From Selaginella moellendorffii (lineage: Eukaryota; Plantae; Lycopodiophyta), in contig NW_003314280.1 in the NCBI RefSeq assembly GCF_000143415.4, positions 2,153,549 to 2,217,548 of the forward strand: DNA of 64,000 nucleotides, in the 5' to 3' direction. The notes below the pieces were generated by a model. The model ran no database searches. It was given only the letters and a program-made list of their open reading frames with translations, and was not told where the DNA came from. Both the position numbers and the translations under genes were made by a program. Below, piece by piece: positions 1 through 64,000 of the stretch (positions within the stretch are counted from its first letter, which is position 1; every line of letters begins with the position of its first letter).

Positions 1-333
1 CCTTTATTGTTTTGGAGTCTGCATCTTTCTTGTGATCCCAACTATAGTTGTTACCATAACTACATTAGCTAATTTGCTGAGTCAAACACTCATCTAGATC
101 ACATCCTCAACTCTTTGAGGAAACCCTTATATTATTCTCAAGATCCCAAAATCGTTCCCTTACTGGCCCTTTTCCATCCACCACATTGCGCACAAGTTCA
201 CGCTTGAACTTGAGTGGAGAGCCATGTCCTCTCGACATGCTACTCCTTGAGGATATGTCCATACCTAGGACCTTTCAATTCTAATAAAAGTGGTGATATA
301 CTTGGCCACCAATAAGAGTCGAACTAAGGAACA

Positions 334-345
334 GCTCCGATACCA
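334..345 (-). other. Primer-binding site (tRNA-iMet type) of an LTR element extending left out of the window
   Basis: GCTCCGATACCA on + reads TGGTATCGGAGC on -, an 11/12 match to TGGTATCAGAGC. It lies 3 nt from a TG dinucleotide at 349. Confidence 0.75.
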
Positions 346-1297
346 AATTGTAAGTGACTAATTTTTCCATTTTACTTTAGTCACTTAATCACATCTGCGA
401 CCACTTAAAGGAGTCTCATTCACAACCTCCATAAGTCCAATTCAGGACTTGGGGCTTGCTAGCACCGAGAATGGCATCCATACCACTCAACCTCTACACT
501 TGGTCCAGGTGCTCCACGTGATCGATCTCATGATCGACACCCCAAGGTACTACCGACATATTAGCCCGTTACGCTAAGGCCATGTCCATTTACCTTGGTC
601 ACACCGATAGTCCAACACCACCTGTATTGCAATCCCATCTCTCAAAGACTAGGCCATCTGCCATGAGTGATCATCCCAGATCCACTCCTTAGCATCCTTA
701 GGATGCCCACAGATATAGGGAATAACTTTCCCCAATATCTCTTTTCTGGTCCCCACCAAGTCCCTTTCTGTTCATGGCCGTGTTCGCCAACACTGCCATT
801 GGATCAAGGCCCACAGGCCCGACCACTAAGTCCCCCTGTCCTCAGGGACTTCCTCACCGTGTGACTGTATCCTTGGTCACCACACTAAAGGACTACTCCT
901 CTTCCTATCCACAGTTTGGGACTTTAGGACAACATTTTGGAACACTGTGGCCCTATGCGGACCTCGTGGGTACTCTCCCTGCCTTCCGCCTTTGGGTGCT
1001 CTAGCCATAGGCTTAGAGCGAGGTTCCATTGAGCCACGCCAGGTATCCAAGTAGGTAGTGGCACCCACGCTTGGATTGGGAGCATTGACCATTCGATCTC
1101 CTAAGGAAACTAGAGCCGGTTTTTGAACACTTCACCAAGCTACCCCGCTTGTCGGTCCATATTCACTTTAGTCTTGGACTTCTTAGTGGTCAGTTCATCA
1201 CCCAGCACCTGGGTACAGCCTCCCTAGGCCAAACTGGCCTTTCCTGGCCAAACTGGCTCCACTGGAGTCCTCCCCCACAGCCTATATTAGTATTTGA

Positions 1298-1500
1298 ACT
1301 CAGACTCAGACTCAGTCTCAGTCTTGATTTCGGTCTCGGCCCATCTTGGGTCCACCTCAGACTCCAACTCGGACTCCACCTCAAACTCCACCTCGGACTC
1401 CAACTCAGACTCCATCTTGGGTCCATCTCGGACTCCATCTTAGGTCCATCTCGGGTCCATCTCAGACTCTTTTTCGGACTCCATCTGGGGTCCATCTCGA
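1298..1500. repeat. Degenerate 11-12 bp tandem repeat (CTCGGACTCCAY/CTCGGGTCCAT-like) inside the host LTR
   Basis: Repeated units such as ctcggactccac, ctcagactccaa and ctcgggtccat are directly visible. Confidence 0.8.
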
Positions 1501-1528
1501 ACACTTCCACATGTCATGTGTTGGTCCT

Positions 1529-4500
1529 CGTATCACACGTGGTTTTGACCCTTTATCCTATGGTGATTTACCATATGATAACACCACGAAGCGGAAAATA
1601 AACCCTCTTTGTGACACATGTCATATGCCATGTGTCCAAAGGAACGTGGTGAGGAACTCGAGGTTCAAGGCCTTGGGCCACTGAATGAAGGAACGGTGCC
1701 AAACTCCCAAGCGTGGAGCCAAGGAGTGATGGAACCGAACCATGGAGCAACTCTTGAGCATAAAGCCCAAGGAGCGTAGGGACATGAGTCCGGAGCGACT
1801 TAGAACAGTCCTAGAGTAACTAGCATCCTAATGCCAAGACCAGCACGCAAAACAAAGCCAAACGAAGTTTGGCGCTATTTCGGCATACCGATGGCCTAAC
1901 GCAAGGACATGGGTACTCCACCAGCTAGCATGGAATGGAACTTGGGCTTAGACCCAAGCCGGACGCAGAACAAAGATAGGCACGCAAGCGGGAGCTAAAC
2001 TATGCCTCAGGTTGGTCGGCCATGCCCAACCTACCCACTATCCCTACTATATATTTGGAACCCCCCATAGCCCCCCGCCCCCTTGAGGAACACACGTTGG
2101 GGGCTTTCACCTCCAGCCTCCCTTGTCTCTGGAATAAGCTCGAAACTTACTAAATATGGAATGGCACTAGATTGCGAATTTGGACAAGGGATAAACACCA
2201 TTGTGTTCAAGACAATCTCTACATTCCGTAAACATGCCAAATGAGCAAATCTAGACACTTTCCATAAATAGCATTTAGGACCGAAATGAGACTAACACAA
2301 AAGGCATGATAGCGAGGGTGTTTGGTAGACACGGTAAGCTATCATATAGCGATATTAAGGGACCAATCTCAATATGTGAAGGTTCTTGTCAAGCTAGTGC
2401 AAGACAGAGCAAAAGAGAACTAAGAGCCAAGCCGAGTATGCTTAGTTAGAAACACATAGGAGTTCCTACCTTATGTCCATATGGCTAAGTACAGATGCTA
2501 AGCCTAGTAAACTAACACTTGAACAAGAGGGGCTGATAAAGGGAACCAATAATACCGACCTCCTGCCATCGTGGTAATAAGGTAAGAGTGTCTATAAGGA
2601 TTAGCCGACAGGTAACTTTTGATACCCGAAGTCACATTTGCGACACTCTCCCCCCCTAGGGAAGATCGATGTCCTCGTCGATGTATACTCGAGTCTAGAC
2701 CATCGCCAAGGAAACAACTCCAGAAAAATTTCACGGTATTCACTTTATGTGAGAAATGCACCAACTTAAATGAGTAAGGAGGCAACCTCTTTGTCTAACA
2801 TGGATGCCCTACTAGCTCAAACACTTTCTGGCCGTCGCCGACAAGGAAAGGACCAACGGAGTTAGCCACCCTTGTTGCTTTGGTTATCACCCAGCTTACA
2901 AAAGTGTGATATGCCCCTGCCTGCAGGAACATAGAGAGAGAAGCTTGAGGCCCCAACCCTCTTAAGCAAAGAAACCAAACTCATCGCTAAGGTTTAGATA
3001 GACTATTGTAAACAGGCAGTTAGAGTTGTTTACACAGTCACGCCCTTTTGAACTGAATAAGGAACATTGACAGAGAGGCGGGTTATGTGACCAGTCAATA
3101 GTAGCTACCCCATGACTAAAGATTTCACCATGCACATGAAGTGCTGAAGCCAATCTGCCTATACTGGCCCAAACTCAAAGATCAATAGATGGACAATATC
3201 AAAGTCTTAGACAATGATATCTTAGAGTCTTAATTATTAGTGAATAAATCTTATATTAGAACATAATAGTATTCCAAGTAAGTTATCATCCGATAAACTA
3301 GTATTATAGGATAGGAACCACCAAAATCATCATAATTGGTAAACATAGGAATCATCCTCCAACAAAATTCAATAGCAAGTATATCATCAAGGAAACTCAA
3401 TGATGAAACTTAACTACTGAAGATGGTAGACAGTATGCCAAACAATTTACTAAAGATAACTCAAAGAACACAAAGTATCATTAACTAACAAACACAATGC
3501 TCGCGAATGTATCACTCAAAGGAAAGAACATCCCAATCTATCAGAACTAACTCAAACAATGATCAACAGAACAGAATGAATGTTGCAAGACCAACAAATA
3601 TAGCATTCATGCCAACCATCGCACTAGCCAATCCGAATAGATCCCAACCAACAACACTAAGGAACTCAAGTTGCCTAAGTGTAGCACATGTGGTTTTGAC
3701 CCTTTATCATATGGTGATTTACCATAGGATAACATCACAAAGTGGAACCTAAACCCTCTTTATGCCACGTGACACATGCCACATGTCATATGCCACATGT
3801 CTAAAGGACAGTGGTGTGGAACCCGAGTTTCAAGGCCTTGGGCCATTGAACGAAGGAATGGTGCCAAATTCCTAAATATGGAGCCAAGGAATGACGGAAC
3901 CGAACCATGGAGCAACTCCCAAGCATACAGCCCAAGGAGCGAAGGGATAGGAGCCCAAAGCGACTTAGAACAGTCCTAGAGCAACCAGCATCCCAATGCC
4001 AGGACCAACACGCAAAACGGAGCCAAACGGAGTCTGGCGCTATTTCGGCATACCGGTGGCTTAACACAAGGACATGGGTACTCCACCAGCTAGCATGGAA
4101 TGGAACTTGGGCTTAGACCCAAGCCAGATGCAAAACAAGGACAGGCACGCAAGCAGGAGCTAGACTATGCCTCAGGTTAGTTGGCTATACTTACCAAATA
4201 TGGAATGCGCTGGATTGCGAATTTGGACACGGGATGAACACCATTGTGTTCAAGACAATCTTTACATTCCATAAATATGCCAAATGAGCAAATCTAGACA
4301 CTTTCCATAAATAGCATTTGGGACCGAATTGAGACTAACGTTAAGGGCATGATAGCGAGGGTATTTGGCAGACACGGTAAGCTATCATCCAACGATATTG
4401 AGGGACTAATCTCAATACACGAGGGTTCTTGTCACTAGCCAGTGCAAGACACAATGAGACGGGAACTCCTTACTGGGCTAAGTATGCTTAGCTAATAACA

Positions 4501-7500
4501 TGTAGGAATTCCGTCCTTATGCTCGTCCGGTCTAAATACACTCGAAATGCCCAATTAACTCCACTAGCACAAGAGGGGCTGATAAAGAGATCCAATTGTA
4601 CCGATCTCCTGTCGTCATGGCAGTAAGGAAAAAGTGTCCATAAGGACTAGTCGACAAGTATCTTTCGAAACCCGAAGTCACATTCGTGACACTCTCCCCC
4701 CCTAGGGAAGATCGACGTCCTCGTCGATGTATACTCCAATCTAGAATACTGCCAAGGAAACAACTCCAAAAAAAGTTCACAGTATTCACACTATGTGAGA
4801 AATGCACCAACTTAAATGAGTTAGGAGGCAACCTCTTTGTCTAACGCGGATGTGCTACCAACTCAGACACCTTCCGGCCGTCGCCAACAAGGAAATGACC
4901 AACAAAGTCAGCCACCCTTGCTGCTCTAGGAGTCACCCAGCTTACAAAAGTGTGATACACCCCTGCCTGCAGGGACATAGAGAGAGAAGCTAAAATCCCC
5001 CCAACCTTCATGAGTAAAGAAACCAAACCCGTCGGTAAGGTTTAGATAAACTAGTGTAAACAGGCAGTTAAAGTTGTTTACACGGTCATACCCTTTTAAT
5101 GAAATAAGGAACATCGACAAAGATGCAGGTGATATGACCAGTCGACAGTAGCTACCCCATGACTAAAGATTTCATCATGCACATGAAGTGCCGAAGCTAG
5201 TCTGCCTATTACTAGCCCAAACTCAAAGATCAATAAATGGAAAATATCAAAGTCAAAGACAATGATATCTTAGAGACTTAATTATCAATGAACATATCTT
5301 AGATTAGAACATAAAAGTATTCCAAGTAAGTTATCATCTGATAAACTAGTATTATAGTATAGGAACCACCAAGATCAGTATGATTGGAAAACATAGGTCC
5401 AGCAAAATTCAATAGCTAGTGTATCATCAAGAAAACTCAATGATAAAACTTAGCTACTGAAGATGGCAGACAGTATGCCAAACAACTTACTAAAGATAAC
5501 TCAAAGAACACAAAGTATCATTGACTAGCAAGCAAGATGCTCGTGAATGTATTACCCGAAGGAAATAACATCCTAATGTATCAAAACTAACTTGAGCAAC
5601 AACTAACAGAATAAAATGAATACGGTAAGACCAACAAACACTCATTCATGCCAACTATCACACCAGCTAATCTGAATAAATTCCAGTCAACAATACCAAG
5701 GAACCAGAGTTGTCTAAGCAAGTGTCAACAACATCCTATCAATATCTCAAACCTAAGAGACCAATCCAAGGCAAACCACAAATAACATATGGTATTGCAA
5801 AAAGCCATAAGCTATCAAAAAGAACAACTAATTATCATGAAAGAACATTAATCATCCTATTAATAAAGTGATACATAATCATCATTGAAGAAAGAATCTA
5901 CTATCCCGAAGAATGACAAATCATTCTATACCAACAATAATTAAACAAAACTTTTGATAAAGATAATCAACTATCCTAGATGATAGTCAATCATCACCAA
6001 TGATTGCCATGTGCAAAAGCCAACTTTAGCATTGAAGCTAATGAACCAAAAATGCCTTCCCCAACAACTTCTAACAAATGGAACAATGAGCATGAAAACT
6101 AAAAAAACCAAAAGCTCGAAAAAGCCTATACCTAAATCTTGCTTAATAATGATCACGAGTCTCGCATGAATTAACTTCAATGGTAACGAAGAAATTATGG
6201 TGTAACTCACAATATCCTCCTCAACACATCCATAAGCCAAACTTCATATTGCCAAAGCTAATGAAGAACATATCTGCATCAATCCAAAAGCTAAGCACAA
6301 TGGAGATATGCTCAACAAGTGATCACGAAATCGATCCTCCATGAATCTATCTATAACAAGACGTAACTTACTTCATAATAAGCACAAGAAGAATCATCAA
6401 TGGTTGATATATTCCAACTCAAACCCAATAAGGATTCAAACATTCCAATATCAATCACTAACTCTTCCGCTTGTAAAGTTAGCATAGTCCACAACTGAAT
6501 CACTTTTCAAAGAAAAACCAAAGCTCAACCCCTACTAAATAATCTCATCTAGAACACAACAAACTCAAACTTGCCACTCAGTTTATTTGAACGTCAACAC
6601 AGTTGCTAACTAGCAATGCATAATTGTCATAACACAAAGCCATAGCTAAATCATCAACACTATCTTCATTGAGATCAATGAAATTCAACATCAATCCTTT
6701 GGAGAGACATCTCATTTCACTCAAATCTCAACATCAATAATGTCAATGACAAAGCATCACTTCAATGCCATCAACATCATAACAAAACTAGAAGAAAGCA
6801 CGAGTGATTCACTACCCAAAACTCTTTAGCAACCAAGTTAACCAAAGTCGAAGATACTATACTTAGTATCCGAGACCAATCTTTCAACATTACTCAAGTA
6901 CAAATAACACATCATCAAGGGGTGATTCACCACATCCAAGACTCAATGAAATCCAACACTAAGAACTAAACACAACCAAATAATATCAACAGAGATAGAG
7001 TCGACATGCTAACATGGAAAACCCATGTAAGTTTAACGACATGATCCTCCGCAACACCATCCAGTAAAGCGAGCACATCATTGCTAAATCATTATCAAGT
7101 GAAACAAGTGTCAAACAGTCCTTGCCAAAGTCTACAAACAATCACTAGTCGCAAAGCAACCAACAATTACCCTTCAACTTGCCTTCACAAGACCCAACGC
7201 TAACCCACATCATTGAGTCATATATTTGTCTAACATGAACATAATACCCCAGATATGAGATAAAGGTTCATGGACAAGCACAAACTAAATGACCACTCGA
7301 ATCCAACTCAACCACGATAAGCTCACCAACACATTTAGCCAATATCTCTGAGCATGCTTTGAAGAGGCTAGCTATGCATGATCATCACTTAGTCAAAACT
7401 AAAGTGAAGACCATGAGATGGACTCATATCAGTACACAACCTCCTCATAAACAAAGCTATAGTATGGGTACCAACATCTCAACTACAAACAACTAAATTG

Positions 7501-10500
7501 GACATCATTATCCTCAACCAAGGTGCAGAGCCACTAAGTCCAAGTCAAGATCAGTGAGAGCTCACTACTCTCATAGAGTTTTAGCGAAATGCAAAGTGCA
7601 ACCTACCACCAAGCAAAACATTATAGAAAAAAGGCACAAGGGTCACCTTTCTAGAAAAGTGCAACGGCCATTTTTCTACATCAACTCCAGACTTTATCCA
7701 ACTCAATTACTTTAGCCCCAAAAGTCAACATCTCTTTCGGGCCGCATCATACAAACTACCTACTAAGATCTAAGCCAACTAAAGTCAACTCCACCCCTTT
7801 CATTAGTTTGTACTGGCTTACGAAAACAAAATGGTTTTCGGACAAAGTGATCAACAAATTAGCTATTGGAAGAGCCTAAGAAAATTTGTGAAAAATTTCC
7901 ATCCTAGAAAAAGAATGACTCTTAGTCCAAGAATGCAAACTCTCAAGACTCAACCAACTTCCTCCTACCAACAACTTCACATACATTCACTTCAACACTA
8001 ATTCTCATGACCCATAGTATGCTTAAACCTCGAACATCTTTGCCCATTTTTCCAACATCCAACATTGATATCCACAAAATGTAAAATGAACATCTAAGGC
8101 TTGATCACGAAGACCATATCTTCGGATATCCACATTACATTGACACTTTTCTTCAATCACTTTCAAGATCCAATGTGAAGCCAAAACACTAACAAGAAAA
8201 ATGACATAGAAAATCAAGGTCTAAGGAAAAATTCCTCATCACTCAAAATGAAAATGCCACTTCCACTAACACAAGTGCTAGTGATGTTAATGCCTTAACT
8301 ACACATCTTCTCCATCCAACAATCTACTCTAAGTGCTAACGGATCAACCAATAAGCCATAGCAAATGAATGCTATAATCCTTTTCCAACACCACAATGGG
8401 CAAACTCAAGAAAACAAGGTACCAACTTAAGCTTAGCATAATGGACCATCATCGAGAATCTAGTCAAAGCTACTTCAATATTATTACATGTAAGTAGACT
8501 AGCTTCACCATCAACCACTTTGGGGTTGATCATTGTTTAACCAAGCAACTTCGTAAACTCATTGCTCATTATTACATGGATATGATATAAAATCACAATG
8601 ACTTGATCATTAATTGAGAAACACCATGAACAATGCTAATGTCATTACTTCAAAGGTTTATGTGAGCATCAAGTGCCAACTCAATTCGACAAAATGCAAC
8701 GCAAATGCCACACCCCACCGATAGAGATTAACAACACTCAACACCACTAACTTTTGTTCACAACACGGACAAGCTCATGCCACTCTCTTTCCAACCAAAC
8801 TCAAAACTAATCCAACACTATGCTACTCAAGGAGCATTAGCAAGGTTCCCTGGAAAAGAATTGAGCATTGCAATCCAAGTCTTTCAATAGCAAGTTTAGA
8901 CAAAATGGTTTAGCGCTTCACTGCTATCCACCCCATAACTCACCATTTGTAAGACCATCATCTCTAAGATGCATCAAGGTAGGGACTCTTGATTGCATAA
9001 TATGAACACAAGCAATGAGTTAACACCTCGTTGCAAATCATCTTTCCAAGAAGGGAAGATAATTCACGTGTTTAATCCTTCATCTCTAATGACTCTCTTT
9101 TCGGTTTCTACTTTGACTAAACTTCAAGCTTGCTTTTGCACTGCCTTCAGTTCAATCCAAGAAAAGTTTATGAGAGAGCATGGAAATAACTACTTGAACC
9201 ATTAAACTAATCCCTACAATCTTGATTGATCCACTTATAATCATGCTTAGAAAGGATCCACTAGTGCCATGCTAAACAGCTACGGACCAACGTATTTACC
9301 ACTTATAGTAAACCCAGGGAAGGTTTGCTTTAACTCATGGTACATGGAATAACTCATGGAACCACCAATAGGCTAATATTAATCCTGCCAACTCAAAGTG
9401 TAACCTTGAGTTGCTAATGTGCCTCACTTATGAGCCCAAGCTCAAACTCGTGCAACCAGAACAACTCAATCTCTCTTATGAGCCCAAGAGCAAGCTCACA
9501 TTACAAAGTACAACAAGGTAACAAAATCCATACCCAAGGAACAATTGCAAAGCCTTGCACACAAACATGTACCCACTGGGATCATCGTATTTATCTCTAC
9601 GTATACAACAAGACTAGTTGCCCAATCTCATTGTATAGTACTCGCTAAGACTCACTCTCTAATACCAAATGTAGCGCACGTGGTTTCGACCCTTTATCCT
9701 ATGGTGATTTACCATAGGATAACACCACGAAGCGGAACTTAAACCCTCTTTATGCCACGTCACACATGCCATGTGTCATATGCCACATGTCCAAAGGATA
9801 GTGGTGTGGAACCCGAGTTTCAGGGCCTTGGGCCACTGAATGAAGGAACGGTGCCAAACTCCCAAACATGGAGCCAAAAAGTGACGGAACCGAACCATGG
9901 AGCAACTCCCAAGCATACAGCCCAAGGAGCGAAGGGACAGGAGCCCGAAGCGACTTGGAACAGTCCTAGAGCAACTAGCATCCCAATGCCAGGACCAGCA
10001 CGCAAAATGGAGCTAAACAGAGTTTGGCGCTATTTTGGCATACCGGTGGCCTAACGCAAGGACATGGGTACTCCACCAACGAGCATGGAATGGAACTTGG
10101 GCTTAGACCCAAGCCAGACGCAGAACAAGAACAGGCATGCAAGCGGGAGCTAAACTATGCCTCAGGTTGGTCGGCCATGCCCAACCTACCCACTATCCCT
10201 ACTATACATTTGGAACCCCCCCTCCCCCGCCCCCTTGAGGAACAGACGCTTTGGGCTTTCACCCCAAGCCTCCCTTGGAATGGCGCTAGATTGCGAATTT
10301 GGACACGGGATGAACACTATTGTGTTCAAGATAATCTTTACATTCCATAGATATGCCAAATGAGCAAATCTAGACACTTTCCATAAATAGCATTTGGGAC
10401 CGAATTGAGACTAATGCTAAGGGCATGATAGTGAGGGTGTTTGGCAGACACGGTAAGCTATCATCCAACAATATTGAGGGACTAATCTCAATACGCGAGG

Positions 10501-13500
10501 GTTCTTATCACTAGCCAGTGCAAGACACAACAAGACGGGAACTCCTTACCGGGCTAAATATGCTTAGCTAATAACATGTAGGAATTCTGTCCTTATGCTC
10601 GTCCGGTCTAAGTACACTCGAAATGCCCAGTTAACTCCACTAGCACAAGAGGGGCTGATAAAGGGATCCAACTATACCAATCTCCTGCCGTCATAGGAGT
10701 AAGGAAAAAGTGTCTGTAAGGACTGGTCGACAAGTATCTTTCGAAACCCGAAGTCACGTTCGCGACACTAAGCAAGTGTCAACCATATCCTACGGATGTC
10801 TCAAACCCAAGAGACCAATCCAGAGCAAACCACAAAGAACATATGGTATTGTGAAAAGCTAGAAGCCATCAAAGAGAATAACTAACTATCATGAAAGACT
10901 ATCAATCATCCCGTCAAGAAAGAGATGCATAATCATTGTCAAAGGAATCCACCATCCCGAAAAACGGCAAATCATTCGATATCAACAATAATCAAGCAAA
11001 TCCTTTTGACAAGGATAATCAACTATCCTAGATGATAGTCAATCATCACCAATGATTGCCAGATGCAAAAGCCAACTTCAGCATTGAAGCTAATGAGCCA
11101 AAAATGCCTTCCCCAACAACTTCTAACAAATGGAACAATGAGCATCAAACTCAAAAAACCAAAAGCGTGAAAAAGTCTATAGCTAATACTTGCCTAACAA
11201 TGATCACAAGTTTTGCATGAATTAACTTCAATACTAAAGAAGAAATCATGGTACAACCCACAATATCCTCTTCAACATATCCAAAAGCTAAACTTTATAA
11301 TGCAAATGCTAATGAAGAGCATATCTGCATCAATCCAAAAACTAAGCATAACAAAGTTATGCTCAACAAGTGATCACTAAACGATCCTCCATGAATCCAT
11401 CTATACCAAAACGTAACTCACTTCATAACAAGCACAAGAAGAACTATCAATGATTAATATATCCCAACTCAAATCCAATAAAGATTCACACATTCCAATA
11501 TCGATTACTAACTCTTCCACTTATAGAGTTAGCATAGTCCACGACTGAATCACTTTTCAAGGAAAAGCCAAAGCTCAACCTCTACTAAATAATCTCGTCT
11601 AAAACACAACTAACTCAAACTTGCCACTCAGTTCATTTGAACGTCAACATAGTTGTTAATTAGCAAATGTGCGAATGCTAATAATACAAAGCTACAACCA
11701 AATCATCAACACTATCTCTATTGAGACTAATGAAACTTAATATCAATCCTAAGAATAGACATTTCATCTCATTTGAATCTTAACATCAATAATATCAATG
11801 ACAAAGCATCATTAATGCTATCAACACCATAACAAAGTTAGAAGAAAGCAAGAGTGAATCACCACTCAAAGCTCTTCAACAACTAAACTAACCAAAGTAG
11901 AAGATACTATACTTAGTATCCGAGACCAATCCTTCAGCAAAACTCAGTTACAGATAACATATCATCAAGGAGTGATTCACCACATCCAACACTCAATAAA
12001 ATCCAACACTACGAATTAAACACAACCAAATGATATTGATAGAGGTAGAGTCAACATGCCAACATGGAAAACTCATGTAGTCTAATGACACAATCCTCCG
12101 CAACACCATCCGGCAAAGCAAGCCCATCATTGATGAATCTTCACTGAGTGAAGTAAGTGTTAATAGTCTTTGACAAAGTTTACAAGCAATCATTAGTCGC
12201 AAAGCAACTAACAATCACTCTTTCAACTTGCCTTTACAAGACCCAACACTAAACTCATGCCATCGAGTCACACACTTGTCCAACATGAACGTAATACCCC
12301 AGATATGAGATAAAGGTTCATGGACAAGCATAAACTAAATAACCACTCGAATCCAACTTAACCACGATAAGTTCACCAACACATTTAGGCAATAGCTTTG
12401 AGCATGTCTTAAAGGGGCTAGCTATGCATGACCAACACTTAGTCGAAACTAAAATGAAGACCATAAGATGGACTCATATTGGTACATAACCTCCTCATAA
12501 ACAAAGTTATAGTATGGGTACCAACATCTCAAACTCAAACAACTAAATTGGACATCACTATCCTTAACCAAGGCGTAGAGCCACCAAAACTAAGTCAAGA
12601 TCAATGAGAGCTCACTACTCTCATAGAGTTTTACGAAATGCAAGGTGCAACCTACCACTAAGCATAACGCTACAAAAAAAAGGCACAAGGGTCACCCTTC
12701 TTAGAAAAGCGCAATGGCCACTTTTCTACACTAATTCCAGACTCTATCCAACTCAATTGCTTTAGCCCCAAAAGTCAGCATCCCTTTCAGGCCGCATCAT
12801 ACAAACTACCTACTAAGATATAAGCCAACTAAAGTCAATTTCAACCCTTTCACTAGTTTGTATTGGCTTACAAAAATGGAATGATTTTCGAGCAAAATGA
12901 TGAATAGATCAGCCATTGGAAAAGTTTAAGAAAATTTGTGGAAAATTTCCATCCTAGAGAAAGAATGACTCTCAGTTTAGGAATACAAACTTTCAAGACT
13001 CAACCAACTTCCTTCTACCAACAACTTCACATAAGTTCACCTCAACACAAATTCTCATGACCTATAGTATGCTTAAGCATTGAACATCTTTGCCTATTTT
13101 TCTGACATCCAACACCGACATCTGCAAAATGCAAAATGAACATCCAAGGCTTGATCGCGAAGACCATATCTTCGGATATCCACATTGCACTAACACTTTT
13201 CTTCAACCACGTTCAAGATCCAATGTGAAGCCCAAACACTAACAAGAAAAATGACATAAAAAATCAAGCTCTAAGGAAAATTCTTCATCACTCGAATCAA
13301 CAATGCCACTTCCACTAACACAAGTGCTAGCGATGTCAATACCTCAAACTTCACATCTTCTCAATCCAACAATCTACTCCAAGTGTTAACGGATTCATCA
13401 ACAAGCTATAGCAAATGAATGTTACAACTCTTTTCTAACACCTTATGGGCAAACCCTCAAGAAAACAAGGTACCAACTTAAGCTTAGCATAATGGACCAC

Positions 13501-15826
13501 TATCGAGAATCCAATCAAAGCTACAACAATGCTATTACTTGCAAGTAGGCTAGCTTCTCCATCAACCACTTCAGGGTTGATTATTGTTTAACCAAGTAAC
13601 TTCGTAAACACATTGCTCATTATCACGTGGTTCACAAAGTATCACAATGTTTTGATCATCAATTGAGCAACACCACAAGCAATGCCTTTGTCATTACTTC
13701 AAAGGTTTATATGAGTATCAAGTGTCAACTCGACTCGACAAAATGTAACATAAATGCCACACTCCACCAATAAAGACTTACAACATCCAATACCACTAAC
13801 TTTTGTTCACAACACAGACAAACTCATGCCACTCTTTTTTTGACCAAACTCAAAACTAATCCAACACTAAGCTACTCAAGGAGCAATAGCAAGGTTCCTC
13901 GGAAAAGAATTGAGCATTGCAACCCAAGTCTTCCAATAGCAAGTTTAGACAAAATGATATAGCACTTCATTGTTATCCATCCCACAACTTACCATTTGTA
14001 AAACCATCATTTCCAATATGCACCAAGATAGGGACTCTTGATTGCATATCATGAACATGAGCAATGAGTCACACCTTGTTGCAAATCATCTCTCCAAAAG
14101 AGAAGATGATTTACGTGCATGATCCTTCGTCCCTATGAACTTTTTTTTCGGCCTCATCCTTGACTAAACCTCAAGCTTGCGTTTGCACTGCCTTCAGTCC
14201 AATCCAAGAAAAGTTTATGAGAGAGCATGGCAATGATTACTTGAATCAATAGACTCATCCTTATAGTTTTGATTGATTCACTTATAATCATGCCTAGGAA
14301 GGATCCACTAATGTTGTGCTAAACAGCTACGGACCAACCTATTTGCCACTCATAGCAAACCTAGGGAAAGTTTACTTTCACCCATGGTACATAGAACAAC
14401 TCATAGAACCACCGATAAGCTAACATTAATCCTGCCAACTCAAAGTGTAACCTCAAGTTGCTAATGTGCCTCACTCACGAGCCCAAGCGTAAACTCGTGT
14501 AAACAGAATAACTTAATCCTTCTTATGAGCCCAAGAGCAAGCTCACATTATCACGGTACAAAAAGGTAACAAAAACCATACCCAAGGGACGATTGCGAAG
14601 CCTTTGCACCCAAACGTGTACCCACTCGGATCATCATATTTATCTTTGTGTATGCAACGAGACTAGTTCCCCAATCTCATTGGATAGTACTTGCCGAGAC
14701 CCAAATGTAACGCACGTGGTTTTGACCCTTTATCCTATGGTGATTTACCATAGGATAACACCACAAAGCGGAACCTAAACCCTCTTTGTGCCACGTGTCC
14801 AAAGGAACATGGTGCAAAACTCAAGGTTCAGAGCCTTGGGCCACTGAACAAAGGAACAGTGCCAAACTCCCAAACATGGAGCCAAGGAGTGATGGAACCG
14901 AACCATAGAGCAACTCCCGAGCATAAAGCCCACGGAGCATAGGGATAGGAGCCCGAAGCGACTTGGAACAATCCTAGAGTAACTAGTATCCTAATGCCAG
15001 GACCAGCATATAAAACGGAACCAAACGGAGTCTAGTGCTATTTCGGCATACCGATGGCCTAACGCAAGGACATGGGTACTCCACCAGCTAGCATGGTGTG
15101 GAACTTGGGCTTAGACCTAAGCCGGATGTAGAACAAGGACAGGCACACAAACGGGAGCTAAACTATGCCTCAGGTTGGTCGGCCATGCCCGACCTACCCA
15201 CTATCCCTACTATACATTTGGAACCCCCCACAACCCCCCCCCCCCTTTGAGGAACACACGCTTTGGGCTTTCACCCCAAGCCTCCCTTAGTATCAAGAGT
15301 TAGAGTTAGTCTTTGGGACAAACTTGAAACTTACTAAATATGGAATGGCATTAGATTGCGAATTTGGACATAGGATGAACACCATTGTGTTCAGGACAAC
15401 CTTTACATTCCGTAAACATGCCAAATGAGCAAATCTAGACACTTTCCATAAATAGCATTTAGGACCGAAATGAGACTAACACAAAGGGCATGATAACAAA
15501 GGTGTTTGGCAGACACGGTAAGCTATCATGTAGCGATATTGAGGAACCAATCTCAATACGTGAGGGTTCTTGTCAAGCTAGTGCAAGACAGAGCAAAAAA
15601 GAACTAAGAGCCAAGCCGAGTATGCTCAGCTAGAAACACATAGTTCCTACCTTATGTCCGTCTGACTAAGGACAGATGCTAAACCCAATAAATTAACACT
15701 TGAACAAGAGGGGCTGATAAAGCAAACCAGCAATACCAACCTTCTGCCATCGTGGCAGTAAGGTAAGAGTGTCTGTAAAGACTAGCCGACAGGTAACTTT
15801 CGATACTCGAAGTCACATTCACGATA
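1529..15826 (-). mobile_element. Outer Ty3/gypsy (chromovirus-derived) LTR element, non-coding; LTRs 1529-2645 and 14706-15826
   Basis: ~1.1 kb direct repeats with mutated termini and a 5-bp TSD GTCCT at 1524-1528 and 15827-15831. PPT GGGGGGGAGAG on - at 2646-2656. Eroded chromodomain-like text (LHVHGEIFSHGVATIDW, ~3085-3145) and RT-like text (FVIDIIDV, ~11780-11810). The PBS is largely deleted. Confidence 0.9.
3680..10767 (-). mobile_element. Inner LTR element of the same family nested in the outer copy; LTRs 3680-4691 and 9670-10767
   Basis: TG...CA termini and TSD CTAAG at 3675-3679 and 10768-10772. PPT at 4692-4702, PBS TGGTATTAGAGA on - at 9656-9667. The uninterrupted target (gttgtctaagcaagtgtc) is visible at ~5709-5726. 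No gag-pol ORF. Confidence 0.95.
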
Positions 15827-16697
15827 GTCCTCTTGTGTCCCTTTTCTTGAGACTCACTTATCACTCACTTTGTGCTTGTTCCTCGAGCACTTCATTGGGA
15901 GTTCCACTCCCGCTCTCGACCTTTCAAGTTGAAACTTTCAGTCTTAACATGTTACGCTCATTTAGCTTTCGCTTCGGCCACTACCATGTGGTGCCCTTTC
16001 GACTCCACTTTGGGGTTTAGGGATTTGTGTCTCACAGAGTTTAGGTTTCATTTCGTGGTTATCTTATGATAAATCACTATAGGATAAAGAGTGAAAACCA
16101 CGTGTGCTACAACTTTGAATGAGATAGATTCATGAATTCCCCATGTTAATCAAAATCATTAATATTGTGACATGTGTATATTTTTCTTTTAGTGGGTGAG
16201 TGGAAATTTTGTACGGTGAGAACTTTCTCTATTTTATCCATTCTTACTTCTGAGAAATCTTAGACACAGACAAAGCTACCTATTATCTATATTTGTGTAT
16301 TTCCATCATTATTTATTAACCATGCTCTATTTTCTTTCTTATTCACACCATTGCAATATTTGAACATCAATTCCTTAAGTGTCTAGAGTCCATTTCTAAT
16401 GCCAATTTTATCTTCTTTTAGATGAATCTTATTTATCATATTTGAAAGATGTAATAATTACTGAGATTGATTTAAATAAATCTTACTTTAAAAGTAAAAA
16501 TTTTAGGGAAAAAATATGAACCTTCAACCTAAAATCAAATTTGAATCATCCAAATTAGTCAAAAATAAAATCATTAATAATAATGCGTTTTGACTAAACT
16601 ATTAGTGAGTAAATCAATACCAATATATAAATAAATATAAAGCTCAACCACTTAAAATAAAATAAACAAAAATTAATATATAATATTAACTATTTTC

Positions 16698-17585
16698 TTA
16701 TAAACTACATAAATTATGATTATTTGTATTAGAGTTCCATAAAGCAATATTTGGAAATTTTGCTCTATAGATAACTAAATTACAGTCATTTTGAACCGTG
16801 AAATATGCTGGTAAAAACAAATTATTTTTATCACTCAAATAATTATTAGAATTCCATAATACCTCATTTTTATATCCTAAAACTAGATTTCCATTATTAA
16901 GAAGCTTTAAATAACAATTAAATACTTTTATAAAGGAAAATGACATATCCCAAATTTTATTTTCTTTTGAATATAAAATAAGATCACAATTGATATTTAA
17001 AATCAGTATATTCTTTCCATTTGGAGAAACTAAAAAACTATCACTATGAAGTGCAGTGTTAAAATATAGAATACTAATTTTGATATTGCAATAAAATGAG
17101 TTGTCATTAGTGAGACTTTTGTTATTTGAATATTTTAATAAAGATGTAGAATCATCTTCTTTTAATTTATATTTAAATAAATATGTATTAGTTTCTTTTT
17201 CAAAAGAATCTGAAGAATAAAAATTTATTGTGTCTATAACTGGATATAATACATTCATAAAACCTTGAAATAATGTATGACCATTAATAGTTGAAGTTGA
17301 GCTTTCAATTGAACATTTATTTTTTCGCTTTATAAATACAGAAACAATTCCTTCAGAAGTGTTAACTTCAATATCATCTCCATAAGTAGTTGTATATAAA
17401 GAATTTTTACTTTGGTCAATTTTCCATAATAATTCATAAAATGCTCCAATAATTTTAGCCATATCTTGTGGATTAAAAACACTTACTCTTCCAATTTATG
17501 GTGAGTATTTTGGAGCAATAATTACATTAAAGGATATAAGAACTAAAATTGAAATGACATAAATTTTGTAATTAATTTTTTTCAT
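16698..17585 (-). pseudogene. Secreted protein with C-terminal bulb-type (GNA-related) mannose-binding lectin domain; one in-frame TAA at 17496-17498
   Basis: ATG 17585 gives MKKINYKIYVISILVLISFNVIIA (signal-like), in frame with ORF 16698-17462. The C-terminus has LVSPNG...LLNNGNLVL...LWNSN...QNDCNLVIY...LWNSNT (QxDxNxVxY motif). Intronless and extremely AT-rich. Confidence 0.75.
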
Positions 17586-17859
17586 AATAATTTAATATCT
17601 TAAAATTAAATTATAAATATTCATTTATATAAAAAATATTACTATTTATACTTAGGAAACTTATTAATTTCAAACATTCTACTATTCATAACTTTTATTA
17701 GTTCTATCACCAAAAAACTAATATTTTTTAGTCATTGAACACATGTCAAGTTTTTTAAAGTTTTATTTTTATTAAAAAATCCAAGGTTTTGATACTTATT
17801 TAGAGGTATAATACATTTTTATTAGTCAAACACAAGCATGTTTAACAACATAAAGCACT

Positions 17860-17862
<3 letters not shown>

Positions 17863-17909
<47 letters not shown>

Positions 17910-17922
17910 TATATATATATAT
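17863..17922. repeat. (AT)n/(AC)n microsatellite
   Basis: Directly visible. Other (AT)n tracts lie at ~35852-35877, ~43979-44021 and ~44777-44796. Confidence 0.95.
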
Positions 17923-17999
17923 AGACCTTCTAAATTTAATTTAATTTAATAATTATCATTAAATATAATTTATTAATAAAATTTGTTGCACAACAACAC

Positions 18000-18271
18000 T
18001 TGGTTTGCTTAACAGTAATGAACAGTAATGTTATTCCTATTTTTAATCTAATTGATCAAATTTAATTTTAAGTATGAACATGTTTATAATTTATAAACAT
18101 AAATTTATTCTTAATGCATATTGACCAATTAGATGGTAGAATAAACTAAAATATACTGAAAAGTGTTTAGGAAAGTTTATAAATTATAAACATGTTTATA
18201 AATTAAAAATAATAGATTAGTCTTAATAACTTATATAATAAAATATCCCAAACATTACTTAAGCAAACCAA
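18000..18271. mobile_element. AT-rich foldback/MITE-like element
   Basis: Inverted arms ttggtttgcttaacagtaatg / cattacttaagcaaaccaa, plus inner inverted arms at ~18077-18098 and ~18175-18197. A related copy lies at ~44510-44737. Confidence 0.5.
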
Positions 18272-18394
18272 ATAGTTAAGACACTAAATTCTTTTGTGCA
18301 ATGGTTTTTCATTTAGTACTAATAATAATTTTAGAAGGTATACAATGAATTTTACAAAAGTAAAAAACCTTCAGAAACTAGTTCTAAAACCCTA

Positions 18395-20035
18395 ATGGAT
18401 AATTTACCAGATAGATATCTTCAGTGGATGGCCAAGAACATGAAAAAATCCACCTCAGGGAACTTTGCCAACAACATTCTTGCAAAACGGACTGAGCAAC
18501 CATCAATTCCATTGGAAGCTGATGCTCTTCGCAGCAGACTTGTAAATCAGCTCTGCCACTGCGCTGCAACAAAGGATCTGGTTGAGGGAAAACGTCTCCA
18601 TTCGTTGATTCTCACCTCGTTCGAGCTCCAGCATGATCGTTTCCTGCTTAACACACTGCTCCAAATGTATGGCAAATGTGGTGATATTGCAGCCGCGTGC
18701 CGTGTCTTCGATCAGATCAAGGATCCCAATGTATTCTCCTCTGCAATCTTGATCGCTGCATTTGCCAATAACGGGCATCTTGAGGGCGCACTCCCTGTCT
18801 TTGAAAGAATGCGTGAGTGTGATATAGTTTCCTTCAACACAATTCTCCAAGCTCTTGCGCAGCACTCCAAGCTCGATCAAGCAAAAGTTCTGTTTGACTC
18901 TATGCCCGAGCACAACACTGTCTCCGGCAACACTATTCTATCTGCATATGCCCAAAGTGGGCATTATTCTTATGCAGAGGCAGTGTTCGAATCCATGCCT
19001 CGTGTGGATACCATCACATGTACCGCCATGGCGTCGGCGTATTCCGCCTCCGGGAAACTCGAGCAGGCAAAGGCACTGCTGAATCTTATCCCTGAAAAAG
19101 ACTGCGTTGCATGGAACGTGACCCTAACTGCATATGCCGCTGAGGGGAATCTGGAGAGATGTAAGCAAATCTTTCTGGATATGCCCGAAAAGGACGTAGT
19201 ATCATGGACAGCGCTGCTCCAGGCTTATTCCTTGGCCGGTGACGTAGAAGCAGCAGCATGGGCGTTTGATTCCATGCCCGAGCACGATAGCATCGCTTCA
19301 TCGAATATGCTTCATGCATTTGCCAGCTCCGGGCATCTGGCAGACGCGAGGGCAGTGTACGACCGTGCGCCAGGGCCAAGCACCGCCGCCGGCAACGCCA
19401 TGGTGGCGGCATATGGTATGCACGGTGACGTGCACGCTGCCCTGGCCACCTTCTATGCGATGCCGTACGCAAACGTTACGTCGTGGAACGCTGTCTTGCA
19501 CGCACTTGCCTACGGTACGGGCGTGCATGAGGCGGGGAGATTCTTCGTACGGATCCCTGTGTGGGATGTGGTCTCGTGGAACACGATGATCGTGAGCTAT
19601 GCCCACTCGGGCAATGGGAAGAACGCGATCGATCTCTTCCGGAAGATGGGGCTTCTCGGGATCCATCCAAACGAGATCACCCTGCTGGGCGTGCTTCTCG
19701 CGTGTAGCCACATTGGGAGATTGCGGGAGGGCTGGAGGATCTTGGCGGCGATGGAGGACGATTTCGGCGTGAATCGCAGCGTCGATCACTACTGTGCGAT
19801 GGCCGACGCCGCGGGGAGAATTGGGCAGATCGGAATCGCCGAGCGGCTCATCCAGGAGATGCCGTTCGATGCCGACAATGCCGCCTGGGGCTGCCTGCTG
19901 GGGTCGTGCTTGATCCACAGCGATCTGGAGCGAGGCGCTGCCGCGGCGAAGCGGCTGCTGGAGCTGGATCCTGGGAGTGCCGCTGGGCACGTCCGATTAA
20001 GCAACGTCTTTGCTCCTCGGAGCCAAAAATTCTAG
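18395..20035 (+). CDS. PLS-class pentatricopeptide repeat protein, E-subgroup, no DYW
   Basis: 546-aa intronless ORF with MYGKCG, repeated MPEKDVVSW-type motifs and HYCAMADAAGRIG...MPFDADNAAWGCLLGSC, ending in the E domain. Confidence 0.93.
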   Translation: MDNLPDRYLQWMAKNMKKSTSGNFANNILAKRTEQPSIPLEADALRSRLVNQLCHCAATKDLVEGKRLHSLILTSFELQHDRFLLNTLLQMYGKCGDIAAACRVFDQIKDPNVFSSAILIAAFANNGHLEGALPVFERMRECDIVSFNTILQALAQHSKLDQAKVLFDSMPEHNTVSGNTILSAYAQSGHYSYAEAVFESMPRVDTITCTAMASAYSASGKLEQAKALLNLIPEKDCVAWNVTLTAYAAEGNLERCKQIFLDMPEKDVVSWTALLQAYSLAGDVEAAAWAFDSMPEHDSIASSNMLHAFASSGHLADARAVYDRAPGPSTAAGNAMVAAYGMHGDVHAALATFYAMPYANVTSWNAVLHALAYGTGVHEAGRFFVRIPVWDVVSWNTMIVSYAHSGNGKNAIDLFRKMGLLGIHPNEITLLGVLLACSHIGRLREGWRILAAMEDDFGVNRSVDHYCAMADAAGRIGQIGIAERLIQEMPFDADNAAWGCLLGSCLIHSDLERGAAAAKRLLELDPGSAAGHVRLSNVFAPRSQKF

Positions 20036-20038
20036 GGT

Positions 20039-21598
20039 TCATGAGGGGTATCGTGAAGAATCTAAAAGAATGTAGCTCCCGACCGCGCCGGGATCCAGCT
20101 CAAGCACGCGCTCGGCCGCGCGCTCGGCTCGATCGAAATCACCATGAACTCTACACGCCGCGAGCAGCGTGTTCCAGGCCAGAAAATCTGGCTCGAACGG
20201 CATCACATCGATCACCTCCTCGGCCTCGCGAAGCCTCCCAGTCCGTCCCAGGAGGTCGATCGCGCACACGTAGTGCGCGATCGCCGGGGCCAGCGAGTAG
20301 TCCTGCTCGATCCCGGCGAGGCACTGCCACCCATCCTCGATCATCCCGGCGTGGTTGCAAGCGTAGAGCATCCCAACAATGCTCACTCCATCCGGCGCCA
20401 CGCCCTCGAGCACCATCGCGCGAAAGATATCCACCGCCTTCCTGCCAAATCCATTATGCGCGTAGGCCGTCGCCATGGCCGTCCAGGAGACGATCGTCCT
20501 CGACCAGGAGCTCATCCCCTCGAAAACCTCGCGCGCGCTCTCGATCTCTCCACACCGCCCATAGAGATTCACTACCGCGTTCTTGACGATCACGTTGCTC
20601 CACACAGCGGGGCGGAGGAGGAGATCGCCGTGGAGCGCTCGGCCCTGGGCGATGGCGGTGGTGGCAGCGCACGCGTCCAGGAAGCTCACGAATGTCATCT
20701 CGTTGGCCTCCACGCCCTCGAGATCCATCGCCGTGAACGCAGCCATCGCCTTCTTGCTCTCTCCGTTCTGGCAATGCCCGGTAACCATCGTCGTCCATGC
20801 CACCACGTCGCGCTCGGGCATCCTATCAAACAGCTCCTTTGCTTTAAGCATTTGCCCATTCTGGGCATTTGCTGCGATCATCACGTTCCAAGACACCAAG
20901 TTCCTTTCCGGCATTCTCTCAAACAGATCACTCGCCTGATCAAGCAAGCCATTCTGTGCGTAGCACGAGACAATTGACGTCCACACGACCGTGTTTTTCG
21001 ATTCTATCCTTTCGAAGAGATCTCTACTGCTGGAAACATCGCCAGTGCGGGTAAATGCTGCGATCATCACGACCCAAGACGTCGCGCTTGTGGATCCGAG
21101 CTCCTCCATCCGCGCAAATAACTCCCTGGCCTCGCCGAGCCTCGATGGATTCTCTGCCAAGGCTGCCAGCATCGTGTTCCACGAGACCACATCCTTCTCG
21201 GGCATCGCCGCGAAGAGTGCCCTGGCCAAGTCCAAGTGCCCGTTTTGCGAGAGCGCGGCGAGCGTGATGTTCCAGGAGAAGACATTCGGCCTGTCCAAGG
21301 CGCGGAACACCGCCAGAGCTTGATCGATCTCTCCACACCTGCCAAACATCTCGATCGCGAGATTGCTGAGGTAGAGGCTCCGGCGGAGGTGCTCGCTGGC
21401 GAGAATCCGGGCGTGGGCTCTCCACCCACGCGCCAAATCCCTCGAATTCCCGCATTTTCTGAGGAGAGCCGCGAAGAACTCCCGATTCTCCTCGCCCCGC
21501 GGCCTTGTACCGACGCTGTTCTTCCAGGAAAACTCGCGATCCTTTACCCTCGCGGCAACATCGACTGGGCGAAACGAGCAGCAGGATCCCACTGCCAT
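20039..21598 (-). CDS. PLS-class PPR protein, E-subgroup, no DYW
   Basis: 519-aa intronless ORF with MPERDVVAW repeats and HYVCAIDLLGRTGRL...MPFEPDFLAWNTLLAACRVHG. Confidence 0.93.
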   Translation of the reverse strand: MAVGSCCSFRPVDVAARVKDREFSWKNSVGTRPRGEENREFFAALLRKCGNSRDLARGWRAHARILASEHLRRSLYLSNLAIEMFGRCGEIDQALAVFRALDRPNVFSWNITLAALSQNGHLDLARALFAAMPEKDVVSWNTMLAALAENPSRLGEARELFARMEELGSTSATSWVVMIAAFTRTGDVSSSRDLFERIESKNTVVWTSIVSCYAQNGLLDQASDLFERMPERNLVSWNVMIAANAQNGQMLKAKELFDRMPERDVVAWTTMVTGHCQNGESKKAMAAFTAMDLEGVEANEMTFVSFLDACAATTAIAQGRALHGDLLLRPAVWSNVIVKNAVVNLYGRCGEIESAREVFEGMSSWSRTIVSWTAMATAYAHNGFGRKAVDIFRAMVLEGVAPDGVSIVGMLYACNHAGMIEDGWQCLAGIEQDYSLAPAIAHYVCAIDLLGRTGRLREAEEVIDVMPFEPDFLAWNTLLAACRVHGDFDRAERAAERVLELDPGAVGSYILLDSSRYPS

Positions 21599-21634
21599 GT
21601 CAACATTTCTTACAAGAACTCGAGGCTCACAGCT

Positions 21635-21946
21635 CTAGAAAATCCTGGGAAGGGACTCGACTGGCCTGTTCTTGTTGATCCGGAGAAGCTCCGCCTTCTT
21701 CTTCTCCAGAGCGGCCTCCGTGCGATACTCCCACGCCACGAGCTCGTTTATCGCGTAGGCGCCGATCCCCATGAACAGGACGTGCTCCCATGGATCTGCG
21801 AGCACGAGAGAAAACCATCACCGCCTAGAATCGATCGCTGTTGGCTAGGGCTTACGGCGCATCAGTGGAAGCTTTCGCATGCCGTTGCAGTAGAGCTGAA
21901 TCGCCAGGCCCAGCACGGCGCCCGCTACCGTCGGCGTCGACACCAT
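21635..21946 (-). CDS. NDUFC2: Mitochondrial complex I subunit B14.5b/NDUFC2 (At4g20150-like), 83 aa; exons 21946-21856 and 21795-21635
   Basis: Not in the ORF track. Manual splicing of a 60-nt GT-AG intron gives MVSTPTVAGAVLGLAIQLYCNGMRKLPLMRHPWEHVLFMGIGAYAINELVAWE..., matching the plant RKLPxMRHPWEH signature. Confidence 0.88.
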
Positions 21947-22721
21947 AGCTCCGCTCTAATTTCGCCCTAGCTCGATAAACCTAACTCTGTAAATCAAAGG
22001 GTATGGTAAAAAGGTTTAACGTAGTAGTATAGGATAAATACGCGAAGAAGAAAGGGGGCATGTGCTTTCGAACTAACGACTGACAACTGTACAGAGTACG
22101 TACGTATAAAGTGACAAGCTACACGTTCGTGGCTCACGAGCCATGACCCCAAAGTACCACAAGCATTCTTTACTACTTAGCGATCACCGTGAATGATACT
22201 TTTATTCCTCCCCCCTTCCTCTGCCTTTGATCTTTCCATGTGATCAAACGTTTTGATTGACAGGCGGGAATGAACTGTAAACACCACGCATCGGGTAAAT
22301 TATTTTTAATGGCGGCCTCCCCATGGAGCGGAGATAACGAGATTCGTTGAAAACTACCAAGGTGGTAAGAAAAATATTCCCGTTCAAACCATGGAGATTG
22401 CTAGATTGTGTGTGATTGAGCGGGCCATGTGACCCAAAACCATATAAATATACAAGTAAATGCGCATAGAATGTGGGCATACGTCCGTGGACGGTGGGAT
22501 TGCCGTTGGATCGGTGCGTGCCGGAGTTGCGTTGCACGTGGCACGATCGCCGTCCCAGATATGGCTAGTTTAACGGTAGGCGCTTAAGCTTGATCGGGTT
22601 AAGCCCTACTGTCCTAAAACCCCTTCTTTGTCCCCTTTCTCTATTCTCTCAGAGCTTTGTTTGTCCAGATGATCGGCGCCTTCCTCGGATCGCCTCCTCC
22701 ACCTCCACTCTCGTGTAGTTT

Positions 22722-24397
22722 ATGCGACGCGCGATGCCACAGATGGGGGAGATGACGATGGCGAGGTCGGATCGAGCGGCGCAGCACAGCGCCGAGCAGA
22801 AATCTTCATCGATCAAGAATCATGCGGCGGCAGCGGCGGCGGCAGGGGCGCTATCACCGCCGATGATGAGCAAGGCGCAGGTTGTGTATTACCTCTGTCG
22901 CGGCGGCAAGATCGAGCCGCCACACATGATCGAGGTGCCGCATTCGCACGACGGCCTTCGCCTTCGAGGTAATCGCTCTTGTTTCATGGAAATCTTTGCC
23001 AGGAACCAGAGAAATTTCCCATGATTCCTTCGGTATCTGGCTTGATTCGTGATCTTTCAGATGTGAAGCACCGGTTGACGATATTGCGCGGCGGCGGCAT
23101 GCCAAACATGTTCTCCTGGTCGTGTAAGAGGTATCGAGAAATCAATGTATGTGAATACATCCGCTCATGATTCTTGTGTGCTGTTCTTCTGGCCAGAATG
23201 TACAAGAGCACTTACATATGGCAGGATGTTTGCGACGATGACTCCTTGACTCCAGCATCGGGAGGAGAATACGTCCTCAAGGGATCCGAATATTTCATGG
23301 AAAGCAACAACAACCAAGGTCCATCACCGAAATCTCTCCCTTGTCTCCACTTTCTTCGTGGATCTTACTGTTTTATTGTCGTTTTGGCGGTCACAGAAAA
23401 ACCACTGAAATTCGGAACCGGCCAGGAAGTTCTCCAGAGAAAATTCCGAGGGGCCGAGACATGGCTCAAGGCCTCGTCGGGTTCATTGAGCCCAAAGGAG
23501 TATGCTGCCGCTGGAAGCATCCCAGAGAAAATGCCGGAGAATTGCAGCAGCGTGAGCGTCCAAGCAGTGACCAGCCAGCTGGGGAGTCTCGGTTTGGATC
23601 ATCATAATGGGAAACGCCACGCCCCCGAGGCATCCTCCGGCTCGGACGAGTGTAGCAGCACAAAAAGAGCAAATGGCGGTGGTGGTTTCTCACACGAAGA
23701 CTCCGGAATGCACGACATCAAGGTGTGTGAGGTCTCAAGGCCGCATACCGGGGCACCGTCCATCGACCATGCTTGCACCGTCGCCACACAGACGGAGGAG
23801 AATGGCTACGTTTACTGCCCACCCGACTATAAGTCGTCGGGGAGCTCCACTCCGACGTGCTTTGGGAACGAGAGACGGCATCCCGAGCAACTCGTTCCCA
23901 GCGTTGCTCCGGTTGGCAAAGGTCCCTCCAAGCACGAGGGTGGGAAATTGAAGAGACGGTTTGGAAGGCAGCAGGCCGAGGGGAAAGGGGCCAGTCCCAA
24001 AGTCAAGATGAAGCACAGCGCGGCGTCTTGCGTGTTCCTCCACATCCTCTCCTACTGCGGAGGGGTGGACACCAAGATGCAGAGCAGGGCTCCCACGGAG
24101 ATCACGTCCTCCGAGTACTCATTTGACGGTGGTATATGCAGGGCCGAGAACAAGATGGTGATGACGAGCCAGAACAGGTCCCCGCAGCAGTACTCGATGG
24201 AGCTCCATGGGGGTCATCACCACCACCATCATCAGCTCCCATACCAAGGGATGGACAACAACAGGAGCGGTCCTTTGATCCCTTACAGCTCGGAGTACTT
24301 TGACGTCAAGGAAACAGTGAGCCCGCTCCAATCATCGCCGCTCCAGGCGAAGTCATCGAAAGCCGCCAGCAGGTGCTCTTCTTTTTCTAGCAAGTAG
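22722..24397 (+). CDS. SOK: SOSEKI (DUF966) polarity protein with N-terminal DIX-like domain
   Basis: Spliced text QVVYYLCRGGKIEPPHMIEV...LRLR/DVKHRLTILRGGGMPNMFSWSCKR/MYKSTYIWQDV...EYVLKGSE with introns 22969-23060 and 23131-23196 and a probable third near 23319-23397. TQT and CG motifs are present. Exact start and 3' end are uncertain. Confidence 0.88.
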
Positions 24398-24808
24398 CAC
24401 AGCATTCTTTTTTTCTTGTAATGGAGTTCACTAACATTTGACAAGTTTGTTGTTTGAGCTAAAGGTCCACCTAGAAGAGAGCTGCTGCTCGCGACGACTC
24501 GGTCCTTCGTATGGGGGATTGATCGGTGTGCACATGCTTGATTGTTTACGAGTTGCAAGGCGGGCATTCTTTGGCATTGTCTCGGTTTGTTTTTTAAGTG
24601 GGGCGTTGGGTGAGTGAGAGGGTGGAGGCTGGCTGATTTTTTTCTCTTCTTCTTGTGAGACGCAATTGCTGCCTCGCTGCTGCTGCTACTGCTGTGCTTG
24701 TGTTCAGTGTGTTAGCTGGCTGGGATTTTGGCTGGAGTGGGCTTGGCTTGGTTGGTGTCTGCTGGACCCGTGTTTGGCTTCTGCAGCGTGACAGACAGGG
24801 ATTTGTGC

Positions 24809-26084
24809 ATGGCTGCTTGCTCTGCTTCCTCTTTTGCTGATTGCCTGAAAAGCATAAAATACTGTCTGATATTTCCAGATTTCAGCAACTCGGATGAAGA
24901 CGTGGTGGTGCTCCAAGAGGAAGCAACAGATGAAGAGTGTGGTGGCGAAGGCGATCCCAAGGCGGATGTGGAGAAGGAGCCTTGTGCTCGTCGTCGTCGT
25001 CCTCGTGCTGCTGCTGGAAGTGCTGCTGGTGGCAACCTTTTGCGAAGTGGTGGTGGTGGTGCTCCGCCAGAGGTTGAGAAGGAATGGCTGTGGTCAAGAT
25101 GTAGCAGTGCTGGGTACGACCGAGGTGCACCACAAGTGACAGCAGCAGCAGCAGCAAATCTACGTCCTTGGAACAGGAACCTAAGGCTTTCCAAGAGGAG
25201 ATTCTTCCGACACTGGTGGCAAGTAAGTAGCTTCTCCTTTTACTCTGTGCCTTTCTTTACTCTTCATCTTTTATGGTGCTTTCCTGCCTTCTCGCTTTTG
25301 GAGTGACTGTGTCTGGCTGTGGTGCTGTGTGGGGAGAGGGAGAATTACTAGTTGCTCTCTGGAGCAGCGAGAAGAATTTTTGGGTTGTAGGAGTGGTCAC
25401 TTTCTGGTGTGTCTTTTATTGCTTGTTTATATATCTTGCACAGCACAGCGGCCATGCTCGTTCTAGATGGTGTTTCCATGCTCTGTGCATTGCTTTCTCT
25501 CTGCTGGGTCCAGGTCGCCAGTGAATGAGTGAATGAATGAGTGAGCCCCCTCCCTGGTGTGCTGGTGCTGTTAAGTTAATGCATTGTGTCCCAGGTCCTG
25601 GTAGCCCTGCCTGCCTGCCTGCTAAAAGGACCAATTCTTTGAAAAACTTTGGTTGACAATCAAAGTTTCAGGTTGCTCTAAAATGGTTTTAAGTACCATG
25701 AGTAGGGGAGTTTGACTATAGCTGTGCCTGTACTACATGCTGATGATGCTATGCTTCCTCCCAACAAGTCAAGTCTTCTCTCATTCCAGTCACTGCTTTT
25801 CTTAATCGTAGCTGGGCCGCTAGATCATGAGTTATAGAAGTCCTTTCTTTTTGAGAAGGTCACCCCATTTAAGCATTTTCTTATCTTGTGTGCCTCGCCT
25901 GTGGCAGGCGATGTTTGAGAGTGTTCAGGCCAAGGCTGTGCTGACCAGAACACGGACATGGCCACGGGACAAGCAACGAAAGCAGCAGCAGCAGCAGCAG
26001 CAGCGGCGGCAGATAAGTGGTACTAGTAAACATTTCTGGGCTGGGAAATGGAGAAGATCACGGACTCGCGCTCTTGGCTGCTAG
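24809..26084 (+). CDS. Hypothetical two-exon protein (~196 aa); exons 24809-25222 and 25908-26084
   Basis: A perfect GTAAGT donor at 25223 and a pyrimidine-rich acceptor at 25907 join two open frames in phase (...RRFFRHWWQ/AMFESVQAK...). No family recognised. Confidence 0.5.
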
Positions 26085-26150
26085 CTTTCGCCCGGCAGGC
26101 CCGCGGTTGATCTCTGACAGTACCACGTACTTCTTTGTTTATCATGTTAT

Positions 26151-27493
26151 ATAAGACTCATGGTTGTGTTGTGTGCACTATCACGAACTCCATCGTACAT
26201 TCTTTGGCTTGTGCCGTTGGACGCCGTTTCTGACAAACGATTGCTTCGCCATTAACGATGATAAGAGCTTTATTAGTACTCATACATGACAGTTTACGCA
26301 GTGAGCAGTCTAACAATCTTTTTATTTGCCGTTTGCAGCAAATGCCCCTAAAGGGCAAGTTTAACCGGACAGTGCCGGCAGAAATAAGCCTAGCCACTTC
26401 CAAAGCTCCGAGGCCGTGTGTGTACCGAGATCCGGGGTTGCATAGAGCAGAGACGGAGGCAAGCACAATGTAATGGCTCCGCGTGCTCTATGCTCGCGCT
26501 CTCACGCCTCGGCCGCGTTCCACATCGGGGCATTTTCTCCGCCCACCACATCCCACAGCCCAAGAAACATGAGCCACGCTTGGACGCGTCTCTCAAACAG
26601 GTTGTGGTCTCACATCGAAGGCGGGCTGCTGCACTCCGCAAAGATTATCTACAAAACAGTCCTGGAAGCAAAGAACAATTTATCTTGGATTTACCTGTGA
26701 CACTCGATGAATCAAGCGCAGGGGATTTCGAGATTCACAGGGTTTGTATTTAAAGCGGACGCTCTCGAAGAAATCTCTTTCGTTTCATCTTCTCGTACGC
26801 TCTTTGTCTATCATGTTCCATAAGGCTCAGTATCACGATCTTAATAGCTCAAAACTCCGTCGAGGATTCCTTGGCTTGTGCTGTTGGACGCTACGGTTTG
26901 CAATCAAGAGCAGAAAATCACGCCCACCTCGGAGAATCCTTGTCTTTTCCGGTTACAGCAAATGCCTCCAAATGGCAAGATTGCATCTGTCCGTCATCTT
27001 TCAACTCAAATCCAAAGAATCGTCACTTCTGATTCCAAAGCCGGAAATCTCTCGAAGAAGTCTCGTTCGTTTCGCCACGGTTTTATAACAAGACTCATGG
27101 TTGTGACCAATTCTTGTCTTTGTGATTTAAAAATCACAATTTGTCAACTCGAGCTCGAACAATTTTTTGACATAATCCTCGAGTTCTAGGTTTTGAATCT
27201 TTCAGCCACTTCCAAAGCTCCGAGGCATTGCATTTACGGAGATCTGAAAGAGCTGAGACGGAGACAAGCACAATGCAATGGCTTCTGCTCGCGGAAACTC
27301 CACTCTTGCGCTTGGAGGCGTTTCTCAAAGTCATCGTAGTCTCCTCCATTGCAAATAGGCTGTTTCACTCCACACGGACAAAGTTGATCTAAACAGCCAT
27401 ATCAATCAGGCCTTTGTTACATATGCCCTATTTTATACATGTTTATATCTATATTTTTAAAGCGAACGCTCTCGAAGAAATCTCTTTCGTTTC
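26151..27493. repeat. Degenerate local tandem duplication downstream of PsbY
   Basis: Shared blocks agactcatggttgtg (26154, 27091), gccacttccaaagctccgaggc (~26393, ~27205) and acgctctcgaagaaatctctttcgtttc (~26759, ~27466). Confidence 0.75.
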
Positions 27494-27504
27494 GCCTCGA
27501 TCGA

Positions 27505-28329
27505 TCACTTGGATTTCATGTTGTTGAGCTGGTTCAGTGCCGGCTTCAAGATGTTGAAGAGCACCCATCCAATCGCGGGAAGAATCACCAGCAGCAGCAG
27601 CAGTCCCCGGTTGTCGCTCTCGGCGATGCTCGCGATCTCCTGCGCCGCCGCGGCCTCCGCCTCGGGCGCGCCACCCAGCCCCGCCGCCGCCGCCGCCGCT
27701 CCAATGCCAATCGCCCCGATCACCCCCTTGGACGCCTTCATCCGATCAAACTGATTCAATGCCGGCCGGAGGATGTTGTAGAGCACCCATCCGATCGCTG
27801 GGACGAGAACGCCCAGCACGGCCAGGCCCCGGGAATCGCTCTCCGCGAGCTCGGCGATCTCCCTGGCGGCGGCGGCGGCGGCAGCGTGAGGCGGAGTGGA
27901 CGCTGCTAGTGCTGCCATGGCGCCCAGGCCACCCAATCCAATCGCCACCCCCTTGGCGTTCTTCATCCTCTCGAATTGGTTGAGCCCCGGGCGGAGGATG
28001 TTGAAGAGCACCCATCCCACCGCCGGGACGAGAGGGACGAGCAGCGCCAATCCCCTGGAATCGCTGTCCGCCCCGGCCGCGAGCTCCGCCACCGCTTGCT
28101 GTGCCGCGCTCGCGGACTCTACGCTGGCCAGCGCCGCGAACACCGCCCCCGCGAGCGCATTGTAGCCAATTCCACTCCCCAGCTCCTCCTTGGCGAGCTT
28201 GGACGAGATTATGGCTGTGGTGTGGAGCGCCGCGCGCGCGTGCTGTGGACGAATCCGGAGGCCTGATCCGAGGAATTGTCTCTGGAGCACTGCGGTGGAG
28301 GTGCCAGTCACGGCGGTCGCCATTGCCAT
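27505..28329 (-). CDS. PSBY: Photosystem II PsbY polyprotein with three PsbY units
   Basis: Transit peptide followed by three repeats of D[SN]RGL...PAxGWVL[FY]NIL[RK]PxLNQ, each preceded by a hydrophobic signal ending in AxA. Confidence 0.95.
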   Translation of the reverse strand: MAMATAVTGTSTAVLQRQFLGSGLRIRPQHARAALHTTAIISSKLAKEELGSGIGYNALAGAVFAALASVESASAAQQAVAELAAGADSDSRGLALLVPLVPAVGWVLFNILRPGLNQFERMKNAKGVAIGLGGLGAMAALAASTPPHAAAAAAAREIAELAESDSRGLAVLGVLVPAIGWVLYNILRPALNQFDRMKASKGVIGAIGIGAAAAAAGLGGAPEAEAAAAQEIASIAESDNRGLLLLLVILPAIGWVLFNILKPALNQLNNMKSK

Positions 28330-28680
28330 AGATTCTGGAGCACACGCACAGCGTCAGTGGATGAAATGTCGCCAAGAACACCTAGATTACGAGCTCTAGA
28401 GCCACAATCTAGCATACATTGCGATCCAGAGGCAAGGATTTCGAGCCACAGACCTTTGATCCAACCCTCGCCGCTGCGTCGAGCGCCTTGATCTTCCTCC
28501 TCTCGAATGGATGACGCAAAGGCTTCCAACCAATCGAAAATGTACACGTGGCTTGTGCGTATCCTTGTTCCTTGGGATATTCTCCTTGCTCGTCTCTAGG
28601 GTTTTGGTGGCTAGGGTTAGGGTTCTTGGAGAAGCTACTACTGCGGCGCGCGCGCTCTCGCTGATCTCGCAAGAGCAAGC
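28330..28680. promoter_or_regulatory. Short bidirectional promoter between PSBY and RPS17, with G-box and telo-box
   Basis: ACACGTGGC at 28544-28552. TAGGGTTT (AAACCCTA telo-box, typical of ribosomal protein genes) at 28597-28604. Confidence 0.55.
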
Positions 28681-29362
28681 ATGGTGAGTGTCTGGTTGCT
28701 GGGAGATTTGTGGCGTGACTGTGCGAAATGTTGTCCAGGGGCGCGTTAGAACCAAGACTGTGAAGAAGGCATCGAGGGTCATCATCGAGAGGTACTACTC
28801 TCGGATGACCCTGGATTTCCAGACCAACAAGAAGATCGCCGAGGAAGTAGCGATCATCCCGTCCAAGCGCCTGCGCAACAAGATCGCTGGGTTCGCCACT
28901 GTAAGAAATCCTCACAAAGATCTAAAGCTTCTTATCGTTTCTTCTCTTGCTTGCTTCGCAGCATTTGATGAGGAGGATCCAAAAGGGGCCAGTGCGCGGC
29001 ATCTCGCTCAAGCTCCAGGAGGAGGAGCGCGAGCGCCGTATGGATTTCGTGCCCGAGGAGTCGGAAATCAAGACCGACGTGATCGAGGTATAAGGTTGCA
29101 TTTCCATCGATTCTAGCTTCTAACTCTCCTCTCTCTCAGGTTGACAAGGAGACGCAAGATCTTCTCCACTCTCTGGGCATGGGAACGCTCCCTGGAGTTG
29201 TCCAAGTAAGCTTTTCCTTCGATCTCTGCGTTTTTTCTTCGATCTCTTGGTTTTCTCAAACGATCGATTCATTCGTAGGCTGCCACCACCGGCGGCGCGG
29301 GCGCTACCGCCGCTCCGGGAGGATTCTACTACCAACAGAACCAGGGAAACAAGCGAGCTTGA
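28681..29362 (+). CDS. RPS17: 40S ribosomal protein S17 (eS17), 146 aa; exons 28681-28683, 28739-28900, 28962-29087, 29140-29205, 29279-29362
   Basis: [21 protein letters not shown]...[45 protein letters not shown]; all introns are GT-AG and in phase. Confidence 0.96.
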
Positions 29363-29464
29363 AAATCTCATGTGAAACCTCGCAAGAAAGAATTTTGGGG
29401 ACCAACACCATTTTCGAGTGTTCGCAGCTTGGGGTTTATCTAGGGCTTTAGAAATCATCCATCC

Positions 29465-29905
29465 ATGGCGGCCATGGCGATCGCCGCTCCGCCCACCACC
29501 GCGATGGCCAAGGGCGGCCCCTCCACATTCGCGGCGCCCAAGAGGAAGCTGAGCGCCAAGGAGCTCTCCCGGACCATCTTCCGCCGCAAGCCCATGGAGC
29601 AGATCTACGCGATTCGGGTGGAGCGCGGTGTGAGCGAGCGGCGGCTCGAGGAGCTGGGCGTGGCGGATTGGTCGCGCTGGAAATCGGGCGAGTGCGGCTA
29701 TCTCTGGGATTGGATCGTGGACGAGTGGGTCTACATTGTGAGCGGCAGCCTGCTCGTCCACCCCGTCAACAGCGATCTCAGCGGCGAGTACTTCGCGGGC
29801 GATCTGGTGAGGTTTCCCAAGTGGTTTGACGCGCAGCTCTTCTTCCGGGGGGATTACGAGCAGCGCTACCGGTTCGTGGCCTATGGCGACAACGAGCTGG
29901 ACTGA
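29465..29905 (+). CDS. PTAC18: Plastid cupin-fold protein PTAC18-like
   Basis: RVERGVSERRLEELGV..WSRWKSG.C...WDW.VD..VYI..G...FAGDLVRFPKWF.A.LFF...Y..RY.F.AY matches the recalled At2g32180 pattern. N-terminus resembles a transit peptide. Confidence 0.82.
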   Translation: MAAMAIAAPPTTAMAKGGPSTFAAPKRKLSAKELSRTIFRRKPMEQIYAIRVERGVSERRLEELGVADWSRWKSGECGYLWDWIVDEWVYIVSGSLLVHPVNSDLSGEYFAGDLVRFPKWFDAQLFFRGDYEQRYRFVAYGDNELD

Positions 29906-30078
29906 CGGATATTCGCTGTAATCTTTCAAGAGCCCTAATCTTAACTCCCGCCGTCTAGTGTTTAAGTTTAAAAAAGTGTTGCTTTATTTCCAGTGAAGTC
30001 AAAGAAGCTTTTCTTGTCTACTATGTACGCAAGGAATGCTCCACTGTAGCTTAGACAGCGATACATCAACAACGCTGG

Positions 30079-30114
<36 letters not shown>

Positions 30115-30155
30115 GTCTGGCTTTTCTTGGATCCAGAAGCAGCGAAAGGTCTGCT

Positions 30156-31001
30156 ATGCGCAGCGAGCAGCATCCAAACGACAGAGCTTCTTACTTGGTT
30201 CTCGTGCTGGGATTGATGCTCTGGATCCAAGTAAGTCCCGTGAAGTCGAAGTCTCACGCTCCGGAGCTCGAGGTTCTGAATGAGGCCGGGAGCAGTCGCG
30301 GGAACCGGAGCTTTGTCGAGAACATGGGCGACGCCGGGGCCAAGAGTGTGCTCAAGCAGGCACTGAGATTCACCACCAGACTGCTCCAAGTGAGCTCCTC
30401 GGGCAGGAGAAAGATTGTTCTGGTTATTAGCACGCTGCCCGAGGGGGAGACTGCGAGCACCACCACCATCGACAACATGTCAGTCATTGAGATCAGCCAG
30501 CAGCACCTGGGGGAGTTTCAGGGAGACGTTACCCGAGAGATCGAGGGGCTCATCTACGAGCAGATGACCAATGCTTGGATCAACGGTATTGGTGCCGCTC
30601 CTTCGGGACTCTTGACGGGCATCGCAAAGTTCGTGCGCCTGAAAGCCGGCCTCCCACCGGACAACCAGTTCGAGCCGGATGAGTTCGTGACCAGCACCAA
30701 AGGCCCCTGGGACGTTGGCTCGTATGCCACGGCACACTTCCTCGTGTACCTGGAAGACTCGTTTCAGTCCGACTTCGTAGCTTTGATCAACAGGAAAATG
30801 GCAGACGGGTGGGATGAGAGCTTTACCTGGCAAATACTTGGCTTGAGCGTTGAGAAGTTGTGGCATGAATGGTCCATGGCTCCACATCCTTCTCCTGTAG
30901 ATTCCTTCGTCATCGGAGGTGTACTCTCCAGTGCCGTGGTTGCGAATGTTTCTAGTATCTGTCTTCTTGTTTTGTTTAACTTGGAACTTTCAGATAGATA
31001 G
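30156..31001 (+). CDS. Basic secretory protein (BSP/PR-17) family, metal ligands degenerate
   Basis: Signal-like hydrophobic stretch after ATG 30156, then EIEGLIYEQMTNAW...APSGLLTGIAKFVRLKAG...WDVGSYATAHFLVYLE...LGLSVEKLWHE. 3' end may be spliced. Confidence 0.8.
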   Translation: MRSEQHPNDRASYLVLVLGLMLWIQVSPVKSKSHAPELEVLNEAGSSRGNRSFVENMGDAGAKSVLKQALRFTTRLLQVSSSGRRKIVLVISTLPEGETASTTTIDNMSVIEISQQHLGEFQGDVTREIEGLIYEQMTNAWINGIGAAPSGLLTGIAKFVRLKAGLPPDNQFEPDEFVTSTKGPWDVGSYATAHFLVYLEDSFQSDFVALINRKMADGWDESFTWQILGLSVEKLWHEWSMAPHPSPVDSFVIGGVLSSAVVANVSSICLLVLFNLELSDR

Positions 31002-31192
31002 ACCCTGTCTGTAAATGTTGTTCAAGACCCCCGAGAGGATGTAAGTAAGAGAAAGAGCTTCAAAAGAAGATACCGTTCCATAACTCGGCTCACATTCCCA
31101 GTCCTGATCTCTATTTATATCCCCTACAAAACTTAATAGCTTGGTAGGATAGCACCAAGACTTTCAAAAACTCCCACCTATGAAATTCTTAG

Positions 31193-33257
31193 TCATGTAA
31201 AAACTTTGTAGAAGGCTCACGAGATGCTCCTTCACCGACTCAGGGAGTTGACGGCGCAGCTCTTCACGCATTTTGTCCCTGCACGTACCAAAAGTTAGCA
31301 CTGTTTTGTTACTATCAATAGTTTTGCTCACCTTGCCTCGGGGTCATCTCTGCGGCATCGCTTTGTGGACCGTCTAACCTCATCACACCAGCCCGACTGT
31401 TTCAAAATTTCCCGGCCTTCATTCTCCAGCCTGAGAGTAAACAAACCTGGGAGTTAGAAAAGAAGCACGTTTCATAGTTACCTTAGTTTTAGCGCTTCGA
31501 AATCTGCGGAGGCCTTAAAATCGTGCAAACGAGCTTCAAGTTCCCTTTGTCTTTTCTGTGGCACAGAAACTTTGGAACCTGCAGACTCGCTTGCACGTGC
31601 TGCATCATTTTCCCTTGGCGGTGATGGAGGGACTGCCGGTTGGATCTCCTCGCTAACACCGTTTTCGGATGACTTGGTGTCCTTAGCTTTTGCCGACTTT
31701 ACAGAGTTTTCGAGAGGAGTTGACTTTGAAACCGACATTGTGGCCGACGATATCGCCGCAGGCGGCTTGCTCTCTGGCTTGTCTACAGGAGTTTTGGGGT
31801 CAATCAGCTTCAATACTTCCTCTGCTACGGATATCGGCTTGAGGGCAGTAGACTTCTCTCGCTTCGCAAATGAAAATGTAACTTTCTGCTGGCCATTCTT
31901 CGCCGATGAGCAAGAAGCATTGGGGCTGAGCACGACGGGATCAGGCGTTGGAGGTGGTGAAGGCGTAGAGGAGGCGGAAGAAAGACCGTCTTTCGAAATT
32001 TTGGAAGAATCCCGGACGTAGAAAAGTATATAGACTCTCTCCGACAATACAGTCGCGCTGGAGGCGGCTGAAACGAAAGAATCGTTACAGCAATACCATT
32101 GTCCTCGAGGGTCCTGGAAAGCGTATAAAACACTACTTTATGACGTAGGAAAACACAAATACCTTGACATAAGCATAATAATGCCCACCATATTGCGAGA
32201 ATCCAGAATGGACTACAACAGCATACAGAGAATAATCGGGATGCACATCCTGGAAAGAACTATATCACGATAAATGATTAGAAATCAAAGAGCTTACCGG
32301 ACTATTTTTTGACATGTGGCTTCGAAGCTTCAGCTCTTCTTCAAACTCTACGTGAGCATCAATTTTGCCCCCCAGAAAATTCTCAAACCTCTGAAGAAGC
32401 AAGCGTTAGCATTTGGTAGAGAAATGGTTGCTGGGACAATACCTTCAACTGGATGACGAGAACATTAGGAGACTGATATATCGACAGCTGCTTCCTTGCG
32501 ACTGAAAGCTTTTTACACCTGGAAGGAAAAAATAAGAGACGCTGAGGAAAATCATAATGTAAGAAAAATACTCACTTCTCACACTGATATTTATTGTTGC
32601 CGTCCAAAACCTCCGGCTGGAAGAAATTGCAGATGGCTTCCTTCAAGGTCTTAGTTCGTACGATGTCCAGGCTGAGGTCCATGACGCTGTCCAGCTTGCT
32701 AGACACTGCGTTGCACGACAAACACCAGATTTGGCTCTGCAAAAATCCTCCAAAAATCTCCTTCATCACGGTCTGGTCGGAGCTCTTCGAACCGCGTTTC
32801 TGGAGCCGCGCACAGGCGCTGTCGCATGCATCTATGGCGTATCTCAAAAGCTCGTGAGCGTCTTCCTGCCGTCCAGCCCGAAAATGTTTCGCAAACGTCT
32901 GGAGGTATTTGTATATCCGTTGCGGGGCATCGACCGGCACCTCAATATCGAACGACCGAGAAATCCTGTTCTCCAGCATGCAAAACGGGCAGGCAGAGTT
33001 GGCTCCATCACCTACAAGAAGAGAAAAAGAAAGAATCGATGAGAAAGAAAGGACAAGTTACCACCCAGAGTCAAAAACTCACATTGCTTGGAATGTTGGC
33101 CCCGAAGACAATAGTTCGCGAGCGGTGGAGTGTAAGTCAGGCACTGAAGTACGCTGTTCAAGTAGCAAGTGTTGCCGAGATTCTTAAACCCGAGCGGCTT
33201 GCACTTGCGCTTGTGATTTCCCTGCCAGCTGATGTCCAGTGACGGAATGACAGCCAT
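31193..33257 (-). CDS. Ubiquitin-specific protease (peptidase C19, UBP23/25-like), about 8 exons
   Basis: Cys box [26 protein letters not shown], His box [18 protein letters not shown] and WYCCNDS...YILFY. Short GT-AG introns; stop TGA at 31193-31195. Confidence 0.92.
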
Positions 33258-33699
33258 CTAAACTCTCCAAGACCAAAAAATAAAACCTTTCCTATGCCGT
33301 TTCCATTTCTCCGAACAGGAAGAACCAAAAAAACCCAGAACAAAAATTCCTTCCACCTCCTCCCGTTGCAGTCTTGATTTCTAGACCGTAAGCTCTGGAA
33401 AAAATAAAGCCGCTACTGTCTGATTCGAGACTAGGGTCGTCTTCGTCTCTTCGCTTGCTCGCTCTCTCTCCCTCCCTCTTAACCTACATTACGCGATTCT
33501 ACGCTGCGATTCTAGTCACTGGACATTCACCTGGAGGACCTAGCGGGCGTGGCGCCTCGCGTCGTCGAGCTGTGCTCTCTCCCGCTGCCGGACCACCACA
33601 AACCCTAATCTAAACACACCGGGGAAACGAATCGAACCACCGACCTCTTTATTATTCCATAAGCAAACTCCTAGTTCTTGGGCGAGTTCTTCCAGCGCT

Positions 33700-34563
33700 C
33701 TAGCTTCTGGCGGCCGGGACCGCGTATCCCTGGAGCATCCTCTCCACGTACTTGCCCAAGATGTCCACCTCCAAATTCACCCTGTTGCCCACGGCCTTGC
33801 CCGGGATCACCACCTTCTGCTGCGTGAATCCCACCAGCATGAAAGTGAAGGAGCTCTCCTCGTCGATCACATCCACCACCGTGAGGCTCGTCCCGTCCAC
33901 CGCGATGTATCCCTTGGGGACGATGTACTTGAGGAGATCCGGGCTCGCCCTCACCTTGATCCACAGCGAATTCCCCTCCGGTTCCATGGAAACGATGGTG
34001 CCGGTGCCATCGACGTGCCCCTGGACGAAATGCCCGCCCATCCGCGAGCTGGGCTGCAGCGATCGCTCCAGATTCACCTGCGATCCCGTGGAGACCTCGC
34101 CCAGCGATGTTCTTCGCAGCGTCTCGGGCGACAGGCCGACCGTGAAGGCGGCCGCGTCGAAGGCCGTGACGGTGAGGCAGGTGCCATTCACGGCGATGCT
34201 GTCGCCCAGCTTCACGTCGTCCAGGACGATGCTCGCCTCCACGGTCATCTCGCAGCCGCCATCGTCGCCCACGCTCACGCCGCGCACCCGGCCCATCTCC
34301 TCCACAATGCCCGTGAACATGGCCGTGATGGCGCGAGCCCTAGGCCTGTGCTGCTGCTTTCTTGCGCTCCTCCCCAAGGCCGCCGATCGCCAGGGATTGC
34401 CGCCGCCGAGGCTACTGTGGATTGCTGCCCTGGCGCAAGCTGCTGATAGATTCCACACTGCTGCTGTTGCTGCTGCTACTGCTACTGGACGCGGTGCTGG
34501 CGCCAATGCTAGCTGAGATCGCAAAGCGGATGAATTCGCTGCGGCGGGCGACGCGATCGACAT
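33700..34563 (-). CDS. Riboflavin synthase (alpha-chain type), plastid-targeted
   Basis: MFTGIVEEMG signature after the transit peptide; GDSIAVNGTCLTV, VNLERSL, MGGHFVQGHVD, KGYIAVDGTSLTV, VNLEVDILGKY. Confidence 0.97.
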   Translation of the reverse strand: MSIASPAAANSSALRSQLALAPAPRPVAVAAATAAVWNLSAACARAAIHSSLGGGNPWRSAALGRSARKQQHRPRARAITAMFTGIVEEMGRVRGVSVGDDGGCEMTVEASIVLDDVKLGDSIAVNGTCLTVTAFDAAAFTVGLSPETLRRTSLGEVSTGSQVNLERSLQPSSRMGGHFVQGHVDGTGTIVSMEPEGNSLWIKVRASPDLLKYIVPKGYIAVDGTSLTVVDVIDEESSFTFMLVGFTQQKVVIPGKAVGNRVNLEVDILGKYVERMLQGYAVPAARS

Positions 34564-36012
34564 CGCTGAGATCTCCTCCTATTCACCACCCATTGCCAGC
34601 CCTAGACGAAGAGCCCTAATTTCACGAAACTAAAATTCAGCTAAGGGGCCTAAAAATCCAGTTGTGAGATTTCTCAGCCCGCTAACCGCAGCAGGTGCCG
34701 ATACATCACCCCTCGCATTCTTCCTTGCATTCTTTTTGTTCGTTCTTCCACGCGTGTATTTTGTTGCTCTCATTATTCTAGCTCTAGAGCTCTCGTCAGT
34801 TCTTCCATCACTTCCTTAACGCAATAAACTGATTTGGCACACTCGAGTTCTTGAGAAAGAAGTTACTCTTGTATTTTTCATATACACCTTCCCAATAGCA
34901 TCTAGCCAACCCCTACACCTAATGTCTCATCCAAACTTAGACTCAGAACCTGAAGCTTGTTGCATTAGTGGTTCGATTGTTATTCACTGTAGTCTATGTT
35001 GCGAGAGCCTTGATCGAGCATCAGTTGAGAGCAGAAAAAGGCAACAATTTCTCAGGTTTTAGAAGAGCTTATCCTATTCCTAGATTGCTTGCCAGGTTTA
35101 GATAGCTGATGGCTGATAAAAGAAGAAGCCAATGGGATGATACAACACAAAGATCTGTGAGGTTCGAAGAAGTCACTGAACAGCTCCTGGTTACGTTAAG
35201 CCACTGCGAGCGTGGTAAGGGACAAGGAGAAGCTTTTAAGCGTGACTCCACTAGCCTAGTCACACCCACAAGCTTACGAGAACGCAATGCACTCAGCACA
35301 TCGCTCGGTGAAAATTAAAAGGTGGCGAAGATGAGGAATGATGGAGACAGTATCTCTAGACAATCTCTTGTGCATTTTGAGCGATCTGGACAAGAGTCAA
35401 GAACCATACATACCGCCTTAAATTACAATAGCAATGCTTCTGATGGTCTGATGCGTGATTTACAGGTATAATTCTTGGTTTGAGTTCAGCCACTGAGACA
35501 AGTTTTCAAAACTATAAAGAATGAGACATTAAATGTGTTGGATGTTTGAGGTGTTCCATCAAGGCATTTAGTTGTGTAGAGGCGTTGAGGAATAAGCAAC
35601 AGCAAGCAAAGTATAAAGCAAGTGGGAGATTGAAAGATTTCAGTAACCCATTTCAAAAATTGGGTCAAGATTCAAGAACATTGCATAGTAGTTTTTTATA
35701 AGAATTTCTAACAATTAAGGATTTTTATGGAGATTCAAATGCCTAATGAAGTGGGGTCTAGCAATTCATAAGTCCACAATACTAGTGACAAAATTGAAAT
35801 CATACTTTTTCATATGCTTTTCTCATTAGCTACCTAAGCTGAGTAAGTTTCTATATATATATATATATATATATATAGACCCATCTATATACAATTATAA
35901 TACACACAATTCTTCCTCCTCATATGCATATATTTGTAAAAGTCCACACTTGGTTTATGGTCCATGTTTTCACAGTTCTTGAGATTGACTTTATAATTCT
36001 TTAGAAGTCATT

Positions 36013-36142
36013 ATCAATTAGAAAAAATAAAGAAAGAATTTATTGTCATGAAAATTAAAATTTATATACCTCGAAATGACTTTAGGTATATAAATTTTAA
36101 TTTTCATGACAATAAATTCTTTCTTTATTTGTTCTAATTGAT
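36013..36142. repeat. Near-perfect inverted repeat: 59-bp arms with one mismatch, 12-nt loop
   Basis: 36013-36071 is the reverse complement of 36084-36142 except for one base. Confidence 0.95.
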
Positions 36143-36486
36143 GCACAAGAAAGAAGTTCATTAAAAACAACACTAGAAGCCTAAACAATTTGGTTGGAGT
36201 GGTTGGAAGAGCTCTAACAATATTAACACAAGTTTCAACTCAAACATCAAAAGGTAAATATATTTAGAATTAGTAGTTGTACTCTTTGTTGTTTCCTTAG
36301 TGGACTGTTGGATTACAATGTTTGCAGTGTTTTTAGATATAGCAAGAATATAAAACTCACTAAATTACCTTTATAGCAAAAATATAATGTTCAAAAACTC
36401 CGACAGGTTCAAAAAATATTTTGTCCAATTGATTCTGATTTACTGACCTAATCGTCTCCATTGGCTTCAATTGTCATAGATTCCTC

Positions 36487-36775
36487 ATGAATCTTGTCAT
36501 GGAAATGTATGGAGATGTATGGGAAGTGTGGGCATGCAGTACACGGCTTCAGAGTATTGCAATCGTTGCATTTGCCCATAACAGGCAAATGCAAGAATTT
36601 CTCGCCCTCATTCGTCAAATGAATTCTTGCAGCTATCAATGGCGATGCGGTGGAGATCCGTGCACTACGCTGCTGGCCTGGATAGCTCCACGTCCATCAG
36701 CATACCGCTGCTCAAAACTGGCCTGGATAGCTCCACATCCATTGGCATAGCGCTGCTCAACTCCTACGGACTACT
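36487..36775 (+). pseudogene. PLS-PPR gene fragment
   Basis: atgtatgggaagtgtggg (MYGKCG) at 36515-36532, followed by frameshifted VAFAHNRQMQEFLALIRQM. Confidence 0.55.
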
Positions 36776-38224
36776 GTGAATCCCTGCAAAGGGATCAAGC
36801 CCGCCCAACCATTGTCGACTGTGCCGATCACCGATGATTATAGCTCTACTGATGGAGCTATTAAAAGCTGACGCCTAGGGGAGCCTGTGTTTGCCAACAG
36901 TAGCGGGATTCTTCTATCCAAGGCGGGTAAGCGTTCTCGTTTTACGAGACGCACACCCCAATCACCTGGACGGTGGTGAGAAACACCGGGCAGAAGACCT
37001 CTCCAGGCCTGGTTGAAAGACTACTGCTGGAGCGTAAGTATGGACACATCAACCACGGCCTTTGGAGGATTGAAAGCCATGTCCCGGATGAGGCGATGTA
37101 CCCCTACTGTCTAATCTCCTCGCGATCCTGGAGCTGGCCAGAGGTTGCAAACGTATAATTGGAGCTTGATCAGGCTGCGATGCCAGTCTCAACGCCCTGG
37201 TTCCACTCGTCTGTCCAGTTCTTGGCGATGATCCCCAGTGGCAGAAGAAAATCTCGGCGATGGCATGGTCACCAGAGGGGCATCGTAAAGCGGCGGTGAG
37301 GGAGATGACTAGTTGGGACCTGTCCTCTCGGCTGGAGATCATGACGCACAGCCATTGAAGGTCGCCGAAAATCTTGGCTATCGGTAAACCGATGTCCAAG
37401 TTCGTGTCCTAAGTGTCGGTATCTCTGCTCCGCTCAATAGCTCGCGTTCCAGCAGTAGATGAGAACTTCCATATGGCGACTTGCTTGTGGTACCTCTGAT
37501 GTTGCAGCCTATGCTGTTCTTCCTTGGCAGTCTGCAGCACTCTCTGCGATCGTAATAAGGCTGCATCAAGTCACGCAAGGGGTGCAACTTCCAGCTCCTC
37601 TCCTATTAGCTAGATCGACCAGAAAGGGAGAAATTCCTACAAAGATCACCTACCTTTAAAAAAAAGTTTAATTGGGTCTCTGGCTGTGGACTCGAACCTG
37701 TGACCTTGCCATCCCGTCCAAATTTTACACTAATAGCTTGTTAACGTGTTTGTTATTTTCACATTTGAATGAATGGCTTGTTTCGCTCTGGGCATGGCGC
37801 AGCTGGCGCGAATGTTTCACAAGCCCTCTTCTAGTTCCAGGATTTTTTTGGCATAAACTTTGCTTCTCAGAACAAAAAAGTTTAAACTTCTTGCTCTGGA
37901 AGAATGAGTTTCATGGTTTTGAACATGGCCTTTCTTTAGGAACAAGGATCAAACTGAATTAAATTGTGATTCCTTTGTTATATGGTCCAATCCTGTGGAG
38001 CCTTGATCGAGCACCAGGTGAGAGCACAAAACAGCAATTATTTCTTAAGTTTCAGGAATTTCTCCCTCTTTCTCAGCCAAAACACCCATTTTCTCGAGTC
38101 TGCAGAGGAGGTGGAAACTTCGCCAGCCTTCTGTGCCACAGACCCAGAGCAAATGAGTCCTAAATACGATCCTTGAGTATACTCGACTTATTTTTGTTTT
38201 TTACGAAAACGCATACAATTCATT

Positions 38225-39373
38225 TTATATGTCATAGAGGTATGGATGTGGTTTTGGTGGTGGCCCGAGAGTATTTGGTTGCAATATAACTTTACCATGC
38301 CATGCTTCTCCATTTACACATGGATTATTGTATCCGTGGTAACGCACCGTTATGTAGTGAAAGTGTAAATTACCTGAGAGAATGAGAAGGGTGATCGATT
38401 GATGGAGAGATGGAAATTTACCTGGGATCACGGCAAGGATTGCCTCTAGGTACCTTAAGAGATCTTGGTTGTTCCCTGCTTGGGCTCGCTTGACAAGGAT
38501 CCCGTGGTAGTAGAGAAACTCCTCCTCCTTTGCTTGCAACTCGGTACACACAAGATCAATGGCGTCCTGGATGGTGTGCACGCACGAATCCATGAGCAAG
38601 CTCACGGACAGAATGTTACTGAGCTTTTTCTCGTCCCGGAACTCTTTGGCGAAAGAGAAGAGGTCGTTCACCATCCAGGCATGGTCCGATATTGCGTCCT
38701 GAGCGGCGAGGAAATCCTTGGACCCGGCCACATCGTCCCCAAGACCCAATCCCAGGAACATCTCGATCATCGGGAAGTATGGGGTGATCCAAACGTTGTC
38801 CCTCCTTAGCTCCTTGAACACTTGTGTGCTCTCATAGGCAACATCGAAAGTCTGCGACCACTGCTTGGTGTAAGCAAGGAAGCGATTGAGAGTGGGCGGA
38901 AGCATGAAGGAGCGGATTTCCGGCATGAGCTCCTCGCAGGCTCTGAGAAGAGGAACCTCCGCCGGGAGTATGGCCGGGTAATCGCTTCTGCCGGAGAAAA
39001 TGCTCAAGATGGCATCCCTGTACTGGGAGCTCCGCCCACCTTGGGAGATCTTGCTCTCGTCCAGCTGATCATCCAGCGCAGTGGTCAGCCACGTAAATTT
39101 GCCGCCCAAAAGCGTGCGCCTCTTGGGGCTGCTGGGGGGCGTCAGGAAGGCGGCGAAGCTTGGGACCCTCCACTGCGCTTGGCGCTTCTTGTGTTCCGGG
39201 CTTGTGACGCCGAGGTAGCTGAAGATCCATTCGTCCGATTCCTTGCAGATCGAGGTGTAGTCGGGGTGACACTTGACGGGATGGGCAAGGAGGATTTGAG
39301 GGAGAGAGTAGCTCTTGAGGCTCAGCAAATGCTCTACTACATGGATTTTGCTCGATGAAACAATAGCCTCCAT
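38225..39373 (-). CDS. MTPSL: Microbial terpene synthase-like protein (class I, alpha-domain only), ~366 aa after removing a 48-nt intron at 38374-38421
   Basis: DDQLD (DDxxD), LRRDN, NDLFSFAKE (NSE/DTE) and C-terminal RY. In-frame GTAAAT...CTCTCAG intron. Confidence 0.93.
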   Translation of the reverse strand: MEAIVSSSKIHVVEHLLSLKSYSLPQILLAHPVKCHPDYTSICKESDEWIFSYLGVTSPEHKKRQAQWRVPSFAAFLTPPSSPKRRTLLGGKFTWLTTALDDQLDESKISQGGRSSQYRDAILSIFSGRSDYPAILPAEVPLLRACEELMPEIRSFMLPPTLNRFLAYTKQWSQTFDVAYESTQVFKELRRDNVWITPYFPMIEMFLGLGLGDDVAGSKDFLAAQDAISDHAWMVNDLFSFAKEFRDEKKLSNILSVSLLMDSCVHTIQDAIDLVCTELQAKEEEFLYYHGILVKRAQAGNNQDLLRYLEAILAVIPGKFPSLHQSITLLILSGNLHFHYITVRYHGYNNPCVNGEAWHGKVILQPNTLGPPPKPHPYLYDI

Positions 39374-42207
39374 ACTAATATGAAAACAGTACCATCAGCG
39401 TCTCTAATTTAACAAGGAATGCATAGAGATTCCTAGAGCATTGCATTAATTCAATAGCATAATATATACTAATTTAATCACACTTAATTATAGCATCAGA
39501 GTCAAAGGAGAAATATGCTATTTTACCATGAAGATAAATAAAAAGAAAATATAGAGCAAAAGAGAAGAAATGAAAAGTTAAAAGAAATCTAGACAATGCA
39601 AAAAATAAATTTAAAGAAAAAACACACTCCAAACACTCTTCTAAACCAATCAAAATTGCCTTTCATTTTTATCAATGTAATGGAATATTAATTTAATTAA
39701 CCTATAACCAGGTCTGTGAGGATAGTGCTAGATCGTCGCTACACTGCCATGCCAGACAAAGCCCTGCGCAATCGCCTCCAACGTGAGCCTCGATTTGGGG
39801 CGCTCTACCTCTGCTACCGGATCAATTCGGAGAGCCTGCCGATGATCGGGGATTTGTGTGGGAGATTGGGGCGGGGAATTACTTGGTGCCCATATGCGTG
39901 GGAAATGTCAATGGGGGCGAGGATTCCACCCCGGTGATTGTTACATTCCAGCAGTGAGACCTGGAATTCAATCTCGTGAGGCATTAGTAAATTGCTGGTA
40001 GGCATGGGTGGTAATTGTGCCGATTTATTAATGGTAAATTAGAGTTGCGTCAAAGCAAAAAATGGGGACACTTTAAATAATTAGGTCTGGTTAGTAATAT
40101 AATCTTTAGTGTTCTAAGTATATTCCCAATTAAAATAAAGAATTTTTATTTACCCAGCATTTTCATTTATCAGATTCCCAATCACAATATATTATTAAAG
40201 TTCTCACATTGCATAAGGAACTCCCCAAGAAGCATTTGAATTGCAACAACACTCTTAAAGAGATACACCCTTCCTAATTTACTTGAAATAGCTGTGAAAT
40301 GTCTTTAAATAGTGTTATGTGCACTAATTCTTATAGTTTATAACCTTCTCTCAGTTTGGCATTTACTAATATAAATTTTTTTGCGACAGAAATGGCCGCT
40401 GCTGCGACGATTGAACTCTCCCAATGAGTAACAGTGTGATCAAGCCAATGCCGAGGACGAACAAGGCCACACCAAGTCCATCGATTCGCTGGTCTGCATC
40501 TACATGCCATCGCCATATTATACTAGTCTTTCAACGAAGACAAACAGCATTGTGATGCGATACTCTTGATCGAGATTCCAGGAGACTTTCAAGAAAAGCA
40601 TATAAAACGTCAGCTTGCATGGAAGCAACTGGTACCTTCTTTTTCTGTGACAACGTTGAGCAGTTGGAGGAAGATTTTATTCGGGAAGATTTTATTCGCG
40701 ACTGGCGCTACGCCCGGGCATCTCTCTTATTGACTAATAAGAATTGAACAGACACGACTGGTCAACTTGACATAAGAGGGAATCACGAATGTTCTCTCAA
40801 TACAAACAAGACAGTGGCCGATCTAGCCCGGACGTGAGGACGAAACTTACTCTATTGGGACACCAACAGCACGCCTTCTTCGTAGAAAACATGTGTACGG
40901 GTTTCTTACATTTTCGTCCCTGTGGATCCTGAGCTCCATACAGTTCTTAGCGACGAGGAGCTTTCTGAGCTCTCGAGCATTCTCTATGGCAAGAGGTATT
41001 ATTCTAGAAGAGCGCTTTTCCGCGGGGACTGACTAGCTTGAAAAAAATCACAGCTTCTTCAGTCGTGTCTTTAAATCCGTAGCACAGGGGGATGGCTCTA
41101 GTCCTCGGCATTCCGAGGACGGGGATGAACAACGAGATGATTTACTGGAACCGTTGGAATCGAGGCTTTTGTTTCTAGCCGCGGATATAAGTGCACTAAG
41201 TGATCTTTCTTTCTTTTCTTCTAAGTATTATACTACGTCTTAGTGGTCGGAGGCTCAGATACAGGGACTTTCTTTTACAAGTTCGGCAGAAACTCAAACT
41301 CCCGTACTCCCTGAAACTTTCTATAGAAGCCGAGATCTTCAAGGATCCTATTCTTGCCGCTCTTGACTTTTTTTCACTCTTTTTTCAGTCCTCTGAAGAT
41401 TGATGATGATCCGAGTGACGTTGAAACCCTTGTGAGAGAGCTTCCACCCTGTCGTTGGCGTAAGGTGAGGACAGATAATCCAAGGAAGGAAAAGCACAAA
41501 CATTAAACACAGCCGACATGAGCTCACACCCTCCAAGCTTGCGAGGTTTTTGCGCCATGACCCATCCTGGGATTGGTAACGAGCAGCTTCCACCAGCATT
41601 TTTCCAGAAAGCTCCTTCGCCATCTGAACACAGGTTAATTATATCCGAAAACATCACAGGAATGTACCAATCTTTGCAGTGTGGACATAGAGAGGCTCTA
41701 AAAAAGTTACTGTAATCGACCATGATTTCGTGGTATTGTTCTTAGACAGTCGCAGCTCTTGTAGGGTGGTCAGCTGGCTGCTACAAAACTCGAGTCTCAC
41801 GCAGCAAGACACGTAACTCACCACAGCTTCTAACAAAGCTAGGAAGTGTTTACTTCGTTTTTGCTGTGGCCGCTGCGACATACATCGCAGAACTATGATG
41901 CCCATGTTGAGATGTTTAGCGCTTCCATTCTTATGCGAAATCTATGTTTCTGCAATCTATGGGGAACGTTTATAGCTGATGTTGTAGTGACCACTTTGGG
42001 ACCGGATTACCTTCGTGTTGCCTGGGCAATCTATGCTCTAGATTTCCCAGGCGATTGAAGATGGAGAAACCTCTCTGTGAGTCGGTGTATAAGATAGTTG
42101 GAAGCTTGTATTGAATGCGTTTTTATATTCCTTGTTCTTGTTGAAGTAGAGACTTATGGACGTTGCGTGGTGATTTTCTGCATATGGTACGCTTCATTCT
42201 CTTGGAG

Positions 42208-42905
42208 TCAGCCTAATAAGCTAAACTCTAAAATGTGTAAGAGTCCGATGTAGTTATACAATTTAATTGGGAGTGGTAGCACTTGCCATGAATCCTGTCT
42301 ATTAAGGTCGTATGTCACTAGCGTCGCTTGCCAACCATCAGGAATCCAGTAGATTACATTCCTGTGAATGTTTATGGAAGTTTTGTAGAAATGTTTGGGA
42401 GAGATGCTCTCCGGTGCCCGGCTTATCATAACTGCGTCCTCCCCTCTTGCCCAAACACACCAGTGCTCTTTCCAAGCAAATAGAGCTTGCCTCCCCACCT
42501 TCGAGTTCTTCACTCCCGAGCTTGACGTGGTGGAGTGAAACGAGCTTGCCATTGTCTGTGCGATAGCTTAGTAGCTTCACCTTTTTCTCGGATCCAAATA
42601 GAATGGATGATGTTCCCACAAACAGCGGAAGAGGACGTGAGAAACTTCGCGAAATCCTAACTCTTGATATCCTCATTTTGGTTCTGCTCTGTGACCAGCC
42701 ACTCAGACTTCCAGGAGCTGAGAACTGCCGTTTGAAAGAATCTACGCAACCGAAATACTACTCGAAAGCTCTGCTCGTGATCCAAGAGCGAGAGCTGTTT
42801 GCAAGGCTTGGAAACAGATTATTGATTCTTCGTGGTTTTCATGCCGCTACAGGGATCCATCGCCCTGCATCTTACTGACAAAGAGGGCTTGCCCATTTGC
42901 AACAT
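42208..42905 (-). pseudogene. F-box gene remnant (copy a)
   Basis: Homologous to 53650-54638 and frameshifted. The N-terminal piece (RAVCKAWKQIIDS) is inverted at ~42789-42905. Confidence 0.75.
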
Positions 42906-43976
42906 ATTTCCAGTTGAAGTTTCCATCATAAGACTTCTTCAGGTTTTATCATAATCATAGTTAACCAATTAAACGTGGTTAGTTTGATAAAGGAAACCCT
43001 TTGATCATTCTGTTGAGTCCAATTCATTAATTGGATTAATAAATAATAAATATTATTATTATGCAAACGAAGTGTTGTTACATGTAATGCAACAAAATAT
43101 TATACCACTTTTTCATATTTATAAAAAAGTTTTTTCAAAGATAAGGAATATTAAAGGAATCTAATGCATCTTCATGAGTAAGATGCTTTAATAGCTCACA
43201 TTGGAGGAAGGTCATGTATAAAGTAGAAAAGTCATCATAATTTAATTTCAAAGAAGACAATTGATAAAAAACTGCTTAGAATGAATTTTAGTCACATTAA
43301 AAGGATTATGGGGTGTTTTATATTCAAGATGTGAAGACTAAATTCCATGCATTCACAAAGAGAGTTTTATATGTAGTATTTAGTTCTTATTGGGGGAATA
43401 TACATTTTATCAAATGTTATAGCAATATTAAATTTGCAAACTCAATAGTTGAGCTCACAAGCTGAGCTCAATCTTCAATTGTAATTTTCTACAAATGTTA
43501 TACATTTCAAAAAAAACCTAAAGTTAATAGTAAAATTTATTTATCCTATATTTTAATAACTTGATATGCCATGCAGCAATGCTTGGTTTTTTTTCTTTCT
43601 TTTTATGTAAATGAATATAGAAAGTAATTCTTCAAATGCATTTCTTTTGTCTAGATTAATTTAAATTTAAATATAAAATCAATACAGTTATTAAAAACCA
43701 ATATTTTAGAAAAACAAGAGCAAAATAACAATTATTCTAATTAAAAATACAAAAAATATATAAATATTATGCATGTCATAATCCAAGTTGTGATGGAGAT
43801 TTACACTAGGATCTGCTGATTATAATTGGAGAGAGATTTGTTTGGTCCATAGGAAGACCTGAAGTATAAATTGAGTGCATCATGTTTTCAATCACTTTCG
43901 ACAAGAAATTAAAAATAGTGAAGTTATTAGATCTCTTGAAGTTTATAGCAATTCAAGAGGCAATACACACACACAG

Positions 43977-44024
<48 letters not shown>

Positions 44025-44509
44025 CAAAATAAAAAATTCAAAAGAAATTGGGAAGGAAAAAATGCTAAAAAATATCTCATATAAAACATTTATTAAAGAT
44101 TAATTTCTATAATGTTTACTTAATCTTGAAACTATAACAACTAGATTGTAGCAAATTATGGCTTTGGGCTACATTAATACTCATCCCTACTTCCCTTTAT
44201 ATTTTTTTATTCCTTATTAACTCATGGTTTTGATTTAAACACCGGTGTCTTTGTAATTGCATTTTTTGACGGATCATAAATTTAGTGATAGCATGCAAAC
44301 AATCCCTCTCAATAGCTTTCTTAATAGAATTTTAGATACTAATATTAAATTTTGTATAAACGAGTTTAAAGGCAAAAGATCACAGCCATTGGATTAAGGA
44401 ATATTTTAGAACATACTTGGATACTTCAGGTATATTCTTTATACTCTACAAGTTTTCCAAAGAAAACCAAAAGTATATAATAAACACTAATTTAGTTAAC
44501 TCCAAATTT

Positions 44510-44737
44510 TTGGTTTGCTTTAAGCAGACCTGTAAGTAATAGATATACCTAGAATGCTTGAATATTCAAGGATATTCTACCATTTAGTATTTTAGATTAA
44601 TTCTATATTTATAATCACTAGTTTATTTTACCATATTCAAAAATATTAATCTTGTTTTTATAAATTATAAAAATGCTTATAATTTTTAATATATTAAATT
44701 ATTAGATAGGAATAACATTACTATTAAGCAAACTAAG
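44510..44737. mobile_element. Second copy of the AT-rich foldback/MITE-like element
   Basis: tggtttgctt...ataggaataacattactattaagcaaac matches the reverse complement of 18000-18040; adjacent to (TA)n. Confidence 0.45.
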
Positions 44738-44985
44738 CATTGCTGCATAAAATGTTTTTCTTATAACTTTTCAACTATATATATATATATATATATGTAA
44801 GAAGAAACAATTATATAACTTTTTATTCTAATAGAGTACTCATTAGCATGAAAGCACACTAATGGAGAAAATCACACTGATCTTCTTTTTGGAGAAAATC
44901 TTGCACTAAAGGGTATGAGCCTAACATACACTTGAATATATGTTATTTTATTAAAATTTATGAGTCAAGTTTTACAATCTAGTTT

Positions 44986-45135
44986 CCGTGATCGCGCGAG
45001 CCCTATGCCTGTCCAACGCCGCGGATTGCCGCCGCCGGGGCTGCTGGTGTGGATTGACGCCCTGGCAATAGATTCTACACTGCTGCTGTTGCTGTTGGAC
45101 GCGAGCTGAGATCGCAATGCGGATGAATTGGTCAC
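44986..45135 (-). pseudogene. Duplicated 5' (transit-peptide) fragment of riboflavin synthase
   Basis: Matches 34323-34540 with deletions (ccgtgat-gcgcgagccc, ggattgccgccgccg, gctgagatcgcaa-gcggatgaatt). Confidence 0.8.
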
Positions 45136-45178
45136 CAGCAGCCCTAGACGAAGAACCCTAAAAATGCAGTGGTGAGCC

Positions 45179-46899
45179 ATGGCGCTATGTGGATTGGCTT
45201 CGCCGCTGCCGAGATTCCACCGGAGCAGGAGCCCATACATCGAGGTACTCACTCCTCGCATTCTTCCTTGCGCGCGCATTCCTTTTGTTCGTTCTTCCAC
45301 GCCTGTAGTTTGTTGCTTGTCCTCATTAGTTTAGCCTTTCTAGCTCCAGAGCTCTCGTCAGTTCTTCCATCACTTCCTGGACGTGAGGTCTACGAGGACG
45401 AGACTTCCTCGATTGGGACACCAACAGCACAGGCTCCAGGTTCTCGGTATGCATGCCTTCTTCGTAGAAAACATTTCATTTGTGTATGAGTTTCTTACAT
45501 TTTCGTCCCTGGCAGCTGCTGTGGATCCTGAGCTCCATACTGTTCTTGAGTTAGCTAGCGATGTGGAGCTTTCTGAGCTCTCGAGCATTCTCTATGGCAA
45601 GAGGTACGAATCTAGAAACGCTCTTTTCGGAGAGGGCTGACTAGCTCGAAAAAAATCACAGCTTCTTTAGTCCTGTCTATAAGTCCGTAGCACAGGGCGA
45701 TGGCTCTAGTCCTCGGCATTCCGAGGACGGGGAAGAAAAACGAGATGATTTACTGGAACGGTTGGAATCGAGGCTTTTGTTTCTAGCCGCGGATGCCAAA
45801 TCTACTGTGACGTAAGTGCATTGCTTTGGAGCAAGTGTTTCTTTTTTAATTGTTGTACTACCGTTTAGTGGTCGGAGGCCCAGATACAGGGACGTTCTTT
45901 TACAAGTTCGACAGAAACTCAAAATCCCGTGCTCCCTAAAACTTCCTACGGAGGACTTAGAAGCCGAGATATTTCTTTTCCTCCTCCAACAATCTCCAAG
46001 GCAAGCAATCATGCTATTCTTGCCGCTCTTGACTTTTTTTTTTCAGTCCATCGGAGCCTCTGAGGATTGACGATGATCCGAGTGACGCTGAAACTTCCCA
46101 GTCTGGGTCATGGCGCAAAAATCTCGCGGCAGCTCTCAAACTTGGAGGCCGTGAGCTCGTGTCCGCCGTTTTTAAAGTTTGTGTTTTTCCTTCCTTGGAT
46201 TATCTGTCTAACCTTACGCCAACGCGACAGGGTGGAAGCGCTCTCACAATGTCCACGCTCCAACGATTGGTACGATCCTGTGATGTTTTCGGATATAAAT
46301 TAGCCTGTCTTCAGATGGCGAAGGAGCTTTCTGGAAAAATGCTGGTGGAAGCTGCTCGTTACCAACTTGCTAGAGAAGCTCTAAAAAAGGCACTGTAATC
46401 GACCATGATTTCGTGGTAGTGTTCTTAAATAGTCGCAGCTCTTGTAGGGTGGTCAGCTGGTTGCTACAAAACTCGAGTCTCGCGTGACAATGCTTGCAGC
46501 AAGACAGGTAACTCACCACAGCTTCTAACAAAGCTAGGAAGTGTTTACATTGTTTTGCAGTTACTTGCTGGGGCCGCTGCGAGATACATCACCATTCGTA
46601 GCACTATGATGCTGCTTGGCCCCATGTAAGATGAGATGTTTAGCGCTTCCATTCTCATGTGAAATCTATGTTTTTGCAGTCTATGGGGAACGTTTATAGC
46701 TGATGTTGTAGTGACCGCTCTGGGACCGGATTACCTTCGTGTGGTCCGGGCAATCTATGCTCTAGCGCAGGTAAATACGTTTCTTAACTTGATAGAGCTT
46801 GCTAAATGCAGATACACTGGAACTTAGATACGTCTGACGAGAACTTATGGATGGAAGCGAGGATCCCTTCTATGTCAAGGTACTCTAAAAGTTCTCTGA
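45179..46899 (+). CDS. Conserved uncharacterised plant protein (At1g73470-like), about 12 exons, apparently intact
   Basis: Exons join in phase: DPELHTVLELASDVEL...LESRLLFLAADAKST/GRRPRYRDVLL...LPTEDLEAEIFL...LSGKMLVEAARYQ...LWGTFIADVV..LGPDYLRVVRAIYALAQ/IRLTRTY. The model needs GC donors at 46001 and 46390. Confidence 0.78.
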
Positions 46900-47087
46900 A
46901 AGTACTTGAGCTGCTATCGATTTCCCAGGTGATTAAAGATGGAGGAACCTCTCTGAGCTGCCGGTGTACAGAGATAGTTGGAAGCTTGTATAACTTGAAT
47001 GCGTTTTTTTATTCCTTGTTCTTGTTACTGAAGTAGAGACGTTGTGAAGTTCTCGTGGTGATTTTTTCTATATGGTACTCTTGGAGT

Positions 47088-47830
47088 GAGTCTAATAAGC
47101 TAAATTCTATTAATGTATAGGAGTCTGCAATGGATCTGGGAGTGCCATGAGTCCTGTTTATTGAGGTCATATGTCACAGCATTGCTTGGCAAGCATCAGG
47201 AATCCAGTAGATTACATTCTTGTGAATATTTATGGAAGCTGTGAAGAAACGTTCTGGAGAGATGTCCTCTGGTGCCCGGCTTATCATAACTGCGTCCTCC
47301 CCTCTTAGTCGAAGAGCTCAAACACGCCGGTGCTGCTCTGTCCAAGCAAGTTCAGCTTGCCTTCCCAACCCATGAGCTTAAAGTTCCCTTAAAGTACTTC
47401 ATTGACGTGGTGGAGTGAAAGGAACTCCCCATTGTCCGCGCGATAGCTTAGTAACCTCGCCTTTCTCTCCCATCCAAAGAATGGATGATGTTGTCACAGA
47501 CCAGGGAAGAGGTTGTGACAAACTCCGCGAAATCCTCGTTGATATCCTCATGATGGTCGTGCTCTGTGACCAGCCACTCAGACTTCCAGGAGCTGAGGAC
47601 TGCCGCCTCCATGAAACTACGCAACGGAAATACTACTCGATGATCCACTAGTTGCAACCTTCTGGACTCTCAAGCGTTGTAAATGGCAGCCTTAAGATGT
47701 GCCGTTCCCACTACTGCTTGACCTTTTCTCCACAGCGGGGCAAGAACTCTGGATGGTGGAAGTGGGTTTCCCACCCAAAAGGCTCTGCCTTCCCGGAGCT
47801 TCAACTGCCCAGACCCAAATGGCGATTTTA
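47088..47830 (-). pseudogene. F-box gene remnant (copy b)
   Basis: VLSSWKSEWL...DFAEFVTTSSLVCDNIIHS homologous to the other copies; fragmented. Confidence 0.75.
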
Positions 47831-48689
47831 CGTGTGATAACTAATGAGCAAAACAAGGATAAACAACTCAAAGTTCAGGCTTATTCCAAACAACGTTCTT
47901 CTCGATGGCATGGTTTGTTGTAGTGGCAGTTCTGCGTTCAGTGACCTCAGATTCATGAGAGGAAGAATTTATTTGAACGCGATTGGCTGATACTATGCTT
48001 GCTATATGTATTTTTTTTCTTTTTCTTTCTTTTCTTCTTTTTATTTTTTAATTTCTTCTTTTTTCTTTCACTGCAGCTGTCTCCCAGCTGCTATTCATCG
48101 TTCTCATTGCCAAGAAGTCATCCAAAAACAAAGTGTTAAGAACAAACAGGATAAATGAAAAGAATGTGACCGATTGGAATATAGCGGATCATTCTATTTA
48201 TATGATATTTTAATAGTCCCGCGGTCAACATGAGATTGATGGATGCAAGCATGCAATTTGGATTATCTTTGCAATGTCGGCCGCATCTTCGTCAGTCCCC
48301 GTGCTCCTCACTTGCAATCTGATTTATTGTGGGAACGAGAATTTCTCAATCCCGAAAGCTGTCGCATTTCACAGGCGAGGTCAATCGTCCTTCTCTGCTT
48401 CCTTTCTAAGATTTTTCTGTTATATCTTTCTTGTGTCATTCCTGAGCTCCATATTCTTCTTCCGTTGGCTAGAGAATGGCGCTTTCTTTCTTCTACTATA
48501 GTGGCCTAGATCCTTTGTTCCCACTTTGATTGAGCATGTCTATTCTGAAGATTTTATGACTTACGCAAAATTTCCTCAATCGAAGCTTTTGTTTCTTGCG
48601 GTAAATACAAGATTATTCAGTGCTGTGATTGAGGACTGTCAACGCAGAGAGATAAAAAAAAAAGAAAATCTAAAGGAACTACAATCCAA

Positions 48690-49055
48690 ATGGTAAGTCT
48701 AAACTAAACTTTAGAATACTTCAGATTCCAATGAACGGAGGTAATGGTTCTGGGAGCGGTACCACTGGCCATGAATCCGATGTAAGTCAATACCATCGCT
48801 TGCGTAACACGATAAATAATATTGTTGTAGATGTTTGCAGACCTGAAATGCTTTTTGGTGCCATGCTTATTAAAACTGCAAATGCGTTGCTTGCGATCCC
48901 AACTCAAGAGCTCATAACAAGTAGCGGAGTGAAAGGAGCTTGCCATTGTCTGCACGTTAACTCAGTACTATTACCTGGCTTTTGCATGGATGATATCGTC
49001 ACGAAGGACGGAAGAGGCAATGCGGAAAATCATGCCTCTTCCCGACTTCCAGGAT
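48690..49055 (-). pseudogene. F-box gene remnant (copy c)
   Basis: SANIYNNIIY, SWKSG and DDIIH fragments. Confidence 0.65.
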
Positions 49056-49274
49056 AGCAACCAGATGGTTAGGGTTGGTGATGGCCGTCTCTGTTGAGAG
49101 CGAAGAGCGTGATTCTCCCTACAGAGATCCGGGTATAGGATGATTGCTTGTCTGACTTGCCTTGTTTCGGGTGGGGGGGGGGGGGGGGGGGAATGGGGGC
49201 AAGAAATAGATATGATATTCCACCACATCTTGAGTTCTTCCAAGTTTCAGGGAGCGGTGAAGTGGCAATAAACC

Positions 49275-49830
49275 AAGAAGCCTCTGAAGATTGATGATGG
49301 ACGCTGAACCCCCAGTCATGGCACAAAAATCTTGCGGACGGCTCTTAAACTTCGCTCATATGTCTTCAGATGGTGAAGGAGCTTTCTGAAAAAGTGCTGA
49401 TGGAAGCACCAACTTGCCATCTAAAGAAGCTACTGTAATCGATTTCCTGGTAATGTTCTTAACCTATAGGGTGGTCAGCTAGTTGCTATAAACCTCAAGA
49501 CAGGTAACTCACCAGAGCTTCTCATAAAGTTAGGAAATGTTTACTTTGTTTTGCAGCTACTTGCTGGGGCCGCTGCGAGAAACATCACCATTCATAATGC
49601 TGATTGGGCCCATGTAAAACGTTTAGAGCTTCTGCTCTTGTGGCAAATTTATATTTTATTCCGCTGGCTGAAATGTAGACACTCCAAAACGTAGATACAT
49701 CTGGTGGGAACTTATGGATGGAAGCGAGGATCTGTTCTATGCCAAGAGGTACTATAAAAGTTCTCTGAAATTACTTTAAAGCAGCTATGATTGGTTTAGG
49801 GACCTGTTTATAGAGATAGTTGGAAGCTGA
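49275..49830 (+). pseudogene. Third, 3'-only remnant of the At1g73470-like gene
   Basis: Matches 46055-46990 with many deletions (cttcagatggtgaaggagctttctg, ggggccgctgcgaga, aacttatggatggaagcgaggatc). Confidence 0.75.
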
Positions 49831-51539
49831 AGTAAAACAATTAGTAAAGTGATCAAAACTTTTTAAAGTTTATTTATAAAAATTCTATAGCTAGTTTTAT
49901 TGTGATTTAAACATAGTTCAAAAATAGTTAAATATTTTTGTATAAAAAGGCTAAGGTAATTTTAGGGTATCACTTTTACTATAATAATCACTTGAATTAT
50001 CATTCTTTAGTTTTTTTAGCAAGCTTCATTATAGATAATTCATTTATTTTAGATTTTTAGTCATGATTCATTAAATGTTGAAAAAAAAGAGTGAATAAGA
50101 GAGAAATAAAATTCTAAATTTATATAAGATCTAATTATAACTAAATTTAGATTTATAACCTTTTGTATCACTATTTTTCACAATATATAATTTTTTAAAT
50201 TTATTTACTATGTCATAACAGTTTATTAACATTGCCACATTTAATTTCTATGTGGTTCCAGAATTGCCACATAACACTAATAAATATTTATAAAAAAGTT
50301 GGATCATTAATTAAATTTAAATCTAAACTATCACTCAATTTATAAAGCACTTCGATTGTATTAAAATCTCGTTACTCCACTTTTATTCACAGGCCTTTTC
50401 CCTTTACATTTGAACCCCATGGATCATTTTTCAAGTTATTTCCTTTGGTTGTTTACAATCTTCATAACTAGAGTTAAATTGGTTGTAGTTGTTGAATTAG
50501 TGATTGTAATTATAAAACTATTATAAGCTCTTGAAGTCAGATTTTCAACTCTCTTAAACCATTTTTAATTCAAATTTTAAATTATTCACTTTAGTTATTT
50601 ATAATTCATCATATTTCTTTGCAAATTCATATTACAACTTCCTGAAAGCCCCACTCTTTTAACATTCTACCCCTCATGTTAAAATGTTGTTTGGAAATAT
50701 CAACTCAACATGTGATACAAAACCCTTAACCAATTAATAGAGTCAAATATAAAACTTTAAATGGAAATTCAAACTTCTAAAGAGATCATCCATCTCAATA
50801 CCACAACAAGATCTTTAATTGAAATATGCACTTTTATGCTTATAACTACAAGTGGACTTGAATCACTACTTGCTTTTGGCTACACTGCTACATTGCTAGA
50901 TGGAGTTAGATTGTTACTTGCCAGAGCTGGATTGCTACACCACTGTGTTTCTATATAGAGTTGGATCACTACTTGCTCATCTATGCTACTTAGCTGGTGC
51001 TAGATACTTGCTTAGCTCATGCTGGTCTAGTCTGGTTAGTCTATTGCTCATGTGCTACTCACAATACATGTCTAGGTAAAATGAGTTGCTCCTAGAGATT
51101 AGTGAGAACAAAAAAAGCAACAAGAAGTAGGAACTCTTACCAGGATGGGTTTCTATAAGGAAGGTTAATTCAAAGAAAAAGTTGATACAGTTTTTGTGAA
51201 CGGAGCAGCATCGAAGCTTTGGTATAGGCATGGACAAGCAAAGGTAGCTGGCTCTTACTCTTTACATATGAAACTATTAAAATCGTCTTTGAGCATGCCT
51301 CAACCAAGCTGCATGAATTGACCTTTGTCGAGATTTGGAATGCCTTTTCTTTTCTTTTTCAGATGAAGATCTGGAAAATCGAGGTAAAAATTAATCCTAG
51401 AAAAGAACCACTCATAGCATAAATACTTTCACCTTAAATATATCAAAGAGATGTAGAGGTATGGTGATAGCACGGTGAACTGAAAAGGTAGAACACCTCA
51501 TGTATTGCATATTTCTAAATCAAAAGAAACTCCAAGTCT

Positions 51540-52493
51540 AAGCTAATGGTAAGTCTAAAGTAAATTTCACATGTACGGAGGCAATGGTTTTGGAAGTGGT
51601 ACCACTTCCCATGAATCTTGTTTACTGAGGTTGTAAGTCACTAGCATTGCTCGATTAAGAGAAATGCAGTACATAATACTGTTGTAGATGTTTGCAGACT
51701 TTATGACATGAAATCTTGCAGAAATGCTCTCTGGGGCCTGGCTTATCAGAACTACATTCTCACCTCTTACTTCAAAGAGTCCAAATAAATGAATGCCTCT
51801 TTCTCCAAGCAAGTAAAGCTTGCCATCCCAACTGAAGAGCGTAAAACTCCCTTCAAGTACTTCAGACCCCAGCTTCAAGTAGCGGTGTGAAAGACGCTCA
51901 CCATTGTCCGCACGATAACTCAGCAGTGCCACCTTGCTTGTGGATCCAATGGAATGGATGATTGTCACAAACGGTGGAAGAGGACGTGATAAACTCCATA
52001 AAATCCTTCCTGCTGATATCCCCATTCCGGTGCTCTCTGATCAACCACTCCGACTTCCAGGAGTGAAGGACTGCTATTTGCATACACTCATGTAACCGAA
52101 ATACAATTCGATAGCCCTGCTCATGATCTATTAGAGTTGCAATCTCAAAATCATCTGAAAATGGCAGTAATCTGTGCCCTTTCCACTTATTGAAGAATGG
52201 GTTCCCCACCCAAAAGTCTCTACCTTCCCGGACCAGCACCAGCCCGGACTGAGAGACCGACTGGATATAGGTAGATGGAAATTCTAACTCGAACCACTGA
52301 CCCAGACCCAAGTGGCAAATGTTACACAACAAAGACTCACCCTCTTCTTTTGAAATATGATGCAGGGCGACGGATCCTCGTAGCGCCTTAAAAACCATGG
52401 AGAATCAATTATTTGTTTCCAAGCCTTGCAAACAGCTCTCGCTCTCAATAGACTCGGCCCAGGAAGCCTCAAAAGGATATCTACATGCTCCAT
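51540..52493 (-). pseudogene. F-box protein, full length but frameshifted (copy d)
   Basis: MEHVDILLRLPGPSLLRARAVCKAWKQIIDSPWF F-box motif. The body is split across three ORFs (52284-52499, 51898-52398, 51567-52025). Confidence 0.85.
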
Positions 52494-52994
52494 CACCAAC
52501 CCTAACCTAAGAAAATGTAATTTGTGACTTTTATTTTTGTTACATGAAATTCATTTTACCTTTAAAGTGTTTAAATTGTTTAATATTTTTTCCACTTTCC
52601 AATCCACATCTCAGATGTAATGGGGCCTGGGTAAGGAGGGTGCAAAGTTTGCTCACCTGCGCTTTGAGCGCAAGAGACCAGCAAAAGATCCCGCAAAGGA
52701 AATCGTCAACTAGATGGAGTGAACATCCTGAAAGGATTATAAAATGAAAATATCAAACAAAAATTCTTATTGAGCACCAGAACAGCATATAGATAGAACT
52801 GATATAACATTTGCTATTATCACTTTCAAAATACAGTTTACTAGAATTCTACTACCCAAAGATAAAAATGATATGAAATGATCATACTTGCTATGCAAAC
52901 ACCGGTGAAGAATAATTTAGAAGCAGAGCACATTACAAATCTAGAACCCCAATTCCTGATGAAAACTTAGCGCTAGATGTCATGTTCTTTCACA

Positions 52995-53605
52995 GCTAAG
53001 GGGCTTGAAGCGCTTGAGAACCACAGGTGTTGTCAACCTCCAAGCTCATTTGCATCCTGTCGCAAGAAAAGCCGAGCTCCATGCCCCCGGTAAGCTGTGC
53101 CTCTCCCACTACTCAGGTCCTCGAGCAGCCAGTCATGCACGCTGGGAATTATGCTCTCCCGACGCTAGCACCAGAAACTCGCATCCACCATCGCGAAGAT
53201 CAATCTAGATCTCCACAACCTCGGGAACAGCCACCACGGCCTGCTCCGCGGGCCCCAGACCGGCATTGCTCTTCGGACTTCCACATGACATCGCCCAAGG
53301 CCACCTCACTTGCAGCCCAAACTGGCTCTTCTCGCCCCGAACGCTCGCGCTGGCAATCTCGAGCCCCTAGTTCCTCACCGCCGTCGCCCCGGCCCTGACC
53401 GCCCTCTCGCAGTCCCCGGGCATCGTCTCGGGCTTGTGCGCCCCCTCGCAGTCCCCGGGCATGTGATCTCTCTCGTGGCCCCGAGACATGCATGACCTCC
53501 CGGAGGGCGATCCGCAGATGAGCGTCCTCCGTTTTGGGCCTGGCTCCCACCGTGATCCAGAGTTCTTCATGACTACGGGATCGCTCTTCCAGTCCTTCTG
53601 TGCCT
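52995..53605 (-). pseudogene. PP2C pseudogene, inverted deleted copy of 56930-57991
   Basis: KDWKSD, HKPETMPGDCERAVRAGAT, ALGDVMWKS and KRFKPL fragments in shifting frames. Confidence 0.88.
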
Positions 53606-53649
53606 TGAGTTTAAAAGGCAAACAAACAAAAGGTTCCTCTTGATCGGTG

Positions 53650-54638
53650 ATGGAGCATGTAGATATCCTTTTGAGGCTTCCTGGGCCGAGTCTGTTGAGA
53701 GCGTGTTTGCAAGGCTTGGAAACAAATAATTGACTCTCCATGGTTTTCAGTCCGCTACAGGGATCCATCGCCTTACATCTTATTGCCATCATCAAAAGAA
53801 GAGGGCTGGCCTTTCTGTAACATATGCCACTTGGGTCTGGGTAAGTGAATTTCCATCCAAATTTATCCAGGCGGTCTCCCAGTCTGGGCTGGTGCTGGTC
53901 CGGGAAGGCAGAGGCTTTTGGGTGGGGAACCCATTCTTCAATAAGTGGAAAGCACATGGATTAGAACTGCCATATGCAAAGTTTGATCCAGAGATTGCAA
54001 CTCTAGTGGATCATGAACAGGGCTATCGAGTAGTATTTCGGGTGCGGAGATTCGTTCAAACGGCAGTCCTCTGCTCCTGGAAGTCAGAATGGCTGCTCTG
54101 TAACCACCTTGAGGAGGATCTCAAGAAGGATTTTGCGGAGTTTGTCACATCCTCCTCCACTGTTTGTGACAACATCATCCATTCCATTGGATCCAAAAGC
54201 AAGGTGGCGCTACTGAGTTATTGTGCAGACAATGGTGAGGTTCTTTCACTCCGTTACTTGAAGCTGGGGTCTGAAGTACTTGAAGGGTGTTTTAGGCTCT
54301 TTGGTTGGGATGGCAAGCTCTATTTGCTTGGAAAAAATGGCACTCACTTATTTGGACTCTTTGAAATAAGAGGTGAGAATGTAGTTCTGATTAGCTGGGC
54401 ACCAGAAAGCATTTCTGCAAGATTCCCCTTCATAAAGTCTGCAAACATCGACAACAATATTATTTATTGCATTTCTCATGTTAAGCAAGCGATGCTAGTG
54501 ACTTATAACCTCAGTCAACAGGGTTCATGGCAAATGGTACCACTTCCAGAACCATTGCCCTCATGCATTGGAATCTTAAATATTGTAAAGTTTAGTTTAG
54601 ACTTACCATTTGGCTTAGACTTGTGTAGTGCCTTCTGA
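53650..54638 (+). pseudogene. F-box protein with two 5' frameshifts (copy e)
   Basis: MEHVDILLRLPGPSLLRA, then frameshifts, then a long open C-terminal region (SQSGLVLVREGRGFWVGNPFFNKWK...). Confidence 0.82.
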
Positions 54639-55534
54639 TTTCAAACGTGGACAAAAGCAACTCACTTTCAAGCCAATAATTGATTCTGCACTTGTGTGTC
54701 CTTTATATTTACTTAAGGTGAAAGGTTGTTTGCAAGCGACTACATCAAAATGAGAGGAAGTGCTACTATGAGCAGACGTAATATCTCCGCAAGAAACAAA
54801 ACTCGATTCCATGCTTTAGGAATGTTTTTGTGTAAATAAACCATAAACATTGCTAAGCAATTCTGATGTTACTTCCAGTAGAAAACTTGCTCTAGGACGA
54901 GCTCCCCGACCCTCCACCAAAGCGGAGATCCACCCAAGAGTAGCCAAGGAAGTACTTTACTGCCGCCAAAAGGTTCTTCAAAGCTGTGGTCGAAAGAAAC
55001 AAAACGCTAAGAAAGCGCCACTCGAAGAACATGGAGCTCAGGAAGGACGTACAGAATAAAAACAGAAAAATGAAAGGACGCATACCGAGAAACCAAGAAG
55101 CTTGAGCCTAGCAGCTTTCTGGATTGAGAAATTTTCATTCCTGCTATAAATCTCATCCAAGATGCAGGACGAGCTGGAAACGAAGTGTTAAGAACAAACA
55201 GGACAAAGGAAAAGAATGAGAGCGATAGCCTGGATCATCCTGTGGTCAATCCTGGCTCCCTTGGGATGAGAGCGATGAATAGCAGCTGGAATTGTCTACG
55301 AAGACTACACTTGGAAGGTTACAATTGCCGATGACTTAACAGGAAAAGAGTGTGTAAGCACACTTCCGCTGAAAGGAAGCGGAAAGTGGTCGACTGCAGT
55401 TTGGTTGACAATTAAAGAGTTTCATATAAGCGTATACCAAAGGGCCGAAAGCTTCGAAGCTGTGGCCTGTTTATAAGAAACTAAACCAAAGGAGCAAACA
55501 GAGAACAAACCAGCTGTCCACAAAGACCAATCTT

Positions 55535-56716
55535 CTAGAGTATAGATCTCGCATTCGATCCTCTCTCTCTCTTCAAAGCACGCAGCATTCGGACGCGACA
55601 GCGGGGGAAGAAGGTTACAAATGGCGCCAAGAAAGAATGATACCTGAGCTCTCCGTAGCCCTTCCGCGACCTAGAAACTATCCAACAAAGCGGTACTCTT
55701 AAAGATGAAGCGCCCGCGTCCTTGTCGTAGCGTCCAGCCGCCTCCTTGACTGCTGTCTCAAACTCCCTCCATATTTCTCGCTCCTCTACACTCAAACGTT
55801 TTTTTAGCCATTCTTTTCCTAGAGATTCCTTACCTCGGTTTTGGAGATATTGGAGGTCCGCTGCTATCGCCTGGGCGGGCACAATCGCCTTGAACGCGCC
55901 AGCATCTCCAAGATCCATGTCCAAAGGAGAGCAGAGCCCGAAATCCAGGATCCATATGCTCCTCCCGGAGAGATGCAGCTGGACGTCGCGGAATCTCCAG
56001 CCCTCTCCAAACACGCCGCGAGCAAAGAGCTCCCCGACGCTCCGAGCGACGCTGCTGGCTTCCAGGTGAGGGAAAACCTCCTGCACATCACAAGCACACA
56101 CAACCGGTTCGTTTATCACCTGGAGTTTGTCGCGCTCATGCTCCGTGAACGTGTAGAGCCAAGCCCGGTCTCCAAGATCGTCACTGTCCTGCTTTGCCTG
56201 CGAGAATGGGATCTTGTAGGTCCTCTGGAAGAGGGACTCCACAGCCTCCTCCTCGATGGGTGGCAACCTCTGCATGACAATGACGGGAGCGTTAATGCGC
56301 TTGAGATGCTTGAGCACGAGAGGCCTTATCTCTTCGTCCACGCGCTGGAGCAGTGCCTGTTTTGGGGCGAAGGCGATCACCTCCGGCGATGAACCGATCT
56401 CCTGGCAACAGCCCTCTGCGCCTCCACCTCCATCTTGATCGCGTCGTACGGGATGTCTTTCCGCTTGGCAACTTTGATGGCGATCTCTCCCTCGCATATC
56501 ACCAGCCCCTGCAGTCCTCCATCCCAACTCGTTGCCAGTTCCTGCTTGGCCGCGCTCGTCCCCGCTCCGGCTTGCCGGCGTTCCACTAGGTTTCCTCCGC
56601 CGTGCTTGCCGCGATCCTTGCCGCCGCCAGTTGCCGCCGCTAGGATCGCGATCGGCCGCTCCACCTTGGCGTGCGGCTCTTGACCCCTGGATGGGAGCTT
56701 TATACGGGATCAACAT
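55535..56716 (-). pseudogene. Divergent protein-kinase-like (DUF3669-like) gene with one apparent frameshift near 56400
   Basis: N-lobe motifs (DGGLQGLV, EIAIKV, IKMEVEAQ) are in ORF 56377-56664. C-lobe motifs (IVMQRLPP, WRFRDVQLHL, IWILDFGLCSPLDMD) are in ORF 55535-56716. Intronless. Confidence 0.55.
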
Positions 56717-56841
56717 CTCTGCCGTCGAAACGGACGGCTGCGATTACCTTGCATTATATTCTTTATTAGAAAATCTGTAGTTTTACCTTTACGCTACTTT
56801 ATATTAATCATCATCTCTGCCGTCGAAACGGACGGCTGCGA
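56714..56841. repeat. Two identical 30-bp direct repeats (56714-56743, 56812-56841), each with a GCCGTC-N6-GACGGC palindrome
   Basis: catctctgccgtcgaaacggacggctgcga occurs twice in the divergent intergenic region. Confidence 0.92.
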
Positions 56842-56929
56842 CCAATACATGTTAAGGTTATAAACGCACATGGCGCTCTTGCCTTTTAAAATTCAATCAC
56901 AGTGAAACGTTTTAGGGTATCAAGTAGCG

Positions 56930-57991
56930 ATGAAGAAGACGCAGAAGGGCAAGAAGGCACCGGCACCTTGTCCAGCAGCAGCGGCACCATCGCCCAGCCC
57001 GCTGGACATGTTCAAGGACTGGAAGAGCGATCGCGTCCACAAGGTAGTCATGGAGAACTCTAGGATCAGGGTGGGAGCAGTGGCGACTCAAGGTCCCAGG
57101 CCCAAAATGGAGGACGCCTACGCCTGCGTCCCCGACCTGGACGCCTCCTCCTCCTTCGTCGCCCTCTACGACGGCCACGGCGGCTGCGCGGCAGCGCGCT
57201 ACTGCGCCGAGCACCTCCACCGGCGCCTCGTCTCCGACCCACACTACAAGAAGCGCGAGTTTGCCCGCGGCCTCCGGGAGGTGTTCGCGAAGATGGACAG
57301 GGCCATGCAGAGCCCGGCCGGCGCGGAGGAGCTCCGCAAGCTCGCGGAGGACAACAAGGAGGTGGCGGGCGCTGGCAATTGCGGCACTACCGCGGCTGCC
57401 GTTTTGATCCTGGACGACAGGCTCTTCGTGGCGCATGTCGGGGACAGCCACTGCACGCTGTGGCGGGGAAACGAGGCCGTGGCGGTGACGAGGGATCACA
57501 AGCCCGAGACGATGCCCGGGGACTGCGAGAGGGCGGTCAGGGCCGGGGCGACGGTGGTGAAGAACAAGTGGCTCGAGATTGGCAGCGTGAACTCTCGTGG
57601 CGAGAAGGGCCAGTTTGGGCTGCAGATGACGCGGGCCTTGGGTGATTTCATGTGGAAGAGCAACGCGGAGCTGGAGCCCGAGGAGCAGGCCGTGGTGGCT
57701 GTTCCCGAGGTTGTGGAGATTGATCTCCGCGATGGTGGATGCGAGTTCCTGGTGCTGGCGTCGGACGGGGTGCCGCGGGAGTGCGTGGAGAGCATCTGTC
57801 CCAGCGTGCATGACTGGCTGCTCGAGGAGGAGGAGCACCGGGAGAGGCATGGAGGTGGTGGAGCGTTCCAGTACCAGCAGGGGAGCATGGAGCTCGCCTT
57901 TTTTTGCGACAGGATGCAGAGCATGAGCTTGGAGGTTGACAACAAGACTGTGGTTCTCGTCCACCTCAAGCGCTTCAAGCCCCTGGCTTGA
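56930..57991 (+). CDS. Protein phosphatase 2C (PPM family), intronless
   Basis: QGPRPKMEDA, YDGHGG, GTTA, AHVGDS, TRDHKP, TRALGD, FLVLASDGV and DNKTVVLV; metal-binding Asp residues are present. Confidence 0.95.
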   Translation: MKKTQKGKKAPAPCPAAAAPSPSPLDMFKDWKSDRVHKVVMENSRIRVGAVATQGPRPKMEDAYACVPDLDASSSFVALYDGHGGCAAARYCAEHLHRRLVSDPHYKKREFARGLREVFAKMDRAMQSPAGAEELRKLAEDNKEVAGAGNCGTTAAAVLILDDRLFVAHVGDSHCTLWRGNEAVAVTRDHKPETMPGDCERAVRAGATVVKNKWLEIGSVNSRGEKGQFGLQMTRALGDFMWKSNAELEPEEQAVVAVPEVVEIDLRDGGCEFLVLASDGVPRECVESICPSVHDWLLEEEEHRERHGGGGAFQYQQGSMELAFFCDRMQSMSLEVDNKTVVLVHLKRFKPLA

Positions 57992-58225
57992 GAATTCTAG
58001 AGCTGTTATGAGCTGTTGCAATCTATAAGAAATTTTAACATATATCCTGGAATCTATGTTTGGTGAAACTTGAAAGTCTAGAACCTTAGACATCTAGACT
58101 TCCAGAATAGCAAGGTTCTAGATTTTCAACTTTCACTATGAGGCAATATATGTTTTAACTTGCATGGATCTTTAGCTGGTAAGAATCATGTTTTAGGATA
58201 GTCTAAAGCTTTTGGAGCTGAGGCC

Positions 58226-58783
58226 ATGGCGGCGTGCATCCAAGCGTTGGCAATTAGAGCAACGCTTCCATCTGCGTTTCTGGGTACGTCGCAGGTGTCA
58301 TGGAGGCGGCAACAGCGCCTGGTTCTCGCCAATCCATCCGGCTCCCGGGTCTCGGCGTGGTTTAAATTCGGGAACCGGGGATTGGATTCGCAAGGAGCTG
58401 GAATCTATGGCAGCCAGAAGAGGGACGATTTCAACAAGGACGACGTCGAACAGGTCAGAGATTTTCCTGGAATGTTTGTTCTCATGGTTCTTTCTCGTTT
58501 TTCTTTTGGTTTTGATCCACAGTACTTCAACTACATGGGAATGCTGGCGACCGAGGGATCCTACGATAAGATGGACGCGCTGCTCAACGAGGGTCTCCAT
58601 CCGGTGGACATTCTTTTGCTCATGGCTTCTTCCGAGGGAGATAAGCCCAAAATCGAGGAGCTTCTTCGCGCTGGAGCTAGCTACACGGTGAAAGACGGCG
58701 AGGGAAGAACAGCATTGGACAGGGCTAAAGACGACGAGATCAGAGATCTCATCCAGAACTTCCAGACCGTCCCTTCCCCGTGA
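58226..58783 (+). CDS. LTD: LHCP translocation defect / GDC1 ankyrin protein; intron 58454-58522, 162 aa
   Basis: WFKFGNRGLDSQGAGIYGSQKRDDFNKDDVEQ/YFNYMGMLATEGSYDKMDALL...HPVDILLLMASSEGDKPKIEELLRAGA. Confidence 0.94.
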   Translation: MAACIQALAIRATLPSAFLGTSQVSWRRQQRLVLANPSGSRVSAWFKFGNRGLDSQGAGIYGSQKRDDFNKDDVEQVRDFPGMFVLMVLSRFSFGFDPQYFNYMGMLATEGSYDKMDALLNEGLHPVDILLLMASSEGDKPKIEELLRAGASYTVKDGEGRTALDRAKDDEIRDLIQNFQTVPSP

Positions 58784-58836
58784 AAATCTGTCCATCGTAT
58801 AGGATCAATCCAAGTTTCCCTCCAAGGTTTTGTTGG

Positions 58837-60327
58837 ATGCGATGGGTCACACAATGGCGATCTTCTTCGTCCTCGAGTTATGGGCGGCGCTCGATCCATT
58901 CGTCCTCGCTGCTTGGTGGGCGGTTTTCTTTCCCTCTGGGCAGCGATCAGCAGCGCCTCCAGGCCCAATTCGCCTCACAGCTCCAGGCATGCCGAGATCT
59001 GGCCACCGCGCGGCGGCTCCACGCCCGGATCCTCGCTACCGCTCTTCGATCCGACACCTTCACCGCGAATCTCCTCGTCCAGCTGTACGGACGATGTGGC
59101 TGCCCGGAGATCGCACGCCAGACGTTCGATGGCATTCTTGCAAGGAACTCCTTCTCCTGGAACATAGTCATGGCGGCAAATGCCCAGAACAGGCATCTTG
59201 AGAACGCGAAGAGCGTCTTTGATAAGATGCCGGAGCGCGACGTTGTGACATGGACGGCTATGATGGCGTCATTTGCCGAGAGGGGAGATCTCTTTTGTCC
59301 AAAACAGTTGTTTGATTCCATGCCGGAAAGGAATGTAGTGTCCTGGAACGTCTTCGTTGGAGCATATGCGCAGCAAGAACAACTTGAGCCTAGCAAAGGA
59401 GCTTTCCTTCGAATGCCCTGCCACAGCATCGTTTCCTGGAACTCTATGCTTACAGCTTACGCGCAAGGGCAGCAAATCGATCGCGCAAGCGAGTTCTTTG
59501 AATCGATGCCACAGCGCGACGTGATTTCCTGGAACATCGCAATCTCAACACTTGCCCAAACAGGGGATTTGGTAAAAGCAAAGAAGCTGCTTGATCTGAT
59601 GCCGGCGGTGGGGATCGTGTGCTGGACGGCAATGGTGGTGGCAAACGGGCAGCTCTGTCAACTAGAACAAGCGAAGAAAATCTTTGATTCTATGCCGGAT
59701 CGTGATGATCTTGCTGGGACGGCTATGGTGACCGCATTTGCGCAGAATGGAGACGTGGACTCTGCCAAGGCTGTGTTTGATGCGATGCCAGAGCACAGCG
59801 TCTACGCCTGGAATGCTCTCCTCGCGGCCTACGCGCTAAATTCCCGCCCGGGTCGCGCTATGGAGATCTTCGCAACCATGCCCGAGAAGGACGTGGTCTC
59901 TTGGAACGTCGTCCTCGCCATGCTCTCCCAGCGCGATCAAGACGGGCGCGGCAGCGCGATCCAGCTCTTTCAATCGATGTTGCTCGAGGGATTCCTCCCA
60001 AACGACATCTCGCATCTCTGCGTGCTCATCGCTTGCAGCCGGGTTGGATCAATCCACGCCGGGCGCGACTGCTTCGCGGCGATGAGCTCGGATCACGGAT
60101 CCACGCCCGAGCGCGTCCACTACTCGTGCATGGTCGATCTCCTGGCCCGCACGGGACAGCTCCTCCTCGCCCAAGATCTCATCGAGACGATGCCTTTCTT
60201 TCCCGACGACGTGGAGTGGCTGACGCTCACGGTGAGCGGAGCTCCCGCTGGACCGAGGCTCATGGATCTCCGGCCTGGCCGATCCGGTCCCTACGTAGTG
60301 CTCTCGAATTCCATGCTAGCGCCGTAA
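58837..60327 (+). CDS. PLS-class PPR protein, truncated E domain, no DYW
   Basis: First ATG at 58837 (MRWVTQWRSSSS, presequence-like); LYGRCG, MPERDVVTW repeats and HYSCMVDLLARTG...MPFFPD. Confidence 0.92.
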   Translation: MRWVTQWRSSSSSSYGRRSIHSSSLLGGRFSFPLGSDQQRLQAQFASQLQACRDLATARRLHARILATALRSDTFTANLLVQLYGRCGCPEIARQTFDGILARNSFSWNIVMAANAQNRHLENAKSVFDKMPERDVVTWTAMMASFAERGDLFCPKQLFDSMPERNVVSWNVFVGAYAQQEQLEPSKGAFLRMPCHSIVSWNSMLTAYAQGQQIDRASEFFESMPQRDVISWNIAISTLAQTGDLVKAKKLLDLMPAVGIVCWTAMVVANGQLCQLEQAKKIFDSMPDRDDLAGTAMVTAFAQNGDVDSAKAVFDAMPEHSVYAWNALLAAYALNSRPGRAMEIFATMPEKDVVSWNVVLAMLSQRDQDGRGSAIQLFQSMLLEGFLPNDISHLCVLIACSRVGSIHAGRDCFAAMSSDHGSTPERVHYSCMVDLLARTGQLLLAQDLIETMPFFPDDVEWLTLTVSGAPAGPRLMDLRPGRSGPYVVLSNSMLAP

Positions 60328-61072
60328 AGGATTTGTTGAGATCGATCCATCTGGGAAGTTTCATGAGACGGAAGAAGTTCGTGAACACTGTGAACATCAC
60401 AACGCGTTTTCTTGTTTCGGGTGCCATTCAAAGACTTGGGCAGGTCAATCTTAGCAACCCAGACGGGTTTCTCCTTGAATCACAGAGGGTTTCTCCAAGG
60501 TCATGGGAAGCATATGGTCACAAAGTGTCAACAAATTGGGGAGAAGTTTTTTTTATTGTTCTTGGACAACGCACGCCAAATCTTTTTTCAACGCTCCTGT
60601 TCCCAAACCTTCAGTTTTTCTTCCATCATGCAGCTGCCAAATGCGACGAAGTGGACGAGGAGCAAACCCTAGCTGGTGTTTGAAATTTTAAAAACTTTGG
60701 CGCGAGACCCCCTGCCAATGCCGCCCTGCCACTTGGCGCAACACCCGTGGTGACTGTCTACCAACGCACATGTGGATAGACGCGAAGCTTTGCAGCAACA
60801 ACAGTCTGGTGCCGTACGCACCAGCGTGGCGGTGGCTGTCACTCGTCTTCTCGTCCGTCGGGCTGTGGGCCACAAATAGTTTGGGCCACAGTGTGAAGCC
60901 GTCGTACACGCTTTAGCTAACTGGCATATATAATAAAACAGCTTGGCTTCATATTTTTGCTCGCTCTCTTGCATAGATAGGAAGAGAGGGGAGGATCGTT
61001 GCCCTAGAGGCGCTGGGCGATCGTCCGGGCGGGCGATCATCCGTTGCTATAGCTAGGACGAGCGCGCGAGCG

Positions 61073-61696
61073 ATGGGATTTGGGAATAGCTACAAGGTTC
61101 TTTCTCCTCTCTCCTGGGAGACGACAGCCGCGAAGCAGGGGGGATCGCCGGGTAACGGCAGCAGCGGCAGCAGCGCCGCGCGATCCCAGAGAGTGGTGGA
61201 TTTCGTGAAGAAATGGCTGCTCTGCGGCTGGAATCTCAACGCATCGGAGTATTCGCAGGTCGTGTCCCCAGGTAATCCTCTCAAGAGCAGCGGTGGCAGC
61301 GGTGGCGCTCCGGGGCGGGGGGCGGAGTGCTACGTGAGGCCGCCGCGTTGGAAGCAGTTCTTGCGGCGAGTGAGGGCGAGATCGAGGAAGGTCCGCGAGG
61401 GCTTGTGCTTCCACCCCCAGCAGCAGCCGCTCAACTATTGCAGCACCGATAGCTACGAGAGGAACTTCGATCGGGGGCGGGAGTTTTGGAGCGACGAGTT
61501 CGGCGCTCCGGACAGGAATCCGAGCCTTGCGGCTCCGCCAAGCTACGCGGCGGCGACGCTGCATCCCACGAGTTCTTCCACCCCGATCCTGTGGGAGGAG
61601 AAGCCGCTCCAGGATAGACTCCTGGCGGCTCCTCCCATTTGGCAGAGGAGGATGGTAGGCGATCACCTCACACCGATCGCCGTCGGCGCTGCTTAA
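61073..61696 (+). CDS. Conserved plant protein of unknown function (PRWKxFxRR ... SYxxNFD motif family)
   Basis: SEYSQVV...PPRWKQFLRR...LNYCSTDSYERNFDRG resembles the recalled plant motif PRWKTFIRR...YDPLSYALNFDEG. Confidence 0.65.
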   Translation: MGFGNSYKVLSPLSWETTAAKQGGSPGNGSSGSSAARSQRVVDFVKKWLLCGWNLNASEYSQVVSPGNPLKSSGGSGGAPGRGAECYVRPPRWKQFLRRVRARSRKVREGLCFHPQQQPLNYCSTDSYERNFDRGREFWSDEFGAPDRNPSLAAPPSYAAATLHPTSSSTPILWEEKPLQDRLLAAPPIWQRRMVGDHLTPIAVGAA

Positions 61697-62777
61697 AGGT
61701 TCTTTGTGATCTCTATCGTCTCTAGCTCCATCTCATTGATTCATGCGATCGATTCGTCAAGAGGATTCCACAAACTGCTGCTGATCGAGCTCAAGCCACC
61801 GAAAAAAACGATTTTTATCTCTTCCACTTAGTAGAGGAAAATGATCCACGGTCGATGGCAGCCTTGCAAAACTCCTTTTTTTGTGGCGGTGGTGGTGGTA
61901 CCGATTATCATGTCCTCAATCAATGTCCTCTATATTATCAAAGTGGGCCTCTGCAAAATTGGAATAACCACACAAGAGAACAGATGTACATGTACCATGA
62001 AAAAAAGAGAGGGAGGAGCACAAATAAATATATGCAAAATAATGTTTATCGAATCAAATCGTTCGTTGGTGTCTGTCTCGTCTCGCCAATCTCATCTCTC
62101 TCACACACTCAAACACATACAAAAAAAAGAGGAGCACGGTTGGATTGGATGATCCGTTCTTTCTTTCCAGCGCGGAGGATCACGTCGTCTTTCGCGGGGT
62201 CACATCCTTCCATTTGAATCGACTAAAATTCCCAAGATCCAGAGGACTTTGCGATGCAGCTAGTATGTAGCTCGCCCTTGATTTGTCTGCGCCTGGAAGT
62301 TGGAAGCATCCTCTTTTCGCCACAGCAAATGGTCAAAAAGTTTGCCCTGGACCAAAGCTGACCGTTGACATAGATCGGTACGGTCTCTGTGCCGCTGACC
62401 ACGTACGGACGCGGCCAGGTTTACTTTACCCTTTCCAGCCCTAAATCGCCTGTCAGTGAGACACTTGCCAGGAAAAGGAATGGGCCGTCAGATGGTTTTA
62501 GGGTAGTGATTTCGTTCGTCGATCGTCTGAGATGATCAGCGCGCTCGTCAGCCTGTTGCTCGAGGGCATGATCTGGTGCTCCGCGTATGGCCTCGTCGGG
62601 GCGCTGGCCCTCTGCCCGCATGTACACTGGACATTGATTCTTCTCTTTGGATGATTGATTGCGAGGAATCCACCGGTGGATCGAATGATCGCGGTGATGT
62701 AGTGCTCAAATAAAAAATCGCCCATTCTTTCTGATTGATTGGCTCGTTTATCTAGCGAAAAAATCTTCTCGTGTTAG

Positions 62778-64000
62778 ATGTGTTACCCAGCCCTAAGTGC
62801 TCGCAGCGCGCTCATCGCTGCTCTGGCGGCAGGGCAGCGATCGCAGGTGAGGCGATTTCCCTGGTTGGGTGCGAATGCCGCGGCGCCATCGCGTCCGGCG
62901 CCAGTGAAGCCGGATTTCTTTGACGACGATGACGAGGAGGAGGAGGAGGAGGATCAGAGGCAGCGGCGCAAGGCGGGCGAGCTGGATTGGGCGACTAGAG
63001 CTCGGGAGCTTGTGATTCAGGATATGAGCTTCCGGAAGTTCACCGACGAGGATTTCCAGGGCCTACTGCCCCCGCATTTGCGAATCTCCAAGAAGAAGGC
63101 CAAGAAGAAGAAGAAGAAGAAGACCAGGGCCAAGGAGGAAGGTGCCGAGGCTGCATTGCAGCTGGAGGAATCGCGCAGCGCGATTAAGACCAAAAAGAAG
63201 AAAGACAAGGACGATGATGCGAGCAGCAATCTCCAGGCTCCACTCCGGTCGATCCAAAGAAGCTCAAAGCGCTGGCTAAGAGATTTAACGCTCACAGGGA
63301 GCGCTACATGAACATCGAGCAAAGCTACAGCGACAGCGAAGGTGACGAGGGCGAGGAGGAGCTCACGACCGAGTTGACAGTGGTTTATGGGGAGCGTCGA
63401 GAGGAAGGAGGTGGTGAAGAGTCAGATGATGGCGAGCGGCCTTGAAAGATCCAAGGCTGCTGGAAATTCGTCTCAACCAGGACTTGGTCGACTCGAGGGA
63501 CGTGGAAGAAGTTTTGGAGACGATCGAGAGAGTGAAAGGAAGGTTTCGATTGAGCTCCATCAACGTCGCCACTGCTCTTCACAGGATCGCCAAGCATATG
63601 GTGACGCTGTCCATGTCCGAGACGAGAAGGCTCAAGTACGCCAGGCAGTGTGACGTGGCCGAGCTCGTTGCTTGGAATGCAACGCACAGGGCGTCTCCAA
63701 CATTGCCTATCTCCAAGATTGGAGGCCACCTTCTTTACCGCGGAGAGATGGAGATAATCGCTCGAGCAGCACTGGCGAAGGTTGACGAGTTCAATCCCAG
63801 AACATTGCCGGAGCTTTTGCTTCCATGCAGCACAGCTCGCCCGCACTCTTTGAGAAGCTCATGGACGCTGCGAGCAGAGTTTCCAAGGAGTTTCGAGCAC
63901 AGGAACTGGCCCAGCTTCTTTGGTCGTTCGGGTGCATGGCTCGGCCTCTGGATTCTTTCCTGGACTCATCGGCTTTTCAGCAAGAACAAGGTTCTCCAGA
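62778..64000 (+). pseudogene. RAP: Chloroplast RAP-domain/OPR protein (At2g31890-like), multiple frameshifts, runs off the window
   Basis: Across shifting frames: LNQDLVD...INVATALHRIAKHM...RRLKYARQ...CNAQGVSNIA...SKIGG.LLY..EM...VDEFN...NIAGAFASMQHS...QELAQLLWSF. Confidence 0.85.

Follow-up and report, generated by a model that had tools for sequence, protein, structure and literature searches.

The microbial-type terpene synthases (MTPSLs) of Selaginella form a horizontally acquired family, which reportedly has 48 members. In Helitron- and Pack-type gene capture, a host gene and gene fragments lie as one block inside another gene. Double-strand-break repair in plants makes filler-DNA or ectopic-copy insertions, the hallmark of which is identifiable ectopic donors with microhomology at the junctions.

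We analysed a stretch of 64,000 nucleotides from Selaginella moellendorffii (hereafter the window), in which the MTPSL gene SELMODRAFT_413118 lies on an insert within a coding exon of a duplicated gene. The locus resembles Helitron- and Pack-type capture in its arrangement of gene and gene fragments inside another gene, whereas it lacks every one of the termini, hairpin, target site, terminal repeats and target-site duplication that define such elements. With filler-DNA insertions it shares a blunt junction, the lack of a target-site duplication and of element ends, a mosaic content and a single site; six kb including a whole, working-looking gene would stand at the large end of their range. 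The enzyme itself brings nothing new compared with the described SmMTPSL genes, which likewise have a single alpha domain, at most one intron, and DDxxD and NSE/DTE motifs (PMC7826640).

An insertion in a coding exon of a duplicated gene

The duplicated unit consists of copy A, in two halves (34388-34816 and 40830-42874), and copy B (45017-47640). They align with 84% identity (K2P 0.18), in agreement with the first-pass annotation of this DNA, which had called the gene duplicated. An intact riboflavin synthase gene of 287 aa (33700-34563, minus strand; Pfam Lum_binding, 1.8e-47) corresponds exactly to protein P0006, which is placed on a 2,302,610-bp scaffold. The left half of unit A (plus strand; matching 45017-45378) contains the 5′ end of this gene together with a degenerate exon 1 and 29 nt of exon 2 (34788-34816) of an AT1G73470-like pseudogene, the exons having been mapped from P0015 on copy B. 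According to the comparison of the copies, the right half (plus strand) holds the remainder of the pseudogene. In exon 1 of copy A the ATG is changed to AAG and the intron-1 donor is deleted; a 24-nt deletion has removed the end of exon 2 and its donor site, and the middle exons are broken up by an inversion of 265 bp (41430-41694). Across the inverted stretch, a third partial copy (49316-49792) keeps the same order as B, and not that of A. Copy A is a pseudogene with several lesions besides the insert, and copy B is whole.

The intact paralogue, SELMODRAFT_97348 (45179-46896, plus strand), aligns with its allelic protein P0015 over all 354 aa, and P0012, on the scaffold of the window, is 100% identical to its product. 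The spliced proteins correspond to database entries P0003 (the terpene synthase) and P0015, against which every exon was checked. The AT1G73470-like gene is conserved through land plants and Klebsormidium (692 relatives). Beside copy B lies a dead 5′ fragment copy of riboflavin synthase (45017-45097, minus strand; matching 34388-34475), and an ORF at 44965-45300 on the minus strand shows the stretch NSSALRSQLA.

In copy B the sequence CACTTCCTGGACGTGAGG is unbroken at 45371-45388 and occurs only once in the window (0 expected by chance). In copy A its halves are 6,013 bp apart, the left one stopping at 34816 and the right one restarting at 40830, which is the spacing given in the first-pass annotation. 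Around the break, A and B are identical at 37/38 positions on the left and 10/10 on the right. Since the alignment leaves no base that could be placed on either side of the break, the insert spans exactly 34817-40829 (6,013 bp). It starts with TAACGC and finishes with CTAGCCC, and both junctions are blunt. Its right end reads ...GATCTAGCCC, as had been noted; the trailing ccc had also been taken for a possible imperfect duplication of the host cct, an idea we abandon because sharing two of three bases is at chance level.

The break lies after nucleotide 29 of coding exon 2 and interrupts a Leu codon (CT|G); it is 253 bp from the riboflavin synthase ATG, upstream of that start codon. The corresponding exon of copy B (45350-45446; splice sites checked) is continuous across the junction at 45378|45379, so that mapping with P0015 bears out the earlier statement that an exon is split. 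As an unbroken exon in a conserved gene must represent the ancestral state, the extra 6 kb is an insertion in A and not a deletion in B. These data confirm a genuine insertion of 6 kb, with its polarity fixed, by which a duplicated gene has had one of its coding exons split.

Contents of the insert

SELMODRAFT_413118 (38225-39373, minus strand) comprises exon 1 (39373-38422), an intron of 48 nt with GT..AG borders (38421-38374) and exon 2 (38373-38225). The exon translations equal P0003, and the intact spliced product of 366 aa is 100% identical to the annotated protein. DDQLDE is found at residues 101-106, NDLFSFAKE at 236-244 and RY at 328-329. PF19086 (Terpene_syn_C_2, 2e-17) is the sole Pfam domain, and the N-terminal domains of plant terpene synthases are lacking. 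The RefSeq name of the gene is '(E)-2-epi-beta-caryophyllene synthase-like'. A single class I alpha domain (about 320-370 aa), DDxxD/E and NSE/DTE motifs and family identity assign it to the MTPSLs, in keeping with the complete MTPSL described in the first-pass annotation. Judged from its sequence, the already annotated enzyme appears intact and capable of function. No second, decayed synthase copy was detected by tblastn in the non-synthase half of the insert.

The composition of the insert changes sharply along its length (GC 0.25-0.59). Two direct repeats of 58 nt on the plus strand (35005-35062 and 37998-38055; 83% identical, E 4e-13) are 2,993 bp apart, with the non-synthase half of the insert between them; the second follows shortly after the synthase stop codon and reaches into the 3′ exon of an alternative RefSeq model of the synthase (P0004), a form that would lack the RY motif. 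A three-way repeat was also considered (34997-35062, 37998-38055 and 40553-40574) and rejected, as only the first two are alike and the third shares little beyond CTTGATCGAG. An AT-rich palindrome of 130 bp (36013-36142) has arms of 59 nt each (36013-36071 and 36084-36142; 98% complementary) around a 12-nt loop. The only Rfam match in the insert falls on this palindrome, a sub-threshold similarity to mir-559 (32 bits against a gathering score of 95). A tandem repeat of 2 × 45 nt was found by repeat comparison at 36673-36760 (plus strand). The region 36800-37600 is a GC-rich patch (GC 0.53-0.55), in which no Pfam domain was detected and for whose 119-aa open stretch a word search gave no homologue. 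The hairpin, the direct repeat of about 60 bp and the GC-rich patches had all been listed before and were recovered here.

A PPR fragment had been reported as well. This stands in a weaker form: tblastn with the PPR protein of the window (18395-20032) detected a decayed, frameshifted piece of about two motifs at 36448-36633 (plus strand; E 2.3e-4), and Pfam gave no match to it. On the minus strand, 1.0-1.3 kb upstream of the synthase, a non-coding stretch (40410-40665) resembles read-through downstream of the paralogue SELMODRAFT_403726. Residues 299-384 of P0005 gave three collinear tblastn matches there. Two reach E 1.3e-4, with identities of 37% and 44%, and the third covers 22 aa at 73% identity (E 0.16). 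Of the roughly 30 ORFs and stop-free stretches scanned in the insert, only the synthase had a Pfam match, and an exact look-up of ten insert ORFs returned no annotated match. A tRNA suspected from the T-arm-like string GGACTCGAACC (about 37680-37700) was discarded, ARAGORN finding none even at relaxed settings.

Search for a vehicle and origin of the insert

The first-pass annotation had proposed that a gene-capturing unit, Helitron-like, Pack-type or of another kind, is dispersing this family, while seeing no transposase, terminal inverted repeat, 5′ TC or subterminal hairpin. Our searches for domains, repeats and folds gave the same negative picture. Helitron termini (5′ TC, 3′ CTRR) are absent on either strand, the ends being TAACGC...CTAGCCC on one and GGGCTA...GCGTTA on the other. 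No 3′ subterminal hairpin was predicted (the last 80 nt fold with -6.3 kcal/mol, z -0.27 against shuffles), and the host site is CCT|GGA instead of the A|T target of Helitrons. No terminal inverted repeats of the Pack-MULE, CACTA or PIF kind join the ends; for the terminal 16-mers, the best inverted match (12/16) is located elsewhere. An inverted match of 13 nt (12/13) that links 37609-37621 to 40815-40827 was dismissed as a terminal repeat, with E 1.2 regionally and no target-site duplication. No base is common across the break that could represent such a duplication. Signs of an LTR retrotransposon were likewise missing, with neither terminal direct repeats nor an A-run at either end, and the 48-nt intron kept in the synthase rules out a retrocopy. 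Pfam scans of the ORFs and stop-free stretches revealed no transposase, Rep/helicase or reverse transcriptase domain, and the insert has no match in the remaining 58 kb of the window, nor does either end recur there. With the testable Helitron, inverted-repeat/Pack, LTR and retrocopy features all failing, a mobile gene-capturing unit that disperses terpene synthases is not supported.

The reading we favour, with a probability of roughly 60%, is a tandem duplication followed by a one-off repair copy at the DNA level into copy A, with no active vehicle. The duplicated block would have been short, including the 5′ end of riboflavin synthase, the AT1G73470-like gene lying head to head with it and a portion of the following gene. 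With the gene retained in copy B, copy A would have been redundant, and 6,013 bp of DNA would later have been pasted into its coding exon 2. This piece, made up of a complete synthase with its own flanks and 48-nt intron, a scrap of a PPR gene and further sequence, most likely represents another synthase locus that was copied at the DNA level and taken up while a chromosome break was being repaired, either by end joining or by synthesis-dependent copying ('filler DNA'). Both the repair mechanism and the single event are inferred. We count against a one-off repair the mosaic nature of the insert (composition, PPR scrap, palindrome), which would also fit a capturing element or successive insertions. 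Moreover, the 58-nt repeat and the upstream-like piece found downstream in the paralogue hint at a repeated flank, which lies outside the account of a one-off copy.

Several events might instead have built up the 6 kb, with a smaller synthase piece arriving first and later insertions or duplications enlarging it. This is possible, though we regard it as doubtful. The roughly 3-kb stretch between the 58-nt repeats, with the palindrome and the PPR scrap, would be a candidate for a later piece; the shifts in composition are sharp, and A and B are old (K2P 0.18), with many other indels and the inversion between them. However, no element nested in the insert can be delimited by ends or a target-site duplication of its own, and the 13-nt inverted match is at chance level and has no duplication. 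We judge it unlikely that a gene-capturing transposon, either non-canonical or decayed (Helitron-like, Pack-type or other), brought the synthase and is perhaps spreading the family. The mosaic cargo of intact gene, PPR fragment and further patches, the CTAG located 3 nt from the right end, and non-coding flank pieces common to a close paralogue on other scaffolds would be consistent with it. It is opposed by the 5′ TA instead of TC, a true 3′ end of CCC, a host site of T|G and not A|T, and the lack of a subterminal hairpin, terminal inverted repeats, a target-site duplication and any transposase, Rep/helicase or reverse-transcriptase remnant. Furthermore, neither end is duplicated in the 64 kb, clusters at 90% identity hold two loci only, and ends that are still readable would be expected should the insertion and the divergence from the 95%-identical paralogue be of similar age.

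An unrecognised gene-carrying mobile unit that has neither target-site duplication nor terminal repeats and spreads microbial-type terpene synthases appears very improbable; if there were one, movement through a circular or tandem intermediate would account for the stretch that is upstream of the gene here and downstream at the paralogous locus. Least credible of all is that the 6 kb are ancestral and were lost from copy B, or that the junctions are an assembly artefact. The junction sequence alone fits insertion and deletion equally, but the uninterrupted form is a coding exon in a gene that is conserved and intact, and the allelic model P0015 likewise has this exon unbroken. With the ends TAACGC and GCCC in place of GT..AG, the insert is not an intron. 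Against an artefact, the synthase is listed beside riboflavin synthase on the scaffolds of both haplotypes, which were assembled independently. The mechanism in the favoured reading, a repair copy into a redundant gene, is ordinary, and the terpene synthase gene is known from annotation.

The other haplotype and related loci

On the scaffold of the other haplotype (2,350,400 bp), riboflavin synthase (EFJ26998/XP_002972081) and the allelic synthase (EFJ26999/XP_002972082) have consecutive accessions, so an empty site on that haplotype is unlikely. This order suggests that the insertion is present in both haplotypes and predates their split. Allelic amino-acid identity is alike in all three genes, namely 97.5% for the synthase and its allele SELMODRAFT_412568, 98% for riboflavin synthase and about 98% for the AT1G73470-like gene (about 6 differences in 354 aa, counted by hand). 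SELMODRAFT_412568 was named in no paper found by our literature search.

In protein clusters at 90% identity, the synthase locus and its allele are joined by one further locus only. This related synthase locus, SELMODRAFT_406174/403726, exists on other scaffolds and is about 95% identical where aligned; its gene models are broken-looking, with deletions.

The locus provides a clean, datable example of a member of a horizontally acquired terpene synthase family reaching a new chromosomal site. The synthase came in at the level of genomic DNA, keeping its intron and flanks; its new site is a redundant gene copy next to a housekeeping gene, and no transposon can be recognised. It is useful background on how the Selaginella MTPSL family expanded, and would gain greater importance only if the ends of the insert prove common to other copies. 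The synthase copy stands alone at an unrelated locus, within an exon.

Host gene and position of the insert

Self-comparison of the window delimited two tandem duplicates: unit A spans 34388-34816 and 40830-42874, and unit B spans 45017-47640. They share 84% aligned identity (K2P 0.18) with many indels. The sequence CACTTCCTGGACGTGAGG was found once in the window, at 45371-45388 in copy B; in the upstream copy A, the left half stops at 34816 and the right half restarts at 40830. Global alignment across this break gave identities of 37/38 bases on the left and 10/10 on the right. Because no base was transferable between the two sides, the extra DNA is exactly 34817-40829, without a target-site duplication. 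The distance of 6,013 bp reported in the first-pass annotation is thereby borne out; its suggestion that cct and ccc represent an imperfect duplication relies on a match at two of three bases, which is the chance level.

ORFs of the duplicated gene gave no match in Pfam. Using copy B's longest open exon, 46033-46395, as a query against the representative library, we obtained P0012, the partial model SELMODRAFT_97348 from the same scaffold as the window. A word search with P0012 returned 692 relatives from Klebsormidium and bryophytes through flowering plants, all uncharacterised and one labelled 'like AT1G73470', and also P0015, a full-length RefSeq model of 354 aa on the 2,350,400-bp scaffold. 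All 354 residues of P0015 aligned to copy B between 45179 and 46896, with exon 1 at 45179-45244, a GT..AG intron 1, exon 2 at 45350-45446 and intron 2 at 45447-45515. The break (45378|45379) is located 29 nt into coding exon 2 of this AT1G73470-like gene, within a Leu codon, and the earlier statement that an exon is split was right. Since the exon is intact in a conserved gene and the 6 kb lack intron ends, the contiguous form is the old state. The observation of an insertion in a split exon is thus sound and on firmer ground than a reading of the sequence alone could give.

Even disregarding the insert, copy A is a pseudogene. Its start codon is AAG in place of ATG, intron 1 has lost its donor through a deletion, a deletion of 24 nt took out the exon-2 end together with the adjoining donor, and 265 bp (41430-41694) stand in inverted orientation compared with B and with a third partial copy (49316-49792). 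Comparison of the duplicates (33700-34816 with 40830-42874 vs 44965-46896) showed complementary decay: A keeps an intact riboflavin synthase gene (33700-34563) and a dead AT1G73470-like gene, whereas B retains the AT1G73470-like gene and a mere 5' scrap of riboflavin synthase. Before the insertion, the start codons of the two genes lay head to head, only ~80 nt apart.

Terpene synthase gene and further content of the insert

A 382-codon ORF at 38225-39373(-) matches SELMODRAFT_412568 and SELMODRAFT_406174. The gene has a single canonical intron of 48 nt (38421-38374), and both exon translations, each on its own, equal the database protein P0003 (SELMODRAFT_413118) at every residue; the exons were translated separately and never joined, the spliced proteins being those of the database entries. 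Together with the motifs DDQLDE, NDLFSFAKE and RY, which are all in place, this exon identity upholds the view that the insert holds a complete microbial terpene synthase-like (MTPSL) gene. In the alternative RefSeq model P0004 (XP_024532934.1), the 48-nt intron (38374-38421(-)) is kept and a 3' exon is placed at 38134-38048(-); this predicted form of 361 aa would be without the C-terminal RY motif.

The insert also contains a (TA)13 run, a 45-nt tandem repeat and a 58-nt direct repeat with copies at 35005 and 37998, which agrees with the ~60-bp repeat described previously. The hairpin of 59 bp was likewise recovered, as an AT-rich near-perfect palindrome of 130 bp (36013-36142) with 59-nt arms; it may represent a small element of foldback or MITE-like type, and its sole match was a sub-threshold one to mir-559. 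For the proposed PPR fragment, a frameshifted scrap with two motifs was matched at 36448-36633 (E 2.3e-4), but Pfam gave nothing for it. No relatives were found for the GC-rich patch. At 37664-37710, a string resembles a reverse-complemented tRNA T-arm plus acceptor, GGACTCGAACC. Neither ARAGORN nor Rfam called a tRNA there, and the string may be due to chance or be a very decayed tRNA-derived element.

Haplotypes, paralogues and origin of the insert

Further synthase copies were judged from protein cluster look-ups. The cluster contains this gene, on the 2,302,610-bp scaffold, and its allele P0001 (EFJ26999 / XP_002972082) on the 2,350,400-bp scaffold, where riboflavin synthase is EFJ26998 / XP_002972081. 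As these accessions are consecutive in both numbering systems, the way such records are numbered implies that the two genes also lie side by side on this scaffold. Compared between the two scaffolds, the terpene synthase proteins are 97.5% identical, the riboflavin synthases 98% and, with about 6 mismatches over 354 aa by our own count, the AT1G73470-like proteins about 98%. The S. moellendorffii assembly reportedly comprises two haplotypes, and these values agree with what such an assembly predicts. Given the adjacent accessions and the alike allelic identities, the insertion is most likely present in both haplotypes.

One further locus was found, represented by SELMODRAFT_406174 and SELMODRAFT_403726, whose scaffolds measure 4.1 and 6.2 Mb. 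Both proteins are ~95% identical to the insert synthase where alignable, and both models have internal deletions. The run-on C-terminus of SELMODRAFT_403726, protein P0005, matches the window weakly at 38138-38079 (E 0.28) and more convincingly, with residues 299-384, at 40665-40410(-), and therefore some non-coding flank appears to be common to the insert and this paralogue. The piece 40410-40665 lies upstream of the synthase here and downstream at SELMODRAFT_403726, which would be in keeping with a flank that is repeated, or with a tandem donor or arrangement, at that locus.

The defining features of known transposon classes are not present at the insert. Its termini are TAACGC and CTAGCCC at the host site T|G; we detected no terminal repeats, inverted or direct, no subterminal hairpin (z -0.27) and no poly(A), and the synthase intron is kept. 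Scanned ORFs and stop-free stretches of the insert contained no transposase, Rep/helicase or reverse-transcriptase domains, and no match to the rest of the window was obtained at the DNA or translated level. Domain scan, repeat search and fold thus confirm that no transposase, TIR or subterminal hairpin is visible, and the idea of a gene-capturing unit dispersing the family is unsupported by every feature tested (ends, repeats, hairpin, domains, window copies). Possibly, a vehicle that is decayed or unrecognised carried the insert, or the insert was built up through several events. The best reading, for which we infer the mechanism, is a single dispersed duplication: a DNA-level copy of the synthase block would have been pasted into a chromosome break within the redundant gene copy A, probably before the haplotypes split.

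Other features of the window

Several copies of an opposite-strand gene are located at 42200-42900(-), 47143-47689(-), 51517-52497 and 53646-54641, including an inverted pair with 81% identity; a 302-aa ORF (53730-54638) had no more than a sub-threshold match to PF24750, the F-box-associated beta-propeller family. Two adjoining 393-aa ORFs, 55535-56716(-) and 56912-58093(-), had no Pfam match. Positions 1530-15824 form a tandem array of ~5 kb units, 82-94% identical and without long ORFs, and 52999-53438 is similar to 57984-57497.
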